Assembly: GCA_964566075.1 (NCBI GenBank) | Contig: CAZMHJ010000001.1 | Span: 9,890 to 72,796 of the forward strand | Length of the DNA: 62,907 nt | Reading direction: 5' to 3' | Source of the DNA: an uncultured Candidatus Saccharibacteria bacterium | GTDB taxonomy: Bacteria; Patescibacteriota; Saccharimonadia; Saccharimonadales; CAIOMD01 | In this document: in pieces, positions 1-62,907 of the stretch | Layout: every line of letters starts with the position of its first letter | How positions within the stretch are numbered: position 1 is the first letter of the stretch | Notes under the pieces: model-generated | Database searches by the model: none | What the model was told of the DNA's origin: nothing | The model's input: the letters and a program-made list of their open reading frames with translations, nothing else | Program-made: the position numbers and the translations under genes

Positions 1-2691
1 GCGGGCAATAACACCCTTGTTACCGTGACGTCCAGCTAACTTGTCACCAACTGCAACTTTACGCATTTGGGCAACAAACACCTGAATTTGCATAATCACA
101 CCTGCTTTAAGCTCATGGCCAGTGGCTCGGCTAAAGACTTTTACGCCAACAACCTTACCATGCTTACCATTGCTCATACGCTGAGATGTGTCGCGAACTT
201 CTTTCGCTTTTTCGCCAAAGATAGCGCGTAGTAGACGTTCTTCGCTACTAAGCTCTTGCTCACCTTTAGGGGTAATCTTTCCAACTAGGATATCGCCTGG
301 GTGTACTTCGGCACCAATACGGACAATACCGTCTTCGTCTAGATGACGAAGTGCTTCTTCTGAAACATTTGGAATATCACGAGTTACAACTTCTGGCCCA
401 AGTTTGGTTTCGCGAACTTCGGTCATGTAGTCAACAATATGTACGCTGGTAAAGACATCTTCTTTAACAAGTCGTTCGCTAATAACCACGGCGTCTTCAA
501 AGTTGTAGCCACCCCATGGCATAAATGCCACAAGCACGTCTTTACCAAGTGCGAGTTCGCCATTCTGGACACTCATACCTTCGATAAGAACATCACCAGC
601 CTTAACTGCGTCACCCGAGTTAACAACCACTTTTTGGTTGATGCTCGAACCTTCGTTGCTACGCTGGAAGTGCATTGGGTGGTAAGTCTTTTTAACCTTA
701 CCGTAGTCAACAACAACTTCATCACCACTTGCTTTGGTGACGGTACCGTTGTCTTCTGCAAGCACAATTTGGCCTGAGTTACGAGCCACGACAGATTCCA
801 TACCGGTACCAACGGTTGGTGCAGCTGGGTTAATCAGTGGAACTGCCTGACGTTGCTGGTTTGAGCCAATAAGGCTACGAAGCACGTAGTTCTTTTCAAT
901 ATAAGGAACAAGTGCGGCACTTGAACCGATAATCTGTTGTGATGCTGCGTCCACGTGAGTGACATCGTTTGCATCAACTTCTGCGGCAGCAAGACGAGCA
1001 CGAGCAGACACACGAGGGGCGATAAAGTAACCGTTGTTGTCAACTTCGGTACCTGCACCTGCAATAACTGCTTTTTCTTCTTCACTTGCGTCAAGATAGA
1101 TAACCTCTGTCGTAACCTTAGCCTTTACTGGCCAGGTAATCTTTGCTTTGACAGCTTCTAACTTTTTAACATCAGCGGCGCTAATAGTGGCGCCTTTTTT
1201 AACAATCGTTTTGCCTTTTTCATCTTCTAAATCTACAGCGGCAATGTGGCCAGCTGCATCTTTAGCAGGGACAGCGTTAATAACCTTACGATATGGTGTC
1301 TCCAAGAAACCATATTCGTTAATGCGCGCATAACTTGCCATATTAAGTACCAAACCAATGTTGGCACCTTCTGGCGTTTCAACCGCACAAATACGACCAT
1401 AGTGAGTCGCGTGTGCGTCACGTACTTCAAATCCTGCACGTTCGCGTGATAGACCACCAGGACCCATCGAACTAAGGCGTCGCTTGTGAGCGAGCTCAGA
1501 AAGTGGATTAATTTGGTCCATGAACTGGCTGAGCTGTGAACTTGCAAAGAATTCGCGGACAGCAGCAACAACTGGGCGAGCATTAATAAGCTGACCAGGG
1601 GTTACGGTTTCGATTTCGCTCATAGACATACGGTCTTTAGCGTTTCGTTCCATGCGAAGTAAACCGATACGGAACTGGCGTTGTACAAGTTCGCCAACCA
1701 ATTTCACACGGCGATTAGCCAAGCTATCAATATCGTCAGCTGGCTCTTGTGTGTTATTAAGTCGAATAACTTCAGCAACAATTGCAATTAAGTCTTCAAG
1801 ACGCATAACACGGTTTTCAACGGTGTTTGGTACGTCAAGGTCAAGACGCTTGTTGATTTTATAGCGCCCAACACGACTAAAGTCAAAACGCTTGAAGTTG
1901 TAGAACATGTTTTCTAACAAGCTACGAGCGTTATCAACGGTTGCAAGATCACCTGGGCGCAAACGACGATACACCTCAATCAAGGCTTCGTTGCTACCCT
2001 TAGCTGGGTCTTTTTCAAAAGTTGCGTCGATGTAGTTGAGTTTGCCAGTATCGACGTGCTTAACAGCGTCGCGGATAGCGGTTTCACTCATACCAAGTGC
2101 TTTAAATAAGGTAGTAACCGCAATCTTACGACGACGGTCAATCTTTACATATAATGCACCACTAGCAGCGGTTTCAAACTCTAACCATGCACCACGGTTT
2201 GGAATAACCTTAGCACCGTACAAACGGTGACCGCCATGATTTTCGCCTGTAAAGAACACACCCGGGCTACGAATAAGCTGGCTAACAACTACACGCTCTG
2301 CACCGTTGATAACAAAGGTGCCGCGGTTCGTCATCCATGGGTAGTCGCCTAGGTAGATTTCTTGTTCTTTTACTTCGCCTGTTACCTTGTTAGTCAATTC
2401 TACAACTGCCTTAAGTGGCGCGTCGTAGCTAACGTTATTTTCTCGGGCCTCAGATTCAGTAATCTTTGGTTCCTCAAAATGGTAACTCTTGAAACTTAAT
2501 GAAAGTTTGGTACCGGTATAGTCATCTATTGGACTTACTTCGGCTAAAAGCTCGCCTAAACCTTCGTCAACAAACCACTGGAAGCTCTTGTTCTGGTGGT
2601 CTACGAGGTTAGGCAGGCTGATATCATCACTTTTTGTGTAGTAGATGCGCTGCGATTGCGCAGTTGTACTCTTGGCTGCTGTCTTGGCCAT
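1..2691 (-). CDS. rpoB: DNA-directed RNA polymerase beta subunit, N-terminal 897 codons; the 3' end runs off the window start
   Basis: Minus-strand frame is open from ATG (2689-2691) to position 1. It is absent from the ORF track because no stop lies in the window. My translation starts MAKTAAKSTTAQSQRIYYTKSDDISLPNLVDHQNKSFQWF and contains GTFVINGAERVVVSQL, SQLSQFMDQINPLSELAHKRRLS and GLSRERAGFEVRD. Confidence 0.95.
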   Translation of the reverse strand, partial: MAKTAAKSTTAQSQRIYYTKSDDISLPNLVDHQNKSFQWFVDEGLGELLAEVSPIDDYTGTKLSLSFKSYHFEEPKITESEARENNVSYDAPLKAVVELTNKVTGEVKEQEIYLGDYPWMTNRGTFVINGAERVVVSQLIRSPGVFFTGENHGGHRLYGAKVIPNRGAWLEFETAASGALYVKIDRRRKIAVTTLFKALGMSETAIRDAVKHVDTGKLNYIDATFEKDPAKGSNEALIEVYRRLRPGDLATVDNARSLLENMFYNFKRFDFSRVGRYKINKRLDLDVPNTVENRVMRLEDLIAIVAEVIRLNNTQEPADDIDSLANRRVKLVGELVQRQFRIGLLRMERNAKDRMSMSEIETVTPGQLINARPVVAAVREFFASSQLSQFMDQINPLSELAHKRRLSSMGPGGLSRERAGFEVRDAHATHYGRICAVETPEGANIGLVLNMASYARINEYGFLETPYRKVINAVPAKDAAGHIAAVDLEDEKGKTIVKKGATISAADVKKLEAVKAKITWPVKAKVTTEVIYLDASEEEKAVIAGAGTEVDNNGYFIAPRVSARARLAAAEVDANDVTHVDAASQQIIGSSAALVPYIEKNYVLRSLIGSNQQRQAVPLINPAAPTVGTGMESVVARNSGQIVLAEDNGTVTKASGDEVVVDYGKVKKTYHPMHFQRSNEGSSINQKVVVNSGDAVKAGDVLIEGMSVQNGELALGKDVLVAFMPWGGYNFEDAVVISERLVKEDVFTSVHIVDYMTEVRETKLGPEVVTRDIPNVSEEALRHLDEDGIVRIGAEVHPGDILVGKITPKGEQELSSEERLLRAIFGEKAKEVRDTSQRMSNGKHGKVVGVKVFSRATGHELKAGVIMQIQVFVAQMRKVAVGDKLAGRHGNKGVIAR

Positions 2692-2882
2692 AAAAAAGCA
2701 GATCTCCTGTTATTGATTGATATGTTTTACCTTATTTTGCGCGCGAAGGTTAACTAAGCGGGTATTGTTTGAGCACTCGTGATTTGGAGACACGCGAGCA
2801 CTGGCCCGATTACACTACTTCTTAATACTAAGTCTATAGACTCTGTAAAACAATGTAAAGATTACTACTATGTAGTTTTTAC

Positions 2883-2938
2883 AACCTCTTTCGCCGTTTA
2901 CGGCTCATCAGTACGACTATTACATTCGTATAGAGATT
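2883..2938 (-). ncRNA. Type III hammerhead self-cleaving ribozyme, copy 1 (predicted cleavage between 2931 and 2930)
   Basis: Minus-strand RNA reads AAUCUCUA^UACGA-AUGUAAUAG-UCGUA-CUGAUGA-GCCG-UAAA-CGGC-GAAA-GAGGUU. The full catalytic core is present. Stems I and II are loop-closed and stem III is open. The stems covary with copy 2. Confidence 0.8.
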
Positions 2939-2939
2939 T

Positions 2940-2973
2940 CCGCCTCGAGGCCGAACTAAATGGCCTCGGGCGG
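2940..2973 (-). other. GC-rich 12-bp stem-loop (clamp A1) directly 5' of hammerhead copy 1
   Basis: Minus-strand CCGCCCGAGGCC-AUUUAGUUC-GGCCUCG(A)GGCGG. It is conserved with 4863..4896. No U-tract follows, so it is not a canonical intrinsic terminator. Confidence 0.7.
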
Positions 2974-2994
2974 AAGGTCTGATTGGTTTAATCG

Positions 2995-3162
2995 TTATTT
3001 GGGCCTGTATTTAATAGCAGCAGCAAGTGTCACTACCATTATCAAAAGCCCAAGTGCCGAAACGATGAATAGTGTCGGCACAATAGCTTGTGGCCAGAAC
3101 GAGTACTCCATACTGAGCACAAGTATGAAAGTTATGAAAGTGAGTACTTGAACAGCCTTCAT
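2995..3162 (-). CDS. Small membrane protein, 55 aa (hypothetical)
   Basis: Below the ORF-track size cutoff. ATG at 3160-3162 is preceded by GGGAGAAAT. Translation is MKAVQVLTFITFILVLSMEYSFWPQAIVPTLFIVSALGLLIMVVTLAAAIKYRPK, with two hydrophobic helices and TAA at 2995-2997. Confidence 0.55.
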   Translation of the reverse strand: MKAVQVLTFITFILVLSMEYSFWPQAIVPTLFIVSALGLLIMVVTLAAAIKYRPK

Positions 3163-3191
3163 ATTTCTCCCTTCACGTCAGGAGATGATGG

Positions 3192-3479
3192 TTACTTAAC
3201 CACTTGTTTTGACTCTCGCGTGAAAAGCAACATCGCGAGAGGCGATACAAGTGCACCAGCATAGAACCAATACGGTTCAACTACCGTACCAAGTCCAAAG
3301 AAGCACACTGTAAACACGATGAGCCCTAGCGCGATAAGGAGCCATTGCCATCCATTAAACACAAGAACGGGGTTACCCTGATAGTCGGGGTGGCCACGCT
3401 CAATTACGACAGCGAACAGCACGAACAAGCTCATGACTGCCCATGCAGTTGCGACTGCACACATCAGACCAGTCAACAT
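3192..3479 (-). CDS. Small membrane protein, about 95 aa (hypothetical)
   Basis: Track ORF 3192..3494 uses a TTG start. I prefer ATG at 3477-3479, preceded by GAGGGTGAGG. The protein has several hydrophobic helices. Confidence 0.6.
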   Translation of the reverse strand: MLTGLMCAVATAWAVMSLFVLFAVVIERGHPDYQGNPVLVFNGWQWLLIALGLIVFTVCFFGLGTVVEPYWFYAGALVSPLAMLLFTRESKQVVK

Positions 3480-3548
3480 GTACCTCACCCTCAACCTATA
3501 TCGACGATGAATACAGGTATTATATAGTAACTCAAAATTAAAACGACT

Positions 3549-3582
3549 CGCCCACTCGATATGTCTTTATCGAGGGGCGGGT
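3549..3582 (-). repeat. 34-nt palindromic repeat (hairpin B1), identical to 4341..4374
   Basis: cgcccactcgatatgtctttatcgaggggcgggt forms a stem of about 13 bp with one A/G mismatch. It lies downstream of CDS 3618..3932, and on the minus strand GUCGUUUUAAUUUU follows. Confidence 0.75.
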
Positions 3583-3617
3583 GTATGTTGGGTAAAGGAA
3601 CAGCTAGTGTCCATGCT

Positions 3618-3932
3618 TCACCCTGTCAGATTTTCACGCCTGTCGTCCGGCATGCGGCGAAGCCACTTGAGTTCCTGGAAGAATAGCCACGGCCCAACAA
3701 AGACCACAGCTATTCCAAGTATCTTGCCTTCGCTATCGAGAACCGAAGGCGCAAGCAAGAAGATGACCACCGCTACGAAGATGAACGTCACAGCAATCAA
3801 AGCAATCTGCTTTCGCTCAGGTGCGCTTAGAAGATCACGAGGCAACATCACGCCGTAATCAAGTGCAAAGGCGAGAGAGATTAGCCCATAGAGCACCGCG
3901 AAACTTGCCAGTGCACTCAGCACAAACTGCAT
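3618..3932 (-). CDS. Small membrane protein, 104 aa (hypothetical)
   Basis: This is the C-terminal part of track ORF 3618..4166. ATG at 3930-3932 is preceded by GGAGGACTC. The sequence MQFVLSALASFAVLYGLISLAFAL... is hydrophobic. The upstream part of the track ORF overlaps 3941..4216 and looks non-coding. Confidence 0.6.
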   Translation of the reverse strand: MQFVLSALASFAVLYGLISLAFALDYGVMLPRDLLSAPERKQIALIAVTFIFVAVVIFLLAPSVLDSEGKILGIAVVFVGPWLFFQELKWLRRMPDDRRENLTG

Positions 3933-3940
3933 GAGTCCTC

Positions 3941-4216
3941 CTAGTAGTCGTCTTCGTTGGGCAGATGGGTACGTTGTTCCTGCTTTATCTCTTCGATGAC
4001 TGGGATGTAGATAACCGGTAGTAACATGACCAGCGTGACGAGCCCTGCAAGTACCGCTCTTGGCGTCATGCGCAGCTCTGGCCACAGAATGATGAACATG
4101 GCCACGAGGCAGATTGACATGCTGGTGCAAGTCTTCGAGAATCGGTCGTACCACATGCCTCGCCACATGCGACGATGGACTTCAACAAACATAATCCGAA
4201 AAGGTACGGTTTTCAC
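3941..4216 (-). CDS. Small membrane protein, 91 aa (hypothetical)
   Basis: Track ORF with a GTG start preceded by GGAGGAG. It has two hydrophobic helices and an acidic tail. Its stop lies 8 nt before the next ATG. Confidence 0.6.
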   Translation of the reverse strand: MKTVPFRIMFVEVHRRMWRGMWYDRFSKTCTSMSICLVAMFIILWPELRMTPRAVLAGLVTLVMLLPVIYIPVIEEIKQEQRTHLPNEDDY

Positions 4217-4259
4217 AACTCCTCCGTAGGTGTAGGTAGGTGTTCGAAACTAGTTGCAT

Positions 4260-4288
4260 ATTTTACGATTTTTAAGCATTTTTGTCAA
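4260..4288 (-). promoter_or_regulatory. Sigma-70-like promoter for 3941..4216 / 3618..3932
   Basis: Minus strand reads TTGACA (4288..4283), a 17-nt spacer, then TAAAAT (4265..4260). Confidence 0.5.
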
Positions 4289-4301
4289 TTTTTAAGCAAT
4301 T

Positions 4302-4323
4302 GAAAAACGGCCCTTTTGGCCGT
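4302..4323 (-). terminator. Intrinsic terminator after CDS 4393..4737
   Basis: Minus strand reads ACGGCC-AAAAG-GGCCGU followed by UUUUU. Confidence 0.6.
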
Positions 4324-4340
4324 ATATAAAGTAAGTTCCC

Positions 4341-4374
4341 CGCCCACTCGATATGTCTTTATCGAGGGGCGGGT
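4341..4374 (-). repeat. 34-nt palindromic repeat (hairpin B2), identical to 3549..3582
   Basis: Exact 34-nt identity with B1. The stem extends to 4337. It lies 19 nt downstream of the stop of CDS 4393..4737. Confidence 0.75.
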
Positions 4375-4392
4375 TCAGCTTGTTCGTAGGCG

Positions 4393-4737
4393 TTAGCCCA
4401 TGTCATTCATGATGTCATCTACGATGCGCTTTGCCATCGCATTGTACTTTGCGTCTTCCTTGCGGAAGCGCCTGTACCAGAACACGGCGTCATAGATGAA
4501 CCATACGGTGACTAGAGCCACCACTACGGTGAAGATGGTGAAGAACGTCACGCGATCGGCAGGCATATCCCTGCCAAAACTCGTTGCCGATGTCATGACC
4601 ATACTGCCAATCAATCCTGCAGAGGCGAAAAATCCAGGGCCAGGCCTACCGTACTTCGTCTTACCCTTGAAGTAGCTCGCCACTCCGACAGCAATGAACA
4701 GCAATGCGAGAACCAGTGCCGGAATTCCTGCGCTCAT
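4393..4737 (-). CDS. Small membrane protein, 114 aa (hypothetical)
   Basis: Track ORF with three hydrophobic segments and a charged C-terminus. Confidence 0.65.
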   Translation of the reverse strand: MSAGIPALVLALLFIAVGVASYFKGKTKYGRPGPGFFASAGLIGSMVMTSATSFGRDMPADRVTFFTIFTVVVALVTVWFIYDAVFWYRRFRKEDAKYNAMAKRIVDDIMNDMG

Positions 4738-4779
4738 CAGATTTCCTATCTGTTAAAGGTACACTTACAAGCTAAATAT

Positions 4780-4807
4780 ATTATATCATCTTTTTTTGAT
4801 TATTCAA
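4780..4807 (-). promoter_or_regulatory. Sigma-70-like promoter with extended -10 for CDS 4393..4737
   Basis: Minus strand reads TTGAAT (4807..4802), a 16-nt spacer, then TGATATAAT (-10 at 4785..4780). The -35 overlaps the 3' strand of hammerhead stem III. Confidence 0.5.
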
Positions 4808-4861
4808 TCTCTTTCGTCGTTTACGACTCATCAGAACGACTACAAAATTCGTTGAGAGATT
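4806..4861 (-). ncRNA. Type III hammerhead self-cleaving ribozyme, copy 2 (predicted cleavage between 4854 and 4853)
   Basis: Minus-strand RNA reads AAUCUCUC^AACGA-AUUUUGUAG-UCGUU-CUGAUGA-GUCG-UAAA-CGAC-GAAA-GAGAUU. The core is identical to copy 1. There are compensatory pair changes in stems I and II. Confidence 0.8.
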
Positions 4862-4862
4862 T

Positions 4863-4896
4863 CCGCCACGAGGCCGATAATTATGGCCTCGGGCGG
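4863..4896 (-). other. GC-rich 12-bp stem-loop (clamp A2) directly 5' of hammerhead copy 2
   Basis: Minus-strand CCGCCCGAGGCC-AUAAUUAUC-GGCCUCG(U)GGCGG. Same stem as A1, with a different loop and a different bulged base. Confidence 0.7.
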
Positions 4897-4932
4897 GAAC
4901 AATTTCGGAGTTCGTGAAGACCTAGTGACAGA

Positions 4933-5253
4933 TTAAGCCGAGACCTGATCTGTCTGCTCGCTTTTGAGCACAGTACGGATGCGATCAACATTGAGGCCAA
5001 GCCCGTAGACCACATAACCGCACGATATGCTGAGTGGTATCCAGATCGCTAAGCCATAGCTTCCCTGCACGTGCATGAATATTGCAAACACAAGCACCGC
5101 ACTTTCCAGGACCAGCAGCCCGATACTACCCGCGAGGTAGAAGGATGCCCTGATGATGCGCGTCCGTTCAAGCACGGCTCGAGCGAAATTGATGCATGCA
5201 ATTGCACTCAGCATCAGACAGATGAAGAAAACCAAAACGATTGGTAGATACAT
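4933..5253 (-). CDS. Small membrane protein, about 106 aa (hypothetical)
   Basis: Track ORF 4933..5256 starts at GTG. The adjacent ATG at 5251-5253 has GGAG 8 nt upstream. The protein has three or four hydrophobic helices. Confidence 0.65.
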   Translation of the reverse strand: MYLPIVLVFFICLMLSAIACINFARAVLERTRIIRASFYLAGSIGLLVLESAVLVFAIFMHVQGSYGLAIWIPLSISCGYVVYGLGLNVDRIRTVLKSEQTDQVSA

Positions 5254-5304
5254 CACGATTACTCCAAAGTCCGTGGGCGTAGAGTCTCTACACCCAATAA
5301 ATAC

Positions 5305-5334
5305 ATTATATCATATAGCTTATGCTTTTGTCAA
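5305..5334 (-). promoter_or_regulatory. Sigma-70-like promoter with extended -10 for CDS 4933..5253
   Basis: Minus strand reads TTGACA (5334..5329), an 18-nt spacer ending in TGA, then TATAAT (5310..5305). Confidence 0.5.
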
Positions 5335-5354
5335 TAGTTTACCCCTGTTAATAA

Positions 5355-5382
5355 TATTAAAACAGCCCTATTCTGGGCTGTT
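5355..5382 (-). terminator. Probable terminator after clpP
   Basis: AACAGCCC-loop-GGGCUGUU stem about 27 nt after the clpP stop, followed by a U/A-rich tail. Confidence 0.45.
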
Positions 5383-5408
5383 TTTCAAGTACTACTAAGT
5401 GTCTAAAA

Positions 5409-5996
5409 TTAGCGTTTTTCGATAATTCCGTCTACGAGGCCGTATTTTTTGGCTTCTTCGGCAGTCATCCAGTAATCGCGCTCTACGTCTTTTTCGATTG
5501 TTGCAAGCTTTTGGCCCGTATTTTTGGCTAGAATTTCATTCAATAACTTCTTAAGGCGTAGCCCTTCTTTAAGGTCAATTTCCATATCGGTCACCTTACC
5601 ACGAGTGCCGCTGCTTGGCTGGTGAATCATGGCGGTGGCACTCGGCAACATAAAGCGCTTGCCTTTTGTGCCGCTACTCAATAGGAAGGCACCCATGCTG
5701 GCTTGTACACCGATACCAATGGTTTGTACGTCGCATTTTACAAACTGCATCGTGTCGTAAATGGCCATACCATCATAGACGCTACCACCTGGGCTGTTAA
5801 TGTAAAAGACAATATCTTTTTTAGGGTCTTCGGCTTCTAAAAAGAGCATCTGAGCAACTACAAGATTAGCAGTGTGCTCGTTCACATCCTCGCCCAAAAA
5901 GATAATGCGCTCTTTAAGCAGACGGCTGTAAATATCATAGGCACGCTCCATGCGGCCATCGTTTTCTATCACTGTTGGAATAAGCATGTTTTTCAT
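5409..5996 (-). CDS. clpP: ATP-dependent Clp protease proteolytic subunit
   Basis: IIFLGEDVN..., [14 protein letters not shown] and MIHQPS are ClpP blocks. The start is moved to ATG 5994-5996 (MKNMLIPTV...) because the track start at 6035 lies inside the CIRCE operator. Confidence 0.93.
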
Positions 5997-6021
5997 AGTA
6001 CTTATTATGCTACGCCACAAA

Positions 6022-6048
6022 TTAGCACTCGTCAAGCTTGAGTGCTAA
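6022..6048 (-). promoter_or_regulatory. CIRCE (HrcA operator) upstream of clpP
   Basis: TTAGCACTC-gtcaagctt-GAGTGCTAA is an exact match to the consensus TTAGCACTC-N9-GAGTGCTAA. On the minus strand a TTGACG hexamer lies within the element. Confidence 0.8.
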
Positions 6049-6416
6049 TCTTCATCGACACCACGGTACATTCTTGTATGCGTGCCATCTGGAGAAACAA
6101 TCCAAACATCATCTGTGTAGTGGTGCAGTTTTAGCTCACTTTCAACTTTTTCAACTCGAGCATGTGCCAGTAGTGATGCCATAGCAAAGGTGGGTACATC
6201 AACCGCAACCGACCATTTATTACCACTACGAGATTCATCGTACACTTCGTAGGTATTTGGATAATTCGGGACGGTTGGTTGAGCCTCGGTATGCTCTGGT
6301 TCTTCATCTACCTTAAACAGAAAGCTATCTCGTAAGAAAGTTGGCAAAATAGGCTTTGCGTTCTCTTTCGCACGCTCAGCAGTTTCTGATAAAAACCATT
6401 TATCTCGATTACTCAT
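6045..6416 (-). CDS. Hypothetical protein, 123 aa
   Basis: Track ORF with no motif I recognise. Its stop codon lies inside the CIRCE right arm. Confidence 0.55.
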   Translation of the reverse strand: MSNRDKWFLSETAERAKENAKPILPTFLRDSFLFKVDEEPEHTEAQPTVPNYPNTYEVYDESRSGNKWSVAVDVPTFAMASLLAHARVEKVESELKLHHYTDDVWIVSPDGTHTRMYRGVDED

Positions 6417-6454
6417 ATAGGTAGTATAAACATTCGTTGTTTAGTAACCATGAG

Positions 6455-6892
6455 CTATTTCAGCTCGTTGAGTATAGAAACTATGTGTTCCAATTCACCC
6501 GGCTGCTCTACATCACTGCGCCAAAGTTGTTTTGCTGGTAACGGCGTTTTCTGTACTTCGAGTTTGGTTATACCCGCTGCCTTGACTGAGTCATCAATCA
6601 TTGTTAGTAATCCAACGTAGGTTAACTGATTTCTTGCAATAACAGCGCGTATAACAACCATGTCTGTAGACTGTAAACCGCGCTGTAATTGCTGTGCCTC
6701 TATCTGCACAAATTCAGGCTTTCTTTGAATGTAGCCAATAAATCGAGCAGTATCATATTCATCTTCTTCTTGCTGAGGCAAATCTGCCCACCGGCTACCT
6801 TGAGCTAGTGCAACTTCTGCTAATAGTTTTACAATAGGCCGGACCACATGAGCCACCCGCATATTTGGATTATATCCGGGCAATGGTTTCAT
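6455..6892 (-). CDS. Hypothetical protein, about 145 aa
   Basis: Track ORF 6455..6928. I prefer ATG at 6890-6892 (MKPLPGYNPN...), 7 nt after the tig stop, which avoids a 29-nt overlap. Confidence 0.55.
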   Translation of the reverse strand: MKPLPGYNPNMRVAHVVRPIVKLLAEVALAQGSRWADLPQQEEDEYDTARFIGYIQRKPEFVQIEAQQLQRGLQSTDMVVIRAVIARNQLTYVGLLTMIDDSVKAAGITKLEVQKTPLPAKQLWRSDVEQPGELEHIVSILNELK

Positions 6893-6899
6893 GTTTACT

Positions 6900-8180
6900 C
6901 TATTTTGCGTAGCCAACAAGCTTCGCAATGGTCTTTTCGGTCAAGAGGCGTGATGCAATATCACGACGTGCTTCTGGTTTCTCGAGTTCGGCCTGCATTT
7001 GCGGGTCGGTGTATTGGCCCTTCATAATTTGCATGCGAATTTCGAGTTCTTCTGGGGTAACCGTTAGTTTTTCAGCCTCGGCAATTTCGCTGAGTACCAA
7101 GCCAGCCTTAAGACGTTCTTCGGCTGCTGGTTTAAGCTCTTTTTCGGTATATTCTTCTTCGCTTAAGCCACTATTTTTAAGGTATTCTTGAAATGTTTCA
7201 CCACGATACGATAGATTTTGCTTAAATTCACGGTCGACAATCTCTACTTGTTCTGCAAGTAAAGCTTCGGGGAGTTTAACCTTAGTCTTACCAATAAGTT
7301 CTTTAATAATAAGGTTTTCGAACTCTTGCTGAGCCTGACGCTCACGCTCAACACCTAGTTGCTTTTCAATATCAGCTTTCAGTTCGTCAACCGTCTTGAA
7401 TGGACCAACTTTAGCCGCAAACGCATCATTTAGTTCATCAAGCTTGGTTTCTTCGATTTTATTAACGGTTACCGTGAATGTTACTTTTTTACCCTGTAGG
7501 GCTTTTACACCGTAGTCTTTAGGAAACGGAATCGTAAACTCTTTGGTATCACCTTTCTTAAGGCCAATCACGTTGTCTTCAAACCCTGGGATAAAGGTAT
7601 TGCTACCAAGTGCTAATGGATAATCTTTACCGTCGGCATTGGCGATTGGCTCACCATTGGCATCTTTACCGGCAAAATCAATAAAGGCACGATCACCACT
7701 TTTGGCCGCTCGTTCTACTTCGGTATAGTCAGCGGCTTGGCTTTGCAGGCGACCAAGAACTTCTTTAACATCGCTGGCGCTTACTTTAGCTACAGGTTTT
7801 TTAACCGTAATTTTTTTATAGTCAGGCAGTGTAATCTTAGCGATTACTTCTACCTCAGCCGTAAATTCTAGCTCGGTAAATGGTACAAATTTTGTAAGCT
7901 CTACTTTGGGCTGTGAAACAACACGTAGTTGTTTTTCAGCAACAGCGTCGCCGTAATAATGATTAATTGCTTCGTCGAGCACCTCGGCCTGGAGTGTGTT
8001 CGGGTCGAGTTGCTTTTCTACGATTTCAAGCGGCACTTTGCCCTTGCGAAAACCAGGCACACTCACGCGTGGTGCGAGTTTTTCGACAACATGGTGCTTC
8101 ATGCTTGCTAAATCAGCTGCATTTGCAGAAATGGTTAGTTTAGTGACATTGTCTGAGATTGATTTAAGAGTTACTTGCAT
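6900..8180 (-). CDS. tig: Trigger factor (ribosome-associated PPIase chaperone)
   Basis: N-terminal GFRKGKVP signature, a central FKBP-like segment (FIPGFEDNVIGLKKGD), 426 aa. Confidence 0.92.
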   Translation of the reverse strand: MQVTLKSISDNVTKLTISANAADLASMKHHVVEKLAPRVSVPGFRKGKVPLEIVEKQLDPNTLQAEVLDEAINHYYGDAVAEKQLRVVSQPKVELTKFVPFTELEFTAEVEVIAKITLPDYKKITVKKPVAKVSASDVKEVLGRLQSQAADYTEVERAAKSGDRAFIDFAGKDANGEPIANADGKDYPLALGSNTFIPGFEDNVIGLKKGDTKEFTIPFPKDYGVKALQGKKVTFTVTVNKIEETKLDELNDAFAAKVGPFKTVDELKADIEKQLGVERERQAQQEFENLIIKELIGKTKVKLPEALLAEQVEIVDREFKQNLSYRGETFQEYLKNSGLSEEEYTEKELKPAAEERLKAGLVLSEIAEAEKLTVTPEELEIRMQIMKGQYTDPQMQAELEKPEARRDIASRLLTEKTIAKLVGYAK

Positions 8181-8226
8181 ACAAGAGGTAATTTTAACAT
8201 AATTTGGATTTTTTGCACAGTCAGGT

Positions 8227-8598
8227 TTAAGCGAATCTAGTTGTAACCTCTAGGCTGAGTCGTGTAACTGCTCCCTCTAGCGCGGCGCATAGCGCTCTAG
8301 CAGTTGAAGGCGATGTAAGCCCTCTGGCGCGATTCATGGTTACCGAATCATCACCTGCTAAAAACAGGTAACCGTTTCGTTGTAACCAAATCAGTGCACT
8401 GGCTAAATCTTCTTCTGAGGCAAACGGATAACGACCCGAATGCTCAGGGCCAAAGAGCATGTAATGATGCACGAGCGTTTCTAAGCTAATGACATCACCG
8501 TCTTTATCGGTACTTTGTTCTAAGCCGGTACTTAATAAAAAATGTACAACATCTGCTCGGGGCTTACGTGCTCCGAGCATCACTGCAGTCATATTCAT
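8227..8598 (-). CDS. Hypothetical protein, 123 aa
   Basis: Track ORF, 2 nt downstream of 8601..8807. No recognised motif. Confidence 0.5.
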   Translation of the reverse strand: MNMTAVMLGARKPRADVVHFLLSTGLEQSTDKDGDVISLETLVHHYMLFGPEHSGRYPFASEEDLASALIWLQRNGYLFLAGDDSVTMNRARGLTSPSTARALCAALEGAVTRLSLEVTTRFA

Positions 8599-8600
8599 AC

Positions 8601-8807
8601 CTACACACTTTCGGTGGTCGCAATAAATGCGAGCGGAGCTTTATCGATAAAAATTTGTGATTGTTGTGTAGTTGCCGGGAAAGTAAGTGCCTCATCAATA
8701 TGGTAATGACGGCGGCGTAACACTTCGGCACGCCTATGAAACTGTCCCTTTACTTGGTAGATGTTGTTTGTACGCTTGTTGGTTTTTGTAGATATATGAT
8801 TAGTCAT
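8601..8807 (-). CDS. Hypothetical small basic protein, 68 aa
   Basis: Track ORF preceded by GAGGAGGAGA. Forms a tight two-gene unit with 8227..8598. Confidence 0.45.
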   Translation of the reverse strand: MTNHISTKTNKRTNNIYQVKGQFHRRAEVLRRRHYHIDEALTFPATTQQSQIFIDKAPLAFIATTESV

Positions 8808-8850
8808 ATCTCCTCCTCAACGTTTCCGTACTATCACTTGTTTTTTACAT

Positions 8851-8881
8851 AAAAAGCCCAAAATAAACTTTTGGGCTTTTT
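8851..8881. terminator. Symmetric A/T-flanked intrinsic terminator
   Basis: AAAAAGCCCAAAA-taaac-TTTTGGGCTTTTT. On the minus strand it ends the hisS transcript or 3' region. Confidence 0.65.
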
Positions 8882-9036
8882 GTTTCTGCACTAACATACA
8901 AATTTAGAGTGGGTTCGCTACTAGCTCGACAATGTACAAGCGACCAACGTACGTACACTGCTTCGTTGCTTCTAAATTGTTAAAGTGCTCACACTTCTAC
9001 CTTCATTATACTCCGTGTCGTCAAGAAAGAAAGACA

Positions 9037-10311
9037 CTAGCGTAATTGGGCGATAATTTCATCCATCGAAAGGTGTTTTTCTTCACCACTTGCTAAATCT
9101 TTGAGTGCGTATTGATTATTCGCAAGTTCTTGATCACCAACAAATAAGACACGGCTATAGCCAGCTTTATCAGCACTTTTAATCTTCTTATCCATCTTGC
9201 GGTCAGTTGCATCAACGGCCACATGTATATCTGCAGCCCGCAGCTGGCCTAATAGGTCTTGCGCACCTGCATATACATCACCAATAAGTAATACAGCAAT
9301 ATCTACAGGAGAGACGAACTTAGGTATTAAATCATGTAACACTAAAAATTCGTGAATGGTCACATCACCCATACCAAATCCAACAGTTGGCACCGGTTCG
9401 ACACCAAATAAGCCTACTAAACCGTCGTAACGACCGCCACCAAACATGGATCGGTTATTATCCGGGTGGACATCCTTCATTTCAAATACGATGTCAGTAT
9501 AGTAATCAAAACCGCGCATTAAACTGATATCAAATGTTACATTTGTTACACCTGACCGCGCTAAAAGCATCTGGAGTTCGTGGACATGCTTGGCACTATC
9601 GTGAGCTTGTATATCTTGCGGTAATGCCTCAAAAGAAGTTACACGGAACACGTCATTAATTGCCTGCGCTTTATCACCAACAATTTCACCAAGAGCAGTA
9701 ATAAAATCAGGTTCTGACATTTTTTGGATGCGATCGACCAAGCGAATTACTTTTATACTGGTATCGTTATCAAGTGAAAACAGTTCGTTTAAAACAAAAT
9801 TTACCAGCTTACGGCTGTTAAGCAGGATTGTGTACATATCGCGCGTAGCACCAAACTGCTGCATCACACTATCTGCTACCATCACCAGCTCGTGATCGCC
9901 AGGCAAACCCGGTTCGCCAAATAGATCAACATTTAGTTGCCAGTGTTCACGTAAGCGACCACGTTGCGGACGCTCATATCGCCATAAATTAGGGATACTA
10001 AACCATCTTAGTGGGTATGCAAGTTCTTGACGCTTTGCAGCAACCATTCGGCTAACTGTGGGTGTCATTTCGGGGCGCAGTGTTACTTTACGACCACCCC
10101 TGTCTTCAAATACATAGGTCTGTTCATTTACAATCTCTTCACTTGTTTTAGCTAAGTAAAGTTCAAGCGGCTCAATAATTGAAGCGTCGTATTCTTCGTA
10201 ACCATACCGCTCAGCGACTGTACGCCAAGTATTAAAAATATAATCCTGTATACGCTTATCAGCAGGATAAAAGTCACGCGCTCCTTTATAGTTTTGTGTC
10301 GACAGTGCCAT
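9037..10311 (-). CDS. hisS: Histidine--tRNA ligase
   Basis: KGARDFYP, LRPEMTPTVSR, RYERPQRGRLREHWQ and GGGRYDGLVG are class II HisRS motifs. Confidence 0.93.
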   Translation of the reverse strand: MALSTQNYKGARDFYPADKRIQDYIFNTWRTVAERYGYEEYDASIIEPLELYLAKTSEEIVNEQTYVFEDRGGRKVTLRPEMTPTVSRMVAAKRQELAYPLRWFSIPNLWRYERPQRGRLREHWQLNVDLFGEPGLPGDHELVMVADSVMQQFGATRDMYTILLNSRKLVNFVLNELFSLDNDTSIKVIRLVDRIQKMSEPDFITALGEIVGDKAQAINDVFRVTSFEALPQDIQAHDSAKHVHELQMLLARSGVTNVTFDISLMRGFDYYTDIVFEMKDVHPDNNRSMFGGGRYDGLVGLFGVEPVPTVGFGMGDVTIHEFLVLHDLIPKFVSPVDIAVLLIGDVYAGAQDLLGQLRAADIHVAVDATDRKMDKKIKSADKAGYSRVLFVGDQELANNQYALKDLASGEEKHLSMDEIIAQLR

Positions 10312-10320
10312 AGTTGTCGT

Positions 10321-10623
10321 TTATTGTACCTGTTGTTCTAATTTGCCATGTACTAAAACATGCCAAACTGTTTTTGCTAATTGTTTACGCGGAACCTTTT
10401 TCATAAGAGCGAGTACTTGCTTACCTGCAATTAAAATACCAAGCAACCCAATTACTGTTTGGATAGCCATTATACAAAAGGTAACTTGACCTGTATCACT
10501 ATTACCTAGCCATTTTGCAATTGCTGGTGCCGCAGCCCAAATCGGTGCCCACCAAAAAACGATACACACTACCCCTATACGAAGCCTAAGGGGTGAAACT
10601 GATATATTTTCTTCTTTATCCAT
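10321..10623 (-). CDS. Hypothetical membrane protein, 100 aa
   Basis: Track ORF with two or three hydrophobic helices. Confidence 0.55.
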   Translation of the reverse strand: MDKEENISVSPLRLRIGVVCIVFWWAPIWAAAPAIAKWLGNSDTGQVTFCIMAIQTVIGLLGILIAGKQVLALMKKVPRKQLAKTVWHVLVHGKLEQQVQ

Positions 10624-10709
10624 TGATATGTAGTATACCGCGCCATATTACTATTGACCAACATCTCATAAGCGTGTTGAATTAAGATATCAGAAATAAG
10701 GAGGAACTA

Positions 10710-11435
10710 ATGGCAACATCTAATGATGCGCCGAGCAAGGATAGTGATTTTTTCACCCTTGTTGGTGAGGCATTTAAAATGTATAAGGAAAGCTGGGAAG
10801 CACTAAAGCTAAACCTGGCAACATTTATCCTAGCGGTTATTGTACCGGCTGGAATAATCATGCTCGGAGTATTTATCTCAGTCGTTTTAGGTTTGTTTAG
10901 TACTAATACTAGTGATAGTGGCTCTAGTCTAGGACTTATATTGGGCTTGTTGGTTGTTTTGGCCAGCGTAGTATTAGCGCTAGTTTTTGCACCAGCAATT
11001 ACCATTACCCAACTCGAGAGCGTAAAGGGCAAAAAAGTTCAGTTTAGCGAAGTGTTCGAACAAAGTAAAAAATATGTACTTCGATTTATTGGCCTAGGTA
11101 TTTTGGCAATACTGCTTATTGAAATACCAGCTCTTTTACTTTTCTTTACGATTTTCTTGTTCCCACTTGGTATCGCATGGATAGTAGTATCAGCATTCTT
11201 TTTAGTACTTGCACCATATATTCTCATTAATAAAGATCTTGGTGTTATTGACACGCTTAAGGCAAGCTTTGAAGTCACTAAAAAGAATTGGCAATGGGTA
11301 CTTGCTGCATATGTTGTGCTTGTTGCTGTTAACATAATCAGTGTCGTACCGTTTATTGGTTGGATTATTTCTTTAGTACTGTCCTTTATGTACTTCTGTC
11401 TTATTCCTCTTATTTACGTCAAAAAAATCAACTAG
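10710..11435 (+). CDS. Hypothetical polytopic membrane protein, 241 aa
   Basis: Track ORF with AAGGAGG 7 nt upstream and multiple hydrophobic helices. Confidence 0.7.
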   Translation: MATSNDAPSKDSDFFTLVGEAFKMYKESWEALKLNLATFILAVIVPAGIIMLGVFISVVLGLFSTNTSDSGSSLGLILGLLVVLASVVLALVFAPAITITQLESVKGKKVQFSEVFEQSKKYVLRFIGLGILAILLIEIPALLLFFTIFLFPLGIAWIVVSAFFLVLAPYILINKDLGVIDTLKASFEVTKKNWQWVLAAYVVLVAVNIISVVPFIGWIISLVLSFMYFCLIPLIYVKKIN

Positions 11436-11451
11436 TACAATCTGAACTGTT

Positions 11452-11485
11452 AAAAATACCGCCTCAGAATTGAGGCGGTATTTTA
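11452..11485. terminator. Bidirectional intrinsic terminator between convergent genes
   Basis: AAAAATACCGCCTCA-gaat-TGAGGCGGTATTTT. Confidence 0.7.
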
Positions 11486-11983
11486 TTTTGCTTGACGTAA
11501 TTGCATAATTTGGCGCAAAAGATCAGCTCTCTGTTCAACAGCAATAAAACGTTCTCTTCGTAGTGGGACTAATTGTACATTTTCTATTTGTTCTTTTTCT
11601 CGTCTGTAGCGTGATACCTCCATCGCCATCTTTGTAGTAAGTTTAGCTATATGCTCTTTGTCACTCCCCGTAAGTTTATAGGGGCTGTGATACTTTGCAT
11701 TTGTTTTAATGTCTTCTATTTGAAAGTGAAAACCTCTAACCTTATCCGCAATTGGTGAAAGAGTATTAAGGTGCTCATCAATAGTTTCATCGATACGTGC
11801 CATCTTTTGCTCCAATGCTTCTACCTCTGCTTGAAGCTCTTGAATTTTGGCCAGTGCTTCTGGGCTTACATCAGACTCATCAACAAAATCCGTCTTTTCT
11901 TGTTCATCTGGAATGAATTCTAAATCTTGTACCGGGTCTTCTGGCTCAGATGTATACGCATAATCTGATTCATGTGATGTCAT
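11483..11983 (-). CDS. Hypothetical protein, 166 aa, with acidic N-terminus and coiled-coil-like region
   Basis: Track ORF with no recognised catalytic motif. Confidence 0.55.
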   Translation of the reverse strand: MTSHESDYAYTSEPEDPVQDLEFIPDEQEKTDFVDESDVSPEALAKIQELQAEVEALEQKMARIDETIDEHLNTLSPIADKVRGFHFQIEDIKTNAKYHSPYKLTGSDKEHIAKLTTKMAMEVSRYRREKEQIENVQLVPLRRERFIAVEQRADLLRQIMQLRQAK

Positions 11984-12018
11984 AGATAAGTAATTTTACA
12001 ACTTTTTTGTTGTAAAGT

Positions 12019-13272
12019 CTATTTTATTGCAATTATAACTTGAGCGTTTTTGCCCCTGCGCAGCACAGCATAGCCGTTAATTGCGTCATCAGTGTCAAGC
12101 GTTGTTTTACTAAGTGGTATTTGCGATCCATTAACGTAAATTGCATTGCTGTCTAAAAATCGTCGAGCTTCACCCTTGCTACTTGCCAACCCAGCATCAA
12201 CTAGTGCGCCAGCCAGATCTACACCAGCAAATGCTTCAAACACACCCAGTTCATTTCCAAGCGCTTCGAAATCTTCAACAGTTAGCTCAGTGTACGCACG
12301 GGCACCAAACAGTACTTCGCTAATACGCTTAACACTCTCTGCGCGAGCTTCGCCATGGACAATCTTAGTAACTTCGTACGCAAGTGTTTTTTGCGCTAAG
12401 CGGCCGGCCTTGTCTTGTTCAAACTCAGTTATTAACGATTCTATTTCTTCTTTTGAAAGGAGTGTGTAAACCTTAAGGTAATCTGCAACACCTTCATCAT
12501 CAACATTAAGCCAAAATTGGTAGAACTGATATGGAGTTGTAAGCTCAGGGTCAAGCCATACTGCGCCTGCCTCACTTTTACCAAACTTTTTACCTGTTGC
12601 CTTGTTAATTATGAGCGGGGCACTCCAAATGTGAGCTTCTCCCCCCGCAATACGGCGAATAAGTTCAACACCCGCGATGCTATTCCCCCATTGGTCAGCA
12701 CCACAAACTTGCAGCGTTACTCCATGCTCACGATATAAATGCAAAAAATCATAACCTTGAATGAGCGAATAGCTAAATTCGGCATAGCTAATACCAGCGC
12801 CATCTTCACTTAATCTGCTTTGTACAAATTCGCGGCCAAGCATTTGCCGCATAGGTACGTGTTTACCAACATCACGCAAGAACTCAAGGTAATTAAGCCC
12901 CTTAAACCAGTCGTAGTTGTCAACCATCTCAACACTATAGCCAGCAAAAAGTTGTTGATATTGTGCTGCAATACCTGCTTTGTTGGCATCAACTTCTTCT
13001 ACGGTTTTTAAATCACGCTCTTCTGATTTACCATCTGGGTCACCAATTAAGCCGGTCGCGCCCCCAACTAATAAGATTGGTTTGTGACCAGCCATAATAA
13101 AATGACGAATCATCATACTCATCGCTAATTGGCCAATGTGCATCGATTTTGCACTTGGGTCTACACCCCAATAAAACGTTATCGGCTCGCCATCGAGTAT
13201 TGTTATGTCTTGAAACGTAGTTTGGTTTACAAAGCCACGCCACTGCAGTTCTTCTGAAAGTTTTGTATCCAT
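12019..13272 (-). CDS. tyrS: Tyrosine--tRNA ligase
   Basis: HIGH-like SMHIGQ, KMSKS-like KFGKSE and a C-terminal S4-like domain. The start is set to ATG 13270-13272 (MDTKLSEELQWRGF...). The track's N-terminal extension reads through a tRNA gene. Confidence 0.92.
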   Translation of the reverse strand: MDTKLSEELQWRGFVNQTTFQDITILDGEPITFYWGVDPSAKSMHIGQLAMSMMIRHFIMAGHKPILLVGGATGLIGDPDGKSEERDLKTVEEVDANKAGIAAQYQQLFAGYSVEMVDNYDWFKGLNYLEFLRDVGKHVPMRQMLGREFVQSRLSEDGAGISYAEFSYSLIQGYDFLHLYREHGVTLQVCGADQWGNSIAGVELIRRIAGGEAHIWSAPLIINKATGKKFGKSEAGAVWLDPELTTPYQFYQFWLNVDDEGVADYLKVYTLLSKEEIESLITEFEQDKAGRLAQKTLAYEVTKIVHGEARAESVKRISEVLFGARAYTELTVEDFEALGNELGVFEAFAGVDLAGALVDAGLASSKGEARRFLDSNAIYVNGSQIPLSKTTLDTDDAINGYAVLRRGKNAQVIIAIK

Positions 13273-13290
13273 ATCTGTTGTATATGGTAA

Positions 13291-13321
13291 CAAAACAAAA
13301 CAAAAACCCCAAAAAGGGGTT
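13291..13321 (-). terminator. Intrinsic terminator between tRNA-Leu and tyrS
   Basis: Minus strand reads AACCCC-UUUUU-GGGGUU followed by UUUGUUUUGUUUUGUU, ending about 20 nt before the tyrS ATG. Confidence 0.65.
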
Positions 13322-13328
13322 CTTGTTT

Positions 13329-13413
13329 TGGTACCGCGGAGAGGACTTGAACCTCCACGTCTTGCGACACTAGCTCCTAAGGCTAGCGTGTCTACCAATT
13401 CCACCACCGCGGC
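13329..13413 (-). tRNA. tRNA-Leu (anticodon UAG), class II with long variable arm, CCA encoded
   Basis: GCCGCGG-UG-GUGGAAUUGGUAGACAC-G-CUAGC-CUUAGGA-GCUAG-UGUCGCAAGACGU-GGAGG-UUCAAGU-CCUCU-CCGCGGU-ACCA. The cloverleaf was folded by hand. Discriminator is A73. Confidence 0.9.
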
Positions 13414-13435
13414 AAATTAGTACCGATACAATTTA

Positions 13436-13966
13436 TCAGATTTTTCGGTAAAAAACCAGCGTACCATCGCCGTAGTTTTTTTTGCTGATTAATTCTAGCC
13501 CTTCAAAATCGAAATCTGCGGAACCGGTTGGTTTTGATATAACCAATAGACCGTCTTTCGCCACGTTTGTTGCTACCTGTACGAGTTGTGTTGGGTGGAT
13601 ATCATCGTATGGCGGGTCGCAAATCACTATATCGTACAGTTTGTAGGGGTGATTTTTGCTGTAGCTAGCCGCATTCACACGCACTAACCTAACTTGTTCA
13701 TCGATGTTAAGTTTATGAATATTATTAGCGATAACTTTAGCAACGGTCACGTCAACTTCCGTAATGAGTGCTTTTTTGGCGCCTCTACTTATCGCTTCAA
13801 ACGCGATCGCTCCACTACCACCATACGCATCAAACACTGTTAAATCCGTAATATCGCCGAGCACATTAAACAAAGCTCCTCGCATTTTTTCGCTCATAGG
13901 GTGGGTTTTGTGGCTATGGGGGCTATCGAAGTTACGACCCCGTAGTGTACCGGCAATAATTCTCAT
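13436..13966 (-). CDS. rsmD: 16S rRNA (guanine966-N2)-methyltransferase
   Basis: MRIIAG...RG, DAYGGSGA (SAM motif I) and DPPY. Confidence 0.85.
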   Translation of the reverse strand: MRIIAGTLRGRNFDSPHSHKTHPMSEKMRGALFNVLGDITDLTVFDAYGGSGAIAFEAISRGAKKALITEVDVTVAKVIANNIHKLNIDEQVRLVRVNAASYSKNHPYKLYDIVICDPPYDDIHPTQLVQVATNVAKDGLLVISKPTGSADFDFEGLELISKKNYGDGTLVFYRKI

Positions 13967-14101
13967 ACCGTTTACAGATTACTGCTTTTCATATCAAGTT
14001 ACTAGTGACTTGTTGTTTTTATTCTTACGTGTTGTAATACTGCCAATGGTTTGTGGCAGATACGCCCTTTCCAACGCACATCGACAGAGAGGAACTGAGC
14101 C

Positions 14102-14713
14102 ATGAGGTACAAGTTCGACTCGGCCAACGCTCTGTCAGATGAGCAAAGGCGAGCCCTACATATCGAATCAAGACACGAATCTGCACTTGACATGGCGCTA
14201 CTCGGCATCGCGATTTACATCATCGCGAGCGTCGGGATCGTGTTGTGGGGGTCAAAGCTTGTTGCAATAGCAATCCTTCCCGTTCTAACTCTAGCGTGTG
14301 GAATGTGGACCCTTCTTGTCTGGAATAAGAAGCGCTGGTCAGAACATATCTACCAGCTGCTTGGTACCAAGCAAGAAACGGTGGATTCACTCGCTCAGCA
14401 GCACGAAAGCAATTACGAGCAGTGGATTAAGAACTCGTACTCACAGAACAGCCTCTACGCGGCGTCGGTCATGCTGGGATGTATGATCATCATTGTCAGC
14501 ATAGAAGCAATCGCAATACTGCTTGTACTTTTGGCTTACCTGCTTAATCTAGCTGCCAATTACGCCGACTATACCAGTGTCATATTGCTGTTTGTTGGTT
14601 TTGTAGGATTCGTGTATGGATGCTACTATGCTTTCCAATACTTGATGCACGCTTCTAAAGAAACCGTCAAGACAGTATCAGACTGGGTACGTCACCAGCC
14701 CTTCCACGCTTAG
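14102..14713 (+). CDS. Hypothetical polytopic membrane protein, 203 aa
   Basis: Track ORF with GAGAGGAA upstream and four or more hydrophobic helices. It is the only plus-strand gene in a minus-strand block. Confidence 0.65.
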   Translation: MRYKFDSANALSDEQRRALHIESRHESALDMALLGIAIYIIASVGIVLWGSKLVAIAILPVLTLACGMWTLLVWNKKRWSEHIYQLLGTKQETVDSLAQQHESNYEQWIKNSYSQNSLYAASVMLGCMIIIVSIEAIAILLVLLAYLLNLAANYADYTSVILLFVGFVGFVYGCYYAFQYLMHASKETVKTVSDWVRHQPFHA

Positions 14714-14720
14714 GTATTGT

Positions 14721-14748
14721 GGCGGGGGAGCTTACAAGCTCCCCCGCC
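14721..14748 (+). other. 12-bp GC-rich stem-loop after CDS 14102..14713
   Basis: GGCGGGGGAGCT-taca-AGCTCCCCCGCC. No U-tract follows. Confidence 0.6.
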
Positions 14749-14762
14749 CAACCTCTCTGTCA

Positions 14763-14800
14763 TTAACCACAAACTACAAAGCATTGCAGTTTGTGGTTAA
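14763..14800. other. 13-bp perfect inverted repeat
   Basis: TTAACCACAAACT-12 nt-AGTTTGTGGTTAA, located just after the stop of the minus-strand CDS 14804..15625. Confidence 0.6.
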
Positions 14801-14803
14801 TCT

Positions 14804-15625
14804 CTATATTTCGGCGCTCGCAATACCGGCGTCTTTTGCGGCCAAATACCAGGCTACTGTCACTGTTTTTGCCATTCGAGGCGCGAGTTCTTTGCGCACT
14901 TGTTGTGCCAGCTGTGGCGTCCAGCCACGTTTGTAGAACTGCTCATACATATCAAGCAGCGCAACTTCACGGGCAACACGTTTAAAATATTCGCTTAGGC
15001 CGATTTGTTCGGCTTTTTTTAGATCATATCGAGTTGGGGCAGCAATCAACCGAGTCATTGGTGCCATTACCATGGCTGCGCCCCATTCAAATAACGCGTG
15101 AGTCGTAAACAACCCCTTAGCGCCCCACATTTCCCAGTTCTTTTTAAATAATTCTCGTTTTGTGTCGGCTGGTATCACTACCTTTTTCATCACCGTTGTG
15201 CGGGTTTCTTTACCTTCACCACGCAAGCGTTTTAATTCTGCCTCAAACGGGTAATGGTGTGCCGGAGTAAGGCCATCAACAAGCGCATGCGCAAGCCAGC
15301 TGGCTTCAAAGGCAGCTCGCTCTACGTTTTTTTCTACCAAATTTGCCACTAGTTTTTCATAGTGAGCATCCATCTGTTCTAGCAACAAGCCATCATCGGG
15401 GTCAAATGGGTCGTAAAAGTGCCACGGTGCGTGCTCGCCATCTAATTTTGCCTTTGCACTATCAGGGCCATTTTTACCTTCAAAATGGAGAAGTAGGCGT
15501 TTTGACGGAAAATGTTTATCAGACGTAAGCAGCTCTTTTAACGCACCACGAGCAGCACGGTCGACCTTTTGATGGGCGCCTAAAACATTACCTGAAATAT
15601 TAGTTAGTGTAGAACCAGAATACAT
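14804..15625 (-). CDS. Hypothetical protein, 273 aa (His/Asp-rich helices; possibly a zinc phospholipase C-like fold, unverified)
   Basis: Track ORF. WLAHALVDGLTPAHH is the only suggestive motif. Confidence 0.55.
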   Translation of the reverse strand: MYSGSTLTNISGNVLGAHQKVDRAARGALKELLTSDKHFPSKRLLLHFEGKNGPDSAKAKLDGEHAPWHFYDPFDPDDGLLLEQMDAHYEKLVANLVEKNVERAAFEASWLAHALVDGLTPAHHYPFEAELKRLRGEGKETRTTVMKKVVIPADTKRELFKKNWEMWGAKGLFTTHALFEWGAAMVMAPMTRLIAAPTRYDLKKAEQIGLSEYFKRVAREVALLDMYEQFYKRGWTPQLAQQVRKELAPRMAKTVTVAWYLAAKDAGIASAEI

Positions 15626-15639
15626 GTGTGTTTGGCTGA

Positions 15640-17679
15640 CTAGTTTAAGTAGGTCAGCTTGCTTGCGCGCTGCACGCTTGCAGCGATTTGCTTATAGTGT
15701 ATCAGATTTTCCCCTGATTCGATAAACGTTTTAACGCCTGCCCTAGCCTTAGCAATAAGCTTTGTGTCGCTTAACTGGGCGATACGTAAATCAAGCGAAC
15801 CATGCTGCCGGGTACCATATATTGCGCCTGGGCCACGAATTTCTAAGTCGAGCTCGGACAGTTCAAAACCGTTGGTAGTACTGGCTATCGCGCGCATACG
15901 CTTAGACGGCGCACTGCTGTCAGTCATTACTAAATAACAGTGGCCTTTATGCTCCGCACGGCCAACTCGGCCACGTAATTGGTGTAGTTGCGCTAAACCA
16001 AATCTGTCTGCTCCCAAAATCACCATTACAGTTGCGTTTGCGACATCTACACCAACTTCAATCACTGTAGTCGAAACTAATACGTCTAGCTCGTGGTTGC
16101 TAAAGCGTTGCATAATGTCGTCCTTTTCGGCTGATTTCATACGACCGTGTAATAGCCCAATACGCCAACCTTTTAGTTCTTTTTGGGCTAGTTCTTTATA
16201 GGTTTTTTCGGCGCTAGCTACCTGTAACACATCACTTTCGTTAATGAGCGGGCAAACAATATATGCTTGCCTGCCTTGTTTTAATTCGTTGGTAATTGAC
16301 TCATACATTTGCTTGGTCGAATTAGGAGAAATAATAGAGGTTGTTACCCCAGCTCGTGTGCTTGGCGCCTGATCTAAAATACTGATGTCGAGCTCGCCGT
16401 ACACCGTTAACGCTAAGCTGCGCGGAATCGGTGTGGCCGTTAAGCAGAGTACATGGGGCATATGCCCTGCCTTAGTATGTAATTTTTGGCGTTGCTGCAC
16501 ACCAAATCGATGTTGCTCATCAACAATTACCAAACCTAAATGATGCCAATCAACGGATTCTTGTAAAATAGCGTGCGTACCAACAATGATGCTTATTTCA
16601 TTATTTTTAAGCCGTACTTTTAGCTCTTTTTTTGTTTTTGCTGGTACGCCACCCGTTAATAGTGCGACTTTGTTTGCAAGCGGGCTATGCGCAAGTACCT
16701 TAGCGAGTGTATTTGCATGTTGTTGGGCTAATAATTCGGTTGGTGCTAAAAATGCAACTTGCAAACCCGCCTCCGCCACCATCAGCGCTGCCATTGCTGC
16801 CACGACAGTTTTACCTGAGCCAACATCACCCTCGACTAACCGGTTCATCGGTTCATCACTATCAATATCTTTATATATCTGCCAAACTGTTTTGCGCTGT
16901 GCATCAGTCAAACTAAATGGTAAATTTGCGACAAATTCTTTGGCACTTTTTTGTTTAAACGGTACTGGCAATGCTTTAGCAAGCTGCGCTTCGGTACGAT
17001 TTGCATAGGCAGCCATCATAACAACAAATAGTTCTTCAAATCCGAGACGCTCTTTCGCTTGCGCCAGTTGTTCTGAAGAGTCGGGCATATGAATTGCTTT
17101 AAGCGCTTTTACCCTGCTTATCAGCTTTGCGTTTGTAACGATATTGGTTGGTAACGTTTCTGGCAAAGTGTCAATAACGGGGAGTATCTGTGCTACTAGT
17201 TTTCGCAGTAGTACTGATGTCAGCTGCCCACTTTCACGATAGGTGGGCAGAATACGCGCTGTATGCGCGTGAATCGTATCTTCAACTAGCTCAATGCTTG
17301 GATTAGTAATCTGTAATCTTTGATTCTGAAATACAAATTCGCCACTAATATAGTATGGTTTACCGGGCTGAATATTCTTTGCTCGGTACGGCTGATTAAA
17401 CCAAATTACTTTTACACGCCCCGTATCATCGTTAGCTACCGCCTCTGTTATGTGTAAACCTCTTCGAACACGACGCTCTTTTAGCTCGCTAAAGTGAGCC
17501 TGCAAGGTTACAAGGCCAGGTTTTAGTTGCCCAATATGTATGACATGCGAATAATCATCGTATTTGCGAGGAAAATAATCAATTAAGTCACCAATAGTAA
17601 CGAGCCCTGCTGTCGCTAAGCGTGCCGATACAACACTCCCTACCCCTTTGAGCTCTGTTAGTGGCGTGTCTACTGTCAT
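15640..17679 (-). CDS. recG: ATP-dependent DNA helicase RecG
   Basis: Wedge/OB N-terminus, GDVGSGKT (Walker A), DEQHRFG and QLRGRVGR. Confidence 0.93.
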   Translation of the reverse strand: MTVDTPLTELKGVGSVVSARLATAGLVTIGDLIDYFPRKYDDYSHVIHIGQLKPGLVTLQAHFSELKERRVRRGLHITEAVANDDTGRVKVIWFNQPYRAKNIQPGKPYYISGEFVFQNQRLQITNPSIELVEDTIHAHTARILPTYRESGQLTSVLLRKLVAQILPVIDTLPETLPTNIVTNAKLISRVKALKAIHMPDSSEQLAQAKERLGFEELFVVMMAAYANRTEAQLAKALPVPFKQKSAKEFVANLPFSLTDAQRKTVWQIYKDIDSDEPMNRLVEGDVGSGKTVVAAMAALMVAEAGLQVAFLAPTELLAQQHANTLAKVLAHSPLANKVALLTGGVPAKTKKELKVRLKNNEISIIVGTHAILQESVDWHHLGLVIVDEQHRFGVQQRQKLHTKAGHMPHVLCLTATPIPRSLALTVYGELDISILDQAPSTRAGVTTSIISPNSTKQMYESITNELKQGRQAYIVCPLINESDVLQVASAEKTYKELAQKELKGWRIGLLHGRMKSAEKDDIMQRFSNHELDVLVSTTVIEVGVDVANATVMVILGADRFGLAQLHQLRGRVGRAEHKGHCYLVMTDSSAPSKRMRAIASTTNGFELSELDLEIRGPGAIYGTRQHGSLDLRIAQLSDTKLIAKARAGVKTFIESGENLIHYKQIAASVQRASKLTYLN

Positions 17680-17832
17680 TACTACCAGTGTACGCTACTC
17701 AGCGTTTTATCAGCCAAAAAGTACAGACTATTACGTAATATATTGAGTAAAAAATCATAAGAATAATTACGTACAGCGACTAAAATTTGGTATACTGAAT
17801 CGTGATATTTGAGGTGAAATTTCAAGAGGATA

Positions 17833-20526
17833 ATGAGTAAGGATAACAACCGCCTTTCGGGTTTTAAGAGCCGAGCAAAACGAATGACAAAAAAGTCAGA
17901 TACTAATAAAGGGGTAAAGGTTAATCGAAGTGTGGGCGACCGCATAAAGGCCCACAAAGATGACCGTGCGCGAAAGCGTGCCGAGTATTTGTCGACCTTG
18001 CCAAAAAATCCTATAAAACGCTTTTTTTACCGTTTACAACCAAAGCGTTTATATAAATATTGGTTTAGCCGCGAGGGTGGCATTATGGCCCTCAAGGTAC
18101 TTGGTATTGGGTTTGCAGTTATCATGGTGCTTACCTTAGCTACTTTTGCTTATTTCCGTAAAGATTTACCAAAGAACATTACTGACCTTAAAACTTGTTC
18201 ACAGGGCGCAAGCACAACATACTACGACCGAACGGGCCAAACGCTGTTATGGGCAAGCTCGGGTGATGTAGAATGTTACCCCGTTAAGTTCGAACAAATC
18301 TCACCCTACTTACGAAATGCGGTAGTTGCTTCAGAAGACAAGGACTTTTATAAGCATGGTGGCTTTAGCGCACAGGGGTTATTACGTGCAGGCCTTAATA
18401 ATATTAAAGGTGGTAGCACCCAGGGTGGTTCTACCATTACACAGCAGTTTGTTAAAAACTCACTTTTGACTCAAGATCAAAAAATCTCTCGAAAAATTAA
18501 AGAACTTATTTTATCGATTGAGCTCGAAAGAAGTTATTCTAAAGACGAGATTCTTAACGCGTATCTTAACGAAATATCGTTTGGCTCAACCTATAATGGA
18601 GCCGAAGCGGCTGCTCGTGGTTACTTTAATAAGTCAGCCAAAGACCTAACTCTAGACGAAGCCGCTCTGCTTACGGCGATTATCCCAGCACCTACCTATT
18701 ATTCACCATACGGAAGACATACCGATGAGCTCGTACAACGCCAGCACTATAAGTTAGACCAAATGGTAGACCAAGGCTATATCAAAAAAAGTGACGCTGA
18801 TGCCGCAAAAAAAGTAGATACACTCGCAAAACTTTCGACCAGCCGCAATAAGTATAAAAATATTATTGCTCCTTACTTTGTACTTGAAGTACAAGAACAA
18901 CTAGAAGCCAAATATGGTGTAAACAATGTACAGCGCCAAGGCTATAAAGTCATCACTACACTTGATTTACGCCTTCAAAAAATTGCTGAGGATGTAGTTG
19001 CCAATACAATGCCAAAGGTTATTCGCAATAACGCAGATAACATGGCAGTAGTTGCAGAAGATGCGCAGACCGGGCAGGTTATCGCCCTAGTCGGTGGTCG
19101 CGGATTTGATTATCCGGGTTATGGCCAAAAGAACATGGCTACGACTCCTCGCAGCCCGGGATCAACAATGAAACCATATGACTACTCTTCATTAATGACT
19201 CAAAATAAGAGCTGGGGCGCAGGCAGTACATTATTTGATCTTAAGACCGATTTTGGTGGTTACTCGCCAGATGATTATGACCTTCGTCAGCCTGGTGCAA
19301 TGAGTATGCGTCAAGCGCTTGGAGGCTCGCGAAATATACCTGCAATTAAGGCTACTTATATAGCAGGTGTGCAAAATACTATAGATTTGGCAAAAAAGAT
19401 GGGTGTCGTCAGCGGTACATCTTGTGAACCAAATTGTGGTTTATCAGCTGCCATCGGTGATGGTAGCGAAATACGGCTGGACGAGCATGTTAACGGTTAT
19501 GCAACACTTGCCAGAGGCGGTAAATATAAGCCAAAAACGTATATGCTTAAAGTTTCTGACGCACGCGATACAGTTTTATACGAATGGAAAGATACTGCCG
19601 GCGAACAGGTGTTAGACCCACAGATTGCTTACATTGTTGCTGATATGATGAGTGACTCTAAAGTAAGCTACTTCGGTAATAATTATCGACTTAACAACGG
19701 TTGGAAATCTGCGCTTAAAACCGGTACTACCAATAACAAAGATAATGGATGGCTTATGGGCTATACTAATAAGCTCGTATTCGGATTATGGATGGGGCGT
19801 CAAAATGACAATAAAGCACAGTACAACTTTACAGATACCATATTAGGGCCAGCATGGAATAGTTTCATGACACAATCAAACAGTGTGCTGGGATATAACA
19901 AAGGTTCTGGTTGGACAAAACCTGCAGGTATTAAAACTGTATGTATCAATCAGACGACAGGTTACGCAACTACAAGTGGCGGTAATTGTGACATCTTCCC
20001 AAGTTGGTATCAACCACAATACCCTGATAGTAGTAAATCAGCTACCATTGATTCAGTCAGTAAAAAACTAGCTACCGAATGTACTCCTGAGCTTGCTAAG
20101 CAGGCTATTACTGGCGGTGGTATTCGCTCAGAATTGCCAACAAGCGATGCTATGTACAATAACTGGATTAAACCAATCCAAGCACGTTATGGAGGTTCAG
20201 GTGGTGGCGCCATACCTACTGATAAAGACGATGTTCACACTTGTGATCCTGCCGATAAACCGTCAATTAGCAACTTAACCATCACTCCCGCTGGAGCTGG
20301 CAGTTATAAGATAAGTGTTACTGTATCGCAAGGTAAAAGTCCGTTAACAACAGTTAATTTCAAGGCAAACGGTACCATTATCGACGGTGGTTCAGTCACC
20401 ATAACTGCTGGCGGTACGTATGATGTAACCTACACACCTACCGGCAGCGATCCAGTACAAATTACTGCTCAGGTTATTGATAGCGTCTTATATGATTCCA
20501 CAACAGACGCAAAGCAAATACCTTAA
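17833..20526 (+). CDS. Class A penicillin-binding protein (GT51 transglycosylase plus transpeptidase) with Ig-like C-terminal extension
   Basis: EDKDFYKHGG, GGSTITQQ, SPGSTMKP (SxxK), SRN and KTGTT. Has an N-terminal TM segment. Confidence 0.9.
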   Translation: MSKDNNRLSGFKSRAKRMTKKSDTNKGVKVNRSVGDRIKAHKDDRARKRAEYLSTLPKNPIKRFFYRLQPKRLYKYWFSREGGIMALKVLGIGFAVIMVLTLATFAYFRKDLPKNITDLKTCSQGASTTYYDRTGQTLLWASSGDVECYPVKFEQISPYLRNAVVASEDKDFYKHGGFSAQGLLRAGLNNIKGGSTQGGSTITQQFVKNSLLTQDQKISRKIKELILSIELERSYSKDEILNAYLNEISFGSTYNGAEAAARGYFNKSAKDLTLDEAALLTAIIPAPTYYSPYGRHTDELVQRQHYKLDQMVDQGYIKKSDADAAKKVDTLAKLSTSRNKYKNIIAPYFVLEVQEQLEAKYGVNNVQRQGYKVITTLDLRLQKIAEDVVANTMPKVIRNNADNMAVVAEDAQTGQVIALVGGRGFDYPGYGQKNMATTPRSPGSTMKPYDYSSLMTQNKSWGAGSTLFDLKTDFGGYSPDDYDLRQPGAMSMRQALGGSRNIPAIKATYIAGVQNTIDLAKKMGVVSGTSCEPNCGLSAAIGDGSEIRLDEHVNGYATLARGGKYKPKTYMLKVSDARDTVLYEWKDTAGEQVLDPQIAYIVADMMSDSKVSYFGNNYRLNNGWKSALKTGTTNNKDNGWLMGYTNKLVFGLWMGRQNDNKAQYNFTDTILGPAWNSFMTQSNSVLGYNKGSGWTKPAGIKTVCINQTTGYATTSGGNCDIFPSWYQPQYPDSSKSATIDSVSKKLATECTPELAKQAITGGGIRSELPTSDAMYNNWIKPIQARYGGSGGGAIPTDKDDVHTCDPADKPSISNLTITPAGAGSYKISVTVSQGKSPLTTVNFKANGTIIDGGSVTITAGGTYDVTYTPTGSDPVQITAQVIDSVLYDSTTDAKQIP

Positions 20527-20543
20527 GATTGTGTCCGCACTTC

Positions 20544-20573
20544 AAAAAACCGCTCTACAGTGAGCGGTTTTTT
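20544..20573. terminator. Bidirectional intrinsic terminator between convergent genes
   Basis: AAAAAACCGCTC-tacagt-GAGCGGTTTTTT. Confidence 0.7.
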
Positions 20574-20598
20574 GTATGTAATGGGTAGTATTGTCTGT

Positions 20599-21507
20599 TT
20601 ACTTATCAGCCATTTCATCGATAGCCGATAGCAAAGATGCCTCTCGATTTGTTGGACGTGGTCGGTTATTTTGATGCTGTTTTTGATTTGTTGGACGGCG
20701 GTATCGATGCTCAACAGTACCAGCAGGAGTTGTCGGTGCTTTCTGAGGACGACTTGGCAGCGGTTTTTGGACCGTGCGGCGAACTTTATCTACTGGCTGT
20801 TTAGTGATTGGCGTGGTTGGTTCAGTTGCAACTTTTGTGCCGAAAAGCATCTTGCCTGCAACAGTTTGATGGGTGCGTGTAATTTTTACCTTGACTGACT
20901 TACCAATGTCTCGCTTTGCACCGTCAATCACAATCATGGTGCCATCTTCCATGTAGCCAACTCCTTGGTCGCGGTTACTGCCTGGTTGGACAATCATAAT
21001 ATCGAATGCCTCGCCTGGTAGCGCCACAGGACGAAGTGCATGCGAAAGTTCATTGACATTCAATACTCGTATGCCTTCGATTGTTGCAACCTGATTTAAG
21101 TTAAAATCGGTCGTAAACAAATCGGCACCCGTTTTTTTAGCAAGTTTCACAAGTTTATCGTCGGTGGTGCTTGCTTGCACTTTTGTGCGCTCAATAGTCA
21201 GCGACACGTTTGGTTCGCGCTGTAATTGCTGTACAACCTCAAGCCCAAATCGGGCACGCTCGCGTTTGTGTGAATCGTTACCGTCCGCAAGTAGCTGTAG
21301 CTCGGCGACGATAAACTCAGGCACTGCAAGTTCGTACGGTACAAAGCCGGCCTTTGCCAGCTCTACTACTCGACCATCAATAAGTGCCGAACTGTCCATG
21401 AGTGCAACCTGCTGCTTACTCTTTTTTGGTACAATTCGTGGCCATTCTTTAACCACTACAATCGCGCCAATAACAATAATGGCGATTGTTTGAAATAAAT
21501 CTAACAT
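20599..21507 (-). CDS. PIN and TRAM domain membrane protein (YacL-like) with basic Pro/Thr/Arg-rich C-terminal tail
   Basis: N-terminal TM, a PIN-like segment (LMDSSALIDGRV...), a TRAM-like segment (GEAFDIMIVQPG...VKVKITRT), and the position next to radA. Confidence 0.75.
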   Translation of the reverse strand: MLDLFQTIAIIVIGAIVVVKEWPRIVPKKSKQQVALMDSSALIDGRVVELAKAGFVPYELAVPEFIVAELQLLADGNDSHKRERARFGLEVVQQLQREPNVSLTIERTKVQASTTDDKLVKLAKKTGADLFTTDFNLNQVATIEGIRVLNVNELSHALRPVALPGEAFDIMIVQPGSNRDQGVGYMEDGTMIVIDGAKRDIGKSVKVKITRTHQTVAGKMLFGTKVATEPTTPITKQPVDKVRRTVQKPLPSRPQKAPTTPAGTVEHRYRRPTNQKQHQNNRPRPTNREASLLSAIDEMADK

Positions 21508-21519
21508 ATAAATCCAATC

Positions 21520-22875
21520 TTATTCTTTTGATAAAAAGCTGTTGAGTGCACTGCGCACATCAGCCATTTGATGCAATTCTTTTGGCACTTTACTACCGCG
21601 AATTTTTGGCCCGATTGCATCGGTAAAGCCTAGTTTCTTTGCTTCGGCAATTCGTTTATCTGCCCATGGTACGTGCCGTATTTCACCGCTCAAGCCTACC
21701 TCACCAAACACGACGGCATCTTTTTTGAGCTGCATCCCTTTTGAAGCTGAGGCTATTGCCATACAAATCGCTAAATCTGCTGCAGGCTCGGTGATTTTCA
21801 TGCCACCCACAATATTAATATAAATATCTTTATCGGCAAGTTTTAGTTTAGTGCGGCGTTCGAGCATGGCGACTAATAAATTAAGTCTATTTAAATCAAT
21901 GCCTGCTGCAGCTCGTTTTGGATACCCGTAATTGGTTGTGTTAACGAGTGCTTGCACCTCTACTAAAATTGGGCGCGTTCCCTCTAATGTAGCCAGTACT
22001 ATCGAACCATCACTGAGTTGTCGTTCGGCTAATAGTGCTGCAGATGGATTATCGACTACTTGCAGACCCGTATCAACCATTTCAAGGATAGCTGCTTCGT
22101 TGGTAGAACCAAACCGGTTCTTGATACACCTCAGCACTCTAAAGCCACCGTAGCGGTCACCTTCGAGCTGGAGCACTACATCCACAGCATGTTCTAATAC
22201 CTTTGGCCCGGCAATACTACCCTCTTTAGTTACGTGACCGACTAAAATCAGGGCAGTCGTCGCTTGCTTCGCGGCTGCAGTCAGTAACTGCGTGCTATTG
22301 GTTACCTGGCTCACACTACCTGGAACTCCAGTAATTTCAGCGGCGGCAATCGTTTGAATTGAATCAACAATCACTAAATCATACTTATCGGTTGCGATGG
22401 TTGCCGCGATATCGTTTGCGCTGGTGCTACTGACAATATGTAAGTTATCGGCTAAAGCGCCCAGGCGTTGGCCACGCAAGCTCACCTGCTCTGGCGACTC
22501 TTCGCCACTCACGTATAGTACTTGCACTTTCTTGGCTGCGTTATACGCCAGCTGTAATAACAATGTACTTTTACCGATACCCGGTTGGCCAGCAATGAGT
22601 ACCACACTCGCTGGTACAATACCGCCACCTAACACTTCATCGATATCGGCGATACCAAGACTCAAGCGCTTGGTGCCTGTAAATGATTTTTTATCAAGCG
22701 AAACGGGCTTTAGTACGTTGCCACTCGCCAAAGCTTGCTCGGTTTTACTGCCACTGCGCAAATCGACCTGTTGCTCGAGCGTATTCCATGCACCACATAT
22801 GCTGCACTTGCCTGCCCAGCTCGAATGATTCGCGCCGCAGGCACTACATACATATGCCACTTTCGTCTTCGCCAT
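21520..22875 (-). CDS. radA: DNA repair protein RadA
   Basis: Zn finger CSACG...CSICG, GQPGIGKST, KNRFG and a Lon-like C-terminal domain. Confidence 0.93.
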   Translation of the reverse strand: MAKTKVAYVCSACGANHSSWAGKCSICGAWNTLEQQVDLRSGSKTEQALASGNVLKPVSLDKKSFTGTKRLSLGIADIDEVLGGGIVPASVVLIAGQPGIGKSTLLLQLAYNAAKKVQVLYVSGEESPEQVSLRGQRLGALADNLHIVSSTSANDIAATIATDKYDLVIVDSIQTIAAAEITGVPGSVSQVTNSTQLLTAAAKQATTALILVGHVTKEGSIAGPKVLEHAVDVVLQLEGDRYGGFRVLRCIKNRFGSTNEAAILEMVDTGLQVVDNPSAALLAERQLSDGSIVLATLEGTRPILVEVQALVNTTNYGYPKRAAAGIDLNRLNLLVAMLERRTKLKLADKDIYINIVGGMKITEPAADLAICMAIASASKGMQLKKDAVVFGEVGLSGEIRHVPWADKRIAEAKKLGFTDAIGPKIRGSKVPKELHQMADVRSALNSFLSKE

Positions 22876-22905
22876 ATCTCTAGTTTAACAGATAGTTAAT
22901 TTAGA

Positions 22906-23382
22906 TTATTTTGGTTCGTAGTATATCCTCATCAAATACCCATAGGTACCAAACTCGTCGATTCTGCCATGAAGTATCACATCATAAACATTCAAACTTT
23001 GAAGGGCTTCAACTTCCCTTGCGGCATAATCAAGAAAAGAGGATATACCAATATTAGGGTCTTCATCCATATCCAGCTCAAATAAGTGAACCTTCTGATT
23101 ACTTCTGATACGACTATTGTAAAGCCTATTCTCATCTGTTGGTGAGTTGCTTTTAAGAAGCAGGGCATCGTCTTGAATTTTCTTATCAGATTTTCTTAGT
23201 TTATACACCTCTAATTCAAGTGTTGGCCATGTACTATCATCCACTGCATTTGAAAGATATAAACTTACAGAACGAGCATATCCAACAGATTTAACATCAT
23301 GGGCAAGACTTTTTAGCATATCAGGTAGTGATACTTTGCGATTGGTGTTCCCTGCTTGAAAATAATGTGTTTTCATATTCAT
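22906..23382 (-). CDS. Candidate cognate immunity protein of the RHS toxin, 158 aa (hypothetical)
   Basis: ATG at 23380-23382 overlaps the RHS TAA stop (TAATG). The protein starts MNMKTHYFQAGN... It has no TM segment and no known motif. The track's longer start at 23451 lies inside the RHS gene. Confidence 0.55.
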   Translation of the reverse strand: MNMKTHYFQAGNTNRKVSLPDMLKSLAHDVKSVGYARSVSLYLSNAVDDSTWPTLELEVYKLRKSDKKIQDDALLLKSNSPTDENRLYNSRIRSNQKVHLFELDMDEDPNIGISSFLDYAAREVEALQSLNVYDVILHGRIDEFGTYGYLMRIYYEPK

Positions 23383-26300
23383 TACAATACTACTGCACAC
23401 ACCGGTGCCGCAACTAAACAACCAGGACTCAACACTTTTGCACCCCACCATATGGCTATTAGAACACTAGCCGCTGCAGCCGTACCACCCGCAGCTTTTT
23501 TTGCCTGCGGGCTTACGCTCGGTAGACCTCCCGATGGAAGTGATGGTGGCCCTTTTCTATTATTCTTGTCTTTCGACTCCCTTGATTGTCTTTCACCCCG
23601 AATTTTTTCATTATACTTTTGTTTTGCTTTTGCGCTGTTCCAGTCCTTGGAGTTGTATTTATTCTTACCCTCATTCCACGCTTTAAGCTCCTTGAAGTTT
23701 AGCTTTTTCTCCTGTGCCTGCTGACGACCTCTCTGTGCCCTTTGACCAGTAAGATCATAATCAGTTATGGGATTATTCACATAGGCATATGCATTGTCAG
23801 TACCGCCTTCTATTGGATCAACTTGTGCAAATCGCCCTATGCTTGCTAGATATACACGTGCTCCCATTTGTACCACAGGGATGCTGAAGTTTGATTCAGA
23901 TAGTTTCTGGTGTTGCCCAATGTACGAGTAGCTTGCGCCCCTATCGGCATTAGTCGGTGCTAATTGGCCATCAATCAATTCACCAAACGGCCCTGTAACA
24001 TTTGTGCTCAGTAATGAGCCATCTGCTTTCGTCATCGCAAAGTTATCGCCATGTATATTTGGCAAGCTAAACGTCATTTGCGCACTTGGGTCACTCGCGT
24101 TTGGTCGAATTGTAACAAGCACGTTACCAGGCAGTGTCACATACTTTTCGACTACGTTCCATGCATTGTCTCGTATGAAGTCTGGTGTGTCACCACTACC
24201 CGTAAAGCCATAGAAACTATCGCCAGCTGCACTCCATGTAAAGTTTGCAATACTGTTGATATATCGCCCCATGATGCGACCTTGTACATCTCGGGTATAA
24301 TAGGTTGCGATTCCATTACCAGTATCAGAAGTGTACTGAACCACACCCGTGTTTCTATCTGAGGCATCATATGCAAATCGTACTGGCAAGTTTGATGTTC
24401 CGATTGCTGTTGTATTACCGTGGTCATCATAGTCAACAACCGCAAGTGATGGGTCTGAGCCTGCTAGTAATCTGTCGGCGCTATCGTAACAATAGTTCGT
24501 TGTTTTACCATTTATTGTTTGAGTAGTGCGGTTACCATTTTTGCCAGCATTTAAGTTTGCACTCGTCTGTGCGCATTGTGCGGCAGTAGCAGTACCAAAC
24601 CCATAGCTATAACTATTAGTACCGATTGTGGCGGCTGTTAATCTCCCCCCACCGTCATATGTATAGCTCTTTGCTAAACCATTTTCGGTACCACTTATTA
24701 CATCGCCACTTACAGTTCTATTAACTTGGTCACTGATGATTGTTGAGCCATCGCCAAGGGTATATGATAATCCGTTCATACGACCAAGGTTGTCTCGTGT
24801 AATAGAGCCTAGCTTCTGCTGATTAGCAGTTGGGTACGCAACGCTTGCAATTCGGCTAAACGTATCATACGTTACCGTAGCCAATACAACTGAGTTGAGT
24901 GATTGAGATACTAGGCGATCGTAATCATCGTAAGTGTATGTTTCTGTACCAAGAGGACTAGCACGACTTACAAGATGACCAGCATTGTCATACGCACTTG
25001 TAGTTACGTTGCTATGTGTGTCTTTGTACGATATAACCCTACCGAGCAAATCTGTCTCAACTATAATAGATCCGTTTTGGTCTGTCGTACTAGTAACTAG
25101 TGGGTTACCGTTAACGGCATAGTTGCTACTTATCGTGCGGCCTGCTCGACCGTTTATATCAGGTATGACCGTCGAGATAACTCGCCCACGCGCATCGTAA
25201 TTTGTGCAAGTCCATGGGTCATTATTAAACTTTGTCGCCACTACCCTGCCTGTTGAATCATATATCGTTTCGCTAGTTCGCGGAGTTTGAGGGCCAACCC
25301 CATCTGGGTCAGGTTCTATCTTGCCCTTTGCGAAGCCAGCTTGGCTAACAGGTGACGAGTTGGCATCACATTCATTCTTTCGAACCTCAGTAGCGCCGTA
25401 GTACAGATAGGTATAGGTATTACCGCCAGGCATTGTCTTACTTGTTTGTCGCATTAAACTACCCGCTTGATAAGGCTCGTATGTGTAGCTTGTTGTTAGG
25501 TTAAGTCCGCCAACGTCCTCAGTTACTGATTTAGCCTGTGCAAGCTCGGGTTGTGCGCCATAATCTGTCTTTGTAGTACTATCACCTGTTTGGCTATCAA
25601 ATACCTTACTGCTAGTTGTAAGTGCGTAGACTGGCTTTACGAAAGTTGGCCTGCTTGTTCCAAGTCCGGCGTTTGTATCGGTAATTCCAGGTCCAGACAA
25701 CCATAGTTCTAGTGCTCCTTGGTTATATCCCGTATGGCCATACGCTAGCTCAATTCTATAGGGTTTACCAGCCTCGGCAGTAAATGTGGCAGTCTGCCGC
25801 TTTTGGGTTACTCCCTCTGAACGGGTTCCAAGATTATTAATTAAAACGTTATCGTTAACCGTTAATCTTGCGCCATCGTCGTTCCATATATTGTATGTAT
25901 ATGTTCCTGATTGTGGGAACGTAACCGTTCCAGTAGCTCTAAAACCGTAGCCGTAGTATTTCGCATCGGGATTTTTTACAATGTTCGTTGCCCATATTGC
26001 AGAGTTATCATTCCCAAAAATTACGAGATTACCGTCGTTCTGCATAACTAAACTTCCAGAAGGACGGCCAGATGTTGCAGAAGCCCAGGTTGCCACGTTA
26101 TTACCGTTATATATTACTAAGTTTCCATCACCCTGAAGTACAAGCCGGCAATTTGCGCCACTTGTATTTGATGCCCAAACTACACCACTTGGACCGTAGA
26201 TAACCAGATTACCATCAGTCTGCATTATGAGCCTAAACTGGCCATCTTCTGACCATATCGACTGATTTGTACCAAGTGTGCCGCCGACCAATAATGAGGC

Positions 26301-29300
26301 TGCGTTTGCTGTTTGATTATCGGGAGTGAATGGTACGGAGTCTAGTCTAAAATCTCTACCAAGCCAGCTCCTATCCTTGTTAGGTGTTATGCCTGTCGTG
26401 TGATATTTTGGTGCCCCTACAAGGCTTCCACCATCTTTTGTAACCACATAATTAAACCAGCTGACAGCTAGGCCATTAATGCCCTCGTCATAGTTTGTTT
26501 GGGTATGTGGAACTTGGTTAGTGTATGTCGCAAGCGGTTTACGGTCTGTACCAAACCATACAGATGGCGCCGGCCCATAGTTATCAATTGGTAAATCGTT
26601 TGCGTCGTAAATGGTTGTCGACTTTAACCCAGTTGCATCAGTCGATGATAACAATAAGTCTTTTACGGCGTCCCACTCTTGTTGTGTTGCGTTACCGTCT
26701 TTACCATAGTTTTTAACCGTTCTGTACAAGCTGTCGTATTCGACTCGTTGGCTATAACCTTTAGGCTCAACCTCTCCAACCTCATTAGTTTGGGTCGCAT
26801 TATTGAGGTAGTTATAGTTATGTTTTGCCCTAAAGCCACCTTCGGTTGCGCTTGGTAACGTAATTGAATTTGCACGGCCAACGACATCATAGTCTATTTG
26901 GCTTGTAACCGTACTGTTATCTTGTCTAATTCCAGCTGCTACCGCATCATATGCGAGTGATGACTGTTGTTGCACAAGCCGACCGAGTGCATCATATCCG
27001 AGTGTCGTTGTCACGCCACCTGGGCTTACAATACGAGCGAGTTGACCATTTTTATAGTACAAATAGCTTAGTTGTTGGTCTGTTGTTTTAAAAGCACAAA
27101 GCATATTAAAAGGTGGCTGGCTGTCATAGCCATTTGGTACCGAACCACAATTATTATCACCAGAATAGTACAATGTACCCATCCTTGTTTGGTCAGCGCC
27201 ATCCTTGATAGTTGTTAAGCGCGCTGGGGTACCATCGTAACCATATATGAGCGCCGTTGGCTTTCGGTCATCATTTGGCGTACTCGTACTCGTTAGTTGC
27301 CCCGCACTGTTAAAGGTATAGGTACGCCCATCACTATCTATTAACGTGTACGTGCTATCCGCATTCTTTGTTAAGAAGCCGTACTCATTAACAGGAGGCG
27401 TGTATGCACTACCATTCCATTTATATTCGTGCTGATCACCTTCGGCATCATATAAAATGACGCTTTGCGTTTGAATGTTTGCATAATCATACGCTAAATC
27501 ACCATCAGCATCTACACTCATTTGCCAGCCGTTTGGTAATGGATTAATTTTGGTGCTAAGCCATGCACTCGGAATAATTTGCTCGGCCACCGCACCCTTC
27601 ACGTAAAGCCCAAATGAAGCCGCTCCAAGATTCTCATAAAATTCTGCGGTTATAGGAATTGACTGCCCAGACGTTAGATTAACAGCCGGGCCGTATCCAA
27701 TACCTGAGCCAGTATCTTTCCAGTCATCCTGGTATGCAGAAGTGCCACCGTTTAGATATATTCTTGAACCATCATCGCTACTGGTGCCAAAGTAATAGGT
27801 TCCCGTGACCGGAGCGGTGAAGTAGCCAGTATACCGGGCTGCGAAATTATTAATTGGACCATATGGCATCGGTGAGCCCTCGCCCCAATTAAAGTTCATA
27901 TTTGTTTCACGCCTGGTTAAGAATGAGCTCATAGGGTCAGTTGGGAACGTTGGCGAGACTCCAGCTGAGGCACTAAAGTATCGGCCCATCAATCCATTAT
28001 TCTGCGATACGGTTTTGGGTTCGGTTCGTAGCCAATTTGTTTGAATCTGCTGCTCTACACCATCTATTCTTACGGCAACATAAAGATATCCATTCCCTGT
28101 TGCCTCGATATAGTCCATTTGCATCGGTACGATTTGACCCTCACTAAAGTAGCGAGAACCCATAGTCCAATTACCGTTACTACAACAACCTGCGCTAACA
28201 GCCGGTGTTGATTCGTTATTTAGATATAGTGCATAGTAATCATCTGCCGTAAATCCAAACTGATAATTACCGGACTTTGGTGCAATAAAGTAGCCCTTGA
28301 GTCGCATCGAAAAATTATCGTTATTAACGACTCCAGCCGCAGGCGTGCCCGTGTTCCATGGGAAGTTTAGGTTAGTCTCAATGCGACGAATCGCAGAGCT
28401 ACCCGACCACGAAGTGTTATTGTAATATTCCGCTGTTAAACCGGGTTTGCTGCGATACGGCGAATTGTAGTCAAAGCTTAACCCTATGTTGCCACCTAAT
28501 GCAGACATTGTGTGTGTGCCTGCACTTGTCACAACGTTACCAGTGGCTAAATTGACATCAACAGGCCCTCCGTCGTCAAAGCTTGCTGCGCTATCATTAC
28601 CCAGTCGTGCATCGTACTTAAATGATCGAGTCCATACGTTGATCGGTGACCCCCATCTATCACAGGTGCCACCAACATATTGGCCACACGAATCATGAGA
28701 ATAAACATGCCAGTAGTATGTTACACCGTCTTGTAGAACACCTTCTGGTACTGTCCATTGGGTAGAGCTTATAAGACCTGAGTTTATAACCGTGCCTGTC
28801 TCACCATCTTGACCAGTCGACACCCTAAAGTAGTACTGTATCGGGTCACCATCAGGGTCAGTACTTGGATTAACCTGCAACATTGGTTGATCAGTAACGA
28901 CAACTTGTTTATCAGCTGGTGATAGTGGCGTAGGTACTGAAGGAGTGCTATTGAAGGTATATTCAATCCAGCTATTATCGGCGTCAAAACCTTTCCAGGT
29001 TAAATATGCTCGCTCCTCACCATTTAGGATATACGTCGGGCCAGTATCACCAATATCTGCTTGCCTTTGTAGCAAAGCGGTCATACTAATATTGCCGTTA
29101 GTCCCAAACCATGCGCTGTGGCGCGGGCTTCCCCAATCAATACAGTTATAGCCCCAACAAGCGGCACGCGAAACTTCAGTGTATAAACCTTCTGTTGTGC
29201 CGATGCCAGACCTCTTATTTATAATCAGATTTGCACTTAGAATTTGCTTGCCAGGAAGTTCTGGCATCGAAACCCAAAAGACGGTTCGCCAGCCTTTCCA

Positions 29301-30479
29301 GCCATTGTTCGATAAATACCCAGCGTTCATATAACAAGAACTTGACGAACAAACATAGCCATCAGACTTATAGGCAGTATAGTTCCAGCTTACATTTGAG
29401 CTTCGACGCCACGATGGGTCGATAATTATCGGAAAATCAGCAGTTTTTTGTTGTTTAAGCCATCCCCCATCGAGTGTTACGGTAAGAACCCCATTCTTGT
29501 ACTCTTGGGTTGCCTTAGTTTCGCTAATAGGACCTTGTGTTTGGAGTGTAACAGATAACGGCGCGAGCTGCTGCTCGGTACCCTCTACATCAAAGCCACC
29601 ACTAGCATTCTTTTTTAAATTTGCACCGGTAACTTTAAATGCATAGCTCGTTGTCGCATTTGCAGTTTTAATAATGATATCTTCCTTAAGAGCCCCACCT
29701 TTAACCGTGTAGCGTAAATCGACACCATTCCATAGATCTTTATAGGTAACTGTTTGCTTACCATCCTCAGTCGTTACCACAGGCGTAACCGATTTTGCGG
29801 CGCCCACAGGGAAATATGCTAACTTCGTATTACCTGATTCAATACGAATCATGCCTACCTTGTCATCTGATTTTGCAAAACGAGCTTGCCAATCGTTTGC
29901 GGCAAGCTTGTAGGTATCTAGTTTTTGCGTCTTACCCTTTACGAACGCGATTGCTTTGCCGACAACATTTGTACTGTCAGCTGCATTTGTATCTTCAACA
30001 AGCGTATTGTCAATTTTTTCCCACTTACCATTTTTTTGATAGTTAACTCTATCAAAATATTTCTTTACTGTTTTTTGACCATTACCAAGATCAAATGATT
30101 CAGAGTTCTCGGTTCGCTCAGATACTATTTCCGCTTGCTTTGTTGGTGCACTTTGTTTAGTTGTAGGTGAAGGTGGGTTTGATCCAAGTGTAGTTCCCTT
30201 GCCGATAGCGCCATTTACCTCAGCAGCTTTTTGAGAAGCAACCGCTAGCGGTTGGGGAGTTTTTTTACCTGCAGCCAGAGCCTTATCGGTACTCGCAGCA
30301 ATAGAAAGAGCCAGCGAAGCGACCATGGCGACAACAAAAAACAGCGCCGTGAGACGCTGTTTTTGGGAGTTAACCATTCTTAATGGGCGCACAAAGGCGC
30401 CATTCACCACGTTAAATAGGGACACTTTTGGAATTTTGGCGGTGTTTGTGTGGATGCGCTTCAAATGCAAATGTGGCAT
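23382..30479 (-). CDS. Giant secreted RHS/YD-repeat protein (2,365 aa) with three PA14 domains, a bulb-type lectin domain and a short variable C-terminal tip
   Basis: N-terminal signal/TM segment (LTALFFVVAMVASLALSIAAS). PA14-like segments at about aa 680-815, 828-975 and 1505-1605. Three QxDGNLVIY/F repeats at about aa 1396-1500. Many YD repeats (YDxxGR...). The RHS core ends YAYVNNPITDYDLTGQ, followed by 119 aa. Confidence 0.9.
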   Translation of the reverse strand: MPHLHLKRIHTNTAKIPKVSLFNVVNGAFVRPLRMVNSQKQRLTALFFVVAMVASLALSIAASTDKALAAGKKTPQPLAVASQKAAEVNGAIGKGTTLGSNPPSPTTKQSAPTKQAEIVSERTENSESFDLGNGQKTVKKYFDRVNYQKNGKWEKIDNTLVEDTNAADSTNVVGKAIAFVKGKTQKLDTYKLAANDWQARFAKSDDKVGMIRIESGNTKLAYFPVGAAKSVTPVVTTEDGKQTVTYKDLWNGVDLRYTVKGGALKEDIIIKTANATTSYAFKVTGANLKKNASGGFDVEGTEQQLAPLSVTLQTQGPISETKATQEYKNGVLTVTLDGGWLKQQKTADFPIIIDPSWRRSSNVSWNYTAYKSDGYVCSSSSCYMNAGYLSNNGWKGWRTVFWVSMPELPGKQILSANLIINKRSGIGTTEGLYTEVSRAACWGYNCIDWGSPRHSAWFGTNGNISMTALLQRQADIGDTGPTYILNGEERAYLTWKGFDADNSWIEYTFNSTPSVPTPLSPADKQVVVTDQPMLQVNPSTDPDGDPIQYYFRVSTGQDGETGTVINSGLISSTQWTVPEGVLQDGVTYYWHVYSHDSCGQYVGGTCDRWGSPINVWTRSFKYDARLGNDSAASFDDGGPVDVNLATGNVVTSAGTHTMSALGGNIGLSFDYNSPYRSKPGLTAEYYNNTSWSGSSAIRRIETNLNFPWNTGTPAAGVVNNDNFSMRLKGYFIAPKSGNYQFGFTADDYYALYLNNESTPAVSAGCCSNGNWTMGSRYFSEGQIVPMQMDYIEATGNGYLYVAVRIDGVEQQIQTNWLRTEPKTVSQNNGLMGRYFSASAGVSPTFPTDPMSSFLTRRETNMNFNWGEGSPMPYGPINNFAARYTGYFTAPVTGTYYFGTSSDDGSRIYLNGGTSAYQDDWKDTGSGIGYGPAVNLTSGQSIPITAEFYENLGAASFGLYVKGAVAEQIIPSAWLSTKINPLPNGWQMSVDADGDLAYDYANIQTQSVILYDAEGDQHEYKWNGSAYTPPVNEYGFLTKNADSTYTLIDSDGRTYTFNSAGQLTSTSTPNDDRKPTALIYGYDGTPARLTTIKDGADQTRMGTLYYSGDNNCGSVPNGYDSQPPFNMLCAFKTTDQQLSYLYYKNGQLARIVSPGGVTTTLGYDALGRLVQQQSSLAYDAVAAGIRQDNSTVTSQIDYDVVGRANSITLPSATEGGFRAKHNYNYLNNATQTNEVGEVEPKGYSQRVEYDSLYRTVKNYGKDGNATQQEWDAVKDLLLSSTDATGLKSTTIYDANDLPIDNYGPAPSVWFGTDRKPLATYTNQVPHTQTNYDEGINGLAVSWFNYVVTKDGGSLVGAPKYHTTGITPNKDRSWLGRDFRLDSVPFTPDNQTANAASLLVGGTLGTNQSIWSEDGQFRLIMQTDGNLVIYGPSGVVWASNTSGANCRLVLQGDGNLVIYNGNNVATWASATSGRPSGSLVMQNDGNLVIFGNDNSAIWATNIVKNPDAKYYGYGFRATGTVTFPQSGTYTYNIWNDDGARLTVNDNVLINNLGTRSEGVTQKRQTATFTAEAGKPYRIELAYGHTGYNQGALELWLSGPGITDTNAGLGTSRPTFVKPVYALTTSSKVFDSQTGDSTTKTDYGAQPELAQAKSVTEDVGGLNLTTSYTYEPYQAGSLMRQTSKTMPGGNTYTYLYYGATEVRKNECDANSSPVSQAGFAKGKIEPDPDGVGPQTPRTSETIYDSTGRVVATKFNNDPWTCTNYDARGRVISTVIPDINGRAGRTISSNYAVNGNPLVTSTTDQNGSIIVETDLLGRVISYKDTHSNVTTSAYDNAGHLVSRASPLGTETYTYDDYDRLVSQSLNSVVLATVTYDTFSRIASVAYPTANQQKLGSITRDNLGRMNGLSYTLGDGSTIISDQVNRTVSGDVISGTENGLAKSYTYDGGGRLTAATIGTNSYSYGFGTATAAQCAQTSANLNAGKNGNRTTQTINGKTTNYCYDSADRLLAGSDPSLAVVDYDDHGNTTAIGTSNLPVRFAYDASDRNTGVVQYTSDTGNGIATYYTRDVQGRIMGRYINSIANFTWSAAGDSFYGFTGSGDTPDFIRDNAWNVVEKYVTLPGNVLVTIRPNASDPSAQMTFSLPNIHGDNFAMTKADGSLLSTNVTGPFGELIDGQLAPTNADRGASYSYIGQHQKLSESNFSIPVVQMGARVYLASIGRFAQVDPIEGGTDNAYAYVNNPITDYDLTGQRAQRGRQQAQEKKLNFKELKAWNEGKNKYNSKDWNSAKAKQKYNEKIRGERQSRESKDKNNRKGPPSLPSGGLPSVSPQAKKAAGGTAAAASVLIAIWWGAKVLSPGCLVAAPVCAVVL

Positions 30480-30544
30480 TTAGTGGGCTCCAGTTGTTAT
30501 GTAAATATTCGTCGTTGGTTAACTCCACCAATGACTTAAGCCGA

Positions 30545-30572
30545 ATTATAAGCAAAATTTCAGAAAATGCAA
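30545..30572 (-). promoter_or_regulatory. Sigma-70-like promoter for the RHS gene
   Basis: Minus strand reads TTGCAT (30572..30567), a 16-nt spacer, then TATAAT (30550..30545). Confidence 0.45.
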
Positions 30573-30696
30573 GTACTTTTTTGTCAAATTATATTTCACA
30601 AGTCCTAGGGGTGAGTACTATGAGCCATATAGACCATGTATAAAACACCGACGAGAAGCAGTGCTAATAATACTACCGTTCTGCGCCATTCTTGGT

Positions 30697-31317
30697 TCAT
30701 TGCTGTACTCCGATTGGTTTTGCGATTACAACAAGTCTATCAACTGGGTTCCAGAGTGGTGTACACGTATAGAGTGTCAAACGGGTATCAGTTGTTGGCG
30801 CTTCGACCTCAACTTGATGAGCTGTCACAACTTTTTTCTCGGTAACGGTGTAGTGATAGGTTGTCGAACCCCATTTAAGGTAAATATCATCACCGATTTT
30901 TATCTTATCAAGGTGATAAAAGGGCTGTACTACACTTGGGTTATACGAAAAACGATGGCCAACAATAACCGTATTTCCACCTTTGTTGGGTGTAGGAGTG
31001 GCCGGTCGATGCCATAAGCCTTTATCGACCGTTTTTTCTGCCGTCCCCTCGATAACTGGCGCTAGGGCACCAATGGCTGGAATGTATAGTTGATCAGGGT
31101 TTGTCATACCTGTGCCGGCATCTGACTGTCCTGATTCAGTTGTGGCTGAAGACTCAAACTGTGTTTGTGCTCCACTACTCGCAAACCCAGGCCTTGCGAC
31201 GGTAGCGGGGCCATTAAAAAAGTAATCGAGTTGCGGTATAAGTGGCGCCAACAATATAAAAACTGCAAGAATAATGACAAACACGGTAAGCATATCGTTG
31301 AGAGACCGGTGTGTCAT
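30697..31317 (-). CDS. Sortase family transpeptidase
   Basis: N-terminal TM, catalytic His (VIVGHRF), TLYTCTP (TLxTC) and a downstream Arg (VDRLVV). It starts 25 nt after the adhesin stop. Confidence 0.88.
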   Translation of the reverse strand: MTHRSLNDMLTVFVIILAVFILLAPLIPQLDYFFNGPATVARPGFASSGAQTQFESSATTESGQSDAGTGMTNPDQLYIPAIGALAPVIEGTAEKTVDKGLWHRPATPTPNKGGNTVIVGHRFSYNPSVVQPFYHLDKIKIGDDIYLKWGSTTYHYTVTEKKVVTAHQVEVEAPTTDTRLTLYTCTPLWNPVDRLVVIAKPIGVQQ

Positions 31318-31342
31318 ACTCTTGCAGTTCGTATGTTTTTAT

Positions 31343-34300
31343 TTATCGACGGCGACTAACCGCGAATGCTCCACCAAGCATTGTAATAACAAGGATATAT
31401 CCAAGTGCAGTCAACGAACCAGAGCCTGTATCAACAAGCACTTGTGGCTTTTCTACCGTAGTTGTATGCGTATCCGTTGCACACGCTGTAACCACATTAT
31501 TCTTTGGCAACTGGATTGAATCAGTCGACACCTTAAGTAGACTAATTTCTGGATTTACTTCTTCTTGCTGTGGTTCTGCGCCACAGGTTTTCACGGTGTT
31601 AACTATTTGAGCACCTTCGCTACCGGCAGGTATCGTGTAGTTTGCAGTGTAAATCCACGTTTCGTTTACATCGAGTTTGCCATCACTATTAGTATCACCA
31701 GATTTGTAGACTCCATTGCCAGCAACGTTGTCAGCTACAGTAATGGTATCAAGCGGTTCGTCACCCGTGTTGGTAACCGTAAAGGTGTACGTAACCGTGT
31801 CACCAACTTTAGCGTTTGCTGGACCTGTCTTCACGACCTTAATTGCTGGGTGTAACACATCGAGTGTATGCGTATCTGTTGCACACGTTTGCGTGCCTTC
31901 TTCGTCATCTTCGTTGTAGCTATAGTCGCGATAGATGTTCCAGTTATCACCATAGTAGTCACCACAGGCTGTTACCGTGTTATTAACATCTGCGACTTGA
32001 GGAGTAGGAATAGTATATTTTACCGTACAGTATGCCCAATCGCCCGGATCAAGCCATGTAACTCCGCCACAATCTGCAGTTCCAGCAATATCATCAACAA
32101 CACTTAGGTTATCGATATAGGTATCACCAGAGTTATACACCCAGAAAGTATAAGTAACGGTGTCACCTTCGTGAGCCGTAGCAGGGCCACTCTTGTACAC
32201 TTCAAGGCCAGGGTGTTGATTATCGTTGTTTGTTATCTTACAGGTCACCGAATCACCAAGTGCCAACGTTAGTTCGTTGCCATTAAGCTGTCCGCCAGTA
32301 CACCACCATTGTCCTTGCGTGTAACCGTCTGGGCCTGATTCGCTGAGTGTGTAAGTAACGTTTGCTACCGCAGTTACCGACTCTACACCATTTAGACCAT
32401 TTCCGCTAATAACATCGCCATCATCAGATGGGGTGGCTGAAAGCGTCCAGTCACTTGGGTCGTTTTCGCCATTATTATTGTTAATGACCGTTTTCTTAAG
32501 CGTAAGCTTAGGAGCAATTGCAGTGTTTGTGACAGTACAAGTCTTAGCATCACCAAGCGCTACAGAACCATCACAATCTTCTGAATATGCGACCGAGTAT
32601 CCGTTGTGGCTACCTTCGCTCACTTCGTATTCACCAACGTTCAACGTAACATCAGTACCAGCTACACTACCGGCAAACTCATCATTCGATACATTATTGC
32701 CATCAACGTACATAGTAAAGTTACTAGCAGTTGCCGTTCCACCAGTCTCGCCATTTATGACGTGTTTTACCACTGTTAATTTAGGCTGTACTGCAGTGTT
32801 TGTAATTGTACAGGTATAATCAGCACCGAGTATCAATGCAAGCGTACTTTTTACGATGCTTGTTACGTTCGTCTTGTTGTTAACACAACTCCAGTCACTC
32901 GCTGTAAAGCCTTTTACAGGGCCTGATTCGCTGAGCGTGTAGCTTCCTGCGTTAACATTACCACTCACTGGTGTAGTGCCTGATAGGTGCGTTGGTCCGT
33001 CAGCAGTAAGTGTCCATTCGCTCGTACTCACCTTTGCACCATACAGATTTTCACCAAGTTTTTTAACAAGTGTTAATGCGGCACTATTATCATCGTTTGT
33101 TGCAGTACAAGTAACTTCTTGTCCGCTTGTAATTGTAACTTTATTATCTGATACTTTTGCGCCAACACAGTCCCAACCAGTAAGTGTATAGCCATCTGGA
33201 CCTGTTGACTCACTGAGCGTATAAGTACCTGCTTTGAACGAGTCATTACTTACCGCGCCACCAGCGCCACTGATGGTTGTAGGGCCAGTTGCTGTCAGTG
33301 TCCAATCAGTTGGGTCTGCAGTACCACCATTATTGTTAACTACGTTTTTTACTAGTGTTAGCTTTGGTGCCTTGTCGTCATTTGTAATCGTACATGTCTT
33401 AGTTTCGCCATTAGAAATCGAAACATTAGTACAACCATCGTATGATGTTGCATAACCATCTTTGTTCGCTTGTGTTTCGGTTACGCTGTAGGTGCCTTTA
33501 GGCAGATTGTTTATCTGGTTTTCACCATTTGCATTAAACCATTGGGCAGCGCCACCGTTAACTGAAAAGCTAAAGTCTGTTGCACTTGCCGTGCCGCCGT
33601 TATCATTCTTAACAACTTTTTTAACGATGAGCTTAGCTGGTTGTGTAGTGTTTGTAATTGTACAAGTAACGTTTTGGCCAAGTGCAACTATTAGTTGGTT
33701 AGCTTGGAGTGTTCCACCGTTACACGACCAGGCGCTTGCGGTAATACCAGCAGTAGGACCTGTCTCGCTAAGTGTGTAGGTGCCAGCATTCACATTACTG
33801 TTACTTGCGCCACCCGCACCACTTACAACAGTTGGGCCAGTTGCTGTCAATGTCCACGCTGTTTTTGTAAGGCCACTATTAAATTGATCAACCAGATTCT
33901 TAACTAATGTTAGACCCGGAGCATCATCATTGTTAGTAATAGTACATGCAGTCGTCTGGCCGTTTGCAAGTGTGATTTTACCGTTTGTAACAGTTACGCC
34001 ATTCGTACATGTCCAAACACTTGCCGTATAGCCACTTGGGCCACCGGTTTCACTAAGAGTATAGGTGTCAGCCTTAAAATTACTACCACTGGTTGCGCCC
34101 GCACTACCAGTTGCGCCAGAGAGGTTGGTTGGTGATGCAAGCGCACCGGTTGCCTTGAGTGTCCAGTCGGTTGCGTTGGCGGTACCGCCATTATCTTTAA
34201 TTAAATTCTTGATGAGCGTTAGCGCTGGTGCTTTATCGTCATTCGTAACAATACAAGTCTTAGTTTCTCCTAGAGCAATAGTGCCAGAACAATCGGTGCC

Positions 34301-35860
34301 AAGCGACTTAGTGTATGCATTATCGGCATTTTCGTTAACACTGTATGAACCAGGGTTTAATGTCACCGTTGTGCCGTTTTCATCACCTGCAAAACTAGCA
34401 TTACTAACATTAGTACCGGTAACATTCATCGTAAAGTTAGCGGCTACTTTAGAACCACCGTTATCATTTACAACATGCTTTTTCACGATGAGTTTTGGCG
34501 CAACATCACTGTTGGTAATTGTACAAGTGGTTGTTTGGTTGTATGACACAACAACGTTCGTACATGTGTTACCAGTCATTTCGTAACCACCAGTATTTGG
34601 GTTAACCTCTGTTACTGTGTATGTACCCGTAGGTAATGTAACTGACTTAGAGCCATTGTTGCCAGTTGTATTAACAAAAGAATACTGCGTGCCATCAACA
34701 ATAAACGCAAAGTCAGCAGCTTTTTTGGTTCCACCATGAGTATTATTAACGACTTTATTAACCGTTAAGGTACCTTTTGTAGCTGTATTAATAAACTTAC
34801 AAGAAACAATATTATTTGCCGCTATTTGAATACCAGTGACTGCATCGCCGTTCTTTGAACCATTCGTGGCAGCACCTGTACAGCTTGCTGAAAGCAACGT
34901 GTAGCCTGTTTTTTGAGTCTCATTAACCGAGTAACCACTGGCAGCGTCAACCTTAACTGCTGGAGTCTTACCAGTCGCGTCGGTCTGGGTTGCTGCTGGG
35001 TTTGAGCCACCATTAATATCAAACGTCCAACCAGCACCTGCGAGCGTCTGATCGTTTGTTGTATTTAGGTTACCATCTGCATCGATATATTTAGTTGTTG
35101 TGATTGTTCCGCCACAAGTCTGGCTTGCAAAAGTAGCAAGACTGGCTGCGAGTTGGCTAAAGTCAGTTGTTATAACATCAGAAGTAAGTACATTACCTGT
35201 GTTTGCATTTGGGCCAGAGATAGCCTTGAGTCGGTCTAGCGAGCCACCCGTAAGACCAATACCAAGTGCGAGCATACGTGTACCGCCATTTTTTACAGTA
35301 TTAGCAGCAATAATTGCAGGATCAAGATGAGCGTTTGGTTGGCTCGTTGTTACACCGCCAACGGTATTGCTTGTTGTTGGGTCGCCATCGGTAGCAAAAA
35401 TAACAAGATTGGGGTTAGAGGTACCACTCGAAAAGGTACTATTAGCCTTAATAAGACCGTCTTCCCAGTTTGTATACCCACCACCAGTGCTAACAGAGTC
35501 AATTGCGTTATTAACCGTAGTAGTGTTGCTGGTGAAATTCTGAAGAACGGTCGCACTGGTTGCAAAACGAGTAACTGAAAATTGCGTAGGAGTTCCACTT
35601 AGCGCATTTGTAAATGCTTTTAAAGCAGCTTTAAACGAGCTCATTTCACTTGAGCTAATGCTATCTGAGTTGTCGATAACAATCGCAATGTCTAGACCAC
35701 ACGCCTGACTTAGCGTCGGGTTAGCAGCGGGAGTTGTGTTCGAAGCGGCGTTGGCCGTCCCCCCTAATAATGTAAGTGGCCCGAATTGAGACACCACAAA
35801 AAGTAACGTTAGTATTGCCCACCTGGCCCTACTAATAGGGTTATATGCTCGCAGCTTCAT
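31343..35860 (-). CDS. Sortase-anchored surface adhesin, 1,505 aa: vWA domain, about 10 tandem Ig-like repeats, 2 DUF11-like repeats and a C-terminal sorting signal
   Basis: The start is set to ATG 35858-35860 (AAGGAGG upstream; MKLRAYNPISRARWAILTLLFVV... is a signal peptide). MIDAS motif VIDNSDS. Repeats end in TCTITN-like motifs. The C-terminus is LVDTGSG plus a hydrophobic stretch plus RRR. Confidence 0.88.
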   Translation of the reverse strand: MKLRAYNPISRARWAILTLLFVVSQFGPLTLLGGTANAASNTTPAANPTLSQACGLDIAIVIDNSDSISSSEMSSFKAALKAFTNALSGTPTQFSVTRFATSATVLQNFTSNTTTVNNAIDSVSTGGGYTNWEDGLIKANSTFSSGTSNPNLVIFATDGDPTTSNTVGGVTTSQPNAHLDPAIIAANTVKNGGTRMLALGIGLTGGSLDRLKAISGPNANTGNVLTSDVITTDFSQLAASLATFASQTCGGTITTTKYIDADGNLNTTNDQTLAGAGWTFDINGGSNPAATQTDATGKTPAVKVDAASGYSVNETQKTGYTLLSASCTGAATNGSKNGDAVTGIQIAANNIVSCKFINTATKGTLTVNKVVNNTHGGTKKAADFAFIVDGTQYSFVNTTGNNGSKSVTLPTGTYTVTEVNPNTGGYEMTGNTCTNVVVSYNQTTTCTITNSDVAPKLIVKKHVVNDNGGSKVAANFTMNVTGTNVSNASFAGDENGTTVTLNPGSYSVNENADNAYTKSLGTDCSGTIALGETKTCIVTNDDKAPALTLIKNLIKDNGGTANATDWTLKATGALASPTNLSGATGSAGATSGSNFKADTYTLSETGGPSGYTASVWTCTNGVTVTNGKITLANGQTTACTITNNDDAPGLTLVKNLVDQFNSGLTKTAWTLTATGPTVVSGAGGASNSNVNAGTYTLSETGPTAGITASAWSCNGGTLQANQLIVALGQNVTCTITNTTQPAKLIVKKVVKNDNGGTASATDFSFSVNGGAAQWFNANGENQINNLPKGTYSVTETQANKDGYATSYDGCTNVSISNGETKTCTITNDDKAPKLTLVKNVVNNNGGTADPTDWTLTATGPTTISGAGGAVSNDSFKAGTYTLSESTGPDGYTLTGWDCVGAKVSDNKVTITSGQEVTCTATNDDNSAALTLVKKLGENLYGAKVSTSEWTLTADGPTHLSGTTPVSGNVNAGSYTLSESGPVKGFTASDWSCVNNKTNVTSIVKSTLALILGADYTCTITNTAVQPKLTVVKHVINGETGGTATASNFTMYVDGNNVSNDEFAGSVAGTDVTLNVGEYEVSEGSHNGYSVAYSEDCDGSVALGDAKTCTVTNTAIAPKLTLKKTVINNNNGENDPSDWTLSATPSDDGDVISGNGLNGVESVTAVANVTYTLSESGPDGYTQGQWWCTGGQLNGNELTLALGDSVTCKITNNDNQHPGLEVYKSGPATAHEGDTVTYTFWVYNSGDTYIDNLSVVDDIAGTADCGGVTWLDPGDWAYCTVKYTIPTPQVADVNNTVTACGDYYGDNWNIYRDYSYNEDDEEGTQTCATDTHTLDVLHPAIKVVKTGPANAKVGDTVTYTFTVTNTGDEPLDTITVADNVAGNGVYKSGDTNSDGKLDVNETWIYTANYTIPAGSEGAQIVNTVKTCGAEPQQEEVNPEISLLKVSTDSIQLPKNNVVTACATDTHTTTVEKPQVLVDTGSGSLTALGYILVITMLGGAFAVSRRR
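32216..35125 (-). repeat. In-frame tandem array of about 10 divergent units of 85-105 codons inside the adhesin gene
   Basis: Recurring ...(K/A)L(T/I)(L/V)VK..V.NDNGG(T/S)...W/F...G(T/S)Y(T/S)(L/V)(S/N)E...C(T/I)(I/V)TN... blocks. The DNA motif gtaattgtaca recurs. Confidence 0.75.
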
Positions 35861-36090
35861 AACCGCCTCCTTTAAATTGCAAAAATACAGCCAGCCTGTT
35901 CTGTCCGATTTTTCAGACAATGAGCTAGTTGTATTTTTATTTCTCCGATACCCACACAGAGGAGGTTTCGCCACTTGCTCCTGCTATACCTGGCGACCAA
36001 GTATTTGGTATAGCTATCAACGCGCTCTGTTATTTCTAAATATATTCCTTTTTTTGCAATATGCAACCATAAGCTTAATAAAAGTAAGTA

Positions 36091-37053
36091 TTATTGAGTT
36101 ATTGCATTCACGCGACTGTCGAGGCTCTGCGCCAGCCCCTGCTGTTGCAGCGCTAAACTATTGCGTGTTTCTACAATAGTATTGTATTGATCGATAAGTT
36201 TCTTGACTGCAATTACTTCTACGTTATAGCTGTTAACACGACTGTTATAGCTCGGAACCTGGTTGTTGTATGCCCGCGTTTGACCCGATTGTAATAATTG
36301 CTCCATTTGTGCTTTTTGAGAGGTCAATGACTTTTCAAGCGTATCAAGATCGGCTTCTCGTTTGGTGATTTCCGCTTTACGGAGCACTAAATCTGCATCG
36401 TATTTCTGTACTTGATCAGCGATATCTTCAAACACTTTTTTATATGAATTTGCCAATGTGACCACTTTTGATCTATCACTAAAATACTTTTCGTAGTACT
36501 GTTCAAGTTCGGGGCCAAGATTAGCATATTCGGTGCCAAGTATAGAATGAAGCTCGTTATCTTGTTCGCCTGGCTCAGATTTTTGATAACTAGCCATGAC
36601 ATCAGTTAAATGTGTGTCATTAATACGCTTATAGGCAGCATTAAGCAGTTCGTCAACATGTGCTTTTTCCTTAGCAGATAACCGTTGATATGCTGCGTGC
36701 AGCATTTCGTGAGCTGCAGTCACTTCTTCTACACCTTGTAGTTTAGCGTCTTCAACTTTAAACACGTAAATATTCGTGCCGGTATAACAACCAAGCACGA
36801 TGGTCTGTTCGGTAGATTTACATTCGCTGTTAAACGTAGAGCGATCGGATATTTTAGGGTCATTGACATATAGCAGCCTCCTACCGTAGGTATTCATACC
36901 ACTATTAGTCGCCAGCGTTGCAACTTCAGCGGGTGCTGTGTAATTACGCAACCTAGACCAATCGTAAAGATTATATCGATTTGTCCATACCAAACCAGCC
37001 GCCGTAAAAACCGTGACTAATACAAGCACTGACCCAAGTAATTTCTTTGGCAT
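36091..37053 (-). CDS. Membrane-anchored hypothetical protein, 320 aa, with HExxH motif and coiled-coil C-terminal half
   Basis: N-terminal TM (LLGSVLVLVTVFTAAGLVW). AAHEMLHAAY is a zincin-like HExxH. The C-terminal half is heptad-rich. Confidence 0.6.
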   Translation of the reverse strand: MPKKLLGSVLVLVTVFTAAGLVWTNRYNLYDWSRLRNYTAPAEVATLATNSGMNTYGRRLLYVNDPKISDRSTFNSECKSTEQTIVLGCYTGTNIYVFKVEDAKLQGVEEVTAAHEMLHAAYQRLSAKEKAHVDELLNAAYKRINDTHLTDVMASYQKSEPGEQDNELHSILGTEYANLGPELEQYYEKYFSDRSKVVTLANSYKKVFEDIADQVQKYDADLVLRKAEITKREADLDTLEKSLTSQKAQMEQLLQSGQTRAYNNQVPSYNSRVNSYNVEVIAVKKLIDQYNTIVETRNSLALQQQGLAQSLDSRVNAITQ

Positions 37054-37075
37054 TAGTTATAGTATACGAATTTTA

Positions 37076-39553
37076 TTACTCTTTGACGACCGAAAAGCTT
37101 AAGCCGTTTTTACCGGCGCCAACTTTAATAATGTCGCCATCTGTGTACGTACCTGCAAGCACTGCTTCAGCAACATGATCTTCAATAGTATCTTGGATAA
37201 GTCGTCTCATTGGTCGCACGCCATTATGGGCATCATAACCGTGTTCTAGTAACCACTCCTTTGCAGCACTGTTGAGTGTTAAGCCCATCTTTTTACGTTG
37301 TAAGCGAGATTGTAATTCGCTAATTTGCACGTCAATAATTTGTTTTACGTCGGGCTTTGTTAATGCACGAAAAACAATTATTTTATCGATACGGTTAATA
37401 AGCTCTGGGCGCATGTGCTTTTTTAGCTCATCATTTACCTTGCTCTTGTTTTCTTCGTGTAGTTGGTCGAGGTTCTTATCTTTACCGCTGCTCACACTAA
37501 AACCAAGGCCTGCTTCTTTCTGTAATAGATGTGCACCAATATTGCTCGTCATGATGATAATGGTGTTTCTAAAATCGACTTTACGACCTTTTGCATCGGT
37601 CAGTTCGCCATCCTCTAGGATCTGGAGTAGCATATTAAAGACTTCTGGATGTGCTTTTTCGATTTCGTCAAAAAGTACCAAACTATATGGCTGTCGCCGA
37701 ATTTTGTCAGTTAACTGACCACCTTCTTCGTAGCCAACGTAACCTGCTGGTGCACCAACAAGACGTGCAACGGTGTGACGCTCGCTAAATTCACTCATGT
37801 CTATTTTAATAAGTGCATCTTCGCGGCCAAAAAACTCGTGCGTAAGCACTCGGGCAAGTTCGGTCTTGCCAACACCAGTCGGACCCATAAAAATAAACGA
37901 ACCAATTGGGCGCTTTTCGCTACCAATACCAGAACGATTACGGCGAATAGCCTTAGCGACAGCCTCTATCGCTTCTTTTTGGCCAATGACATGACGACCT
38001 ATTTGCTGTTCTAGCTTCAATAAGTTTTTTGCTTCTTGTCGAACAATTTTACGCACCGGAATACCCGTTGCTTGGCCGACAACTGCTGCAATATCATCAC
38101 TGGTAAGGGTCAGTCGCTTGTGAGCAGCTGTTTTTTCTTTCAGCTCTTCAAGTTTTTCTTGAGCAGCGCTAATACGTTGCTTATACTTTGCCGCGCGTTC
38201 GTAATCTTCTTGCTCGACCGCATCATCACGACGTACCGATAGTAATTTAATTTCTTTTAGTAGGGTGCGGTATTCGGTTGGTGTTTTACCCTTATCAACC
38301 CGTAGGAGCGCAGCTGCTTCGTCGAGCATGTCGATTGCCTTATCGGGCATAAACCGGTCGTTAATATACCGGTCAGCAAAATAGACCGCGTCTTCGATAA
38401 CTTCATCTGATATTACGACACCATGGAACTGCTCATAGTGGCTTTTAAGCCCTTTTAGTATGGCAACTGTTTCGGGTACGGTCGTTTCTGGAACCACGAC
38501 CGGCTGGAAGCGACGTTCGAGCGCGGCATCTTTTTCGATATGTTTGTGATACTCACTTGTAGTAGTGGCACCGATAACTTGAATATGCCCACGCGCTAAT
38601 GCTGGTTTTAAAATGTTGCCTGCATCAATTGCACCTTCGGCAGCACCTGCGCCAACGAGTAGGTGCATCTCGTCTATAAAAACGATAATTTTCTTATCAT
38701 TGGTGAGTTCCTCCATCACCTTTTTAAGGCGCTCTTCGAACTCGCCACGATATTTCGTACCAGCAATCATGGCTGCAAGGTCAAGCATAACAATACGCTT
38801 ATCTAGTAAGCTATCTGGCACATCTTCAGCAATAATTCGCTGTGCTAAACCTTCAACAACTGCAGTTTTACCAACACCAGGTTCACCAATAAGTACCGGG
38901 TTGTTTTTACTACGACGGTTAAGAATGGTAATCATGCGCCGAATAGTAGCTTCGCGCCCAACTACTGGGTCGAGCTTGCCACTACTCGCAAGAGCCGTCA
39001 AATCGGTGCCAAAATATTCCAGTGCACTCTTGCCACCTTTTTTCTTCGTTCGGGTGGCGGTACGTTTTTGACCATCTTGCTCACTCTCGTATTGCTGTTT
39101 TTGCAAGAACTGCTCGAGCTCTTCAAGTAAACGATCTGTATCGACATTCATATCCTTTAATAAAACCGTAGCTCGCGCATTCTTTTGCATGAGCATACTG
39201 TATAGGATGTGCTCTGTACCACACATATCTTGATTAAAATCTTGGGCATAATCCCAACTCAACTTTAGGGCTAGCTTTGCCGTTTCACTAAGTCCTTTGG
39301 CGCCAAGATTAATAACGAGGTTTTTAGGTGTCAAATTAAGTGCAAGTTGAGCTCGCTGAAAGTTAATACCTGCCCCTTCGAGCATTTTAGCGGCAACAGA
39401 AGATTCTTGGCTTAATACTCCAAGTAAAATATGTTCGGTACCTACATAGGCGCTGCCTTGGGTACGAGCAATCTGGTCAGCCTGCTTAAGGCTTAAGAGT
39501 GCGTTTTCAGTCAAATGGTTCAAAAATTCTTGGAAATCTGGTGATTCAGGCAT
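37076..39553 (-). CDS. clpC: ATP-dependent Clp protease ATP-binding subunit ClpC
   Basis: Two Clp_N repeats, GEPGVGKT and GPTGVGKT Walker A motifs, a UVR-like linker, 825 aa. Confidence 0.92.
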
Positions 39554-39613
39554 GAAGTTTATACCTTTCTATTCCGGTTATACCCCCGGTAATATATTAA
39601 GTATAGCAATAAA

Positions 39614-39640
39614 TTAGCACTCGTCAATAACGAGTGCTAA
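39614..39640 (-). promoter_or_regulatory. CIRCE (HrcA operator) upstream of clpC
   Basis: TTAGCACTC-gtcaataac-GAGTGCTAA is an exact consensus match. On the minus strand, TTGACG inside the element, a 16-nt spacer and TATACT form an overlapping promoter. Confidence 0.8.
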
Positions 39641-39703
39641 TTTATTTGATAGCTATGCTCTTTTCTGCGTTTCTTTACAAAGAATACAAAAACGTAAAAC
39701 TGT

Positions 39704-40138
39704 TTAGCCCATCTTCTTTTTGAATCTTCTATAGGTGACAACTCCAGCAAGTGCGCCTACGATAAAAGGTGCTGCTAATAACGAATTGTTTATGGCTTCA
39801 AAGGTCGTGTGTGACGGCAGATTTGCCTGGGCTGTTGCTATTTGCTGATTGAGCACTTCTACCTTAGATTGCACACCAGCAGCTAGATCATTGTCACCAC
39901 TCTTGGAAAGGGTATTCAGCGCTGGCGTTAATGACGCTACATCTTTTTGTAGCTGATCAATTTCTGCTTTCTGCTCTTTATATCCTTCTGGTGAGGGTAC
40001 TGCAAATGATACAAGTATTGCAGGAATACCAACCGTTGCGGCTACCCCAATACCCGTAACCACCGCCAATCCTTCGGGTGTATGAAATACTGCTTCATAT
40101 AAGTCATCAACTGGTTCGGGTTGGCGTTCAACTGTCAT
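39704..40138 (-). CDS. Hypothetical protein, 144 aa, with two TM segments flanking a coiled-coil-like segment
   Basis: Track ORF, 4 nt after the nusA stop. Confidence 0.55.
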   Translation of the reverse strand: MTVERQPEPVDDLYEAVFHTPEGLAVVTGIGVAATVGIPAILVSFAVPSPEGYKEQKAEIDQLQKDVASLTPALNTLSKSGDNDLAAGVQSKVEVLNQQIATAQANLPSHTTFEAINNSLLAAPFIVGALAGVVTYRRFKKKMG

Positions 40139-40142
40139 GCGA

Positions 40143-41315
40143 TTACTCTTCTGAATCTTGGCCGTGCTCTTCGATAGCTTCGAGTAGACTGTTCTCTAGG
40201 TCGCTCTTTTTCTTAAGCTTTGGAGCGTTTACAGCTGGTACAACCTTTGCATCTTCGGCAACGATTTCTTTAACAGGTTGCTCGCTTTCAATATCAAGCT
40301 CGTAACCTGTTAGTTTGCTTGCCAAACGAACGTTTTGACCGCTTTTACCAATCGCAACTGATAATTGATCTTCAGGTACAATAACGCGGGCTTTTTGGTT
40401 CTTCTCATCTAGCTCTACACGAGTAACGTTGGTCGGGCTCAGTGCATTTGTAATATATTGCTTTGTTTCATCGGCCCAAATAACAATATCAATTTTTTCT
40501 TGTTCTCCAATTTCGCTCATCACTGCTTGTACTCGAGTACCATGACCACCAACAAACGTACCAACTGGGTCAACACCCTGGACCATGCTCGTTACCGCAA
40601 TCTTACTGCGAACACCTGCCTCGCGAGCAATCCCCTTAATAACAACAGCGCCGTTATCCATTTCTGGTACTTCAGCACGGAATAAATGTTCTAAGAACTC
40701 TGGACAACCACGGCTCACAATCAACTGGGCACCACGGAAACCGCGTTCAACATCCTTAAGGTATACCTTAAGACGTTGACCAGGATAATATCGCTCACCT
40801 TGGATTTGTTCACTCGCAGGCATAATACCTTGTGCTTTGTTGAGCTCTAAACGTATGAGTCGACCTTCAACGCGAGTAACCGTACCGTTAATAACGGTGT
40901 TTATCTTGTCTTCAAATTCAGCCATAACAATCTCACGCTCTGCTTCGCGCAATCGCTGTAAGATTACTTGCTTTGCAGTCTGAGCGGCTACGCGACCAAA
41001 GTTTTCAACTTTTTCTTCAATTTCTACGGTTTCACCAACTTTAGCATTCTTACGAATTACTTGCGCATCACCGAGACTAATCTGTAGATGCTCATTCTCA
41101 ACTTCATCAACGACTTCTTTAGTGATATATACAAAGACAGTACCATTGTTAGTGTTAATAACTGAGCGAACTTCTTGTTCGCGATCACCGTAATCGCGGC
41201 GCCATGCAGCTGCTAATGCCTGCTCGACTGCATCTTGTACCACTTCTTCGGGTAAGTTCTTTTCTTCGGCGATAGCTTTTACCGCCATTACGAGTTGTTT
41301 AGTTTCTAATTCCAT
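40143..41315 (-). CDS. nusA: Transcription termination/antitermination factor NusA
   Basis: S1 and KH domain blocks (GTVTRVEGRLIRLEL, SVAIGKSGQNVRLASKLTG). The start is set to ATG 41313-41315, with AAGGAG upstream. Confidence 0.9.
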   Translation of the reverse strand: MELETKQLVMAVKAIAEEKNLPEEVVQDAVEQALAAAWRRDYGDREQEVRSVINTNNGTVFVYITKEVVDEVENEHLQISLGDAQVIRKNAKVGETVEIEEKVENFGRVAAQTAKQVILQRLREAEREIVMAEFEDKINTVINGTVTRVEGRLIRLELNKAQGIMPASEQIQGERYYPGQRLKVYLKDVERGFRGAQLIVSRGCPEFLEHLFRAEVPEMDNGAVVIKGIAREAGVRSKIAVTSMVQGVDPVGTFVGGHGTRVQAVMSEIGEQEKIDIVIWADETKQYITNALSPTNVTRVELDEKNQKARVIVPEDQLSVAIGKSGQNVRLASKLTGYELDIESEQPVKEIVAEDAKVVPAVNAPKLKKKSDLENSLLEAIEEHGQDSEE

Positions 41316-41426
41316 CAAATTTCTCCTTATCTCATCAAAAAATCCGACCAGACGGCCGGACTCAGAACAATTAAATGGTATCATACTCTAAGACATTTTC
41401 AAATCTAACCAGGAATTTCTTTATAT

Positions 41427-43967
41427 ATGACTGAAGTCGCTCGCTTGTATAAATTTTTCAAACCTACTCGTTACGAACTACATGTAACCCCAAATGCACA
41501 AGCGCTCACCTTTAGTGGTTCAGTTACCATCGAAGGTACTCTTGCGCCAAAGCAAACAGCACTTCGTTTACATTCAAAAGACTTACATGTTACTGAAATT
41601 GCAATTGGTGCATCTCATCGTGCTTTTTCGCTAGATAACGAAAATGATGAGTTGATTATTGCATTACAGCAAAGCGACAAAGGCAAAATCCGCGTCAGTA
41701 TTGAGTTTGAAGGCACAATTACCAAACCAATGCATGGATTATACCCTTGTTATGCTCGCAATGGTGACGTTATCTTGGCAACTCAATTTGAAAGCCACCA
41801 CGCACGTGAAGTATTTCCTTGTATTGATGAACCAGAGGCAAAGGCAGTGTTTAGCTTAAGCCTAACCACCACTAGTTCTGATATCGTACTTGCAAACACC
41901 GAACCATTACAAGTGATGCGTGGCCCAGAACTGTCGACTACTGTTTTTGAAGATACACCCATTATGAGCACCTATTTACTTGCCTTTGTTACTGGCCCAC
42001 TCCATGCAGTTGAGGGCGAAACAAAGAATGGCACTAAGGTTCGAATTTGGGCAAGCCATGATAACGCAGATACTACAATGACATTTGCGCTTGATACCGC
42101 TATTCGCGCAACTGAATTTTTTAATGAGTACTTCGACACTCCTTATCCACTCAGTAAATGTGACCACGTTGCCCTACCGGATTTTAGCAGTGGAGCAATG
42201 GAGAACTGGGGTCTTATAACCTACCGCGAAGTTTGCTTAATTGTCGACCCACAAACAACTTCAACGAACACCAAAGAGTATGCCGCTACGGTGATAGCAC
42301 ATGAACTGTCGCATCAGTGGTTTGGCAACTTAGTCACTATGAAATGGTGGGATGACCTTTGGCTCAACGAAAGCTTTGCCACTCTTATGGAATATGTTGC
42401 CGTAGATGCACTGTACCCAGAATGGAACGTTATGCTTAGCTTTGCATCGCAAGAAGCTTTGAGCGCTTTTTGGCGTGACAGTATTCCAGGCGTACAAGCG
42501 GTTAAATGTACCGTTAATCATCCTGACGAAATTAGTACCCTTTTTGACCCTTCGATTGTGTATGCAAAAGGTGCCCGTTTACTGTTGATGGCTCACAACT
42601 TTGTTGGTAAAAATAACTTCCGTAAAGGCCTACGTCTGTACTTTAAACGTTTTGCATATGGCAATACAAAAGGTAGCGACTTGTGGCAAGCACTCGAGGA
42701 CGCCAGCGGCAAACAGGTCCAGAAATTTATGAATGATTGGATTGCAACTAACGGATTTCCTCTTGTACGTGTGAAACAAGATGGGCAATCACTGACACTA
42801 ACCCAGTCACGGTTTACGGATGCAACGGCTACCAGCGATGACACGACCTGGCCAGTGCCACTTGATCTTAAGCCCGAACAAACACCAAGCTTAGAATTAT
42901 TCACTGCAAAGCGTAAGAAGTATTCGCTCGGCTCAAGTCGTTTTGTGCGCCTGAACACAGAGGGTGCTCACTACTCTGTGCGTTATGAATCAGACGCCCA
43001 CCGCCAGTATCTTAAATCACAAGTCAAAGATGGTAGTATTCGCCCTCGTGAACGATTATTCATTTTGAATGACAGCCTCATGCAGGCGCGCGCTGGCTAT
43101 AGCTCAATCGCTGAAACAATGGAAATACTCGAAGCCCTTAGGGATGAGACAGAAGACCCGGTATGGGTCGTTATGAGCATGTGTATGGGTGATGCTAGAA
43201 CCTTAGTTGAGGGCTCAGAAGTACACGAATCACAAATGAAACAATTCGCGTGGCAATTGGTTGCGCATCAATACAAAAAACTTGGTTGGAAGAAGGATGA
43301 TAACGAAGACTTAACGACAACTAAAATGCGTGGTATTATTCTCGGACTAGCTACATACAGCGAAGAGCAACATGTCATTGATGCTGCACTTAACGAATAT
43401 GCTTCGTACAAGACACTCGAAGAAATGCCTGCAGATACCAGGCATATTGTACTAGCCGCTGCGGTCCGTCATGGCGGTGAAAAGGTCTTTAATCGTCTCT
43501 TTACGCTCTACCCAACCATTGCTAACCCAGAACTACAGCAAGACGTCTGTAATGCGCTTACGAGCACCCGTGAAGTCGCGTACATCAAACAATTACTCGC
43601 GCAACTGAAGGATGAAAACTTTGTCCGATTGCAAGATTTTGACCGTTGGGTTATTTATTTGCTCCGTAATCGCAAAGGTCGCACCGCAACCTGGAGCTGG
43701 TTTACGAAAAACTGGGTTTGGATTGTTGAAAACTTTGGTAGTGATAAATCTTTCGATAATTACCCTCGGTTTGCAGGACGTGTTTTTGGCACCGAAGCAT
43801 GGCTTGCAAAATATAATGAGTTCTTTGAGCCACTTAAATCTGAAATAGCCTTAAAGCGAAACATCGAGATTGGTGCTCAAGAGATAACAGCTCGTATCGC
43901 CTGGCGAAAGCGCGATGAAAAATCACTTGATAACTGGCTGGCAAGTCGATTTAATCAAGCAAAATAA
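41427..43967 (+). CDS. pepN: M1-family aminopeptidase N
   Basis: GAMENWG, HELSHQWFGNLVT...WLNESFA (HExxH-18-E), 846 aa. Confidence 0.9.
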   Translation: MTEVARLYKFFKPTRYELHVTPNAQALTFSGSVTIEGTLAPKQTALRLHSKDLHVTEIAIGASHRAFSLDNENDELIIALQQSDKGKIRVSIEFEGTITKPMHGLYPCYARNGDVILATQFESHHAREVFPCIDEPEAKAVFSLSLTTTSSDIVLANTEPLQVMRGPELSTTVFEDTPIMSTYLLAFVTGPLHAVEGETKNGTKVRIWASHDNADTTMTFALDTAIRATEFFNEYFDTPYPLSKCDHVALPDFSSGAMENWGLITYREVCLIVDPQTTSTNTKEYAATVIAHELSHQWFGNLVTMKWWDDLWLNESFATLMEYVAVDALYPEWNVMLSFASQEALSAFWRDSIPGVQAVKCTVNHPDEISTLFDPSIVYAKGARLLLMAHNFVGKNNFRKGLRLYFKRFAYGNTKGSDLWQALEDASGKQVQKFMNDWIATNGFPLVRVKQDGQSLTLTQSRFTDATATSDDTTWPVPLDLKPEQTPSLELFTAKRKKYSLGSSRFVRLNTEGAHYSVRYESDAHRQYLKSQVKDGSIRPRERLFILNDSLMQARAGYSSIAETMEILEALRDETEDPVWVVMSMCMGDARTLVEGSEVHESQMKQFAWQLVAHQYKKLGWKKDDNEDLTTTKMRGIILGLATYSEEQHVIDAALNEYASYKTLEEMPADTRHIVLAAAVRHGGEKVFNRLFTLYPTIANPELQQDVCNALTSTREVAYIKQLLAQLKDENFVRLQDFDRWVIYLLRNRKGRTATWSWFTKNWVWIVENFGSDKSFDNYPRFAGRVFGTEAWLAKYNEFFEPLKSEIALKRNIEIGAQEITARIAWRKRDEKSLDNWLASRFNQAK

Positions 43968-44292
43968 CTGTAGTTACCTGGGGTGGCTCGCCTGTCATTG
44001 CAATAACACCTAATTGCGCCCCACTGCGCCACTTTTTCTCTGTCATCCATACTTCGGCCGCAAATTGCATTTGTTGCTGTTTTTTAGCCGTAACAGCATC
44101 AAGCCCATCACCCCAGTTTGCAGATTTACGATACTTAACCTCAAAAAAATAAACTGTCTTTCTTTTTGTAGCAACAATATCAATTTCGCACCAACGCGTC
44201 CGCCAATTTTGCACGACAATTGTGTACCCTTGCTGTTCCAAATACTGAGCAGCAGTTGACTCTGCTCGACGACCAACTTCAGTTGTACTCAT
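43951..44292 (-). CDS. yraN: YraN/UPF0102 family endonuclease-like protein
   Basis: GExAExxAxxYL-like N-terminus and CEIDIVA...FFEVKYR. Confidence 0.8.
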   Translation of the reverse strand: MSTTEVGRRAESTAAQYLEQQGYTIVVQNWRTRWCEIDIVATKRKTVYFFEVKYRKSANWGDGLDAVTAKKQQQMQFAAEVWMTEKKWRSGAQLGVIAMTGEPPQVTTVILLD

Positions 44293-44843
44293 ACTGTTGC
44301 CACCCTTTTTTGCGGTAGCTTAAAAGAACGCCTGTGTAATATACAGTAACCATGGGTATGAATAGCTTCAGCGTGAAAGGCAGTGCCGTAACCAACGTGA
44401 CGTTCAAAATGATAGTTTGGATACTTGTCTGCTAGTTCTATCATAAGCTTGTCACGCGCTACTTTTGCACAGATACTTGCCGCACTAACCGCTGATACCG
44501 TCTGATCCGCTTTAATGCGTGTGGTAGCACCACTTTCGGGTGCGAAATTTATGCTGCCATCAATCAAAATTTCTTCACCAGGTTGTGGTTCTATTTCCTG
44601 CAAAGCTCTGGCAGTTGCAAGACGAAGTGAAGCCGCCAAGCCAATATCGTCAATTTCATCGGCGCTCACCCATCCATAGCCAACATCAGCCACCTCAACG
44701 ATTTGCTCGGCGAGCATTTGTCTTCTTTTGGCTGTTAGCAATTTTGAGTCTTTTAACCCCGGTACTGTTTTATGTAGTCTTGCCGCACAGACGAGTAAGG
44801 GCCCCGCCCAAGCGCCTCGGCCAACTTCATCAACACCGATCAT
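44289..44843 (-). CDS. rnhB: Ribonuclease HII
   Basis: GVDEVGRGAWAGPL, DSKLL and SAASICAK. Confidence 0.9.
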   Translation of the reverse strand: MIGVDEVGRGAWAGPLLVCAARLHKTVPGLKDSKLLTAKRRQMLAEQIVEVADVGYGWVSADEIDDIGLAASLRLATARALQEIEPQPGEEILIDGSINFAPESGATTRIKADQTVSAVSAASICAKVARDKLMIELADKYPNYHFERHVGYGTAFHAEAIHTHGYCILHRRSFKLPQKRVATV

Positions 44844-45640
44844 GTGCGAGGCCTTGCTGCTTGAAAAAGATTGTAGAACTCATCATACGTTAAACCACTA
44901 CTATGTATTGCTTTAGCGAGTCGTGTACCAACATAACGATAGTGCCACGCTTCGGGCGGATAACCAGTTATCGACTCCTTTTCTTCGGGGTAACGCAGTA
45001 TGAAACCGTATTTATAGGCGTTCTCTGCAAGCCACTGTGCACTGAGTTTATTTAACGAACAGTAGTTACCACAGTTATTAGGTTGATTATTAAAATCAAC
45101 GGCAAGACCAGTTTGGTGCTCACTTTGACCAGGCAATGCTGCAACGCCTTGGTCAACTTCTTTCGTTACTGCTGCCTGTTCTTCGCTCGAGCGATAGGCA
45201 CTGCGAACCATAAGATACACTCCGCTCGCTTCTGCAGCAGTCGTAAGGCTTTTTAGTGGCTCGATAAGCTCGTTGCGAACCATAAGTGGTTGATTATCAT
45301 ATGTCGACACCGTTATGGTGGTTAAAGAGGCTGGTTTGTAGCCAAGGGGGATGCTGTGAGCCCTGTTTACTAGTGTCCAAACATCATTATAATTCGTATA
45401 TTTATACACTGGCTCAACTAAAAATTGTTCTTTTGTACCCGGTACGGTGATGAACTGATATCGGTTATTTTCACTGGCTGCAGTTTGATCAACTCTGGCA
45501 AGAATATGTGCATATTGGTTTAGTATCGAACGTTTATATTGTTGAAGTAACCAAATGCTTGTAGCAACAAATGCTATTAATATAATCCAGCCAATGGTGG
45601 ATATATACAAATGGTTTTTATCTGTTTTTTCTTCTCCCAC
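44840..45640 (-). CDS. D-alanyl-D-alanine carboxypeptidase, M15B/VanY family
   Basis: N-terminal TM, SAYRSSEEQ, SEHQTGLAVD and EAWHYRYVG. Confidence 0.8.
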   Translation of the reverse strand: MGEEKTDKNHLYISTIGWIILIAFVATSIWLLQQYKRSILNQYAHILARVDQTAASENNRYQFITVPGTKEQFLVEPVYKYTNYNDVWTLVNRAHSIPLGYKPASLTTITVSTYDNQPLMVRNELIEPLKSLTTAAEASGVYLMVRSAYRSSEEQAAVTKEVDQGVAALPGQSEHQTGLAVDFNNQPNNCGNYCSLNKLSAQWLAENAYKYGFILRYPEEKESITGYPPEAWHYRYVGTRLAKAIHSSGLTYDEFYNLFQAARPRT

Positions 45641-45673
45641 AATACAAGTATTATCGCATGGACCAGACCAATC

Positions 45674-45702
45674 AAAAAACCTCCGCGGTGTGCGGAGGTT
45701 TT
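45674..45702 (-). terminator. Intrinsic terminator after rplS
   Basis: AAAACCUCCGC-acacc-GCGGAGGUUUUUUG on the minus strand. Confidence 0.7.
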
Positions 45703-45720
45703 ATAGCTATGCAAATATGT

Positions 45721-46236
45721 TTATTCTTCGTGAGCCTTAACAGCTTCTTCGAACTTCTTCTCTTCGGCGGCCTTTTCTATTGCTTTTTCTGCTTCAGCAG
45801 CTTGATGCGCTGCTTCCGCTTCTTCGTGCAACTTTGCCTCAGCTTCTTCTGCTGAAGTATCACGAATGGTGTTAACAGCATGCTTATCAAAGTCAACACC
45901 GGTAAGACGTGATGCTTTACCGGTTCGCTTACGCATATAGCTCAAGTAGTTACGGCGGACTTTACTTCGCTTGGTAACCTCAATTTTAAGAACGTTTGGG
46001 CTGTGAAGTAAAAAGCTTTTTTCAACACCAATACCACTAGCGATACGGCGAACTGTAATTGAACTCGTAAGACTTTGCTTACGGTCAGTACGAATAACGA
46101 GGCCTTCAAAAATCTGGACGCGCTCTTTATTACCTTCTTTAATTTTTTGGTGGACACGTACGGTGTCACCGGTCTTTACATCGACAACCTGGCTTTTGAG
46201 GTGCTTGGCTTCGATCTTTTGGATAACGCTTTGCAT
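45721..46236 (-). CDS. rplS: 50S ribosomal protein L19 with a C-terminal Ala/Glu-rich extension of about 55 aa
   Basis: FKTGDTVRV-like GDTVRVHQKIKEGNKERVQIFEG, RRIASGIGVE and RRNYLSYMR. ATG at 46234-46236. Confidence 0.9.
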   Translation of the reverse strand: MQSVIQKIEAKHLKSQVVDVKTGDTVRVHQKIKEGNKERVQIFEGLVIRTDRKQSLTSSITVRRIASGIGVEKSFLLHSPNVLKIEVTKRSKVRRNYLSYMRKRTGKASRLTGVDFDKHAVNTIRDTSAEEAEAKLHEEAEAAHQAAEAEKAIEKAAEEKKFEEAVKAHEE

Positions 46237-46349
46237 AACGATTAAAAATCCCAAACTTATTTACTAAAATTGAATCCAAACTAATATATCACATCTTGAG
46301 CAAAATGAAAAGAGTTGAGTGCATTTTTTTAAGATGACATACTAGGCGT

Positions 46350-47486
46350 ATGACGATTTATGACGAAGCCATGCAGGCTCACCTTAATTTACGTGGAAAG
46401 TTGCAAGTTACGACTAAAGTCCCACTTGAGTCAAAGCATGATTTAAGTATCTACTACAGCCCGGGAGTTGGTGCTGTGGCATCACATCTCGGTAATCATC
46501 CAGCAGATACACCACTCTACACTGGAACTAATAATTCTGTGGCAATTATATCTGACGGTTCGGCCGTACTTGGTCTTGGTAATATTGGGCCAGAAGGTGC
46601 GCTCCCTGTTATGGAGGGCAAAGCCATGTTGTTCAAGCAATTTGCGGGGATTGATGGTTACCCCATTGTTCTTAACACACAAGACCCGGATGAAATAATT
46701 AAGACCGTTGTAGCAATATCGCCGAGTTTTGGAGGAATTAACCTAGAAGACATCGCAGCGCCACAGTGTTTCTACATTGAAGCAGAACTGAAGAAACGGC
46801 TTCATATACCAATCATGCACGACGACCAACATGGCACCGCCATTGTAACGCTTGCGGGGCTTATCAACGCCTGTAGGGTTACTGGCCGCAACCTAACAAA
46901 GAGCAACGTAGTGATTGTGGGTGCCGGTGCCGCAGGCGTTGCTATTGCAAAATTGTTACATCAGTACGCACATCCACACATTATCGCGGTTGATAGCAAG
47001 GGCATTATCACTAATGGTCGCACAGATTTAAACGAAGAAAAAAAGTTACTACTTACCTTTGGCGATAAGAAGCAAAAAGATGGGAGTTTAGCTGATGCAG
47101 TAGCGGGTGCAGATATTTTTATCGGTGTTTCCAGGAGTGGCTTGTTAACTCCTGCTATGGTGCAAACTATGGCAAAAGACCCTGTTATATTTGCGATGGC
47201 TAACCCCGAACCCGAAATACTGCCAGACCTTGCCAAACAAGCCGGAGCAGCCGTCATTGCTACCGGACGTAGTGATTACCCTAACCAGGTAAACAATGTG
47301 CTAGCGTTTCCTGGGATATTCAGAGGTGCTCTTGATACAAATTCGCCCATTACTGATGCTCATAAAATCGCAGCAGCAGAAGCAATTGCGAGCATTGTAC
47401 GTAGTCCAAATCCTGAAATGATAGTACCAAGCGCGCTTGACGACAAGGTAGTACGAGCTGTATCAGCGGTCTTCGAGCGCAAATAG
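46350..47486 (+). CDS. NAD(P)-dependent malic enzyme (short, about 380-aa type)
   Basis: [31 protein letters not shown] and ANPEPEI. Confidence 0.88.
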
Positions 47487-48164
47487 TTCATCAATCGTCA
47501 CAAAACGATAGCCCTGCTTAGCAAGTGCTTCTGTAATCTGACGAACGGCCTCAACCGTTTGAAAGCGCGGTGCAGCTTTGGCATTAAATCCATCATGAAA
47601 AATAATGATACTGCCCGGACGTACAATCCGAAGCGTTCTTTTTACAATATATTTTGCATTAATTTGAAACGGTTCAAATGGATGTGAAAAGAGACCTGAA
47701 ATAGGTGTACGGTAGCCATGTTTTGCTATCGATCCGAGTAACCATGGCGTACGAAATAGCCAGGGGAAGCGATATAAATCAGTCTCGACCTTTTCATTAG
47801 CTAGCACCCGCTTTGTCTGTGTAATTTCATCACTGTAAAGTGGATCTATGCAGTAACGGTGAAACGCGTGACGATATGAATGAGCACCAATTTGGTGACC
47901 ACGAATTTGCATGTTCTTCACTACGCCTGGGTATCGTTCGGCATTTTTACCAACAACAAAAAACGTTGCCTTGCCCCCATGTGATTCTATTATGTCTGCG
48001 ATCTGCGAAGTGAACGGTTCGTTCGGGCCGTCGTCAAATGTCAACGCCACCACTTTCTGCATAGTACGTACACGCCAGGGCATACGGCTACTAACAGGTG
48101 CAAAGCAAAGCCAAGCAACGATTCCCAATAGCAACGCGATTATACCTAGAATGGTAAGCGCCAT
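47463..48164 (-). CDS. Polysaccharide deacetylase (NodB/CE4 family)
   Basis: N-terminal TM, LTFDDGPN and HSYRH. Confidence 0.82.
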   Translation of the reverse strand: MALTILGIIALLLGIVAWLCFAPVSSRMPWRVRTMQKVVALTFDDGPNEPFTSQIADIIESHGGKATFFVVGKNAERYPGVVKNMQIRGHQIGAHSYRHAFHRYCIDPLYSDEITQTKRVLANEKVETDLYRFPWLFRTPWLLGSIAKHGYRTPISGLFSHPFEPFQINAKYIVKRTLRIVRPGSIIIFHDGFNAKAAPRFQTVEAVRQITEALAKQGYRFVTIDELFALEDR

Positions 48165-48991
48165 AGATGATGCCTTACCACCTCAACCAAGATAACTGCG
48201 GCAACACCAGCAACAACCCATTGGGTCACTAAAATAGGAAGGTGTGCCAATTTATCTTCGGTTCTAATTGCCGGTGGTGGGCCAATTTTACTGTAGCCTT
48301 TTTTCTTTGTTTCCCAGACGCCATAACTATAGTAATAGCCAATGGTCATTACCATACTGTGTAAGAACCCTTGGTTGACTCGTCGGCTCGATGTATACAC
48401 AGGATTATGTAGTGTTATGTAGACACGCCCATTATGAATAAGTTCGTTTCGTACACCACGCTCATCAGCCCCTTGGTAAAATCGAGTGTCATAGCCAGAA
48501 AAAGCTGATTTTCTAAAACTAAGATTTGCAGCCGAGACATACACGGGGCGATGGTTTAAAAGCGATAACAACCACACACCTAGTGCTCCCATAGGTGGCA
48601 TAATTTTTGCCCACAACGGTGCTTTATAGAAATAATAATGCCCGGCAAGACCCGAAGCACCTGGGTGTGAATCAAAAAATGCACCAATATATTCAAGCCA
48701 ATCAGGCCTAAAAAATGAATCCGCATCTGTTGAAACAATAATTTCGCCTTTTGCAGCTTTAAGCCCAGCTTGCCGTGCATGCACTACACCCTGTTCGGTT
48801 TCTAGAATGACGCGAGCGCCAAAACGCTTTGCAACCGCTGGTGTATCATCAGTGCTTGCATTATCGACGACGATGATTTCATGCGATGGCGCATTTTCTT
48901 GTGCTTGTAACGATTTTAAACAACGTGGCAAAAAATCTGCCTCGTTATAGGCAGGAATGACTATGCTGATTTTTGGGTTCGCAGTTTTCAT
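48146..48991 (-). CDS. Family 2 glycosyltransferase with C-terminal TM segments
   Basis: ISIVIPAYNE, DNASTDDT and STDADS. Confidence 0.82.
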   Translation of the reverse strand: MKTANPKISIVIPAYNEADFLPRCLKSLQAQENAPSHEIIVVDNASTDDTPAVAKRFGARVILETEQGVVHARQAGLKAAKGEIIVSTDADSFFRPDWLEYIGAFFDSHPGASGLAGHYYFYKAPLWAKIMPPMGALGVWLLSLLNHRPVYVSAANLSFRKSAFSGYDTRFYQGADERGVRNELIHNGRVYITLHNPVYTSSRRVNQGFLHSMVMTIGYYYSYGVWETKKKGYSKIGPPPAIRTEDKLAHLPILVTQWVVAGVAAVILVEVVRHHLWRLPF

Positions 48992-49041
48992 GAACAGTCA
49001 GTGTTCAACACTTGAATACTATTTTCTCAATTTGTGCGCCG

Positions 49042-50640
49042 CTATGCAAGCACTCGCATAACTTCCTCTAGACTTGTTTCGCCAGCGAGCGCTCGTAATA
49101 CACCGTCTTGCAGTATCGTTAGCATGCCGTCTTTAACAGCAATTGCTTCGAGGCCAGCGGTGGTAATTTCGTTTGTTGGCCTTCGTAATTCTGCCTGTAA
49201 CGCATTCGTCATAAGTAGTAACTCACGTACAGCAAATTGCCCACTATATCCAAATGGATTTTCTGTTGAAGTTCCGGGTCGATAGAGTTGCACGTTCTCA
49301 AGATTAGGTCGCTCAATATGATCGGGTAAACTTGCAAGAACGGACTGAAGCCATGTTTTTGTTTGCTCATCAGGTTGATAAGGCTGTTTTGAAGCATCAT
49401 CAAGACGACGTAACAGTCGCTGAGCCGTCACAAGCCTTATGGCTGAAGTAAATAGTGGATTATCACCAATCGAGTCAAGCATACGTGTTAATGCGGCAGT
49501 AGCTGAGCTGGCATGGTAGGTAGAGAGTACTAGATGGCCTGTTAGTGCTGATTGTAGTGCTGTTTTAGCAGTATCATGATCACGAATTTCTCCAACCATA
49601 ATGACATCCGGGTCTAACCGAAGTACGGCTCTAAACTTTTCAGCAAAACTATCGTTGTCGTTGCGAGAGTCGACTGGTATTTGAGTTATGCCTTTTACAT
49701 AATATTCAACCGGATCTTCAAGTGTAATAATTTTGCGCTCAGGATGATTTAACTCGTTAAGCATGCTATACAGTGTGGTTGTCTTGCCTGAACCGGTTGG
49801 GCCAACAATTAAAACAAGTCCAGTTGGATGACTGATGATATCATCAATAATCGCTCGTTCGTCGTCACTCAGCCCGAGGCTTGAAAGTTGCATTAACTCC
49901 GGCTTTAGATTGAATAAGCGTAGTACAGCATCCATCCCGTAAATAGTTGGTACCGTTTCTACACGTAAGTTTACTGTCACTTCAGTGCCATCAGCGAGCT
50001 GATATGTGTTGTTGATATGGCCCGTCTGGGCATCAGGTGAGCTGGTAGAAATGTTGGCTACAATCGCAAGACTTGATAATAATTGGCGATATTTTTCCAT
50101 ACTAAGTTCTGCAACCGGGTGCAGAACGCCATCTACTCGAAACCGTATTCGTATATGGTCTTCTTCTGTTTCAAGATGAATGTCAGAAGCTTTTAAGCGA
50201 TACGCTTGCTGCACAATGTATGCAAGCATGTCATCTGCACGAACTTGGTTTAATGTTTGCGACACGACCGCAAGCTGATTAGTTGCGTCTGCAGCAGTAA
50301 GTGAAATATCTTGATAGATTACCTGTTTTGGCGGGTCATAGCGACGCATTACCTCGCGATAGCCCGCATCAGAAATGAGTGAAAAGACTACTCGCTGATC
50401 CGCAAATCGTTGTTGCAAGTTAGTCATCGTGGACTGTGAAGTAGTGTTCGTAATACCAAATTTAAGATTACTTTGATCAGAAAAGAGTGGAATAATCTTT
50501 AGCTGATATAGCTCAGGAACTGATAGAATATCAGGGTATAGTGGCACTTCTTGCGCAGAAGTATCTTCGTAAGGCAAGTTCAATAGTCGTGCACGACGCA
50601 ACGTAGATTGTTCTTCTATAATTCGAGCATCATCAGCCAT
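49042..50640 (-). CDS. pilB: GspE/PilB-family type IV pilus / type II secretion ATPase
   Basis: T2SSE N-domain, GPTGSGKTT, VGEIRD and a His box. I prefer ATG 50638-50640 over the track's TTG at 50661. Confidence 0.85.
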   Translation of the reverse strand: MADDARIIEEQSTLRRARLLNLPYEDTSAQEVPLYPDILSVPELYQLKIIPLFSDQSNLKFGITNTTSQSTMTNLQQRFADQRVVFSLISDAGYREVMRRYDPPKQVIYQDISLTAADATNQLAVVSQTLNQVRADDMLAYIVQQAYRLKASDIHLETEEDHIRIRFRVDGVLHPVAELSMEKYRQLLSSLAIVANISTSSPDAQTGHINNTYQLADGTEVTVNLRVETVPTIYGMDAVLRLFNLKPELMQLSSLGLSDDERAIIDDIISHPTGLVLIVGPTGSGKTTTLYSMLNELNHPERKIITLEDPVEYYVKGITQIPVDSRNDNDSFAEKFRAVLRLDPDVIMVGEIRDHDTAKTALQSALTGHLVLSTYHASSATAALTRMLDSIGDNPLFTSAIRLVTAQRLLRRLDDASKQPYQPDEQTKTWLQSVLASLPDHIERPNLENVQLYRPGTSTENPFGYSGQFAVRELLLMTNALQAELRRPTNEITTAGLEAIAVKDGMLTILQDGVLRALAGETSLEEVMRVLA

Positions 50641-50688
50641 ATACTGCACGTAGTATAGCAAGTAAGCATAAGCGTCGACAGCTATTTT

Positions 50689-51180
50689 ATGAAAGAAATT
50701 ATTGTAATTTTAGACGATATACGCAGTACCCATAACGTTGGGAGTATTCTACGTAGCTGTGATGGATTCGGTATTAGCACCGTGTATGCTTGTGGCTATA
50801 CCCCGTTTCCAAAGGTGCCAAATGATTCTCGCTTGCCACACGAACAGGCTAAGCTACATAACGCTATTGCAAAAACTGCCCTTGGGGCTGAAGAAACGGT
50901 ATCTGTTATTAGTGGTCAATCTGTGGCAGAAGTTGTGGCTACGAAACGACAACTAGGATACTGTATAGCTGCCCTAGAACAATCAGAATCTAGCATTCGC
51001 TTACCTGACTACACTGCACCCGATAAACTAGCGCTCATTGTTGGTAATGAAGTTTCCGGGATTAGCACTACCAATTTAGGCCTATGTGATGTCATACTAG
51101 AAATACCAATGATTGGTACTAAAGAATCTTTTAATGTTTCCGTTGCAACAGCAATTGCACTCTATCAGTTAACAACATAA
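50689..51180 (+). CDS. SpoU/TrmH-family RNA 2'-O-methyltransferase
   Basis: HNVGSILRS, LIVGNEVSGIS and IPMIG...SFNVSVA. Confidence 0.82.
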   Translation: MKEIIVILDDIRSTHNVGSILRSCDGFGISTVYACGYTPFPKVPNDSRLPHEQAKLHNAIAKTALGAEETVSVISGQSVAEVVATKRQLGYCIAALEQSESSIRLPDYTAPDKLALIVGNEVSGISTTNLGLCDVILEIPMIGTKESFNVSVATAIALYQLTT

Positions 51181-51184
51181 TACT

Positions 51185-51877
51185 ATGCACGAAGTACGAC
51201 CCCACATCCGAATTGGCCACTCTCTATTTATTAGTGGTGCATTTATGTTACTAGTGCTTGGTTTGCTCGTTGCACCACTTTCTACTATGCCGACCAAAGC
51301 ATTTGGGGTCAGCGATATTATTAATGGCAGTAATCAAGCACGCCAACAACTTAATAAATCACCTCTTACTGCTAGTGCTGATTTAATGAGCGCGGCACAA
51401 ATGAAGGCAGAGGACATGGCTAAGGGTCACTTTTTTGCGCATACCGCGCCAGACGGCACTGTTGCCTGGGATTACTTTAAAAAAGTGGGTTATAGCTATT
51501 CAGTTGCGGGCGAGAATCTAGCACTTACAAATCAGGGATCAGATGATGTTATCCAGGGTTGGCTTAACAGTCCGACTCACCGTGCAAATCTCCTCAGCGC
51601 CGACTATTCAGACATGGGTATTGGTATGGCTTCATTCGGGGATTATCAAGGCCATAAGAACACCTACGTAATTGTTGCATTTTATGGCAAAAGAGCCTCA
51701 AAGCAGTCACCGATTGCTGCTACCAGCCCCGCTGGTGGAACAACTTCACTGAAAACTTCGTTACTACCTATTTCGCCAGCTATCGTCATAAGTGCTTCAG
51801 TTGTACTTATGGTCGTGGGTATTACGCTTGAAGTACGACATATTCGTAAGCTCCATCACGCCAAGCACTTGGCATAA
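51185..51877 (+). CDS. Secreted CAP/SCP (PR-1-like) domain protein with C-terminal TM anchor
   Basis: GHFFAHTAPDG, GENLA and WLNSPTHRANLL. Confidence 0.8.
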   Translation: MHEVRPHIRIGHSLFISGAFMLLVLGLLVAPLSTMPTKAFGVSDIINGSNQARQQLNKSPLTASADLMSAAQMKAEDMAKGHFFAHTAPDGTVAWDYFKKVGYSYSVAGENLALTNQGSDDVIQGWLNSPTHRANLLSADYSDMGIGMASFGDYQGHKNTYVIVAFYGKRASKQSPIAATSPAGGTTSLKTSLLPISPAIVISASVVLMVVGITLEVRHIRKLHHAKHLA

Positions 51878-54800
51878 CTACTGAAACTTAACTTGCTCTT
51901 CGCCTACTAGGTTTTTGAGTGCCATTACTAAATCCGTACTATCGCTCACAAGTTGCGGTAGCTTAATAATTTGTTTCTTCGATTCACCGAGAACTAGCAC
52001 AGCTTCGTGGTTACCAGTATGTTCGTCAAGTAATCCCTTTAGCTGTTCGAGTGTGCTACTATCGCTTGCGTCTTTTAGACGAATATAGAGCCGCGCCTGG
52101 GCACTGTTCTCTGTTATCGCCTTTTGTGTTGTGCTAGGGTTATGGCCATTGCTCGGAATGGCGCGGGCAGCTTTTCTAACGCGTGCTTTCGGAGTGGTGA
52201 ATGATTGTCGTGCACCGGTCGGAGCATACGCTTTTGCTTCATCAGGAGTAACAATTCGTGCGCTATCTACTAGCAACTTTGCTTCTTGCATAACTACACC
52301 GGTTTTGTCAGTGCCATTTACTTTTGCAGTTACTAAAATAATTTTTTCTTTATTCCAAACATCTGTCGTATCCTTAAAGACTGTCGGGAACACCACGAGT
52401 TCTCGTTCATCACCAACAATGTCCTCTAATTTTACGAATGCCATTGGTTGTCCGTTTTTAGTCGTAATTTGACGAATGTCATTGATAGTGCCACCAACGA
52501 CAGCTGTTTTTCCATCATTTTCTGGTATCACCTCTGCAAGCAAAACAGTTTGCTCGGTTAAGAAAGAATCGAATGCTTCGAGTGGGTGACTCGATAAATA
52601 CAAACCAAGCAACTCGCGCTCCCATTGCAAATATTCGTGCTCACTATAGATTCCAGTACCAGTTGGAACTTCAATTAATATCTTTGGAGCGGTAACTTCA
52701 TCACTATCGCCAAACAAATCCGTTTGGCCAACTTTTTGTTCTTTATTGAGTTTTGCCGCCACTGCCAAAATGGTATCAAGGTGCTCAAGGAGCGCGCCGC
52801 GTTCAGCAAACCTATCAAATGCTCCGGCCTTAGTAAGACTTTCCCAGACTTTTTTATTGACGAGCCTATTATTAACTCTCGTAATAAAGTCTGCCAATGA
52901 GGTAAATTGCCCACCCTCGTCGCGCGCCCTGATAATTTCGGCAACTGCGCCATGGCCAACATTTTTGACCGCATCCATGCCAAAACGGATTTGCATTGGT
53001 TCGTCTTTTGTGTGGGGCACAACCGCAAATTCATGGAACGATTCATTGACGTCGGGTGGCAACACTTTAATACCCATGTGTTTACATTCGCTAATTTCAA
53101 TTGCCAGACGATCAGTATCATCATAGTCGCTGGTCATGACTGCCGCCATAAACGCAGCAGGGTAATGCGCTTTAAGATACGCAGTCCAGTACGCAATTAA
53201 TGCATAGCACGCAGAGTGAGATTTATTAAAGGCATAGTCGGCAAAACCCATCAGGTCTTGCCAGAACTTTTCCATTACCTCACGTGGTACACCGCTATGC
53301 TCGACGCCGCCATCTATAAACTGGACCTGCATTTTCTCCATGACATCGCGTTTTTTCTTACCAATTGCTTTACGAAGAGTGTCCGCCTCGCCACCAGTAA
53401 AGCCGCACACGTCCTTACTAATCTGCATCACCTGCTCTTGATACACTAAAACACCAAACGTCTTACCCAGCGCTGGCTCCATTGATGGGTGTGGCACACC
53501 AACCTCTTCAAGTCCATTCTTGCGCTTTACAAAGCTGTCAGTTAGACCAGCAGTGAGAGGGCCGGGACGGTATAACGCTGCCATGGCGATGATATCGTCA
53601 AAAACGGTTGGCTTTAGCTCACGTAAATAGCGTTTCATGCCAGAAGATTCAAGCTGAAAAACCCCTGTCGTGTCACCACGACCTAACAGCTGATAAGTTT
53701 TTTTATCATCAAGCGGCAGCGTATCAATATCGATATCTTTATCGTAGACGCGTTTAATAATACGCAAGGCGTTTTTTATTGTTGTTAAGTTTGACAGCCC
53801 TAAGAAGTCCATTTTAAGTAGACCAAGTTCCTCTATAGGACCCATTGGATACTGTGTAGACACAACACCCTTTTGAGCCATCTCGAGCGGAACGAACTTA
53901 ACGATTTCATCAGGCGCTATCACCACACCAGCAGCATGGATGCCATGGCTGCGTACTGTTCCTTCAAGCCGAATCGCCATATCAAATACCTGTTTGGCAG
54001 TTGGATTGCGCGCATACTCATCTTTCAGCTCAGCATTTTCTTGCAACGATTTTTCGAGTGGAATATGGCGACCTTGCACGGGTGGCGGTATCATCTTTGC
54101 TAAACGATCAGCATCGCCATATGGCACCTGTAACACTCGAGCAACATCTCGCACAGCTGCACGAGCAGCCATTCGACCAAAGGTAACAATATTAGCCACT
54201 CGGTCGCTGCCGTACTTTTCAACACAGTACTGTATAACTTCGTCACGGCGTGAATCTTGGATATCTATATCAATATCTGGCATGCTGATACGATCTGGGT
54301 TTAAGAAACGTTCAAAAAGTAGCTCGTACTTAAGTGGATCAAGTTCAGTAATTTTTAAACTGTAGGCAATAATTGAGCCTGCTGCACTGCCACGGCCAGG
54401 ACCAAACACAATACCATTATCCTTACCCCACTTAATAAAGTCCCAGATAATCAAAAAATAGCCGTTAAAGCCCATGGTATCGATAACACCTAGTTCGTAG
54501 GCAGCACGCTCTAAAATTTCTTTCGGTAGTGTTTTTTTGGCTTCTTCGATAGAAAGCTTGGTCGCCTCCTTTTCGGTTAACCCTCCGTAACGAAACGCTA
54601 GTCCTTTATACACCAGCTTATCAAGATAAGTTTTTTCAGTTTCACCGTCTGGTACGGGGAATTTTGGAATTAAAATTTTGCCGAGTTCAATCTCTATATT
54701 ACATCGGTCGGCAATGGCTTTAGTGTTAGTAATAACATCGGGGTAATCATTACCCCATCGCTCGATAATTTCGTTTGGGTTAGTGACATGCAATGGGTAG

Positions 54801-55564
54801 TCACGCAAGCTCATTCTTTTTTCATCACTTAAATACGCACCCGTGCCCACACAGAGTAGAATTTCATGTGCTTCTTGATCCTCATGCTGTAAGTAGTGAG
54901 CATCACAGGTCACAACAACGGGGATGTCGAGCTTTTTACCGAGTGCCAGCACTTTTTCGTTAATCGCCTGTTGCTCAGCGTTTGGAATAGGATTTTTGGG
55001 GTGGCCATGATCTTGAATTTCAAGGTAGTATCTGTCGCCAAATATTTCCTTATACCAACTGGCAATTTTTTCTGCCTCTTTATCTTGGCCTTCTTTAAAC
55101 GCATTACCGACTTCACCACCCATGCAAGCACTGAGCGCAATAATGCCTTCGTTATACTGCTCGAGTAACTCGTGGTCGATGCGTGGAAAATAGTAATAGC
55201 CGTCAAGGTTAGCGATAGTCGATAGCCGCATCAAGTTTTGATACCCCGTCATATTCATGGCAAGTAGTATCAAGTGAAAACGATTTTTATCTTTTTGTGG
55301 GTCTTTGTCTGTATGTTTACGGGCAGCTACGTAGGTTTCAATACCAATAATTGGCTTAATACCTCGGGCTGTTGCTTCTTTATAGAATTCAATGGTGCCG
55401 CTCAGAGTACCGTGGTCAGTCATGGCGACCGCTTGCATGCCACTGTCTTTGACAAAATCGAGCAACGCGCCAATCTTAGTCAGCCCATCTAGTAAGCTGT
55501 ACTGCGTATGGTTGTGCAAATGCACATAATCACTGGTCGCTAATGCGCCACCCGGTTTTGTCAT
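51878..55564 (-). CDS. dnaE: DNA polymerase III alpha subunit
   Basis: PHP domain (HLHNHTQYSLLDG), palm/fingers blocks, 1,228 aa. Confidence 0.94.
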   Translation of the reverse strand: MTKPGGALATSDYVHLHNHTQYSLLDGLTKIGALLDFVKDSGMQAVAMTDHGTLSGTIEFYKEATARGIKPIIGIETYVAARKHTDKDPQKDKNRFHLILLAMNMTGYQNLMRLSTIANLDGYYYFPRIDHELLEQYNEGIIALSACMGGEVGNAFKEGQDKEAEKIASWYKEIFGDRYYLEIQDHGHPKNPIPNAEQQAINEKVLALGKKLDIPVVVTCDAHYLQHEDQEAHEILLCVGTGAYLSDEKRMSLRDYPLHVTNPNEIIERWGNDYPDVITNTKAIADRCNIEIELGKILIPKFPVPDGETEKTYLDKLVYKGLAFRYGGLTEKEATKLSIEEAKKTLPKEILERAAYELGVIDTMGFNGYFLIIWDFIKWGKDNGIVFGPGRGSAAGSIIAYSLKITELDPLKYELLFERFLNPDRISMPDIDIDIQDSRRDEVIQYCVEKYGSDRVANIVTFGRMAARAAVRDVARVLQVPYGDADRLAKMIPPPVQGRHIPLEKSLQENAELKDEYARNPTAKQVFDMAIRLEGTVRSHGIHAAGVVIAPDEIVKFVPLEMAQKGVVSTQYPMGPIEELGLLKMDFLGLSNLTTIKNALRIIKRVYDKDIDIDTLPLDDKKTYQLLGRGDTTGVFQLESSGMKRYLRELKPTVFDDIIAMAALYRPGPLTAGLTDSFVKRKNGLEEVGVPHPSMEPALGKTFGVLVYQEQVMQISKDVCGFTGGEADTLRKAIGKKKRDVMEKMQVQFIDGGVEHSGVPREVMEKFWQDLMGFADYAFNKSHSACYALIAYWTAYLKAHYPAAFMAAVMTSDYDDTDRLAIEISECKHMGIKVLPPDVNESFHEFAVVPHTKDEPMQIRFGMDAVKNVGHGAVAEIIRARDEGGQFTSLADFITRVNNRLVNKKVWESLTKAGAFDRFAERGALLEHLDTILAVAAKLNKEQKVGQTDLFGDSDEVTAPKILIEVPTGTGIYSEHEYLQWERELLGLYLSSHPLEAFDSFLTEQTVLLAEVIPENDGKTAVVGGTINDIRQITTKNGQPMAFVKLEDIVGDERELVVFPTVFKDTTDVWNKEKIILVTAKVNGTDKTGVVMQEAKLLVDSARIVTPDEAKAYAPTGARQSFTTPKARVRKAARAIPSNGHNPSTTQKAITENSAQARLYIRLKDASDSSTLEQLKGLLDEHTGNHEAVLVLGESKKQIIKLPQLVSDSTDLVMALKNLVGEEQVKFQ

Positions 55565-55593
55565 GTACCCTCTCGTTCTTTGTTACTTCTTAT

Positions 55594-55625
55594 TATAAAA
55601 AACACTCGGTGATTTACCGAGTGTT
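55594..55625 (-). terminator. Intrinsic terminator after the ytxH-like gene
   Basis: AACACUCGGU-aaauc-ACCGAGUGUU followed by UUUUAUAAU on the minus strand. Confidence 0.7.
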
Positions 55626-55645
55626 TTTTGGTGTAAAATAAACTC

Positions 55646-56056
55646 TTAGTTATCTTTTAAGAAGTTTGCGAGTGCATCTTTCGCTTCGTTCGCGTTTTCT
55701 ACTGCGCGGCGGAGTTCTGGATCATCTGCTTCACCATCTTTTACAGCTGCAAGAACAGCTTTAGCCTTGTACTGTGCGTCTTGTGCATTTTCTACAAGCG
55801 TATCAAGCTCTTTCTTGCCACGTGCGCTCAAGTTTTGAGCCTTCGCACGTGCTTGGTCTACAAGCACACTTATCTGAGCTTGCAATGCGTGAATCTTTTC
55901 CTGCGCAAGCTTAATTGCACGGTCGGTTGCATCTTTAATATCTTGACGGGTTTCTTTACCGCTCTTTGGTGCAGTTAGAATACCAGCTACGTAGCCAGCA
56001 ACTAAACCAACAGCTAAACCAACGACGACGTTCTTTGCTGTATCTTGTTTGCTCAT
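55646..56056 (-). CDS. YtxH domain-containing protein
   Basis: The start is set to ATG 56054-56056, with AAGGAG upstream. TM plus APKSGKETRQDI signature, helical remainder. Confidence 0.78.
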   Translation of the reverse strand: MSKQDTAKNVVVGLAVGLVAGYVAGILTAPKSGKETRQDIKDATDRAIKLAQEKIHALQAQISVLVDQARAKAQNLSARGKKELDTLVENAQDAQYKAKAVLAAVKDGEADDPELRRAVENANEAKDALANFLKDN

Positions 56057-56081
56057 GGTAATAACTCCTTTACCCTTTAGT

Positions 56082-56333
56082 TTATTTGCGTCGAGCGCCT
56101 TGTACCGCACCCAAGATCACTTTAAGCATTGCAGCCGGACCGGCAGCATCCTTTAGTGACGTACTAAAAGACTCAACATTACCAACTATTACTTCGGCAC
56201 TATCAGCGACATTATTCGCCTTGCGCATAAACCGTATGATAAGGCTTGTAGCAATAATTGCAAGCACAAGAAATATCGCTAGGGTTACTGACAAGATAAT
56301 AACTAATATGCCATATGCATCATTTGGATTCAT
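56082..56333 (-). CDS. Small membrane protein, DUF948-like
   Basis: N-terminal TM followed by a helical segment. Pairing with a YtxH gene is typical. Confidence 0.6.
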   Translation of the reverse strand: MNPNDAYGILVIILSVTLAIFLVLAIIATSLIIRFMRKANNVADSAEVIVGNVESFSTSLKDAAGPAAMLKVILGAVQGARRK

Positions 56334-56355
56334 AATGACCTAATTATACCATGTT

Positions 56356-57234
56356 TTATTGATTTAGTCTAGTCTTTATATATTCTTTAAAATTTGGCCC
56401 TAGTTTTGGGTCAGCCAAGGCGTGGTCAACGATGGCCCTAAGGTAGCGCATTTTATCACCCGCATCATGATACACACCCTCAATAAAGCGACCGTCCACC
56501 TTACCTTGCTTTGCAAGCTCATTGATACTATCTGCGAGCACAATTTCACCACCGTGACCTATTTTTTCTTGCAATACAATCGGCAAAATATCAGATGTTA
56601 ACAGGTAACCGCCAACTGCAGCAAAGTTAGATGGTGCATTTTCTGGGCCCGGTTTTTCTACAAGTTGTGACACGTTAAATGTCCGGTCATCAAGCCTATC
56701 GGCAATATCTGCAATGCCGTATTTACTAGTATCTTTTGGTTCAACTTCGATTAAGGAGATTACCGAGTTACCGGTTCGTTCATACACTTCTAATAATTGT
56801 TTTGCGTGTGGCACTTCACTTCTAAAAAAATCATCGGCAAAGAACATATAAAACGGTTCTTCATCGCTGAGTAAATGCGAGGCATTAATGAGAGGGCGGG
56901 CATTACCCTTTGGCGTTCCTTTTTGGCGCAAATACACAAAGTTTGCGAGCTCGGCAATCTGCCTAATCTCGTCAGCTAGTTCGTCTTTACCCTTTGCGCG
57001 AAGCTCGTTCTCAAGTTCGTCCGATCGATCAAAATGGTCTTCTATCGCCCGCTTTGTGCTACCGGTCACGATAATAACATCGGTGACTCCACTCGCAACC
57101 AGTTGCTCAACAATAATCTGGATTACCGGCTTATCGATAATCGGCAGCATTTCTTTTGGCATGGCTTTGGTTTGCGGCAAAAAACGCGTACCAAGCCCCG
57201 CTGCAGCAATAATTGCTTTAGTTGGTTTTTTCAT
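56356..57234 (-). CDS. galU: UTP--glucose-1-phosphate uridylyltransferase
   Basis: AAGLGTRFLPQTKAMPKEMLPI. I prefer ATG 57232-57234 (MKKPTKAIIAAAG). Confidence 0.88.
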   Translation of the reverse strand: MKKPTKAIIAAAGLGTRFLPQTKAMPKEMLPIIDKPVIQIIVEQLVASGVTDVIIVTGSTKRAIEDHFDRSDELENELRAKGKDELADEIRQIAELANFVYLRQKGTPKGNARPLINASHLLSDEEPFYMFFADDFFRSEVPHAKQLLEVYERTGNSVISLIEVEPKDTSKYGIADIADRLDDRTFNVSQLVEKPGPENAPSNFAAVGGYLLTSDILPIVLQEKIGHGGEIVLADSINELAKQGKVDGRFIEGVYHDAGDKMRYLRAIVDHALADPKLGPNFKEYIKTRLNQ

Positions 57235-57775
57235 TACTTTGTAGCTCCCTGAGCTCATCAATTGCTAATAGCACACCAGCGCTATCACTCATTTTAAAGT
57301 TCTTTGCATTACCAATAAGCTCATCAATTGCAATCTCAATGGCTTCTGTAAACTCTGTGTCGTCGTTATGAGTGTCACCAACTTTGTAACATTCAATAGC
57401 CAGAAAATAATGATTTATAGCATTCGTGTAGGCATCTCTACATACTTTACCCAGATACTGAAGTGGCTTATCGGTTGTATAGCCCGTTTCTTCTTCGAAC
57501 TCACGCTTTGCCGCCTCTTCTGGCACTTCGCCTGCTTCAAGAAATCCACCGGGTAGTTCGTCGAATATTTCTTCTGGCCCAACTCTAAACTGACGAGCTA
57601 CGACAACCTTTAATGCTTTCGTGAGGCCAATAACCGCTATGTTCTGCGAGCTTTCAAGGCCAACGGTTGTAAATGTCTCGGTTTGACCATTTGGCAGTAC
57701 AAATGTTTTATCGACTAACCTACGAAAACCAACTTTGTGAAGTGTTGTCGGCTCTGCACGCTCCCATCGTTCCAT
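57218..57775 (-). CDS. NUDIX hydrolase
   Basis: Nudix box GGFLEAGEVPEEAAKREFEEETGY. Confidence 0.85.
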   Translation of the reverse strand: MERWERAEPTTLHKVGFRRLVDKTFVLPNGQTETFTTVGLESSQNIAVIGLTKALKVVVARQFRVGPEEIFDELPGGFLEAGEVPEEAAKREFEEETGYTTDKPLQYLGKVCRDAYTNAINHYFLAIECYKVGDTHNDDTEFTEAIEIAIDELIGNAKNFKMSDSAGVLLAIDELRELQSNEKTN

Positions 57776-57779
57776 GGTG

Positions 57780-59240
57780 TTACACTCCCAATTGTTTTTT
57801 TATAAGATCTTGGACTTTTGCAGGGTTGGCGCGGCCTTGGCTCAACTTCATAACTTGACCAACCAAAAAACCGATTGCTTTCATTTCGCCATTGCGTACA
57901 TCGTCGGCTGCCTTTTCGTTTTCACTCAGTACTTGTTCGACAATCATCACAAGCTCGCTGTCGTCAGAAATCTGTAATAGATTTTTTTCTTTAGCAACTA
58001 TCTCTGGTTCAGACTTATTAGTAATAATCTCACCCAAAATTTCTTTGGCAGCAGTTGAGCTGAGCTTATTTTCATCTACCATAGAGGCTAGTTTTACGAG
58101 CAGAGTCTGCGCCTCTGAAACCTGAGCCCAGCTAAGCTTTCCGTCGCCAACGTTACGCTGAAGTTCGCCAAGACACCAGTTCGCAATCGTACGAGCCGTT
58201 TTTGTATCATGTGCCTCTGTTGTATATCGCAACATGTCAGCAAGCTCAGGTTCCTCGAGAATGGTATTAATCTGTGCTGTATCGAGACCAAACGCACCAA
58301 AGCGTTCGCGTAGCGCAGGTGGAAGTAGTGGCATCGTTTCGGCGGTAGCTGTAACGACCGTTTTATCGATAGTAATCGGTGGAATATCAGGGTCGGGAAA
58401 ATATCGATAATCGTGTGCGTCTTCTTTACTTCGTTGGCTAAAGGTCTTTTGGCTATCATCGTCCCAACCACGCGTTTCTTGTACGATGGTTTCACCTTTT
58501 TCGAGTGCATCTATTTGGCGCTTAATTTCGTACTCAACGGCTTTTTCAACACTTCGAAAACTGTTTAGATTCTTGGTTTCAGTACGAGTACCCATGGCTG
58601 TCGGGTCCGTGCTGACACTCACGTTGACATCAAAGCGCATATTGCCATGATATAAATCAGCCTCTGAAACATCGGCGTACTTCATTAACAAATATAGTTC
58701 GTGTGCGTAAGCACGAGCTTCTTCGGCAGTATGTATATCTGGCTCCGACACAATTTCGAGCAGTGGTGTGCCTGCACGATTCAAATCAACAAGTGAATAA
58801 TCAGTGCCTGCAGGATGCGTACTCTTACCAGCATCTGCCTCAAGATGGGCTCGGGTTATGCGAACCGTTACGTATGAACCATCATCGAGTGGAGCTTCTA
58901 CAACACCAGCCCCCACTACCGGTCGCTCAAATTGCGTTATCTGATAACCAAGTGGTAAATCAGGGTAAAAATAGTGCTTACGGTCAAAATGACTGACTTC
59001 AGCAATTTCTGCCCTCAGCGCCAGTCCGGCACGGATTGCTAGCGTAACCGCTTCGCCGTTTAAAACCGGTAGTGTACCCGGCATACCAACGCAAAGAGGA
59101 CTTATGAGCGTATTTGGGGCAGCATCACGAGCGTCATTATTTACACCTGCAAAGAGTTTGGTCTTTGTCTTTAACTGTACATGGCACTCAATACCTATCG
59201 TTGGGTAGTATTTACCTTTTACTACATATTTCTCGTCCAT
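57780..59240 (-). CDS. gatB: Asp/Glu-tRNA amidotransferase subunit B
   Basis: IGIECHVQL, NRAGTPLLEIVSEPD and a C-terminal YqeY-like tail. Confidence 0.93.
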   Translation of the reverse strand: MDEKYVVKGKYYPTIGIECHVQLKTKTKLFAGVNNDARDAAPNTLISPLCVGMPGTLPVLNGEAVTLAIRAGLALRAEIAEVSHFDRKHYFYPDLPLGYQITQFERPVVGAGVVEAPLDDGSYVTVRITRAHLEADAGKSTHPAGTDYSLVDLNRAGTPLLEIVSEPDIHTAEEARAYAHELYLLMKYADVSEADLYHGNMRFDVNVSVSTDPTAMGTRTETKNLNSFRSVEKAVEYEIKRQIDALEKGETIVQETRGWDDDSQKTFSQRSKEDAHDYRYFPDPDIPPITIDKTVVTATAETMPLLPPALRERFGAFGLDTAQINTILEEPELADMLRYTTEAHDTKTARTIANWCLGELQRNVGDGKLSWAQVSEAQTLLVKLASMVDENKLSSTAAKEILGEIITNKSEPEIVAKEKNLLQISDDSELVMIVEQVLSENEKAADDVRNGEMKAIGFLVGQVMKLSQGRANPAKVQDLIKKQLGV

Positions 59241-59647
59241 TACAGTACCCCTAAATCCTTAAAGGTTTTATAGTAGCCCTGTAGTGCAGTTTTCATCTGT
59301 TTTTCGGTAGGCTCGTGCATGGTTTCGTGGACGATTTTGTTACGTAGTTTGTGGGCATTCCAGACTTCGTCACGGTGTTGTAATTTAGCTTTTGCACCAA
59401 TAAGTCGTTCGGCCATCGTGTTGCCACTGTAACCAAGGCATTTGAGTGCTTCGTCTAACAGCTTGTCAGCATGCACAATGCTCATAGGCTGGGTTTTCTT
59501 ATCTTTAAAAAGCAACATCACGTCGTTCCACTCATTTTTGAAATGTTCTTTATCGATGCCTTTTGGCGGGGTTCGGCCAATCAAACTAATAATAACCAAA
59601 ATAACAACAGCGGCAACGATAATTGCAATGGTGGCACCTATACTCAT
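59240..59647 (-). CDS. Hypothetical TM-anchored helical protein, 135 aa, between gatA and gatB
   Basis: Track ORF. Overlaps the gatA stop by 4 nt and the gatB start by 1 nt. AHKLRNKIVHE motif. Confidence 0.6.
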   Translation of the reverse strand: MSIGATIAIIVAAVVILVIISLIGRTPPKGIDKEHFKNEWNDVMLLFKDKKTQPMSIVHADKLLDEALKCLGYSGNTMAERLIGAKAKLQHRDEVWNAHKLRNKIVHETMHEPTEKQMKTALQGYYKTFKDLGVL

Positions 59648-61065
59648 ACTGCGAACTCCTCGTAGGCTTTAGCGAGTGCAAGTAGTTGTTTATCACCATG
59701 TTGTGGCGCCATAAGCTGTAGGCCAACTGGCAAACCATTACTCTCGCCTGCCGGTACACTTATTGACGGATTGCCGACAAGGTTGACGGCAACAGTCATA
59801 ATATCGGCTAAATACATCTGCAGTGGGTCATCAGCATTCTCCCCCAGCTTAAAAGCGGTCATAGGTGCGGTTGGGCCAAGCAAGAAATCAACGTCCTTAA
59901 ACGTTTCGGCAAATTCATTAATTAATTTTGTGCGAACCGTCTGAGCTTTCTTGTAATAGGCATCATAGTAACCGCTGCTCAGCACATAGGTGCCAATCAT
60001 AATACGACGCTTGTTTTCGGCTTCAAAGCCTCGTTCGCGCGCTTCTTCGTAGCTTTCATCGAGGTCTTTGGCATTAGGCACCGCCAACCCGTAGCGCTGA
60101 CCGTCATATCGACTCAGATTACTACTTACCTCGGCTGGAACAATAATGTAATAGCAAGCGAGCGCGAGTTTGAGTGAAGGCATACTAACCTCAACAATCT
60201 CCGCACCGGCTTTTTTGAACTTTTCAATTGCTGCTTCAATTTGTGTCTTAACACCAGCATCAAGTCCTTCACCAAAATATTCTTTAATAACCCCTATTTT
60301 CTTACCCGCAAGGTCTAGCTTTGGAGCATCATAACTTTCGGTATCTCTTTCGATAGTTGTGCCATCAAGTACATCACGACCACTCATAACGTCAAGTACA
60401 ATAGCAGCGTCTTCTGCGCTGCGGGTAAGTGGACCGATAACATCTGTTGAGCTAGCCATGGCAACAACACCATAACGTGAAACTAACCCATACGTAGGTT
60501 TTAGACCCACGACGCCACAAAAGCTGGCTGGCAAACGAATTGAGCCACCAGTGTCGGTACCAAGCGCAAACGGCACAATATCAAGCGCTACCGCAGCGCC
60601 AGAACCACCAGACGAACCACCTGGTACACGAGTTTTATCATGCGGGTTAAGGGTTGGGCCAAAGCCACTGTTTTCGGTTGAAGAACCATGCGCAAAGGCA
60701 TCAAGATTGGCCTTTGCGACCATAATGGCGCCTTCTGCCTCTAGCTTTTCGATTGCGGTTGCCTGAAATGGAGCCTCAAACGGCTCTAAAATATGACTCG
60801 CGGCAGTTGTTTTGGTGTCTAGGGTCAAAAAGTTATCTTTCGCAATAAAAGGTACACCAGCAAGTCGACCAACTTTTTTGCCAGCTTTTACATCAGCATC
60901 AATTTGAGTTGCTCGTTCTAGCGCACGTTTTTCGGCTGTTTGTAGCACAACATGATATTCATCCGTTTCTTGAATACGTGCTAAGGCCTTTTTGACGTTA
61001 TCAACAGCCGAAACTTTGCCAGCCTGTACGTCGGTGACTATTCCTTTTATTGACGCCCAGCTCAT
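59644..61065 (-). CDS. gatA: Asp/Glu-tRNA amidotransferase subunit A
   Basis: Amidase signature GGSSGGSGAAVA...GTDTGGSIRLPA. Confidence 0.93.
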   Translation of the reverse strand: MSWASIKGIVTDVQAGKVSAVDNVKKALARIQETDEYHVVLQTAEKRALERATQIDADVKAGKKVGRLAGVPFIAKDNFLTLDTKTTAASHILEPFEAPFQATAIEKLEAEGAIMVAKANLDAFAHGSSTENSGFGPTLNPHDKTRVPGGSSGGSGAAVALDIVPFALGTDTGGSIRLPASFCGVVGLKPTYGLVSRYGVVAMASSTDVIGPLTRSAEDAAIVLDVMSGRDVLDGTTIERDTESYDAPKLDLAGKKIGVIKEYFGEGLDAGVKTQIEAAIEKFKKAGAEIVEVSMPSLKLALACYYIIVPAEVSSNLSRYDGQRYGLAVPNAKDLDESYEEARERGFEAENKRRIMIGTYVLSSGYYDAYYKKAQTVRTKLINEFAETFKDVDFLLGPTAPMTAFKLGENADDPLQMYLADIMTVAVNLVGNPSISVPAGESNGLPVGLQLMAPQHGDKQLLALAKAYEEFAV

Positions 61066-61355
61066 CCAATCATCCTTTTAACCTTAAATAGGTTGTCCTG
61101 TTGGGCAGGAGCATTTTTAAGCAGATCTTGGGGCTTAACACCGTAATCAATTTCTTCGTCTGCACGCACTACATTCTGCAAACCTGTCACTTGGCTTGTT
61201 GGTTCTAAACCAGCTACATCAACATCTTGTAATTGTTCAACATAGGCCAAGATTGCGCTTAATTCATCTTGGTATTTGGCAACTTCTTCGTCAGTCAATC
61301 GTAAACGGCACAAGCGAGCAAGCTTACGTATATCCGCAGCACTAAATTTTGTCAT
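61062..61355 (-). CDS. gatC: Asp/Glu-tRNA amidotransferase subunit C
   Basis: LARLCRLRLTDEE...ILAYVEQL. Position directly upstream of gatA. Confidence 0.88.
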   Translation of the reverse strand: MTKFSAADIRKLARLCRLRLTDEEVAKYQDELSAILAYVEQLQDVDVAGLEPTSQVTGLQNVVRADEEIDYGVKPQDLLKNAPAQQDNLFKVKRMIG

Positions 61356-61615
61356 CGTAATTAAGTATACCCCGCCGTAAAAGCCGTCAGCAAGGGGTAA
61401 AAATTACAAACTGGCCATTTTAGACTTTTTATTCAACTTATGGTAAAATAGGTGTGAAACGTAAAGGCGTTTCAACACTGACAGAATATTGTTTCTGTCC
61501 TTTTACTGAATTGTTCTGGTCATGGTGGCCATAAAAACAGAACGCTGCAGTAAGAGAATGCATTTTTTAATGTGTTCTACCTATTACAAACCAATGTAAA
61601 AAGGAGACTCTTTTT

Positions 61616-62260
61616 ATGCGTGTAGAATTATCTACTCCGCAATGGGAGCATGGGCTTTCATGGCGTAAAAAAACTGCAGCAAGCGCTGCTGCATTTATAC
61701 TACCAATAGTGATGATGCCTGCTACTGAACAGCCATTACATATCACACAACAAACGACTGCAAGCGCTGCTTCAGAATTTAACGATGTATCAGACATTTA
61801 TGCTGCTAAACAGGCAGCTAGTCTTAATAGTCTTATTTCTGGTGATGTCGTAAAGACTCATCCGGCAACATTACCTCGCAGCATTGCTGAGGTAGCTACC
61901 AAAGAGTGCTTTGCAATTAACCCAAAGCGACTGCATCATACAATGCCTGAATATTATGACAATATCCAGCTCGCCTGTGAAATGGCGAAAAGTGAGCCTT
62001 GGGCAAAAACAAATTTTACCGCACAAATGAACGCACTCGTCTACGATTTATGGGACCCTGAGTCAGGCTGGAACCCACGCGCCGACAATCCTAGCTCAAG
62101 CGCCCATGGTATACCCCAGGCTTTGCCGGGTAGCAAAATGGGCCCTGGTTGGCAGTCTGATGCTAAAGCCCAAATTAAATGGGGATTACGCTATATTCGT
62201 AAGCTGTATGGTAACCCGATTCATGCAGTCGAAGTTCGTTCCACTCGTGGGTGGTACTAA
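61616..62260 (+). CDS. Secreted lytic-transglycosylase-like protein
   Basis: AAGGAG upstream, a signal-like N-terminus, and [27 protein letters not shown] resembling the transglycosylase-like domain of Gram-positive surface proteins. Confidence 0.65.
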
Positions 62261-62907
62261 AGTTTACTTTTTATTTCTGCAATAAGGTCGCGTAAATCCG
62301 CGGCCTTTTCAAATTCTAGGTTTGCGGCGGCTAAGTCCATTTGCGAACTTAGGTCGTTAATTAACGAGTTATATTCATCTTTCGGAATTTTATCTAAGTT
62401 AAGCTTGGCAGTTTTTGCTTCTTTGCTTTCGGCGCCTACGGCAGCACGTAGACTCTCATCAACACTTTTAACAATGCCCATCGGCGTAATACCATGTTTT
62501 GTGTTGTATTCTTCTTGAATGGCTCTACGACGATTCGTTTCGTCGATAGCCCGCTTCATACTACCGGTAACATGGTCTGCATACATAATAACGGTACCTT
62601 CAACGTGACGAGCAGCACGACCTATCGTCTGAATAAGTGCTGGTTCGCTCCGCAAAAAACCTTCTTTGTCGGCGTCTAAAATTGCCACTAGGCTGACTTC
62701 TGGCAAATCAAGGCCTTCACGCAACAGATTAATACCGACCAGCACATCGTATATACCAAGACGTAAGTCTCGTAAAATATCGGTGCGTTCAAGCGTATCA
62801 ACGTCACTATGAAGGTATTGGACCTTAATGTTGAGTTCTTCTAAGTATTCGGTTAAATCTTCTGCCATACGTTTAGTGAGTGTCGTCACCAATACTCTCT
62901 GATGCTT
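62257..62907 (-). CDS. uvrB: Excinuclease ABC subunit B, C-terminal part; the 5' end lies beyond the window end
   Basis: [22 protein letters not shown], helicase motifs V/VI ([23 protein letters not shown]) and a C-terminal UVR domain (FEKAADLRD). Confidence 0.93.

What the first reader, a model, noticed from the sequence alone, without database searches (positions are those of the whole stretch)
2883..2975. Complete type III hammerhead ribozyme about 190 nt upstream of rpoB
On the minus strand, 2938->2883 reads AAUCUCUA^UACGA-AUGUAAUAG-UCGUA-CUGAUGA-GCCG-UAAA-CGGC-GAAA-GAGGUU. Every invariant hammerhead position is present in the correct order: C3-A9 is CUGAUGA, G12-A14 is GAA, A15.1:U16.1 pair, G10.1:C11.1 pair, and the cleavage triplet is CUA. 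Stem I (5 bp) and stem II (4 bp) are loop-closed. Stem III (7 bp, one G:U) is open, which is type III topology.

The element lies in a 303-nt gap that no ORF explains, between a 55-aa ORF and rpoB. A 12-bp GC hairpin (2940..2973) lies immediately 5' of the ribozyme and has no U-tract. Cleavage between 2931 and 2930 would leave the upstream mRNA ending 9 nt after that hairpin. It would leave the rpoB-side RNA with a 5'-OH. This looks like a ribozyme-based 3'-end-forming or insulator device placed in front of an essential gene.
Basis: partly seen in the sequence, partly recalled or inferred. Interest (0 to 1): 0.85.

Follow-up and report, generated by a model that had tools for sequence, protein, structure and literature searches.

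The report
Hairpin-plus-hammerhead ribozyme ending gene cassettes
The reported sequence is a genuine self-cleaving hammerhead RNA, one of two copies in this Saccharibacteria genome piece; each follows a strong hairpin at the end of a small, strain-variable membrane-protein gene, where a transcription terminator would normally sit, so it most likely cuts off that gene's transcript rather than regulating rpoB.

Summary
Minus strand 2938..2883 is a complete type III hammerhead, and it is not a chance match. A second copy lies at 4861..4806. Seven more were found in related Saccharibacteria metagenome contigs. Across the nine copies the catalytic core is invariant except at N7 and H17, the two positions hammerheads tolerate. 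Eight of the 16 stem pairs show compensatory changes.

Rfam misses both copies (25.4 and 42.6 bits, against a threshold of 48.5).

The link to rpoB is incidental. rpoB has its own promoter (2859..2831) downstream of the ribozyme, and that promoter is conserved in relatives that lack any hammerhead. The ribozyme is the last element of a block of cassettes inserted between clpP and rpoB. This is a strain-variable hotspot: the gap is about 200-3200 nt in 80 species.

Each cassette consists of a promoter, one or two unrelated small membrane ORFs, a GC hairpin, and then either a hammerhead or an ordinary U-tract terminator.

Best reading (inferred, not shown): the ribozyme forms the transcript's 3' end and insulates the next gene, and the hairpin protects the new end.

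This matches the known pattern of bacterial hammerheads flanking small non-conserved ORFs. I class it as a new member of a known kind. It is moderately interesting because the layout suggests a testable function.

The parts
2883..2938 (-). Hammerhead A (type III). Cleavage is predicted between A2931 and U2930. Core CUGAUGA at 2911-2905, GAA at 2892-2890. Stem I 5 bp, stem II 4 bp with a UAAA loop, open stem III 7 bp.
   Evidence: 80 bits with the family model; RF00008, 25.4 bits; the MFE fold equals the hammerhead fold.
2939..2974 (-). GC hairpin A: 13 bp, one bulged A, 9-nt loop, directly abutting stem III, no U-tract.
   Evidence: (-27.3 kcal/mol, z = -6.0).
4806..4861 (-). Hammerhead B, a paralogous copy. 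Cleavage is predicted between C4854 and A4853. It carries compensatory changes relative to A in stem I (U-A to A-U) and stem II (C-G to U-A).
   Evidence: 82.3 bits; RF00008, 42.6 bits, full-length alignment.
4863..4896 (-). GC hairpin B. Same stem sequence as hairpin A, with a different loop and a different bulged base.
   Evidence: (-27.7 kcal/mol).
2995..3162 (-). 55-aa two-helix membrane ORF, the last gene before module A. Its stop codon lies 20 nt before hairpin A.
   Evidence: (no Pfam family).
4933..5256 (-). 107-aa membrane ORF, the gene before module B. Its stop codon lies 36 nt before hairpin B.
2831..2859 (-). rpoB promoter (TTTACA-17-TAGACT), downstream of hammerhead A and conserved in relatives without any hammerhead.
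4780..4807 (-). Promoter-like site for the next cassette (TTGAAT-16-TGaTATAAT). Its -35 box overlaps the last bases of hammerhead B.
5305..5334 (-). Consensus promoter of the first cassette (TTGACA-18-TATAAT, 12 of 12 matches), just after the clpP terminator.
5359..5384 (-). Canonical intrinsic terminator after clpP (hairpin followed by UUUU). It shows that this organism uses ordinary terminators.
4307..4374 (-). 3' region of the 114-aa cassette: a related GC hairpin (4374-4341, an exact 34-nt repeat of 3582-3549) followed by a canonical U-tract terminator (4323-4307). It occupies the same slot as the hammerhead.
   Evidence: the same layout is seen in L226.
1..2691 (-). rpoB, N-terminal 897 codons. 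The gene runs off the window.

Best explanation
The unit is a roughly 97-nt module made of a stable GC hairpin followed directly by a canonical type III hammerhead ribozyme. It sits at the 3' end of small membrane-protein expression cassettes. These cassettes were inserted between clpP and rpoB in one clade of Candidatus Saccharibacteria.

Proposed mechanism:
1. RNA polymerase transcribes the cassette ORF, then the hairpin, then the ribozyme.
2. The hammerhead folds and cuts itself after A2931 (copy A) or C4854 (copy B).
3. The cassette mRNA is released. It ends in the hairpin plus about 9 nt carrying a 2',3'-cyclic phosphate. The hairpin would block 3' exonucleases.
4. Any read-through RNA heading into the next promoter and gene (rpoB for copy A) is detached and left with a 5'-OH end.

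The module therefore acts as a transcription-unit boundary, forming a 3' end and insulating the next gene, in the slot where sibling cassettes carry an ordinary U-tract terminator.

Shown here: the motif, its paralogue and relatives, covariation, the fold and the genomic layout. Inferred: that it cleaves, and what the cleavage is for.
For: The ribozyme is real.
- There are nine copies, and all nine rows are distinct in the alignment. All invariant core positions are kept.
- Variation occurs only at N7 (U or C) and H17 (A or C). Stems are 94% paired, and 8 of 16 pairs carry compensatory changes. None of 500 shuffles reached the observed values, and register-shifted controls collapse.
- No comparable hit appeared in 400 simulated windows.
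- The MFE fold of the module is the hairpin plus the hammerhead, for both copies.

The hairpin is part of the module.
- Eight of nine copies have a hairpin of -26 to -35 kcal/mol. It ends 0-6 nt before stem III.
- The stems differ in sequence between loci (e.g. GAGGCC/GGCCUC against GAGACC/GGUCUC) but remain paired.

The module occupies the terminator slot.
- All nine copies follow a same-strand ORF, 4-41 nt after its stop codon.
- A promoter-like site follows within about 10-35 nt in five of them.
- In the window, the promoter and terminator sites and the sequence give this map: P1 - 107-aa ORF - hairpin + hammerhead B; P2 - 114-aa ORF - hairpin + U-tract terminator; P3 - four small ORFs - hairpin + hammerhead A; then the rpoB promoter.
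- In L226 the same hairpin family is followed by U-tract terminators instead of a hammerhead.
- Other genes in the window use classical terminators.
- In L204 the module lies between convergent genes, so it can only serve the upstream gene.

Literature: clustered bacterial hammerheads flank small, non-conserved ORFs, and mRNA processing has been suggested as their role (PMC3088659, PMC6155905, PMC6765202).
Against: - No RNA data exist. Cleavage in vitro or in vivo is untested.
- Tertiary loop-loop contacts, which are needed for fast cleavage at cellular Mg2+ levels, cannot be assessed. Loop I is not conserved.
- The module scores below the Rfam threshold.
- The hairpin alone could act as a stabiliser or pause site, leaving the ribozyme with some other role.
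- The fate of the polymerase after cleavage is unknown.
- The sample is small and comes from closely related genomes. Several stem pairs vary in only one sequence (L204).
Confidence: 0.6

Rival explanations
1. The ribozyme is a 5' processing or regulatory device for rpoB. It would be part of the rpoB transcript, and cleavage would set the 5' end (5'-OH) and so the stability or translation of this essential mRNA.
For: Copy A lies 191 nt upstream of the rpoB ATG on the same strand. An orthologous locus, L202, also has a copy upstream of rpoB.
Against: - A conserved rpoB promoter and leader lie downstream of the ribozyme. They are present in relatives without any hammerhead (L210, L211, L212, L215).
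- None of 80 species-level rpoB loci has the ribozyme.
- Other copies precede unrelated genes or face a convergent gene.
- The ribozyme's 3' end coincides with the boundary of the inserted block.
Confidence: 0.1
2. The hammerheads are the ends of an RNA-mobilised or circular-RNA element (retrozyme- or viroid-like). Two same-strand ribozymes would excise the segment between them (1923 nt here, 667 nt in L202) with ends that RtcB could ligate. This would explain cassette turnover.
For: - Two direct-repeat modules flank blocks of ORFs.
- Cassette ORFs are non-homologous between strains whose ClpP is 97% identical, while the module is kept.
- Several short contigs end at or within a few bases of the module, as expected for a repeat.
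Against: - Internal promoters and a U-tract terminator (4323-4307) lie between the two copies, so a transcript spanning both hammerheads is unlikely.
- The segment is protein-coding.
- No reverse transcriptase, integrase or phage family was found in the cassettes.
- There is no match in viral contigs, phages or plasmids.
- Perreault et al. could not detect circular products for bacterial clusters (PMC3088659).
Confidence: 0.1
3. The motif is a decaying relic or a chance look-alike with no catalytic role. The conserved, functional element would be the GC hairpin alone.
For: Scores are below the Rfam threshold. The related hairpin occurs without a hammerhead at 3549-3582 and 4341-4374, and in L226.
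Against: - The core is invariant across all nine copies, and compensatory stem changes indicate purifying selection on the hammerhead fold.
- The variation seen is restricted to positions the ribozyme tolerates.
- The chance expectation is essentially zero.
Confidence: 0.04

Closest known systems
Clustered bacterial and prophage hammerhead ribozymes flanking small non-conserved ORFs (Perreault et al. 2011, PMC3088659; de la Pena et al. 2017, PMC6155905)
   Same: Canonical hammerhead core. Several same-strand copies lie close together and bracket short genes of unknown function that vary between genomes. The proposed role is processing of multi-gene transcripts.
   Different: - The host is a Saccharibacteria (CPR) chromosome, at a fixed clpP-rpoB hotspot with no phage or integrase signal.
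- The topology is type III, whereas the papers read here describe type II as the typical prokaryotic form (PMC6155905).
- Every copy at the clpP-rpoB locus is fused to a strong upstream GC hairpin and sits in a terminator slot followed by a promoter.
- I found no paper that mentions both hammerheads and Saccharibacteria or CPR.
Rfam RF00008, Hammerhead_3 (viroid, satellite RNA and plant type III hammerheads)
   Same: Same topology and the same core. Copy B aligns over the full length of the model.
   Different: - Scores are 25.4 and 42.6 bits, below the 48.5 threshold.
- The cleavage triplet is CUA or CUC, whereas the model consensus is GUC.
- Loop II is a short UAAA.
- The sequence is DNA-encoded in a bacterial chromosome, not part of a circular RNA replicon.
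Rho-independent (intrinsic) terminators and 3' stabilising hairpins
   Same: A GC-rich hairpin shortly after a stop codon and before the next promoter. Sibling cassettes have the same hairpin family followed by a true U-tract terminator.
   Different: There is no U-tract after the hairpin. The 3' end would be made by RNA self-cleavage, not by polymerase release.
RiboJ-type synthetic ribozyme insulators, and ribozymes placed in 3' UTRs (twister reporters, PMC6765202; rodent Clec2 hammerhead, PMC6155905)
   Same: A hammerhead combined with an adjacent hairpin uncouples neighbouring transcript parts. The comparison to RiboJ rests on my own knowledge.
   Different: This is a natural element. The hairpin is 5' of the ribozyme and would protect the upstream product, rather than 3' of it to expose a ribosome-binding site.

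Membership tests
Hammerhead ribozyme | Conserved core C3-U4-G5-A6-N7-G8-A9 | tested here: met
   CUGAUGA in 7 copies and CUGACGA in 2. Only N7 varies.
Hammerhead ribozyme | G12-A13-A14, an A15.1:U16.1 pair, and a non-G nucleotide at the cleavage site (H17) | tested here: met
   GAA-A is invariant and U16.1 is invariant. Position 17 is A in 4 copies and C in 5, never G.
Hammerhead ribozyme | Three helices around the core, supported by covariation, with a G10.1:C11.1 pair | tested here: met
   94% of cells are paired and 8 of 16 pairs carry compensatory changes. None of 500 shuffles reached this, and shifted registers give 28-49% pairing. G10.1:C11.1 is invariant.
Hammerhead ribozyme | Type III topology: stems I and II closed by loops, stem III open | tested here: met
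Hammerhead ribozyme | Tertiary contact between loops I and II that gives fast cleavage at physiological Mg2+ | not testable with these tools
   Loop II is UAAA in 8 copies and UGAAA in 1. Loop I is variable and A/U-rich. No Watson-Crick pseudoknot is evident.
Hammerhead ribozyme | Site-specific Mg2+-dependent self-cleavage giving 2',3'-cyclic phosphate and 5'-OH ends | not testable with these tools
   This needs in vitro transcription or end-specific RNA-seq.
Rfam RF00008 (operational criterion, not a defining property of the ribozyme) | Score at or above the curated gathering threshold of 48.5 bits | tested here: not met
   25.4 bits (A) and 42.6 bits (B). In the printed alignments, stem III of copy A and the CUA/CUC triplet match the model consensus (GUC) poorly. 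A model built from this family itself scores 57-82 bits.
Intrinsic (Rho-independent) terminator | GC hairpin immediately followed by a U-tract | tested here: not met
   The hairpins at 2974-2939 and 4896-4863 are followed by AAAUCUCU, not a U-tract. They are not listed by the terminator scan, which does list 5384-5359 and 4323-4307.
Retrozyme-like / circular-RNA hammerhead element | Two direct-repeat type III hammerheads bounding a short non-coding segment that is transcribed as one unit | tested here: not met
   Direct-repeat ribozymes are present. However, the segment encodes four to five ORFs and contains promoters and a terminator. Primer-binding and polypurine tracts were not examined.
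REP-type repeated extragenic palindromes | The same GC palindrome dispersed through many intergenic regions of the genome | tested here: not met
   In the hairpin scan and by reading 3150-5420, this hairpin family appears only between clpP and rpoB. The other intergenic hairpins listed are A-tract/U-tract terminators.

The most novel reading that the evidence does not exclude
In this Saccharibacteria clade a self-cleaving ribozyme is a natural, interchangeable substitute for an intrinsic terminator. The hairpin-hammerhead module and the hairpin-plus-U-tract module would be alternative 3' ends of a standard expression chassis made of a conserved promoter, a swappable small membrane-protein ORF and a conserved 3' module. 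Whole ORFs would be exchanged between strains of an epibiotic bacterium at a hotspot next to rpoB. If so, this would give bacterial hammerheads a defined physiological job: making a cyclic-phosphate-capped, hairpin-protected mRNA 3' end and insulating an essential gene from read-through.
Probability: 0.3. Interest if true: 0.7.

Novelty: new member of a known kind. Interest (0 to 1): 0.5.

Why it matters
Reviews describe the biological role of bacterial hammerheads as an open question (PMC6155905, PMC6765202).

This family has an unusually clean and repeated layout: stop codon, GC hairpin, ribozyme, next promoter. Sibling cassettes carry an ordinary terminator in the same place. That layout turns the idea of ribozyme-made 3' ends and insulation into a simple experiment.

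It also shows that standard Rfam thresholds miss real ribozymes in candidate-phyla-radiation genomes.

Finally, it marks a strain-variable cassette hotspot encoding small membrane proteins in bacteria that live attached to other cells.

Tried and rejected
- Rfam at gathering thresholds over the whole window found only a tRNA.
- A strict hammerhead descriptor and the family covariance model found nothing in 80 species-representative Saccharibacteria rpoB loci.
- The model also found nothing in close relatives L210-L215 and L225-L229.
- A generic core pattern in viral contigs returned 120 loci. None passed the type III descriptor.
- The family-specific pattern returned no viral hits.
- BLAST of the module against phage and plasmid collections gave no match.
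- Pfam and PHROGs searches of ten module-adjacent ORFs gave nothing above threshold.
- I looked for other ribozyme classes in the clpP-rpoB gaps of 17 other species and found none at Rfam thresholds.
- An exact look-up of the TTG-start ClpP was not on record.
- Integron attC was considered and rejected by reading the sequence. There is no GTTRRRY / RYYYAAC core, and no integrase is encoded between clpP and rpoB.
- REP elements were rejected because the hairpin is confined to this locus.
- A weak model hit at window 18482-18537 (+) (17.3 bits, E = 0.42) was treated as chance.

Full report
**What is in the sequence.** Read on the minus strand, 2938..2883 is AAUCUCU-A|UACGA-AUGUAAUAG-UCGUA-CUGAUGA-GCCG-UAAA-CGGC-GAA-AGAGGUU. 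Every invariant hammerhead position is present and in order. Stems I (5 bp) and II (4 bp) are closed by loops. Stem III (7 bp, one G:U) is open. This is type III topology, with cleavage predicted after A2931.

- a 303-nt gap with no ORF;
- about 190 nt to the rpoB ATG at 2691;
- a GC hairpin at 2974-2939 with no U-tract;
- 9 nt between the hairpin and the cut.

**Is it more than chance?** Yes.
- A hammerhead descriptor run on 400 simulated windows of the same composition gave 0.015 loose hits per window. It gave no hit with stems of at least 5/4/5 pairs.
- The real window has two hits with stems of 5/4/7 pairs.
- The second copy lies at 4861..4806 on the same strand. It differs from the first by compensatory changes in stem I (U-A to A-U) and stem II (C-G to U-A), and by G:U to A:U in stem III.
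- The repeat covers about 97 nt, hairpin plus ribozyme: 2877-2973 and 4800-4896, 82% identical, 1923 nt apart.
- The minimum-free-energy fold of each 100-nt module is exactly the hairpin plus the three-way hammerhead junction.

Rfam's type III model recognises both copies but below its gathering score: 25.4 and 42.6 bits against 48.5. Routine annotation would therefore miss them.

**Relatives.** The window comes from a Candidatus Saccharibacteria genome. The RpoB N-terminus is up to 84% identical to Saccharibacteria MAGs.
- A core-plus-loop pattern found four metagenome contigs carrying five more copies.
- Walking out from close ClpP homologues found further copies in L216/L218/L219, L220 and L223. 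It also recovered the window's own strain in L205, L207 and L208.
- In total there are nine aligned copies, and no two are identical.
- The core is invariant except N7 (U or C). The cleavage nucleotide is A or C, never G. These are the two positions hammerheads are known to tolerate.
- Of 16 stem pairs, 8 show compensatory double changes, and 94% of cells are paired. None of 500 column shuffles reached the observed values. Sliding the partner by 1-3 columns drops pairing to 28-49%.
- Caveats: the sequences are closely related, much of the stem I variation comes from one sequence (L204), and the alignment was fitted to the model.

**Genomic setting.** The order tig-clpP-rpoB is conserved across Saccharibacteria, but the clpP-to-rpoB distance ranges from about 200 to 3200 nt. 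In the window this interval is about 2.7 kb and holds six short ORFs, mostly predicted membrane proteins. None has a Pfam or PHROG family.

On the minus strand, the promoter and terminator scans plus direct reading of the sequence give this map:
1. clpP, followed by a canonical terminator (5384-5359).
2. P1 (5334-5305, a perfect consensus), the 107-aa ORF, then hairpin + hammerhead B.
3. P2 (4807-4780, overlapping the ribozyme's last bases), the 114-aa ORF, a related hairpin, then a canonical terminator (4323-4307).
4. P3 (4288-4260) and four small ORFs, with a related hairpin between the second and third, then hairpin + hammerhead A.
5. The rpoB promoter (2859-2831), the leader, and rpoB.

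The two hammerheads therefore sit where terminators would be expected. In L226 the same hairpin family is followed by U-tract terminators and no ribozyme. Elsewhere in the window, genes end in classical A-tract/hairpin/U-tract terminators.

All nine copies follow a same-strand ORF 4-41 nt after its stop codon. Eight of nine have a hairpin of -26 to -35 kcal/mol that ends 0-6 nt before stem III, and its stem sequence differs between loci. Five are followed within about 10-35 nt by a promoter-like site. In L204 the module lies between convergent genes.

**Relation to rpoB.** I aligned the sequence between hammerhead A and rpoB with relatives that lack any hammerhead (L210, L211, L212, L215).
- Homology starts exactly at the ribozyme's 3' end (GTTGTAAAAACTAC...).
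- It includes a conserved -35 box (TTKACA), a 17-nt spacer, an NANACT -10 box, and a conserved leader of about 130 nt.
- In L211 this sequence follows clpP directly.
- So the cassette block, ending with hammerhead A, is an insertion between clpP and the ancestral rpoB promoter. Primary rpoB transcripts would not contain the ribozyme.
- None of the 80 species-representative loci has the ribozyme, and several close relatives lack it as well.

The rpoB connection is thus positional. At most, the ribozyme shields rpoB from read-through.

**Cassette turnover.** The ORFs that precede the module are not detectably homologous to one another. This holds even between the window and L216, whose ClpP is 97% identical. 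The only exception is a pair of paralogues in L202. The flanking promoter region and the hairpin-ribozyme module are conserved.

Several short contigs end at or within a few bases of the module: L218, L219, L221 and L222. This is what repeats do to assemblies.

**Most likely mechanism.** I infer co-transcriptional self-cleavage. It would release the cassette mRNA with a 3' end made of a GC hairpin plus about 9 nt and a 2',3'-cyclic phosphate. The hairpin would act as an exonuclease barrier. Any read-through RNA would be detached with a 5'-OH end. The module would then be a ribozyme-based transcription-unit boundary.

The motif, its conservation and the layout are shown here. Cleavage and its consequences are inferred. 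My confidence that it is a functional hammerhead is about 0.9. My confidence in the boundary role is about 0.6.

**Rivals.**
- *A device acting on rpoB mRNA.* Contradicted by the downstream conserved promoter and by the module's occurrence at other genes.
- *A circular-RNA or retrozyme-like element.* Attractive because two direct ribozymes flank gene blocks that turn over between strains. It is weakened by internal promoters and a terminator, the coding content, the absence of a reverse transcriptase, integrase or phage signal, and the absence of matches in viral, phage or plasmid collections.
- *A relic or chance motif.* Contradicted by the pattern of conservation.

**Comparison with what is known.** Bacterial hammerheads are well documented. 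Two papers note that they often occur in clusters flanking small, non-conserved ORFs, frequently near prophage genes (PMC3088659, PMC6155905). Reviews state that their role is still open (PMC6155905, PMC6765202).

This locus fits that pattern and meets every sequence-level criterion of the class. I file it as a new member of a known kind. What it adds:
- a host lineage (Saccharibacteria/CPR) for which I found no report;
- a non-phage chromosomal hotspot;
- an obligatory 5' hairpin;
- direct interchange with intrinsic terminators, which points to a testable function.

Noticed in passing
window 2692-2826 (-), with L202, L210, L211, L212 and L215: The rpoB 5' leader is conserved across Saccharibacteria, with invariant blocks AAGAAGTAGTG, GTGCTCG and CTTCGCGCGCAAAA. 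RNAalifold predicts 18 pairs, 4 of them with compensatory changes. No Rfam family matches. It may be an undescribed cis-regulatory leader of rpoB.
   Followed up: partly
window 3549-3582 and 4341-4374: An exact 34-nt GC hairpin repeat (ACCCGCCCCTCGATAAAGACATATCGAGTGGGCG on the minus strand) follows two other cassette ORFs. It is related at its 5' end to the hammerhead-associated hairpins. One copy is followed by a canonical terminator.
   Followed up: partly
window 2692-5408; L001-L080, L201-L229: The clpP-rpoB interval is a strain-variable hotspot of 200-3200 nt. It is filled with non-homologous small membrane-protein ORFs, even between strains with 97% identical ClpP. The first cassette promoter (TTGACAAAAGCA..TATAAT) is conserved between loci.
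   Followed up: partly
L218, L219 (3' ends); L221, L222 (3' ends): Short-read contigs stop inside the hammerhead or 5 nt before it. This suggests the 31-32-nt core shared between copies is multi-copy in those samples and breaks assemblies.
   Followed up: partly
window 11453-11484, 13296-13330, 20541-20576, 45674-45704: Classical bidirectional terminators (A-tract, GC stem, T-tract) lie between ordinary genes. This shows that the organism normally uses intrinsic termination.
   Followed up: no
window 13332-13413 (-): A tRNA gene with a long variable arm is the only Rfam hit at gathering threshold (56.2 bits).
   Followed up: no
window 23382-30479, 31343-35974, 51878-55564 (-): Three very large ORFs of 2365, 1543 and 1228 aa. 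They were not examined.
   Followed up: no
L204 781-838 (-): This is the most divergent family member: a 7-bp A/U-rich stem I, stem II GUCC/GGAC, and only a weak upstream hairpin. It lies between convergent genes on a 1.4-kb contig of unknown taxon. The family may therefore extend beyond the clpP-rpoB locus.
   Followed up: partly

What the first reader, a model, noticed from the sequence alone, without database searches (positions are those of the whole stretch)
2931..4853. The two ribozyme cleavage sites bracket a 1,923-nt five-gene module of tiny membrane proteins
The two same-orientation hammerheads would excise an RNA running from 4853 down to 2931 (1,923 nt). It carries CDSs 4393..4737, 3941..4216, 3618..3932, 3192..3479 and 2995..3162. 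An RNA with a 5'-OH and a 2',3'-cyclic phosphate end is the substrate for RtcB-type ligation. A ribozyme-bounded unit could therefore be a processed or even circularised RNA, analogous to hammerhead-flanked retrozyme or viroid-like units.

There is evidence against a single full-length product. I see internal promoters (4260..4288, 4780..4807) and at least one good internal terminator (4302..4323). Independent 3'-end processing of two shorter transcripts is therefore at least as likely.
Basis: inference. Interest (0 to 1): 0.65.

Follow-up and report, generated by a model that had tools for sequence, protein, structure and literature searches.

The report
Hammerhead ribozymes punctuating small-gene cassettes
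Two real self-cleaving hammerhead RNAs lie in a strain-specific insert between clpP and rpoB of a wastewater Saccharibacterium, and each most likely trims the tail of its own small-gene transcript rather than the pair cutting out a 1.9-kb (possibly circular) RNA.

Summary
Two same-strand type III hammerheads lie at 4861..4806 and 2938..2883 on the minus strand. They would cut after C4854 and A2931, 1,923 nt apart, and five small ORFs with two predicted membrane helices each lie between them.

Both belong to a covarying hammerhead family that mostly falls below Rfam's threshold. I recovered it from metagenomes.

The "excised or circular unit" reading is not supported. The recurring unit is [small ORF, hairpin, hammerhead], often followed at once by the next promoter. 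A sixth similar ORF (5256..4933) precedes HH1. The closest relative (L117) has clpP, two paralogous copies of [membrane-protein gene, hairpin, HH], then the rpoB promoter. Other loci carry two or three such cassettes.

Spacing and cargo between hammerheads are not conserved, and the three window ORFs searched are ORFans. Eighty related species keep tig-clpP-rpoB but have no hammerhead and no such ORFs. No circular junction appears in four metatranscriptome assemblies, but that test has little power.

Best reading: each hammerhead forms the 3' end of its own transcription unit and insulates the next one. HH2 does this ahead of rpoB's own promoter and leader.

Clustered hammerheads flanking genes are already known from prophages (Perreault 2011). 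This is a new member of that kind, in a non-phage chromosomal setting in a candidate-phyla-radiation (CPR) bacterium.

The parts
4806..4861 (-). HH1, type III hammerhead; self-cleavage predicted 3' of C4854 (the 3' product starts at A4853)
   Evidence: Sequence; Rfam RF00008 42.6 bits, E 2.5e-7; family model R1 76.1 bits; MFE fold is a canonical three-way junction
4863..4896 (-). 12-bp GC-rich hairpin directly upstream of HH1, with no U-tract; it would cap the 3' end of the upstream cleavage product
   Evidence: Fold; part of the 97-nt repeat
2883..2938 (-). HH2, type III hammerhead; self-cleavage predicted 3' of A2931
   Evidence: Sequence; Rfam 25.4 bits, E 0.019; R1 74.8 bits; MFE fold. Differences from HH1 are compensatory: stem II U-A vs C-G, pair 1.1-2.1 A-U vs U-A, stem III A-U vs G-U
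2939..2974 (-). GC-rich hairpin directly upstream of HH2, homologous to 4863-4896
4933..5256 (-). Small 2-TM ORF (106-107 aa), the gene whose transcript HH1 would end; an ORFan
5305..5334 (-). Perfect sigma-70 consensus promoter (TTGACA-18-TATAAT with TG) for the 107-aa ORF, downstream of the clpP terminator 5384..5359
4780..4807 (-). Promoter-like site (TTGAAT-16-TATAAT with TG); its -35 box overlaps the last 2 nt of HH1, so its transcripts start downstream of the HH1 cut
4393..4737 (-). 114-aa 2-TM ORF, an ORFan. In a strain variant, 7 of 11 substitutions fall at third codon positions
4341..4374 (-). Hairpin, copy 1 of a perfect 34-nt repeat, followed by the intrinsic terminator 4323..4307
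4307..4323 (-). Intrinsic-terminator-like stem-loop with a U-tract
4260..4288 (-). Promoter-like site (11 of 12 matches) for the next two ORFs
3941..4216 (-). 91-aa 2-TM ORF (GTG start behind GGAGGAG; JGI calls an 83-aa version)
3618..3932 (-). 104-aa 2-TM ORF; its only match among 1.84 billion representatives is a 96%-identical copy
3549..3582 (-). Hairpin, copy 2 of the perfect 34-nt repeat, followed by a U-rich tract (terminator-like)
3192..3479 (-). 95-aa 2-TM ORF
2995..3162 (-). 55-aa 2-TM ORF, the gene whose transcript HH2 would end (stop codon 64 nt before the cut)
2831..2859 (-). Promoter-like site (9 of 12) downstream of HH2, directly ahead of the conserved rpoB leader
2735..2823 (-). 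rpoB 5' leader with the boxes AAGAAGUAGUGUA and CCUUCGCGCGCAAAA, conserved across Saccharibacteria
1..2691 (-). rpoB (5' part; runs off the window)
5409..6035 (-). clpP, the upstream border of the variable island

Best explanation
The window is a Saccharibacteria (TM7) chromosome. Between the conserved neighbours clpP and rpoB it carries a lineage-specific 2.7-kb island of six ORFan genes for small proteins with two predicted membrane helices, arranged in three or four short transcription units.

Two of these units (5256..4933, and 3479..2995) end in a 97-nt composite 3' module. The module is a strong GC hairpin without a U-tract, followed immediately by a type III hammerhead.

Inferred mechanism:
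1. RNA polymerase reads through the hairpin and the hammerhead folds.
2. The hammerhead cuts 8 to 9 nt past the hairpin.
3. The upstream mRNA is left with a hairpin-capped 2',3'-cyclic-phosphate 3' end.
4. Any read-through RNA that would run into the next unit is severed and left with a 5'-OH end.

For HH1 the next unit starts at the promoter 4807..4780. For HH2 the next unit is rpoB, with its own promoter and leader. The hammerheads therefore act singly, as 3'-end formers and insulators of cassettes. The 1,923-nt bracket is a by-product of two such cassette ends lying in one array.

Shown: the motifs, their family-wide covariation, their position relative to ORFs, hairpins and promoters, and their absence from 80 related species.
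Inferred: cleavage in vivo, and its effect on RNA stability and insulation.
For: Motif reality:
- The core and all three helices are present.
- In 22 family members 93.8% of pair cells form standard pairs, and 0 of 500 shuffles reach this.
- The inner stem III pairs show 4 pair types each. The 1.1-2.1 and 10.2-11.2 pairs covary. H17 is never G.

Cassette logic:
- L117, a close relative, has tig, clpP, [TM gene, hairpin, HH] twice, then promoter, leader and rpoB. Its two TM proteins are paralogues (40% identity, E 1e-32) and their hairpin+HH tails are nearly identical.
- L116/L124 has clpP, a 131-aa TM gene, hairpin and HH, then a TATAAT box ahead of an unrelated 283-aa gene.
- L121 has three [~110-aa ORF, ~90-130 nt, HH] units. 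L126 and L128 have two each.
- Where a same-strand upstream ORF can be identified, the cut lies roughly 20 to 170 nt after its stop codon.
- About half the hammerheads have a strong hairpin just upstream. The hairpin sequences are unrelated between loci.
- A promoter-like site lies within 120 nt downstream in 11 of 26 cases, against 8% of control windows (P about 3e-6).

In the window:
- The HH1 3' end overlaps the -35 box of the next promoter.
- HH2 lies upstream of a promoter-like site and of a leader that is conserved in relatives without any island.
- The 97-nt repeat covers only hairpin+HH, not the genes.

Precedent: clustered hammerheads flanking genes, proposed to cut long transcripts into gene-length mRNAs and shown to cleave in vitro (PMC3088659).
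Against: - There is no RNA-end data. The only RNA runs are assembler contigs with near-uniform depth across rpoB, island and clpP. They run uncut through both sites, so they may be DNA or uncleaved precursor.
- Cleavage activity is untested.
- About half the family members lack an upstream hairpin and 15 of 26 lack a recognisable downstream promoter. The hairpin-HH-promoter layout is therefore a tendency, not a rule.
- The promoter control windows include coding sequence, which flatters the enrichment.
- Canonical terminators exist in the same island, so it is unclear why a ribozyme is needed.
Confidence: 0.6

Rival explanations
1. Excised unit. Read-through transcription from the promoter at 5334..5305 crosses both hammerheads. 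Double cleavage releases the 1,923-nt five-ORF RNA with 5'-OH and 2',3'-cyclic phosphate ends, and an RtcB-type ligase may circularise it (retrozyme or viroid-like logic).
For: - The two hammerheads share orientation and sit inside 97-nt direct repeats, a geometry like retrozyme LTRs.
- Same-strand pairs or triplets recur in 6 other loci.
- The end chemistry suits RtcB (established knowledge).
- Perreault 2011 raised the same possibility.
Against: - Two promoter-like sites and three terminator-like hairpins lie inside the unit.
- The unit's length and cargo are not conserved: 310 to 1,923 nt, with different, paralogous or no ORFs.
- A sixth like gene lies outside the bracket.
- No back-joined contig appears in 4 metatranscriptomes (weak test).
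- No RtcB is found among the window's 300-540 aa ORFs (window only).
- I see no target-site duplication by eye.
- Perreault 2011 looked for circles from clustered bacterial hammerheads and found none.
Confidence: 0.06
2. Selfish or mobile punctuation. The hairpin+hammerhead module, or the whole gene-hairpin-HH cassette, is a mobile or recombinogenic element that seeds and shuffles cargo in a hot spot. Cleavage would serve the element, or be a relic of a phage or plasmid origin, rather than host gene expression.
For: - The 97-nt module is duplicated without its flanking genes.
- Contigs of co-occurring related strains share the hairpins and hammerhead pieces but not the cargo. An alternative assembly branch departs within 0 to 2 nt of the HH2 3' end, at 2884.
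- The clpP-rpoB gap ranges from 169 to 6,886 bp among 68 related species.
- The cargo genes tested are ORFans.
Against: - No integrase, transposase, reverse transcriptase, PHROG or PADLOC hit in or beside the island.
- This type III subfamily has no match in 2.9 million viral contigs.
- The two copies differ by compensatory changes, which indicates selection on the ribozyme fold itself.
- This rival is compatible with the best explanation rather than exclusive of it.
Confidence: 0.17
3. rpoB regulation. HH2 (and the rpoB-proximal hammerhead in L117) processes transcripts entering rpoB from upstream. It would either create the mature 5' end of a read-through rpoB mRNA or mark it (5'-OH) for decay.
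For: A hammerhead sits about 190 to 260 nt upstream of the rpoB start in both the window and L117.
Against: - 80 related species have the same rpoB leader boxes but no hammerhead.
- A promoter-like site lies between HH2 and the leader.
- HH1, and most family members, are not next to rpoB.
Confidence: 0.1
4. Inactive look-alikes. The motifs are decayed or fortuitous and do not cleave.
For: Both score below Rfam's gathering threshold. RNA-run contigs span both sites uncut.
Against: - The core is a perfect consensus and all helices are intact.
- There are compensatory differences between the copies and strong family-wide covariation.
- The chance expectation for the pattern is 0.13 per window.
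Confidence: 0.04

Closest known systems
Clustered hammerhead ribozymes flanking single genes or short gene blocks in bacterial prophages (Perreault et al. 2011, PLoS Comput Biol, PMC3088659)
   Same: - Several same-orientation hammerheads bracket individual genes or short blocks whose identity is not constant.
- The proposed role is cutting longer transcripts into gene- or operon-length mRNAs.
- Circular or spliced products were considered there too, and not detected.
   Different: - No prophage or integrase context: the flanks are the core genes clpP and rpoB, there are no PHROG hits, and this subfamily is absent from IMG/VR viral contigs.
- The host is a CPR bacterium.
- All copies are type III and often sit between a hairpin without a U-tract and the next promoter.
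Hammerhead ribozyme type III, Rfam RF00008
   Same: Consensus catalytic core, closed stems I and II, open stem III, cleavage after an NUH triplet (CUC and CUA).
   Different: The window copies score 42.6 and 25.4 bits, below the gathering score of 48.5. Of 14 family loci scanned, only L129 passes. The subfamily has a fixed stem I (ACGA...UCGU, 8-11 nt loop) and stem II (GYCG-NNNN-CGRC).
Plant retrozymes and viroid-like circular RNAs with hammerheads
   Same: Direct repeats that each contain a type III hammerhead flank an internal segment. Double cleavage would give 5'-OH and 2',3'-cyclic phosphate ends that a ligase could join.
   Different: - The window unit is 1.9 kb, protein-coding, and contains its own promoters and terminators.
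- No target-site duplication, no reverse-transcriptase partner, no evidence of circles or of multiple dispersed copies.
- The repeats are only 97 nt (hairpin plus ribozyme).
Type I hammerheads at gene 3' ends in phage contigs
   Same: Identical stem II and loop (GYCG-UAAA-CGRC) and core. They lie immediately after stop codons, in several cases after a small hydrophobic ORF.
   Different: Circularly permuted topology (open stem I, closed stem III) and a viral context.
glmS ribozyme and CoTC-type 3'-end or decay-coupled self-cleavage
   Same: Cis cleavage of an mRNA determines the fate of the products through their end chemistry (5'-OH, 2',3'-cyclic phosphate).
   Different: No ligand-sensing domain and a different ribozyme class. 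The location is a 3' UTR or intergenic region, not a 5' UTR. Coupling to a nuclease is purely hypothetical here.

Membership tests
Hammerhead ribozyme (type III) | Conserved catalytic core: CUGANGA, GAAA, A15.1-U16.1 pair, H17 not G | tested here: met
   HH1: CUGAUGA / GAAA, U16.1, C17. HH2: the same with A17. In 23 family sequences H17 is C 16 times, U 5, A 2 and G never.
Hammerhead ribozyme (type III) | Three helices around the core, with stems I and II closed by loops and stem III open | tested here: met
   The MFE folds give exactly this: stem I 5 bp, stem II 4 bp, stem III 7 bp. Rfam aligns both to Hammerhead_3.
Hammerhead ribozyme (type III) | Helices supported by covariation in relatives | tested here: met
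   Alignment A2 of 22 sequences: 93.8% of cells paired against 73.9% in shuffles (0 of 500 reach it). 85 cells have double changes. Slid controls give 21-57%. Caveat: parts of stems I and II were fixed by the search pattern; only the free positions are informative, and they covary.
Hammerhead ribozyme (type III) | Score at or above the Rfam RF00008 gathering threshold (curated database membership) | tested here: not met
   42.6 and 25.4 bits against 48.5. This is a database cut-off, not a biochemical criterion. For HH2 the Rfam alignment deleted the 5' strand of stem III instead of pairing it.
Hammerhead ribozyme (type III) | Site-specific self-cleavage | not testable with these tools
   Needs in vitro transcription or RNA end mapping.
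Clustered gene-flanking bacterial hammerheads (Perreault 2011) | Two or more same-orientation hammerheads within a few kb flanking genes of variable identity | tested here: met
   Window: 2 copies, 1,923 nt apart. L117, L121, L110, L128, L126/L131 and L120: 2 or 3 copies, 310 to 1,443 nt apart.
Clustered gene-flanking bacterial hammerheads (Perreault 2011) | Prophage or integrase neighbourhood | tested here: not met
   The neighbours are tig, clpP and rpoB. No PHROG hits. No match to this subfamily pattern in IMG/VR.
Retrozyme / viroid-like hammerhead circular RNA | Hammerhead-containing direct repeats flanking the unit | tested here: met
   97-nt repeats 2877-2973 and 4800-4896, 82% identical.
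Retrozyme / viroid-like hammerhead circular RNA | Circular RNA (back-joined junction 2931 to 4853) | tested here: inconclusive
   No such joint in the contigs of 4 metatranscriptomes. Contigs drop rare forms and these libraries show DNA-like flat depth.
Retrozyme / viroid-like hammerhead circular RNA | Small, non-coding, conserved unit present in many copies; target-site duplication | tested here: not met
   The unit is 1,923 nt with five ORFs, promoters and terminators. The cargo is not conserved in relatives. Only two copies in 62.9 kb. No duplication at the repeat borders by eye.
Retrozyme / viroid-like hammerhead circular RNA | RNA ligase (RtcB or tRNA ligase) available in the host | not testable with these tools
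   Only 62.9 kb of the genome is in hand. The ten window ORFs of 300-540 aa scanned are HisRS, TyrRS, RadA-like, NusA, malic enzyme, PilB-like, GatB, GatA, a TRAM-domain protein and one with no family match.
Rho-independent terminator | GC-rich hairpin followed by a U-tract | tested here: not met
   The hairpins at 4896..4863 and 2974..2939 are followed by AAAUCUCU, which is stem III of the ribozyme, and the terminator scan does not list them. In contrast, 4323..4307 and 5384..5359 are listed.

The most novel reading that the evidence does not exclude
Read-through transcripts are cut at both hammerheads. The 1,923-nt RNA carrying five small membrane-protein genes is then ligated into a circle, or otherwise persists as an end-protected unit. 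That would be a bacterial circular polycistronic mRNA, or an RNA-level form of a gene cassette, in a CPR bacterium.
Probability: 0.05. Interest if true: 0.85.

Novelty: new member of a known kind. Interest (0 to 1): 0.4.

Why it matters
The biological roles of most genomic hammerheads in bacteria remain unknown.

This case adds a compact, recurring layout: small ORF, hairpin, type III hammerhead, then often the next promoter. It sits in a non-phage chromosomal hot spot, directly upstream of the essential rpoB gene, in a CPR bacterium where RNA processing is almost unstudied. The layout makes the idea of a ribozyme acting as 3'-end former and transcriptional insulator directly testable.

It also shows that a covarying hammerhead subfamily largely escapes Rfam's gathering threshold, so standard annotation misses it.

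The more exciting circular-RNA idea is not supported.

Tried and rejected
- Rfam at gathering threshold on the whole window finds only a tRNA. The hammerheads appear only with the E-value threshold.
- A pattern scan of viral contigs using the stem II and core sequence returned 28 hammerheads, all type I and in phages. They are not the same architecture, so they were not used for the family. The type III pattern gave no viral hits.
- A third CTGATGA...CGAAA match at 48447-48468, and one at 5150-5188, lack the helices and are not found by the family model.
- Eighty Saccharibacteria rpoB loci were searched by regex, tblastn and covariance model. They hold no hammerhead and no homologues of the small ORFs. 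Fourteen loci with gaps over about 0.9 kb have no Rfam ribozyme of any class at gathering.
- RNA evidence: only assembler contigs exist for the 4 RNA runs. They show no joints and no informative ends, and the contig breaks coincide with the repeats. DNA runs showed strain mosaics, but I could not recover the variant contig sequences.
- Function of the small proteins: nothing above threshold in Pfam, PHROGs or PADLOC. No homologues in 5.8 billion clustered proteins or 1.84 billion representatives.
- Exact-sequence lookup of the 114-aa protein returned only the same strain arrangement.
- Literature searches for hammerheads in Saccharibacteria or CPR returned nothing.
- Integron-like attC cassettes were considered for the hairpins and dropped. 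No integrase was seen and the hairpins are unrelated between loci.


Full report
**What is there.**
All relevant genes are on the minus strand. Translation and family scans identify trigger factor (8180..6900), two hypothetical genes, clpP (6035..5409) and rpoB starting at 2691 and running off the window.

The RpoB N-terminus is at most 87% identical to Saccharibacteria (TM7, Saccharimonadales) MAGs. The sequence recurs in wastewater and sludge runs. The window is therefore core chromosome of an uncultured Saccharibacterium.

**The observation.**
Between clpP and rpoB lie 2.7 kb with six small ORFs: 5256..4933, 4737..4393, 4216..3941, 3932..3618, 3479..3192 and 3162..2995. Each has a Shine-Dalgarno sequence and two hydrophobic segments. 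JGI gene calls on an identical contig agree.

HH1 is at 4861..4806 and cuts after C4854. HH2 is at 2938..2883 and cuts after A2931. The bounded RNA is 4853..2931, 1,923 nt.

- Rfam's Hammerhead_3 model matches both, but below its gathering score: 42.6 bits (E 2.5e-7) and 25.4 bits (E 0.019) against 48.5. This is why the default scan sees only a tRNA.
- The core pattern is about 30-fold over chance.
- Each hammerhead is preceded, with 1 to 2 nt spacing, by a 12-bp GC hairpin. Hairpin plus ribozyme form a 97-nt direct repeat, 82% identical. Its minimum-energy fold is hairpin plus canonical three-way junction.
- The differences between the two ribozymes are compensatory.

**A family, with covariation.**
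A degenerate pattern for this architecture found 23 metagenome contigs and none of 2.9 million viral contigs.

In 23 distinct sequences, stem III is 4 to 7 bp of unrelated sequence. The 1.1-2.1 pair and the free stem II pair are always complementary. H17 is never G.

On a 22-sequence alignment, 93.8% of pair cells are standard pairs, against 73.9% in shuffles (0 of 500 reach it) and 21-57% for slid registers.

A covariance model built from the alignment finds further copies in the same loci. In 1.37 Mb around rpoB from 80 related species it finds nothing but the two window copies. Only one of the 14 family loci scanned passes Rfam's threshold.

**What the unit is.**
The comparative picture contradicts a ribozyme-bounded module and supports a gene-hairpin-ribozyme cassette.

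- The closest relative, L117, reads: tig, clpP, [TM-protein gene, hairpin, HH], [paralogous TM-protein gene (40% identity), near-identical hairpin+HH], promoter, conserved leader, rpoB. The spacing there is 667 nt with a single gene.
- L116/L124 has clpP, a 131-aa TM gene, hairpin and HH, followed by a TATAAT box and an unrelated 283-aa gene.
- L121 has three successive [~110-aa ORF, HH] units. L126/L131 and L128 have two. L110 has two hammerheads 310 nt apart with only hairpins between them.
- Where a same-strand upstream ORF can be identified, the cut lies roughly 20 to 170 nt after its stop codon.
- About half the hammerheads have a strong hairpin just upstream, and the hairpin sequence differs between loci.
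- A promoter-like site follows within 120 nt in 11 of 26 cases, against 8% of control windows.

In the window, HH1 ends the unit driven by a perfect consensus promoter (5334..5305), and its last bases overlap the -35 box of the next promoter (4807..4780). The interval then contains:
- a hairpin plus terminator (4374..4341 and 4323..4307);
- another promoter (4288..4260);
- a second copy of the same hairpin followed by a U-rich tract (3582..3549);
- finally the hairpin and HH2.

HH2 lies upstream of a promoter-like site (2859..2831). It also lies upstream of an rpoB leader whose boxes AAGAAGUAGUGUA and CUUCGCGCG are conserved in relatives that have no island at all.

A single 1,923-nt RNA would thus require read-through of two terminator-like elements. 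Transcripts from the internal promoters never contain the HH1 site.

**The island is lineage-specific.**
In 68 related species with both genes on the fetched locus, tig-clpP-rpoB synteny holds. The clpP-rpoB gap ranges from 169 to 6,886 bp (median 877), typically empty or holding one soluble protein of about 230 aa.

None of these species has homologues of the six small ORFs. The three ORFs searched match only near-identical copies of themselves in the large protein collections. None hits Pfam above threshold, PHROGs or PADLOC.

A strain variant of the 114-aa gene has 7 of 11 substitutions at third codon positions, which supports coding.

Contigs from co-occurring related strains share pieces of the hairpins and hammerheads but not the cargo. 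One assembly branch leaves the window sequence within 2 nt of the HH2 3' end. This marks a recombination-prone hot spot in which the hairpin-ribozyme modules are the conserved punctuation.

**RNA evidence and ligase.**
Four metatranscriptome runs hold the locus, but only as assembler contigs. Depth is nearly flat from rpoB through the island to clpP. Contigs break only at the repeats and run through both cleavage sites, and no back-joined contig exists. This neither proves nor excludes cleavage or rare circles.

No RtcB is among the window's 300-540 aa ORFs. The rest of the genome is not available.

**Mechanism proposed.**
Each hammerhead acts alone.
1. The polymerase passes the hairpin, which lacks a U-tract.
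2. The ribozyme folds and cuts 8 to 9 nt downstream of the hairpin.
3. The short AU-rich 7-bp stem III lets the products part.
4. The upstream small-gene mRNA keeps a hairpin-capped 2',3'-cyclic-phosphate end.
5. The read-through RNA is disconnected from the next unit and carries a 5'-OH end.

For HH2 this insulates rpoB from transcription out of the accessory island. The motif, its covariation and its placement are shown. Cleavage in vivo and its consequences are inferred. I put this at about 0.6.

Rivals:
- a mobile or selfish cassette-boundary element, which is compatible with the above (0.17);
- a role in rpoB 5' processing (0.1);
- the excised or circular 1,923-nt RNA (0.06);
- inactive relics (0.04).

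**Relation to known systems.**
Perreault et al. 2011 (PMC3088659) described multiple hammerheads flanking single genes or short gene blocks in prophages. They proposed processing into gene-length mRNAs, showed cleavage of 2-kb constructs in vitro, and looked for circular or spliced products without finding them.

The present case is the same kind of arrangement. It differs in three ways. The context is chromosomal and non-phage, in a CPR bacterium. The copies are uniformly type III. The ribozyme tends to be sandwiched between a hairpin and the next promoter.

It is not a retrozyme or viroid-like element by size, coding content, copy number or conservation. I found no paper on hammerheads in Saccharibacteria or CPR.

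**Verdict.**
The headline interpretation (a ribozyme-bounded, possibly circular five-gene RNA) is not supported. This is a new member of a known kind, of moderate interest.

Noticed in passing
window 2735-2823 (- strand); also L117 and L029-L053, upstream of rpoB: A conserved rpoB 5' leader. The boxes AAGAAGUAGUGUA and (A/C)CUUCGCGCG(C)AAA, with a variable hairpin between them, recur 100-190 nt upstream of rpoB in most Saccharibacteria loci inspected. No Rfam family matches at gathering. It may be an uncharacterised cis-regulatory leader of the rpoBC operon.
   Followed up: partly
L110 2556-2920 (+ strand): Two type III hammerheads of the same family lie only 310 nt apart. There is no convincing ORF between them, only several hairpins. 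The second copy has a different, covarying stem I (GUGAAG...CUUCAC). This is a better candidate for a small ribozyme-bounded RNA than the window unit.
   Followed up: partly
window 3549-3582 and 4341-4374: A perfect 34-nt direct repeat forms a 12-bp bulged hairpin (CCCGCCCCUCGAU...AUCGAGUGGGCGGG) at the ends of two transcription units. Its shape (7 bp, bulge, 5 bp, starting CCGCCC) resembles the hairpins in front of the hammerheads. It may be a REP-like or terminator element family.
   Followed up: partly
window 2884/2885; runs X1, X2 (RNA) and X5 (DNA): Assembly graphs branch within 2 nt of the 3' end of HH2 into an alternative sequence (...TATTACGCAAACTCGCAAACTGCACGGTGA on the + strand). In X5, contigs of related strains join pieces of the hairpins and hammerhead to the clpP end with other cargo. 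This points to strain-level cassette replacement at this hot spot.
   Followed up: partly
L001, L004, L009, L012, L022, L024, L027 (IMG/VR viral contigs): Type I hammerheads with the same stem II and loop (GCCG-UAAA-CGGC) start directly at the end of a small hydrophobic ORF (...FATIVLFIWALI...). This parallels the small-membrane-protein-plus-hammerhead pairing, but in phages.
   Followed up: no
window 6045-6928 (- strand): Two hypothetical genes (123 aa and 157 aa) sit between tig and clpP. They have no Pfam, PHROG or PADLOC hit and no tblastn match in the 80 related loci, so the tig-clpP junction is a second small variable spot.
   Followed up: partly
window 13332-13413 (- strand): A tRNA with a long variable arm (Rfam 56.2 bits; probably tRNA-Leu, my reading of the anticodon loop). 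It overlaps the 5' extension of the mechanically listed TyrRS ORF 12019..13407, whose true start must lie further downstream.
   Followed up: no
window 23382-30479 and 31343-35974 (- strand): Two very large ORFs (2,365 aa and 1,543 aa). Not examined.
   Followed up: no

Follow-up and report, generated by a model that had tools for sequence, protein, structure and literature searches.

A predicted self-cleaving type III hammerhead, coupled to an upstream hairpin, at the ends of small genes between clpP and rpoB in a Saccharimonadales chromosome

The minus strand of the window (the whole stretch of 62,907 nucleotides that was analysed) carries at 4861 to 4806 a genuine-looking, textbook type III hammerhead, predicted from its sequence to be self-cleaving. 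Together with a hairpin directly upstream, it forms a two-part module, about 92 nt long, at the 3' terminus of a small accessory gene. We think it probable, with confidence somewhat better than even, that RNA reading through this gene cleaves itself, which would leave the upstream message with a hairpin-protected 3' end and uncouple the neighbouring units. The same strand carries a second copy, 1,923 nt downstream, and the pair flanks five small genes. The evidence comprises sequence, predicted fold, covariation, gene layout and distribution.

The ribozyme and its second copy

Read directly from 4861 to 4806, copy 2 is AAUCUCUC/AACGA-AUUUUGUAG-UCGUU-CUGAUGA-GUCG-UAAA-CGAC-GAAA-GAGAUU, where the slash marks the predicted cleavage site. 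The parts of the two copies are as follows.

4806..4861, minus strand: type III hammerhead, copy 2 (sequence, Rfam, MFE fold and our own models)
4861-4855 with 4812-4806, minus strand: stem III of copy 2
4854, minus strand: C17 of copy 2, cleavage predicted between C4854 and A4853
4853-4849 with 4839-4835, minus strand: stem I of copy 2
4848-4840, minus strand: loop 1 of copy 2
4834-4828, minus strand: core CUGAUGA (C3-A9) of copy 2
4827-4824 with 4819-4816, minus strand: stem II of copy 2, closing pair G10.1:C11.1
4823-4820, minus strand: loop 2 of copy 2, UAAA
4815-4813, minus strand: GAA (G12-A14) of copy 2
2883..2938, minus strand: type III hammerhead, copy 1 (sequence, fold and models)
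2931, minus strand: A17 of copy 1, cleavage predicted between 2931 and 2930
2911-2905, minus strand: core CUGAUGA of copy 1

The hammerhead core (C3 U4 G5 A6 N7 G8 A9 with G12 A13 A14) is complete in both copies. In copy 2, A15.1 (4812) pairs with U16.1 (4855) and H17 is C4854, that is, a base other than G. In the MFE structures of both copies, stems I and II are loop-capped and the 5' and 3' ends lie in stem III. The MFE fold was exactly the hairpin plus the three-way junction for each 56-mer, for each 92/93-mer and for copy 2 in its 221-nt context; for copy 1 in a 211-nt context, stem III was swapped for another pairing.

Rfam model RF00008 (Hammerhead_3) aligned copy 2 end to end at 42.6 bits (E = 1.1e-6) and copy 1 at 25.4 bits with stem III misaligned; both scores are below the curated gathering score of 48.5, which is the annotation threshold of one model and not a property of ribozymes. 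Our own covariance models scored copy 2 at 67.9 bits and copy 1 at 64.0 bits. A covariance-model scan had been proposed in an earlier sequence-only reading of this DNA; using a model built without the window copies and without their nearest relatives, it gave 55.5 bits for copy 2 and 54.3 bits for copy 1, while nothing else in the 62.9 kb exceeded 12.9 bits. The pattern CTGATGA-N8-30-CGAAA is expected 0.2 times per window. Two other matches to the core pattern, at 5150-5188 (plus strand) and 48447-48468 (minus strand), were rejected because they lie within CDSs and have no model score.

Copy 2 differs from copy 1 at 9 of 56 nt, with no difference at a core position. From copy 1 to copy 2, pair 1.1:2.1 changes from U:A to A:U, pair 10.2:11.2 from C:G to U:A, one stem III pair from U:G to U:A and H17 from A to C, and three positions change in loop 1. 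Among random 9-substitution derivatives of copy 1, a fraction of 1.0e-4 retained the core and all pairs, and this two-copy argument for selection on the fold is statistically sound. The sequence-only reading had identified the hammerhead, listed these differences in core, stems, loop 1 and H17, and taken the compensatory changes as selection on the fold. All of this held: every defining feature of sequence and topology is present, direct comparison of the copies gave the same list, and about 40 covarying homologs join the derivative test in pointing to selection.

The hairpin and the transcription units

The window contains, by Pfam, tig, clpP, hisS, PBP1, dnaE, gatAB, nusA and rpoB, and the relatives of its RpoB are Saccharimonadales; the window is therefore a Saccharimonadales chromosome and not a phage. 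A phage genome, suggested by PHROG matches to tRNA synthetase and Clp genes, was rejected. Between clpP and rpoB, this chromosome has a variable block of small membrane-protein genes, in which both modules are located (neighbours hisS, tig, clpP, rpoB and rpoC, in the order tig-clpP ... rpoB-rpoC). In the direction of transcription, the features are as follows.

5384-5359, minus strand: clpP terminator, canonical, with the promoter-like site of the 106-aa gene just after it
5305..5334, minus strand: promoter-like site of the 106-aa gene, TTGACA-18-TGnTATAAT (consensus match, 12/12)
4933..5253, minus strand: 106-aa gene, predicted membrane protein, function unassigned (ORF list; gene call on an identical contig)
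4863..4896, minus strand: clamp hairpin of copy 2, 12 bp with one bulged U (4868) and a 9-nt loop
4780..4807, minus strand: promoter-like site of the 114-aa gene, TTGAAT-16-TGaTATAAT (consensus match)
4393..4737, minus strand: 114-aa gene, predicted membrane protein (ORF list, gene call)
4323-4307, minus strand: canonical terminator after the 114-aa gene (terminator scan)
4288-4260, minus strand: promoter-like site of the 83/104/95/55-aa unit (promoter scan)
2995..4192, minus strand: four small genes of 83, 104, 95 and 55 aa (L067 gene calls mapped to the window)
2940..2973, minus strand: clamp hairpin of copy 1 (sequence, fold)
2831..2859, minus strand: promoter-like site of rpoB, TTTACA-17-TAGACT, 24 nt past copy 1
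1..2691, minus strand: rpoB, N-terminal 897 codons, running off the window (Pfam; full gene on L067)

The modules begin 36 nt (copy 2) and 21 nt (copy 1) past the preceding stop codon. At its other end, the copy 2 module reaches the next promoter-like site, whose TTGAAT (site 4807 to 4780) overlaps the final 2 nt of stem III, and the copy 1 module stops 24 nt before the rpoB site. The 83/104/95/55-aa unit ends in hairpin plus copy 1 without a terminator, and the scan found no canonical terminator between CDS 4933-5253 and copy 2. Both module-ended units thus lack one, whereas clpP and the intervening 114-aa unit have one each; the same consensus scan called these two terminators and did not call hairpin 4863-4896.

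From 4896 to 4863, the copy 2 hairpin reads CCGCCCGAGGCC-AUAAUUAUC-GGCCUCG(U)GGCGG. It ends 1 nt ahead of stem III and has no U-tract, its tail being AAAUCUCUC. The hairpin stems are identical in the two copies, which differ in five loop bases and the bulged base; all 6 differences thus fall on the 10 unpaired positions (P = 1.6e-4). The predicted folds contain hairpin and ribozyme side by side, without competition. Three further claims of the earlier reading concern this region and agree with the data. A GC clamp hairpin with a different loop and a different bulged base does precede copy 2. Stem III does overlap the TTGAAT of the next promoter, by its last two bases. Copy 2 would, as claimed, occur only in read-through RNA from CDS 4933-5253, since the next promoter-like site starts past the ribozyme and no canonical terminator lies between.

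A GC-rich hairpin 21-36 nt past a stop codon, followed by a motif that scores under the Rfam gathering threshold, could be read as an ordinary terminator hairpin beside a chance or decayed hammerhead-like sequence. The tail AAAUCUCUC has no U-tract, however, and the neighbouring genes use terminators of hairpin plus U-run; the motif is moreover complete, duplicated with compensatory changes and covarying across about 40 homologs. We give this reading practically no credence; at the level of sequence analysis, it is refuted.

The two small proteins encoded upstream of the modules show no homology to each other. No Pfam or PHROG match was found for the 106-aa protein and no PHROG match for the small genes of the block; phage genes, an integrase and repeats, whether terminal or direct, are all absent from the flanks of the modules. 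The idea of a mobile element bounded by terminal repeats or target duplications was rejected, as the repeat runs exactly from the start of the hairpin to the end of stem III and the flanks are unrelated.

Among the relatives compared, only L079/L044 share with the window the small membrane genes and the two hammerheads. Between clpP and rpoB, L081 has no gene, L080 a TPR gene and L078 a single 267-aa gene. The module is missing from relatives whose RpoB is 87-93% identical, and is therefore dispensable for the lineage. A role as a conserved rpoB regulator was rejected, since the ribozyme is missing ahead of rpoB in three of four close relatives. The promoter and leader of rpoB are conserved irrespective of the ribozyme, and the promoter-like site persists in relatives that lack it.

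Homologs, covariation and distribution

About 40 homologs were found in Patescibacteria genomes and metagenomes, with compensatory changes in all three stems. Double changes affect 6 of 6 pairs in stem I, 3 of 4 in stem II and 5 of 7 in stem III (14 of 17 in total). Covariation was measured on 38 distinct homologs; a MAFFT-only alignment was used as well. In this set, 89% of cells are paired. The further homologs uphold the pairings that the earlier reading had proposed. The covariation score was 0.596, compared with 0.174 in shuffles (0 of 500 reach the observed score) and 0.06-0.11 for slid registers. In copies found by the model and not by pattern, the inner stem III changes from CUCU/AGAG to CUUU/AAAG, CUGU/ACAG or CCUU/AAGG, all compensatory. 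The core is intact in nearly all homologs.

The Patescibacteria consensus is UCGGGA-UGUGUA-UCCCGA CUGAUGA GUCC-AAAA-GGAC GAAA. Loops 1 and 2 are conserved in this main family (UGUGUA and AAAA, with a 6-bp stem I), whereas in the window copies stem I is 5 bp long, loop 1 has 9 nt (AUUUUGUAG or AUGUAAUAG) and loop 2 is UAAA. A tertiary contact between loops 1 and 2 allows hammerheads to cleave fast at low Mg2+; the window copies, with their deviating loops, may form it. All tested homologs score 37-45 bits with RF00008, under 48.5, and the whole subfamily is therefore missed by default Rfam annotation. A literature search on hammerheads in Saccharibacteria, Patescibacteria or CPR returned nothing relevant.

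Most homologs lie 13-190 nt past an ORF on the same strand, with another ORF next. That a small ORF crosses the ribozyme in some homologs was considered and rejected, because the frames differ between loci. Eight loci carry two or three ribozymes in the same orientation, with copies spaced from 107 nt to 4 kb apart across loci. The two window ribozymes might accordingly be imagined to act jointly, releasing a 1,923-nt RNA (A4853 to A2931, with the five small genes) that an RtcB-type ligase or the ribozyme would circularise, as in retrozymes or viroid-like RNAs. The end chemistry of hammerhead products suits RtcB. The same-orientation pairs and triplets fit excision, and the idea was raised by Perreault et al., who nevertheless sought spliced or circular products of clustered bacterial hammerheads and found none (PMC3088659). 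A canonical terminator (4323-4307) and two internal promoters between the sites would also make a single 1.9-kb precursor rare, and the spacing between copies varies widely across loci. We regard excision as highly improbable.

Absence from phages was considered and rejected. The first viral scan found no copies since CUCU/AGAG was required in stem III; broader patterns gave 53 and 29 viral loci, and IMG/VR phage contigs commonly carry this type of ribozyme together with its hairpin. The window copies could then be passengers, that is, active or recently active ribozymes brought between clpP and rpoB by phage-derived or mobile small-gene cassettes, with no role for the host. The variable clpP-rpoB gap, the restriction of the gene block and its two hammerheads to L079/L044 and the window, and published links between bacterial hammerheads and prophages (PMC3088659, PMC6155905) would agree with this. 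Yet the 9 differences between the two window copies leave core and pairs undamaged, and nearly all homologs have kept their cores, which indicates purifying selection on activity. The modules also hold a regular position relative to the stop codon, the hairpin and the next promoter, no phage gene, integrase or repeat lies beside them, and carriage by a cassette is compatible with a 3'-end function for the cassette's own mRNA. Passengers without a role are, in our view, unlikely.

The hairpin accompanies the ribozyme widely. A hairpin ending 0-4 nt before stem III is present in the majority of the cellular homologs and, on phage contigs, in about 44 of 53 homologs (44 of 53 copies versus 11 of 53 controls); in the cellular set, the adjacent upstream hairpin has a median z of -2.47 versus -0.04 in the control. 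Two homolog variants have a canonical terminator hairpin with U-run in its place. The hairpin as a general partner of this ribozyme type is a modest novelty.

As its upstream hairpin, the GAGGAG-type subfamily has an H-type pseudoknot whose third loop is A-rich; the first stem of this pseudoknot covaries in 12 of 14 sequences (0 of 5000 swaps match). An automated pseudoknot scan of all homologs did not exceed controls. Pseudoknots were rejected for the window copies: copy 2 offers only a 4-bp AAUU/AAUU match and copy 1 nothing convincing, and the 4-nt linker is too short to span the 12-bp stem. The pseudoknot of that one subfamily, a fold common among small riboswitch aptamers, might suggest a sensor in which the upstream structure switches the ribozyme in response to a ligand or protein and so sets the stability of the flanking mRNA. 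Against this allosteric reading, which we consider very unlikely, the upstream helices of the homologs are unrelated in sequence and lack conserved unpaired nucleotides for a binding pocket, the window copies have a plain 12-bp hairpin and a linker that rules out a pseudoknot, there is no match to an Rfam aptamer, and hairpin and ribozyme coexist in predicted folds instead of competing.

Proposed role and known systems

Self-cleavage of read-through RNA is the most likely role on present predictions. RNA polymerase starting at the promoter of the 106-aa gene would read through, because no intrinsic terminator is present there. The hammerhead would fold and cut itself between C4854 and A4853. 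Hammerhead self-cleavage leaves 2',3'-cyclic phosphate and 5'-OH ends. The upstream mRNA would thus end in the hairpin and AAAUCUCUC with a 2',3'-cyclic phosphate and should resist 3' exonucleases; the downstream RNA would begin with a 5'-OH and no longer be physically joined to the message upstream. Transcription from the promoter of the next gene would start past the ribozyme, at a predicted position near 4773, and its products would stay uncut. Copy 1 would act in the same way at the end of the 83/104/95/55-aa unit, right before the rpoB promoter, whose predicted transcription start is near 2824. Promoter use is predicted here from consensus matches, cleavage is likewise a prediction, and 3'-end protection and the fate of the 5'-OH RNA are drawn by analogy. 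The hairpin probably has several jobs: it may shield the ribozyme from misfolding with the CDS, stabilise the short stem III by stacking on it and guard the newly made 3' end.

The module has relatives among natural and engineered RNAs. In phage T7, RNase III cuts 3' of an intergenic hairpin, separating messages and leaving a protective 3' stem-loop on the upstream one. The module would need no host enzyme, the RNA cutting itself next to the hairpin and not inside it, and would leave a 2',3'-cyclic phosphate and a 5'-OH where RNase III leaves a 3'-OH and a 5'-phosphate. Like an intrinsic terminator, the module has a GC-rich hairpin that closely follows a stop codon and precedes the next promoter; unlike one, it lacks a U-tract, and its 3' end would arise by RNA cleavage while the polymerase continues into the next gene. 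RiboJ-type insulators combine a hammerhead with a hairpin downstream of the cleavage site. In the natural module, the hairpin is upstream of the site and would stay with the 5' product. Synthetic insulators and 3'-end trimmers likewise use a hammerhead and hairpin to isolate expression or set an RNA end, and the sTRSV ribozyme makes defined 3' ends in the laboratory, for instance on viral clones (PMC9519601).

The architecture of the sTRSV ribozyme is matched by the window element (PMC9519601). The sTRSV(+) type III hammerhead (RF00008 seed type) has the identical core (CUGAUGA ... GAAA, C17) and an open stem III, a stem I hairpin of 5-6 bp with a U/G-rich loop, and a 4-bp, G-closed stem II with a tetraloop. 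Its sequence, GUC/ACCGGA-UGUGCUU-UCCGGU CUGAUGA GUCC-GUGA-GGAC GAAAC, is nearly superimposable on the Patescibacteria consensus. The module differs from sTRSV in lying in bacterial DNA and not in a circular RNA replicon, with a single polarity and no rolling-circle context, and in having a hairpin directly 5' of stem III, which satellite-RNA records lack.

De la Pena and Garcia-Robles in 2010 and Jimenez et al. in 2011 are said to have described hammerheads clustered in bacterial genomes and prophages. The module is a new example of this known kind, as clustered bacterial hammerheads around small ORFs have been known since 2010-2011. The clustered hammerheads of Perreault et al. (2011) likewise comprise at least two ribozymes in one orientation within a few kb, on either side of one gene or a short run of small non-conserved ORFs; they have been proposed to divide polycistronic RNA into shorter mRNAs, and tandem copies cleave roughly 2-kb polycistronic RNAs in vitro (PMC3088659). 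The window locus, in contrast to prophage hammerheads, is a housekeeping region without phage genes or an integrase, and its ribozyme is type III with a presumed loop-loop design where bacterial hammerheads are commonly of pseudoknotted type II. The main text of PMC3088659 contains no mention of a tight upstream-hairpin coupling or of terminator-less unit ends.

More broadly, and with rather less assurance than for the window itself, we suggest that a stable hairpin, in one subfamily an H-type pseudoknot, placed 0-4 nt upstream of a type III hammerhead with short stem III could be a conserved, protein-independent device that forms mRNA 3' ends and insulates units in phages and Patescibacteria, occupying the slot of an intrinsic terminator; the ribozyme would cut and the structure protect the 5' product. 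We hold this tentatively, at a little under even. Thousands of hammerheads are found in bacterial and phage DNA, and their role is still an open question in reviews. The present locus is unusually readable, with three short units that have consensus promoters, one ending in a normal terminator and two in hairpin plus hammerhead. Together with the hairpin-ribozyme coupling in about 80 homologs, it makes "processing of polycistronic RNA" a specific hypothesis, for a Patescibacteria and phage subfamily that lies under the Rfam threshold and is therefore missing from standard annotation. The module hints at the purpose of bacterial ribozymes of this kind. If the broader suggestion is true, the device would amount to a self-contained counterpart of T7 RNase III sites or of the triple-helix 3' end of MALAT1, and bacterial hammerheads, with a function under debate since 2010, would gain a definite job that can be tested.

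Two hammerhead modules on the minus strand

Copy 2 runs on the minus strand from 4861 to 4806 and reads AAUCUCUC^AACGA-AUUUUGUAG-UCGUU-CUGAUGA-GUCG-UAAA-CGAC-GAAA-GAGAUU. All hammerhead-defining nucleotides were found in it, and the description of copy 2 as a hammerhead in the sequence-only reading was confirmed, with the core, the closing pairs and C17 all read in the sequence. The arrangement is type III, since loops cap stems I and II and stem III is open.

Parts of the two modules (all minus strand)
4896->4863: 12-bp GC hairpin with a bulged U and a 9-nt loop, one base upstream of the copy 2 hammerhead
4834-4828: C3-A9 (CUGAUGA), copy 2 core
4815-4813: G12-A14 (GAA), copy 2 core
4812 with 4855: A15.1:U16.1 pair, copy 2
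4854: C17, 5' of the scissile bond, copy 2
Stem II closing pair: G10.1:C11.1, copy 2
2973->2883: second module (copy 1)

The regions around both copies were aligned. The repeated module starts exactly at the hairpin and stops at the final base of stem III, and the flanks of the two modules are unrelated. The ribozymes differ at nine positions, matching the list in the sequence-only reading: H17 (A/C), two double compensatory pairs, one G:U/A:U exchange and three bases of loop 1. The same GC hairpin precedes both copies with a different loop and bulge, as also stated there; its six differences are all in the loop or bulge. In ViennaRNA, the MFE structure of both modules is the hairpin plus a three-way junction. 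Copy 2 keeps this MFE fold in 221 nt of context; copy 1 in a 211-nt context retains the hairpin and stems I and II, with stem III replaced by another pairing.

The pattern CTGATGA-N8-30-CGAAA is expected 0.2 times per window and was seen four times; the two additional matches lie within CDSs, lack stems and were rejected as hammerheads. When nine random substitutions are made in copy 1, only a fraction of 1.0e-4 of the products retain the core and all pairs, and the chance of six hairpin differences all missing the 24 paired positions is 1.6e-4. Against the Rfam type III model, copy 2 aligns end to end (E = 1.1e-6, 42.6 bits) below the gathering score of 48.5, and copy 1 is mis-aligned (25.4 bits); in the window only a tRNA passes Rfam gathering thresholds. 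The sequence-only reading had proposed a covariance model as a check. A model built without the window copies and their nearest relatives scored these copies at 55.5 and 54.3 bits, and the next match in the 62.9-kb window with filters off scored 12.9. Judged from sequence, the hammerhead is very probably real and under selection; a plain terminator with a chance motif is given negligible weight.

Homologues, covariation and the upstream helix

A total of 185,579 representative genomes were scanned using a pattern that leaves stem I and most of stem II unconstrained. Complete copies turned up in MAGs of Candidatus Saccharibacteria (three) and Candidatus Yonathbacteria (one); about 20 other matches were chance occurrences within genes. 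A metagenome scan yielded 41 loci, about 35 of them with complete ribozymes. A plain MAFFT alignment of 31 distinct sequences was the basis for covariation. In stem I, 94.6% of cells are paired and all 6 pairs show two-sided changes; in stem II, 99.2% are paired and 3 of 4 pairs show double changes. The covariation score was 0.539, compared with 0.166 for shuffled alignments (0/500) and 0.05-0.11 for slid registers, which supports the earlier interpretation of the compensatory changes as selection on the fold. A covariance model from this alignment found ten more copies at the same loci that the search pattern had missed, and in these the inner stem III, frozen by that pattern, shows compensatory changes from CUCU/AGAG to CUUU/AAAG, CUGU/ACAG and CCUU/AAGG. 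None of the homologues tested reached the Rfam threshold (37-45 bits). The window copies represent a variant (5-bp stem I, 9-nt loop 1, UAAA loop 2) shared with the activated-sludge contig L042 and with L044/L079. Control of the ribozyme by a ligand or protein is improbable, as no unpaired position is conserved and none of the known aptamers matches.

Several atypical copies were also recorded. Copies in which position 10.1 is C and position 11.1 is A occur at contigs L039 (2431-2491), L059 (13029-13089) and L024 (2054-2114); a mismatch closes stem II, a canonical terminator hairpin with a U-run lies just before each, and each is about 50 nt from a standard copy. The copy at L028 548-608 has the core CCGAUGA (U4 to C) with a compensated stem III (CCUU/AAGG) and may be inactive or an atypical member. 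Hammerheads on 29 IMG/VR viral contigs (L135-L163) have stem II as in the window copies (GYCG-UAAA-CGRC) but are not type III; they look like type I, with stem III as a downstream hairpin. On contigs with hammerhead modules, a LOOT RNA scored above threshold (L055 7823-7952, 57.2 bits) and a DUF3800-I RNA at threshold (L051 958-1079, 44.1 vs 44.2).

Most of 38 distinct copies from cellular genomes or metagenomes carry a stable helix whose end lies 0-4 nt upstream of stem III (median z for the adjacent segment, -2.47 vs -0.04 in controls). The helix sequences are unrelated among homologues, so it is the structure that is kept. IMG/VR was scanned with broader patterns, and type III ribozymes of this kind were found in 53 phage contigs. 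A GC-rich hairpin adjoins stem III there too: 44/53 copies have a terminal hairpin vs 11/53 control segments, with a median z for the adjacent 40 nt of -3.33 vs 0.01. The hairpin is absent from satellite-RNA-sized records in the same scan. In two variants, a canonical terminator hairpin and U-run take the position of the helix.

In one Patescibacteria subfamily (GAGGAG-type), the upstream helix forms stem 2 of an H-type pseudoknot, for which no Rfam family matched.

Pseudoknot loci
L011 5150-5198 and L039 4390-4437: H-type pseudoknot with A-rich third loop, directly 5' of the ribozyme
L056, L055, L015, L051, L024, L059 and L065: the same H-type pseudoknot with A-rich third loop, directly 5' of each hammerhead

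Its first stem covaries (AAGGU/ACCUU, UGGU/ACCA, GGGU/ACCC, CAGU/ACUG, CCAG/CUGG, UAGA/UCUA). An anchored helix of at least 4 bp is present in 12/14 sequences (shuffle mean 1.1), and 0/5000 between-sequence swaps reached 12. A complete, covarying type III hammerhead is fused to a structure-conserved hairpin. Stem III is just 4-5 bp in most homologues, which we infer favours product release; the adjoining helix could offset this by stacking before cleavage.

Genomic setting and transcription units

The window is not a phage genome; its gene products include trigger factor, ClpP, HisRS, TyrRS, a class A PBP, RadA, NusA, DnaE, GatA/B and RpoB. An identical contig supplied the complete RpoB, which shares 81-84% identity with proteins labelled Candidatus Saccharibacteria or Saccharimonadales. 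The genes run in the order hisS - tig - clpP - 106 aa - module 2 - 114 aa - 83, 104, 95, 55 aa - module 1 - rpoB - rpoC. The small proteins are predicted membrane proteins without a Pfam or PHROG match, and no homology was found between the two that precede the modules. Elsewhere on the minus strand, a near-threshold c-di-GMP-II-GCG variant riboswitch aptamer (8897-8982; RF03170, 46.0 bits vs gathering 47.9, E 8.3e-6) has hisS on one side and two small ORFs (8601-8807, 8227-8598) on the other. Within 12019-13413, the mechanical TyrRS ORF (12019-13407) runs into a tRNA whose variable arm is long (13332-13413); the family match begins at residue 48, so the true start is further downstream.

Positions 5409-2691 of the window (minus strand) were compared with relatives L078-L081. 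Between clpP and rpoB, Saccharimonadales have a variable slot, with 0, 1, 2 or 6 unrelated small genes in genomes whose RpoB is 87-93% identical. The gap is empty in one relative and holds a TPR gene in another, one 267-aa gene in a third and two small membrane genes in the fourth. The covariance model found ribozymes only in this last relative, where a hammerhead follows each gene, so the modules move together with the changing small-gene cassettes rather than being conserved alongside rpoB. This variable gap and the distribution of the same ribozyme type in phages would fit ribozymes that ride along on mobile or phage-derived cassettes and have no role in the host, but the intact cores and the compensatory divergence between copies inside one genome make that unlikely. 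Directly after module 1, the rpoB promoter and leader are conserved in all four relatives. This promoter-like site and ~140-nt leader (2692-2880, minus strand; AAGAAGTAGTGTAATCGGGCAGTGCTCGCGTG...CTTCGCGCGCAAA) are present with or without hammerheads, and the strongly conserved leader may be a structured 5' UTR.

Promoters and terminators were assigned as consensus-scan matches.

Transcription-unit features (all minus strand)
5384-5359: clpP terminator
5334-5305: TTGACA-18-TATAAT, then the 106-aa gene, then hairpin and hammerhead
4807-4780: TTGAAT-16-TGaTATAAT, 2-nt overlap with stem III, then the 114-aa gene
4323-4307: canonical terminator after the 114-aa gene
4288-4260: TTGACA-17-TAAAAT, then four small genes, then hairpin and hammerhead
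2859-2831: TTTACA-17-TAGACT, then rpoB

The units without a hairpin and U-run terminator are exactly the two that end in a module. The module is sited at the 3' end of terminator-less units, before the next promoter, and same-orientation clusters are frequent. The scan bears out the reported overlap of the promoter hexamer with stem III, and also the confinement of the ribozyme to read-through RNA, as the promoter-like site of the next unit is downstream and the upstream unit has no U-run terminator. It is very doubtful that the 1.9-kb RNA between the two cleavage sites is excised and circularised, given the terminator and promoters that lie between them; Perreault et al. also looked for circles and found none (PMC3088659).

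Proposed role and relation to known systems

We lean towards a role in forming and insulating mRNA 3' ends. Polymerase would read through the end of the upstream unit and the ribozyme would cut between C4854 and A4853 (copy 1, between A2931 and U2930). The 3' end of the upstream mRNA would retain the hairpin and carry a 2',3'-cyclic phosphate, and the downstream RNA would start with a 5'-OH, uncoupled from it. With read-through and self-cutting, the module would do by itself what an RNase III processing site does, or what ribozyme insulators do in the laboratory. The homologue consensus overlays almost perfectly on the classic sTRSV ribozyme (its sequence was confirmed in PMC9519601), which serves to trim 3' ends of viral clones (PMC9519601), exactly the role proposed here.

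Hammerheads of types I and III have been described since 2010-2011 from metagenomes and from intergenic regions of bacteria, as have clusters that flank small ORFs lacking conservation (PMC3088659, PMC6155905). Polycistronic RNAs with tandem bacterial hammerheads were cleaved in vitro (PMC3088659), and the role of bacterial hammerheads is still described as open (PMC6155905). A literature search found no paper combining hammerheads with Saccharibacteria, Patescibacteria or CPR. This host group and the housekeeping, non-prophage context appear to be new, as do the systematic upstream hairpin or pseudoknot and the terminator-slot position, in a comparison that excludes De la Pena & Garcia-Robles 2010 and Jimenez et al. 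2011; the main text of PMC3088659 mentions neither the upstream hairpin nor the position. The ribozyme itself would not surprise a ribozyme specialist; it is through the clean layout of the units and the general coupling to a hairpin that its function, long in question, can be put to a direct test.
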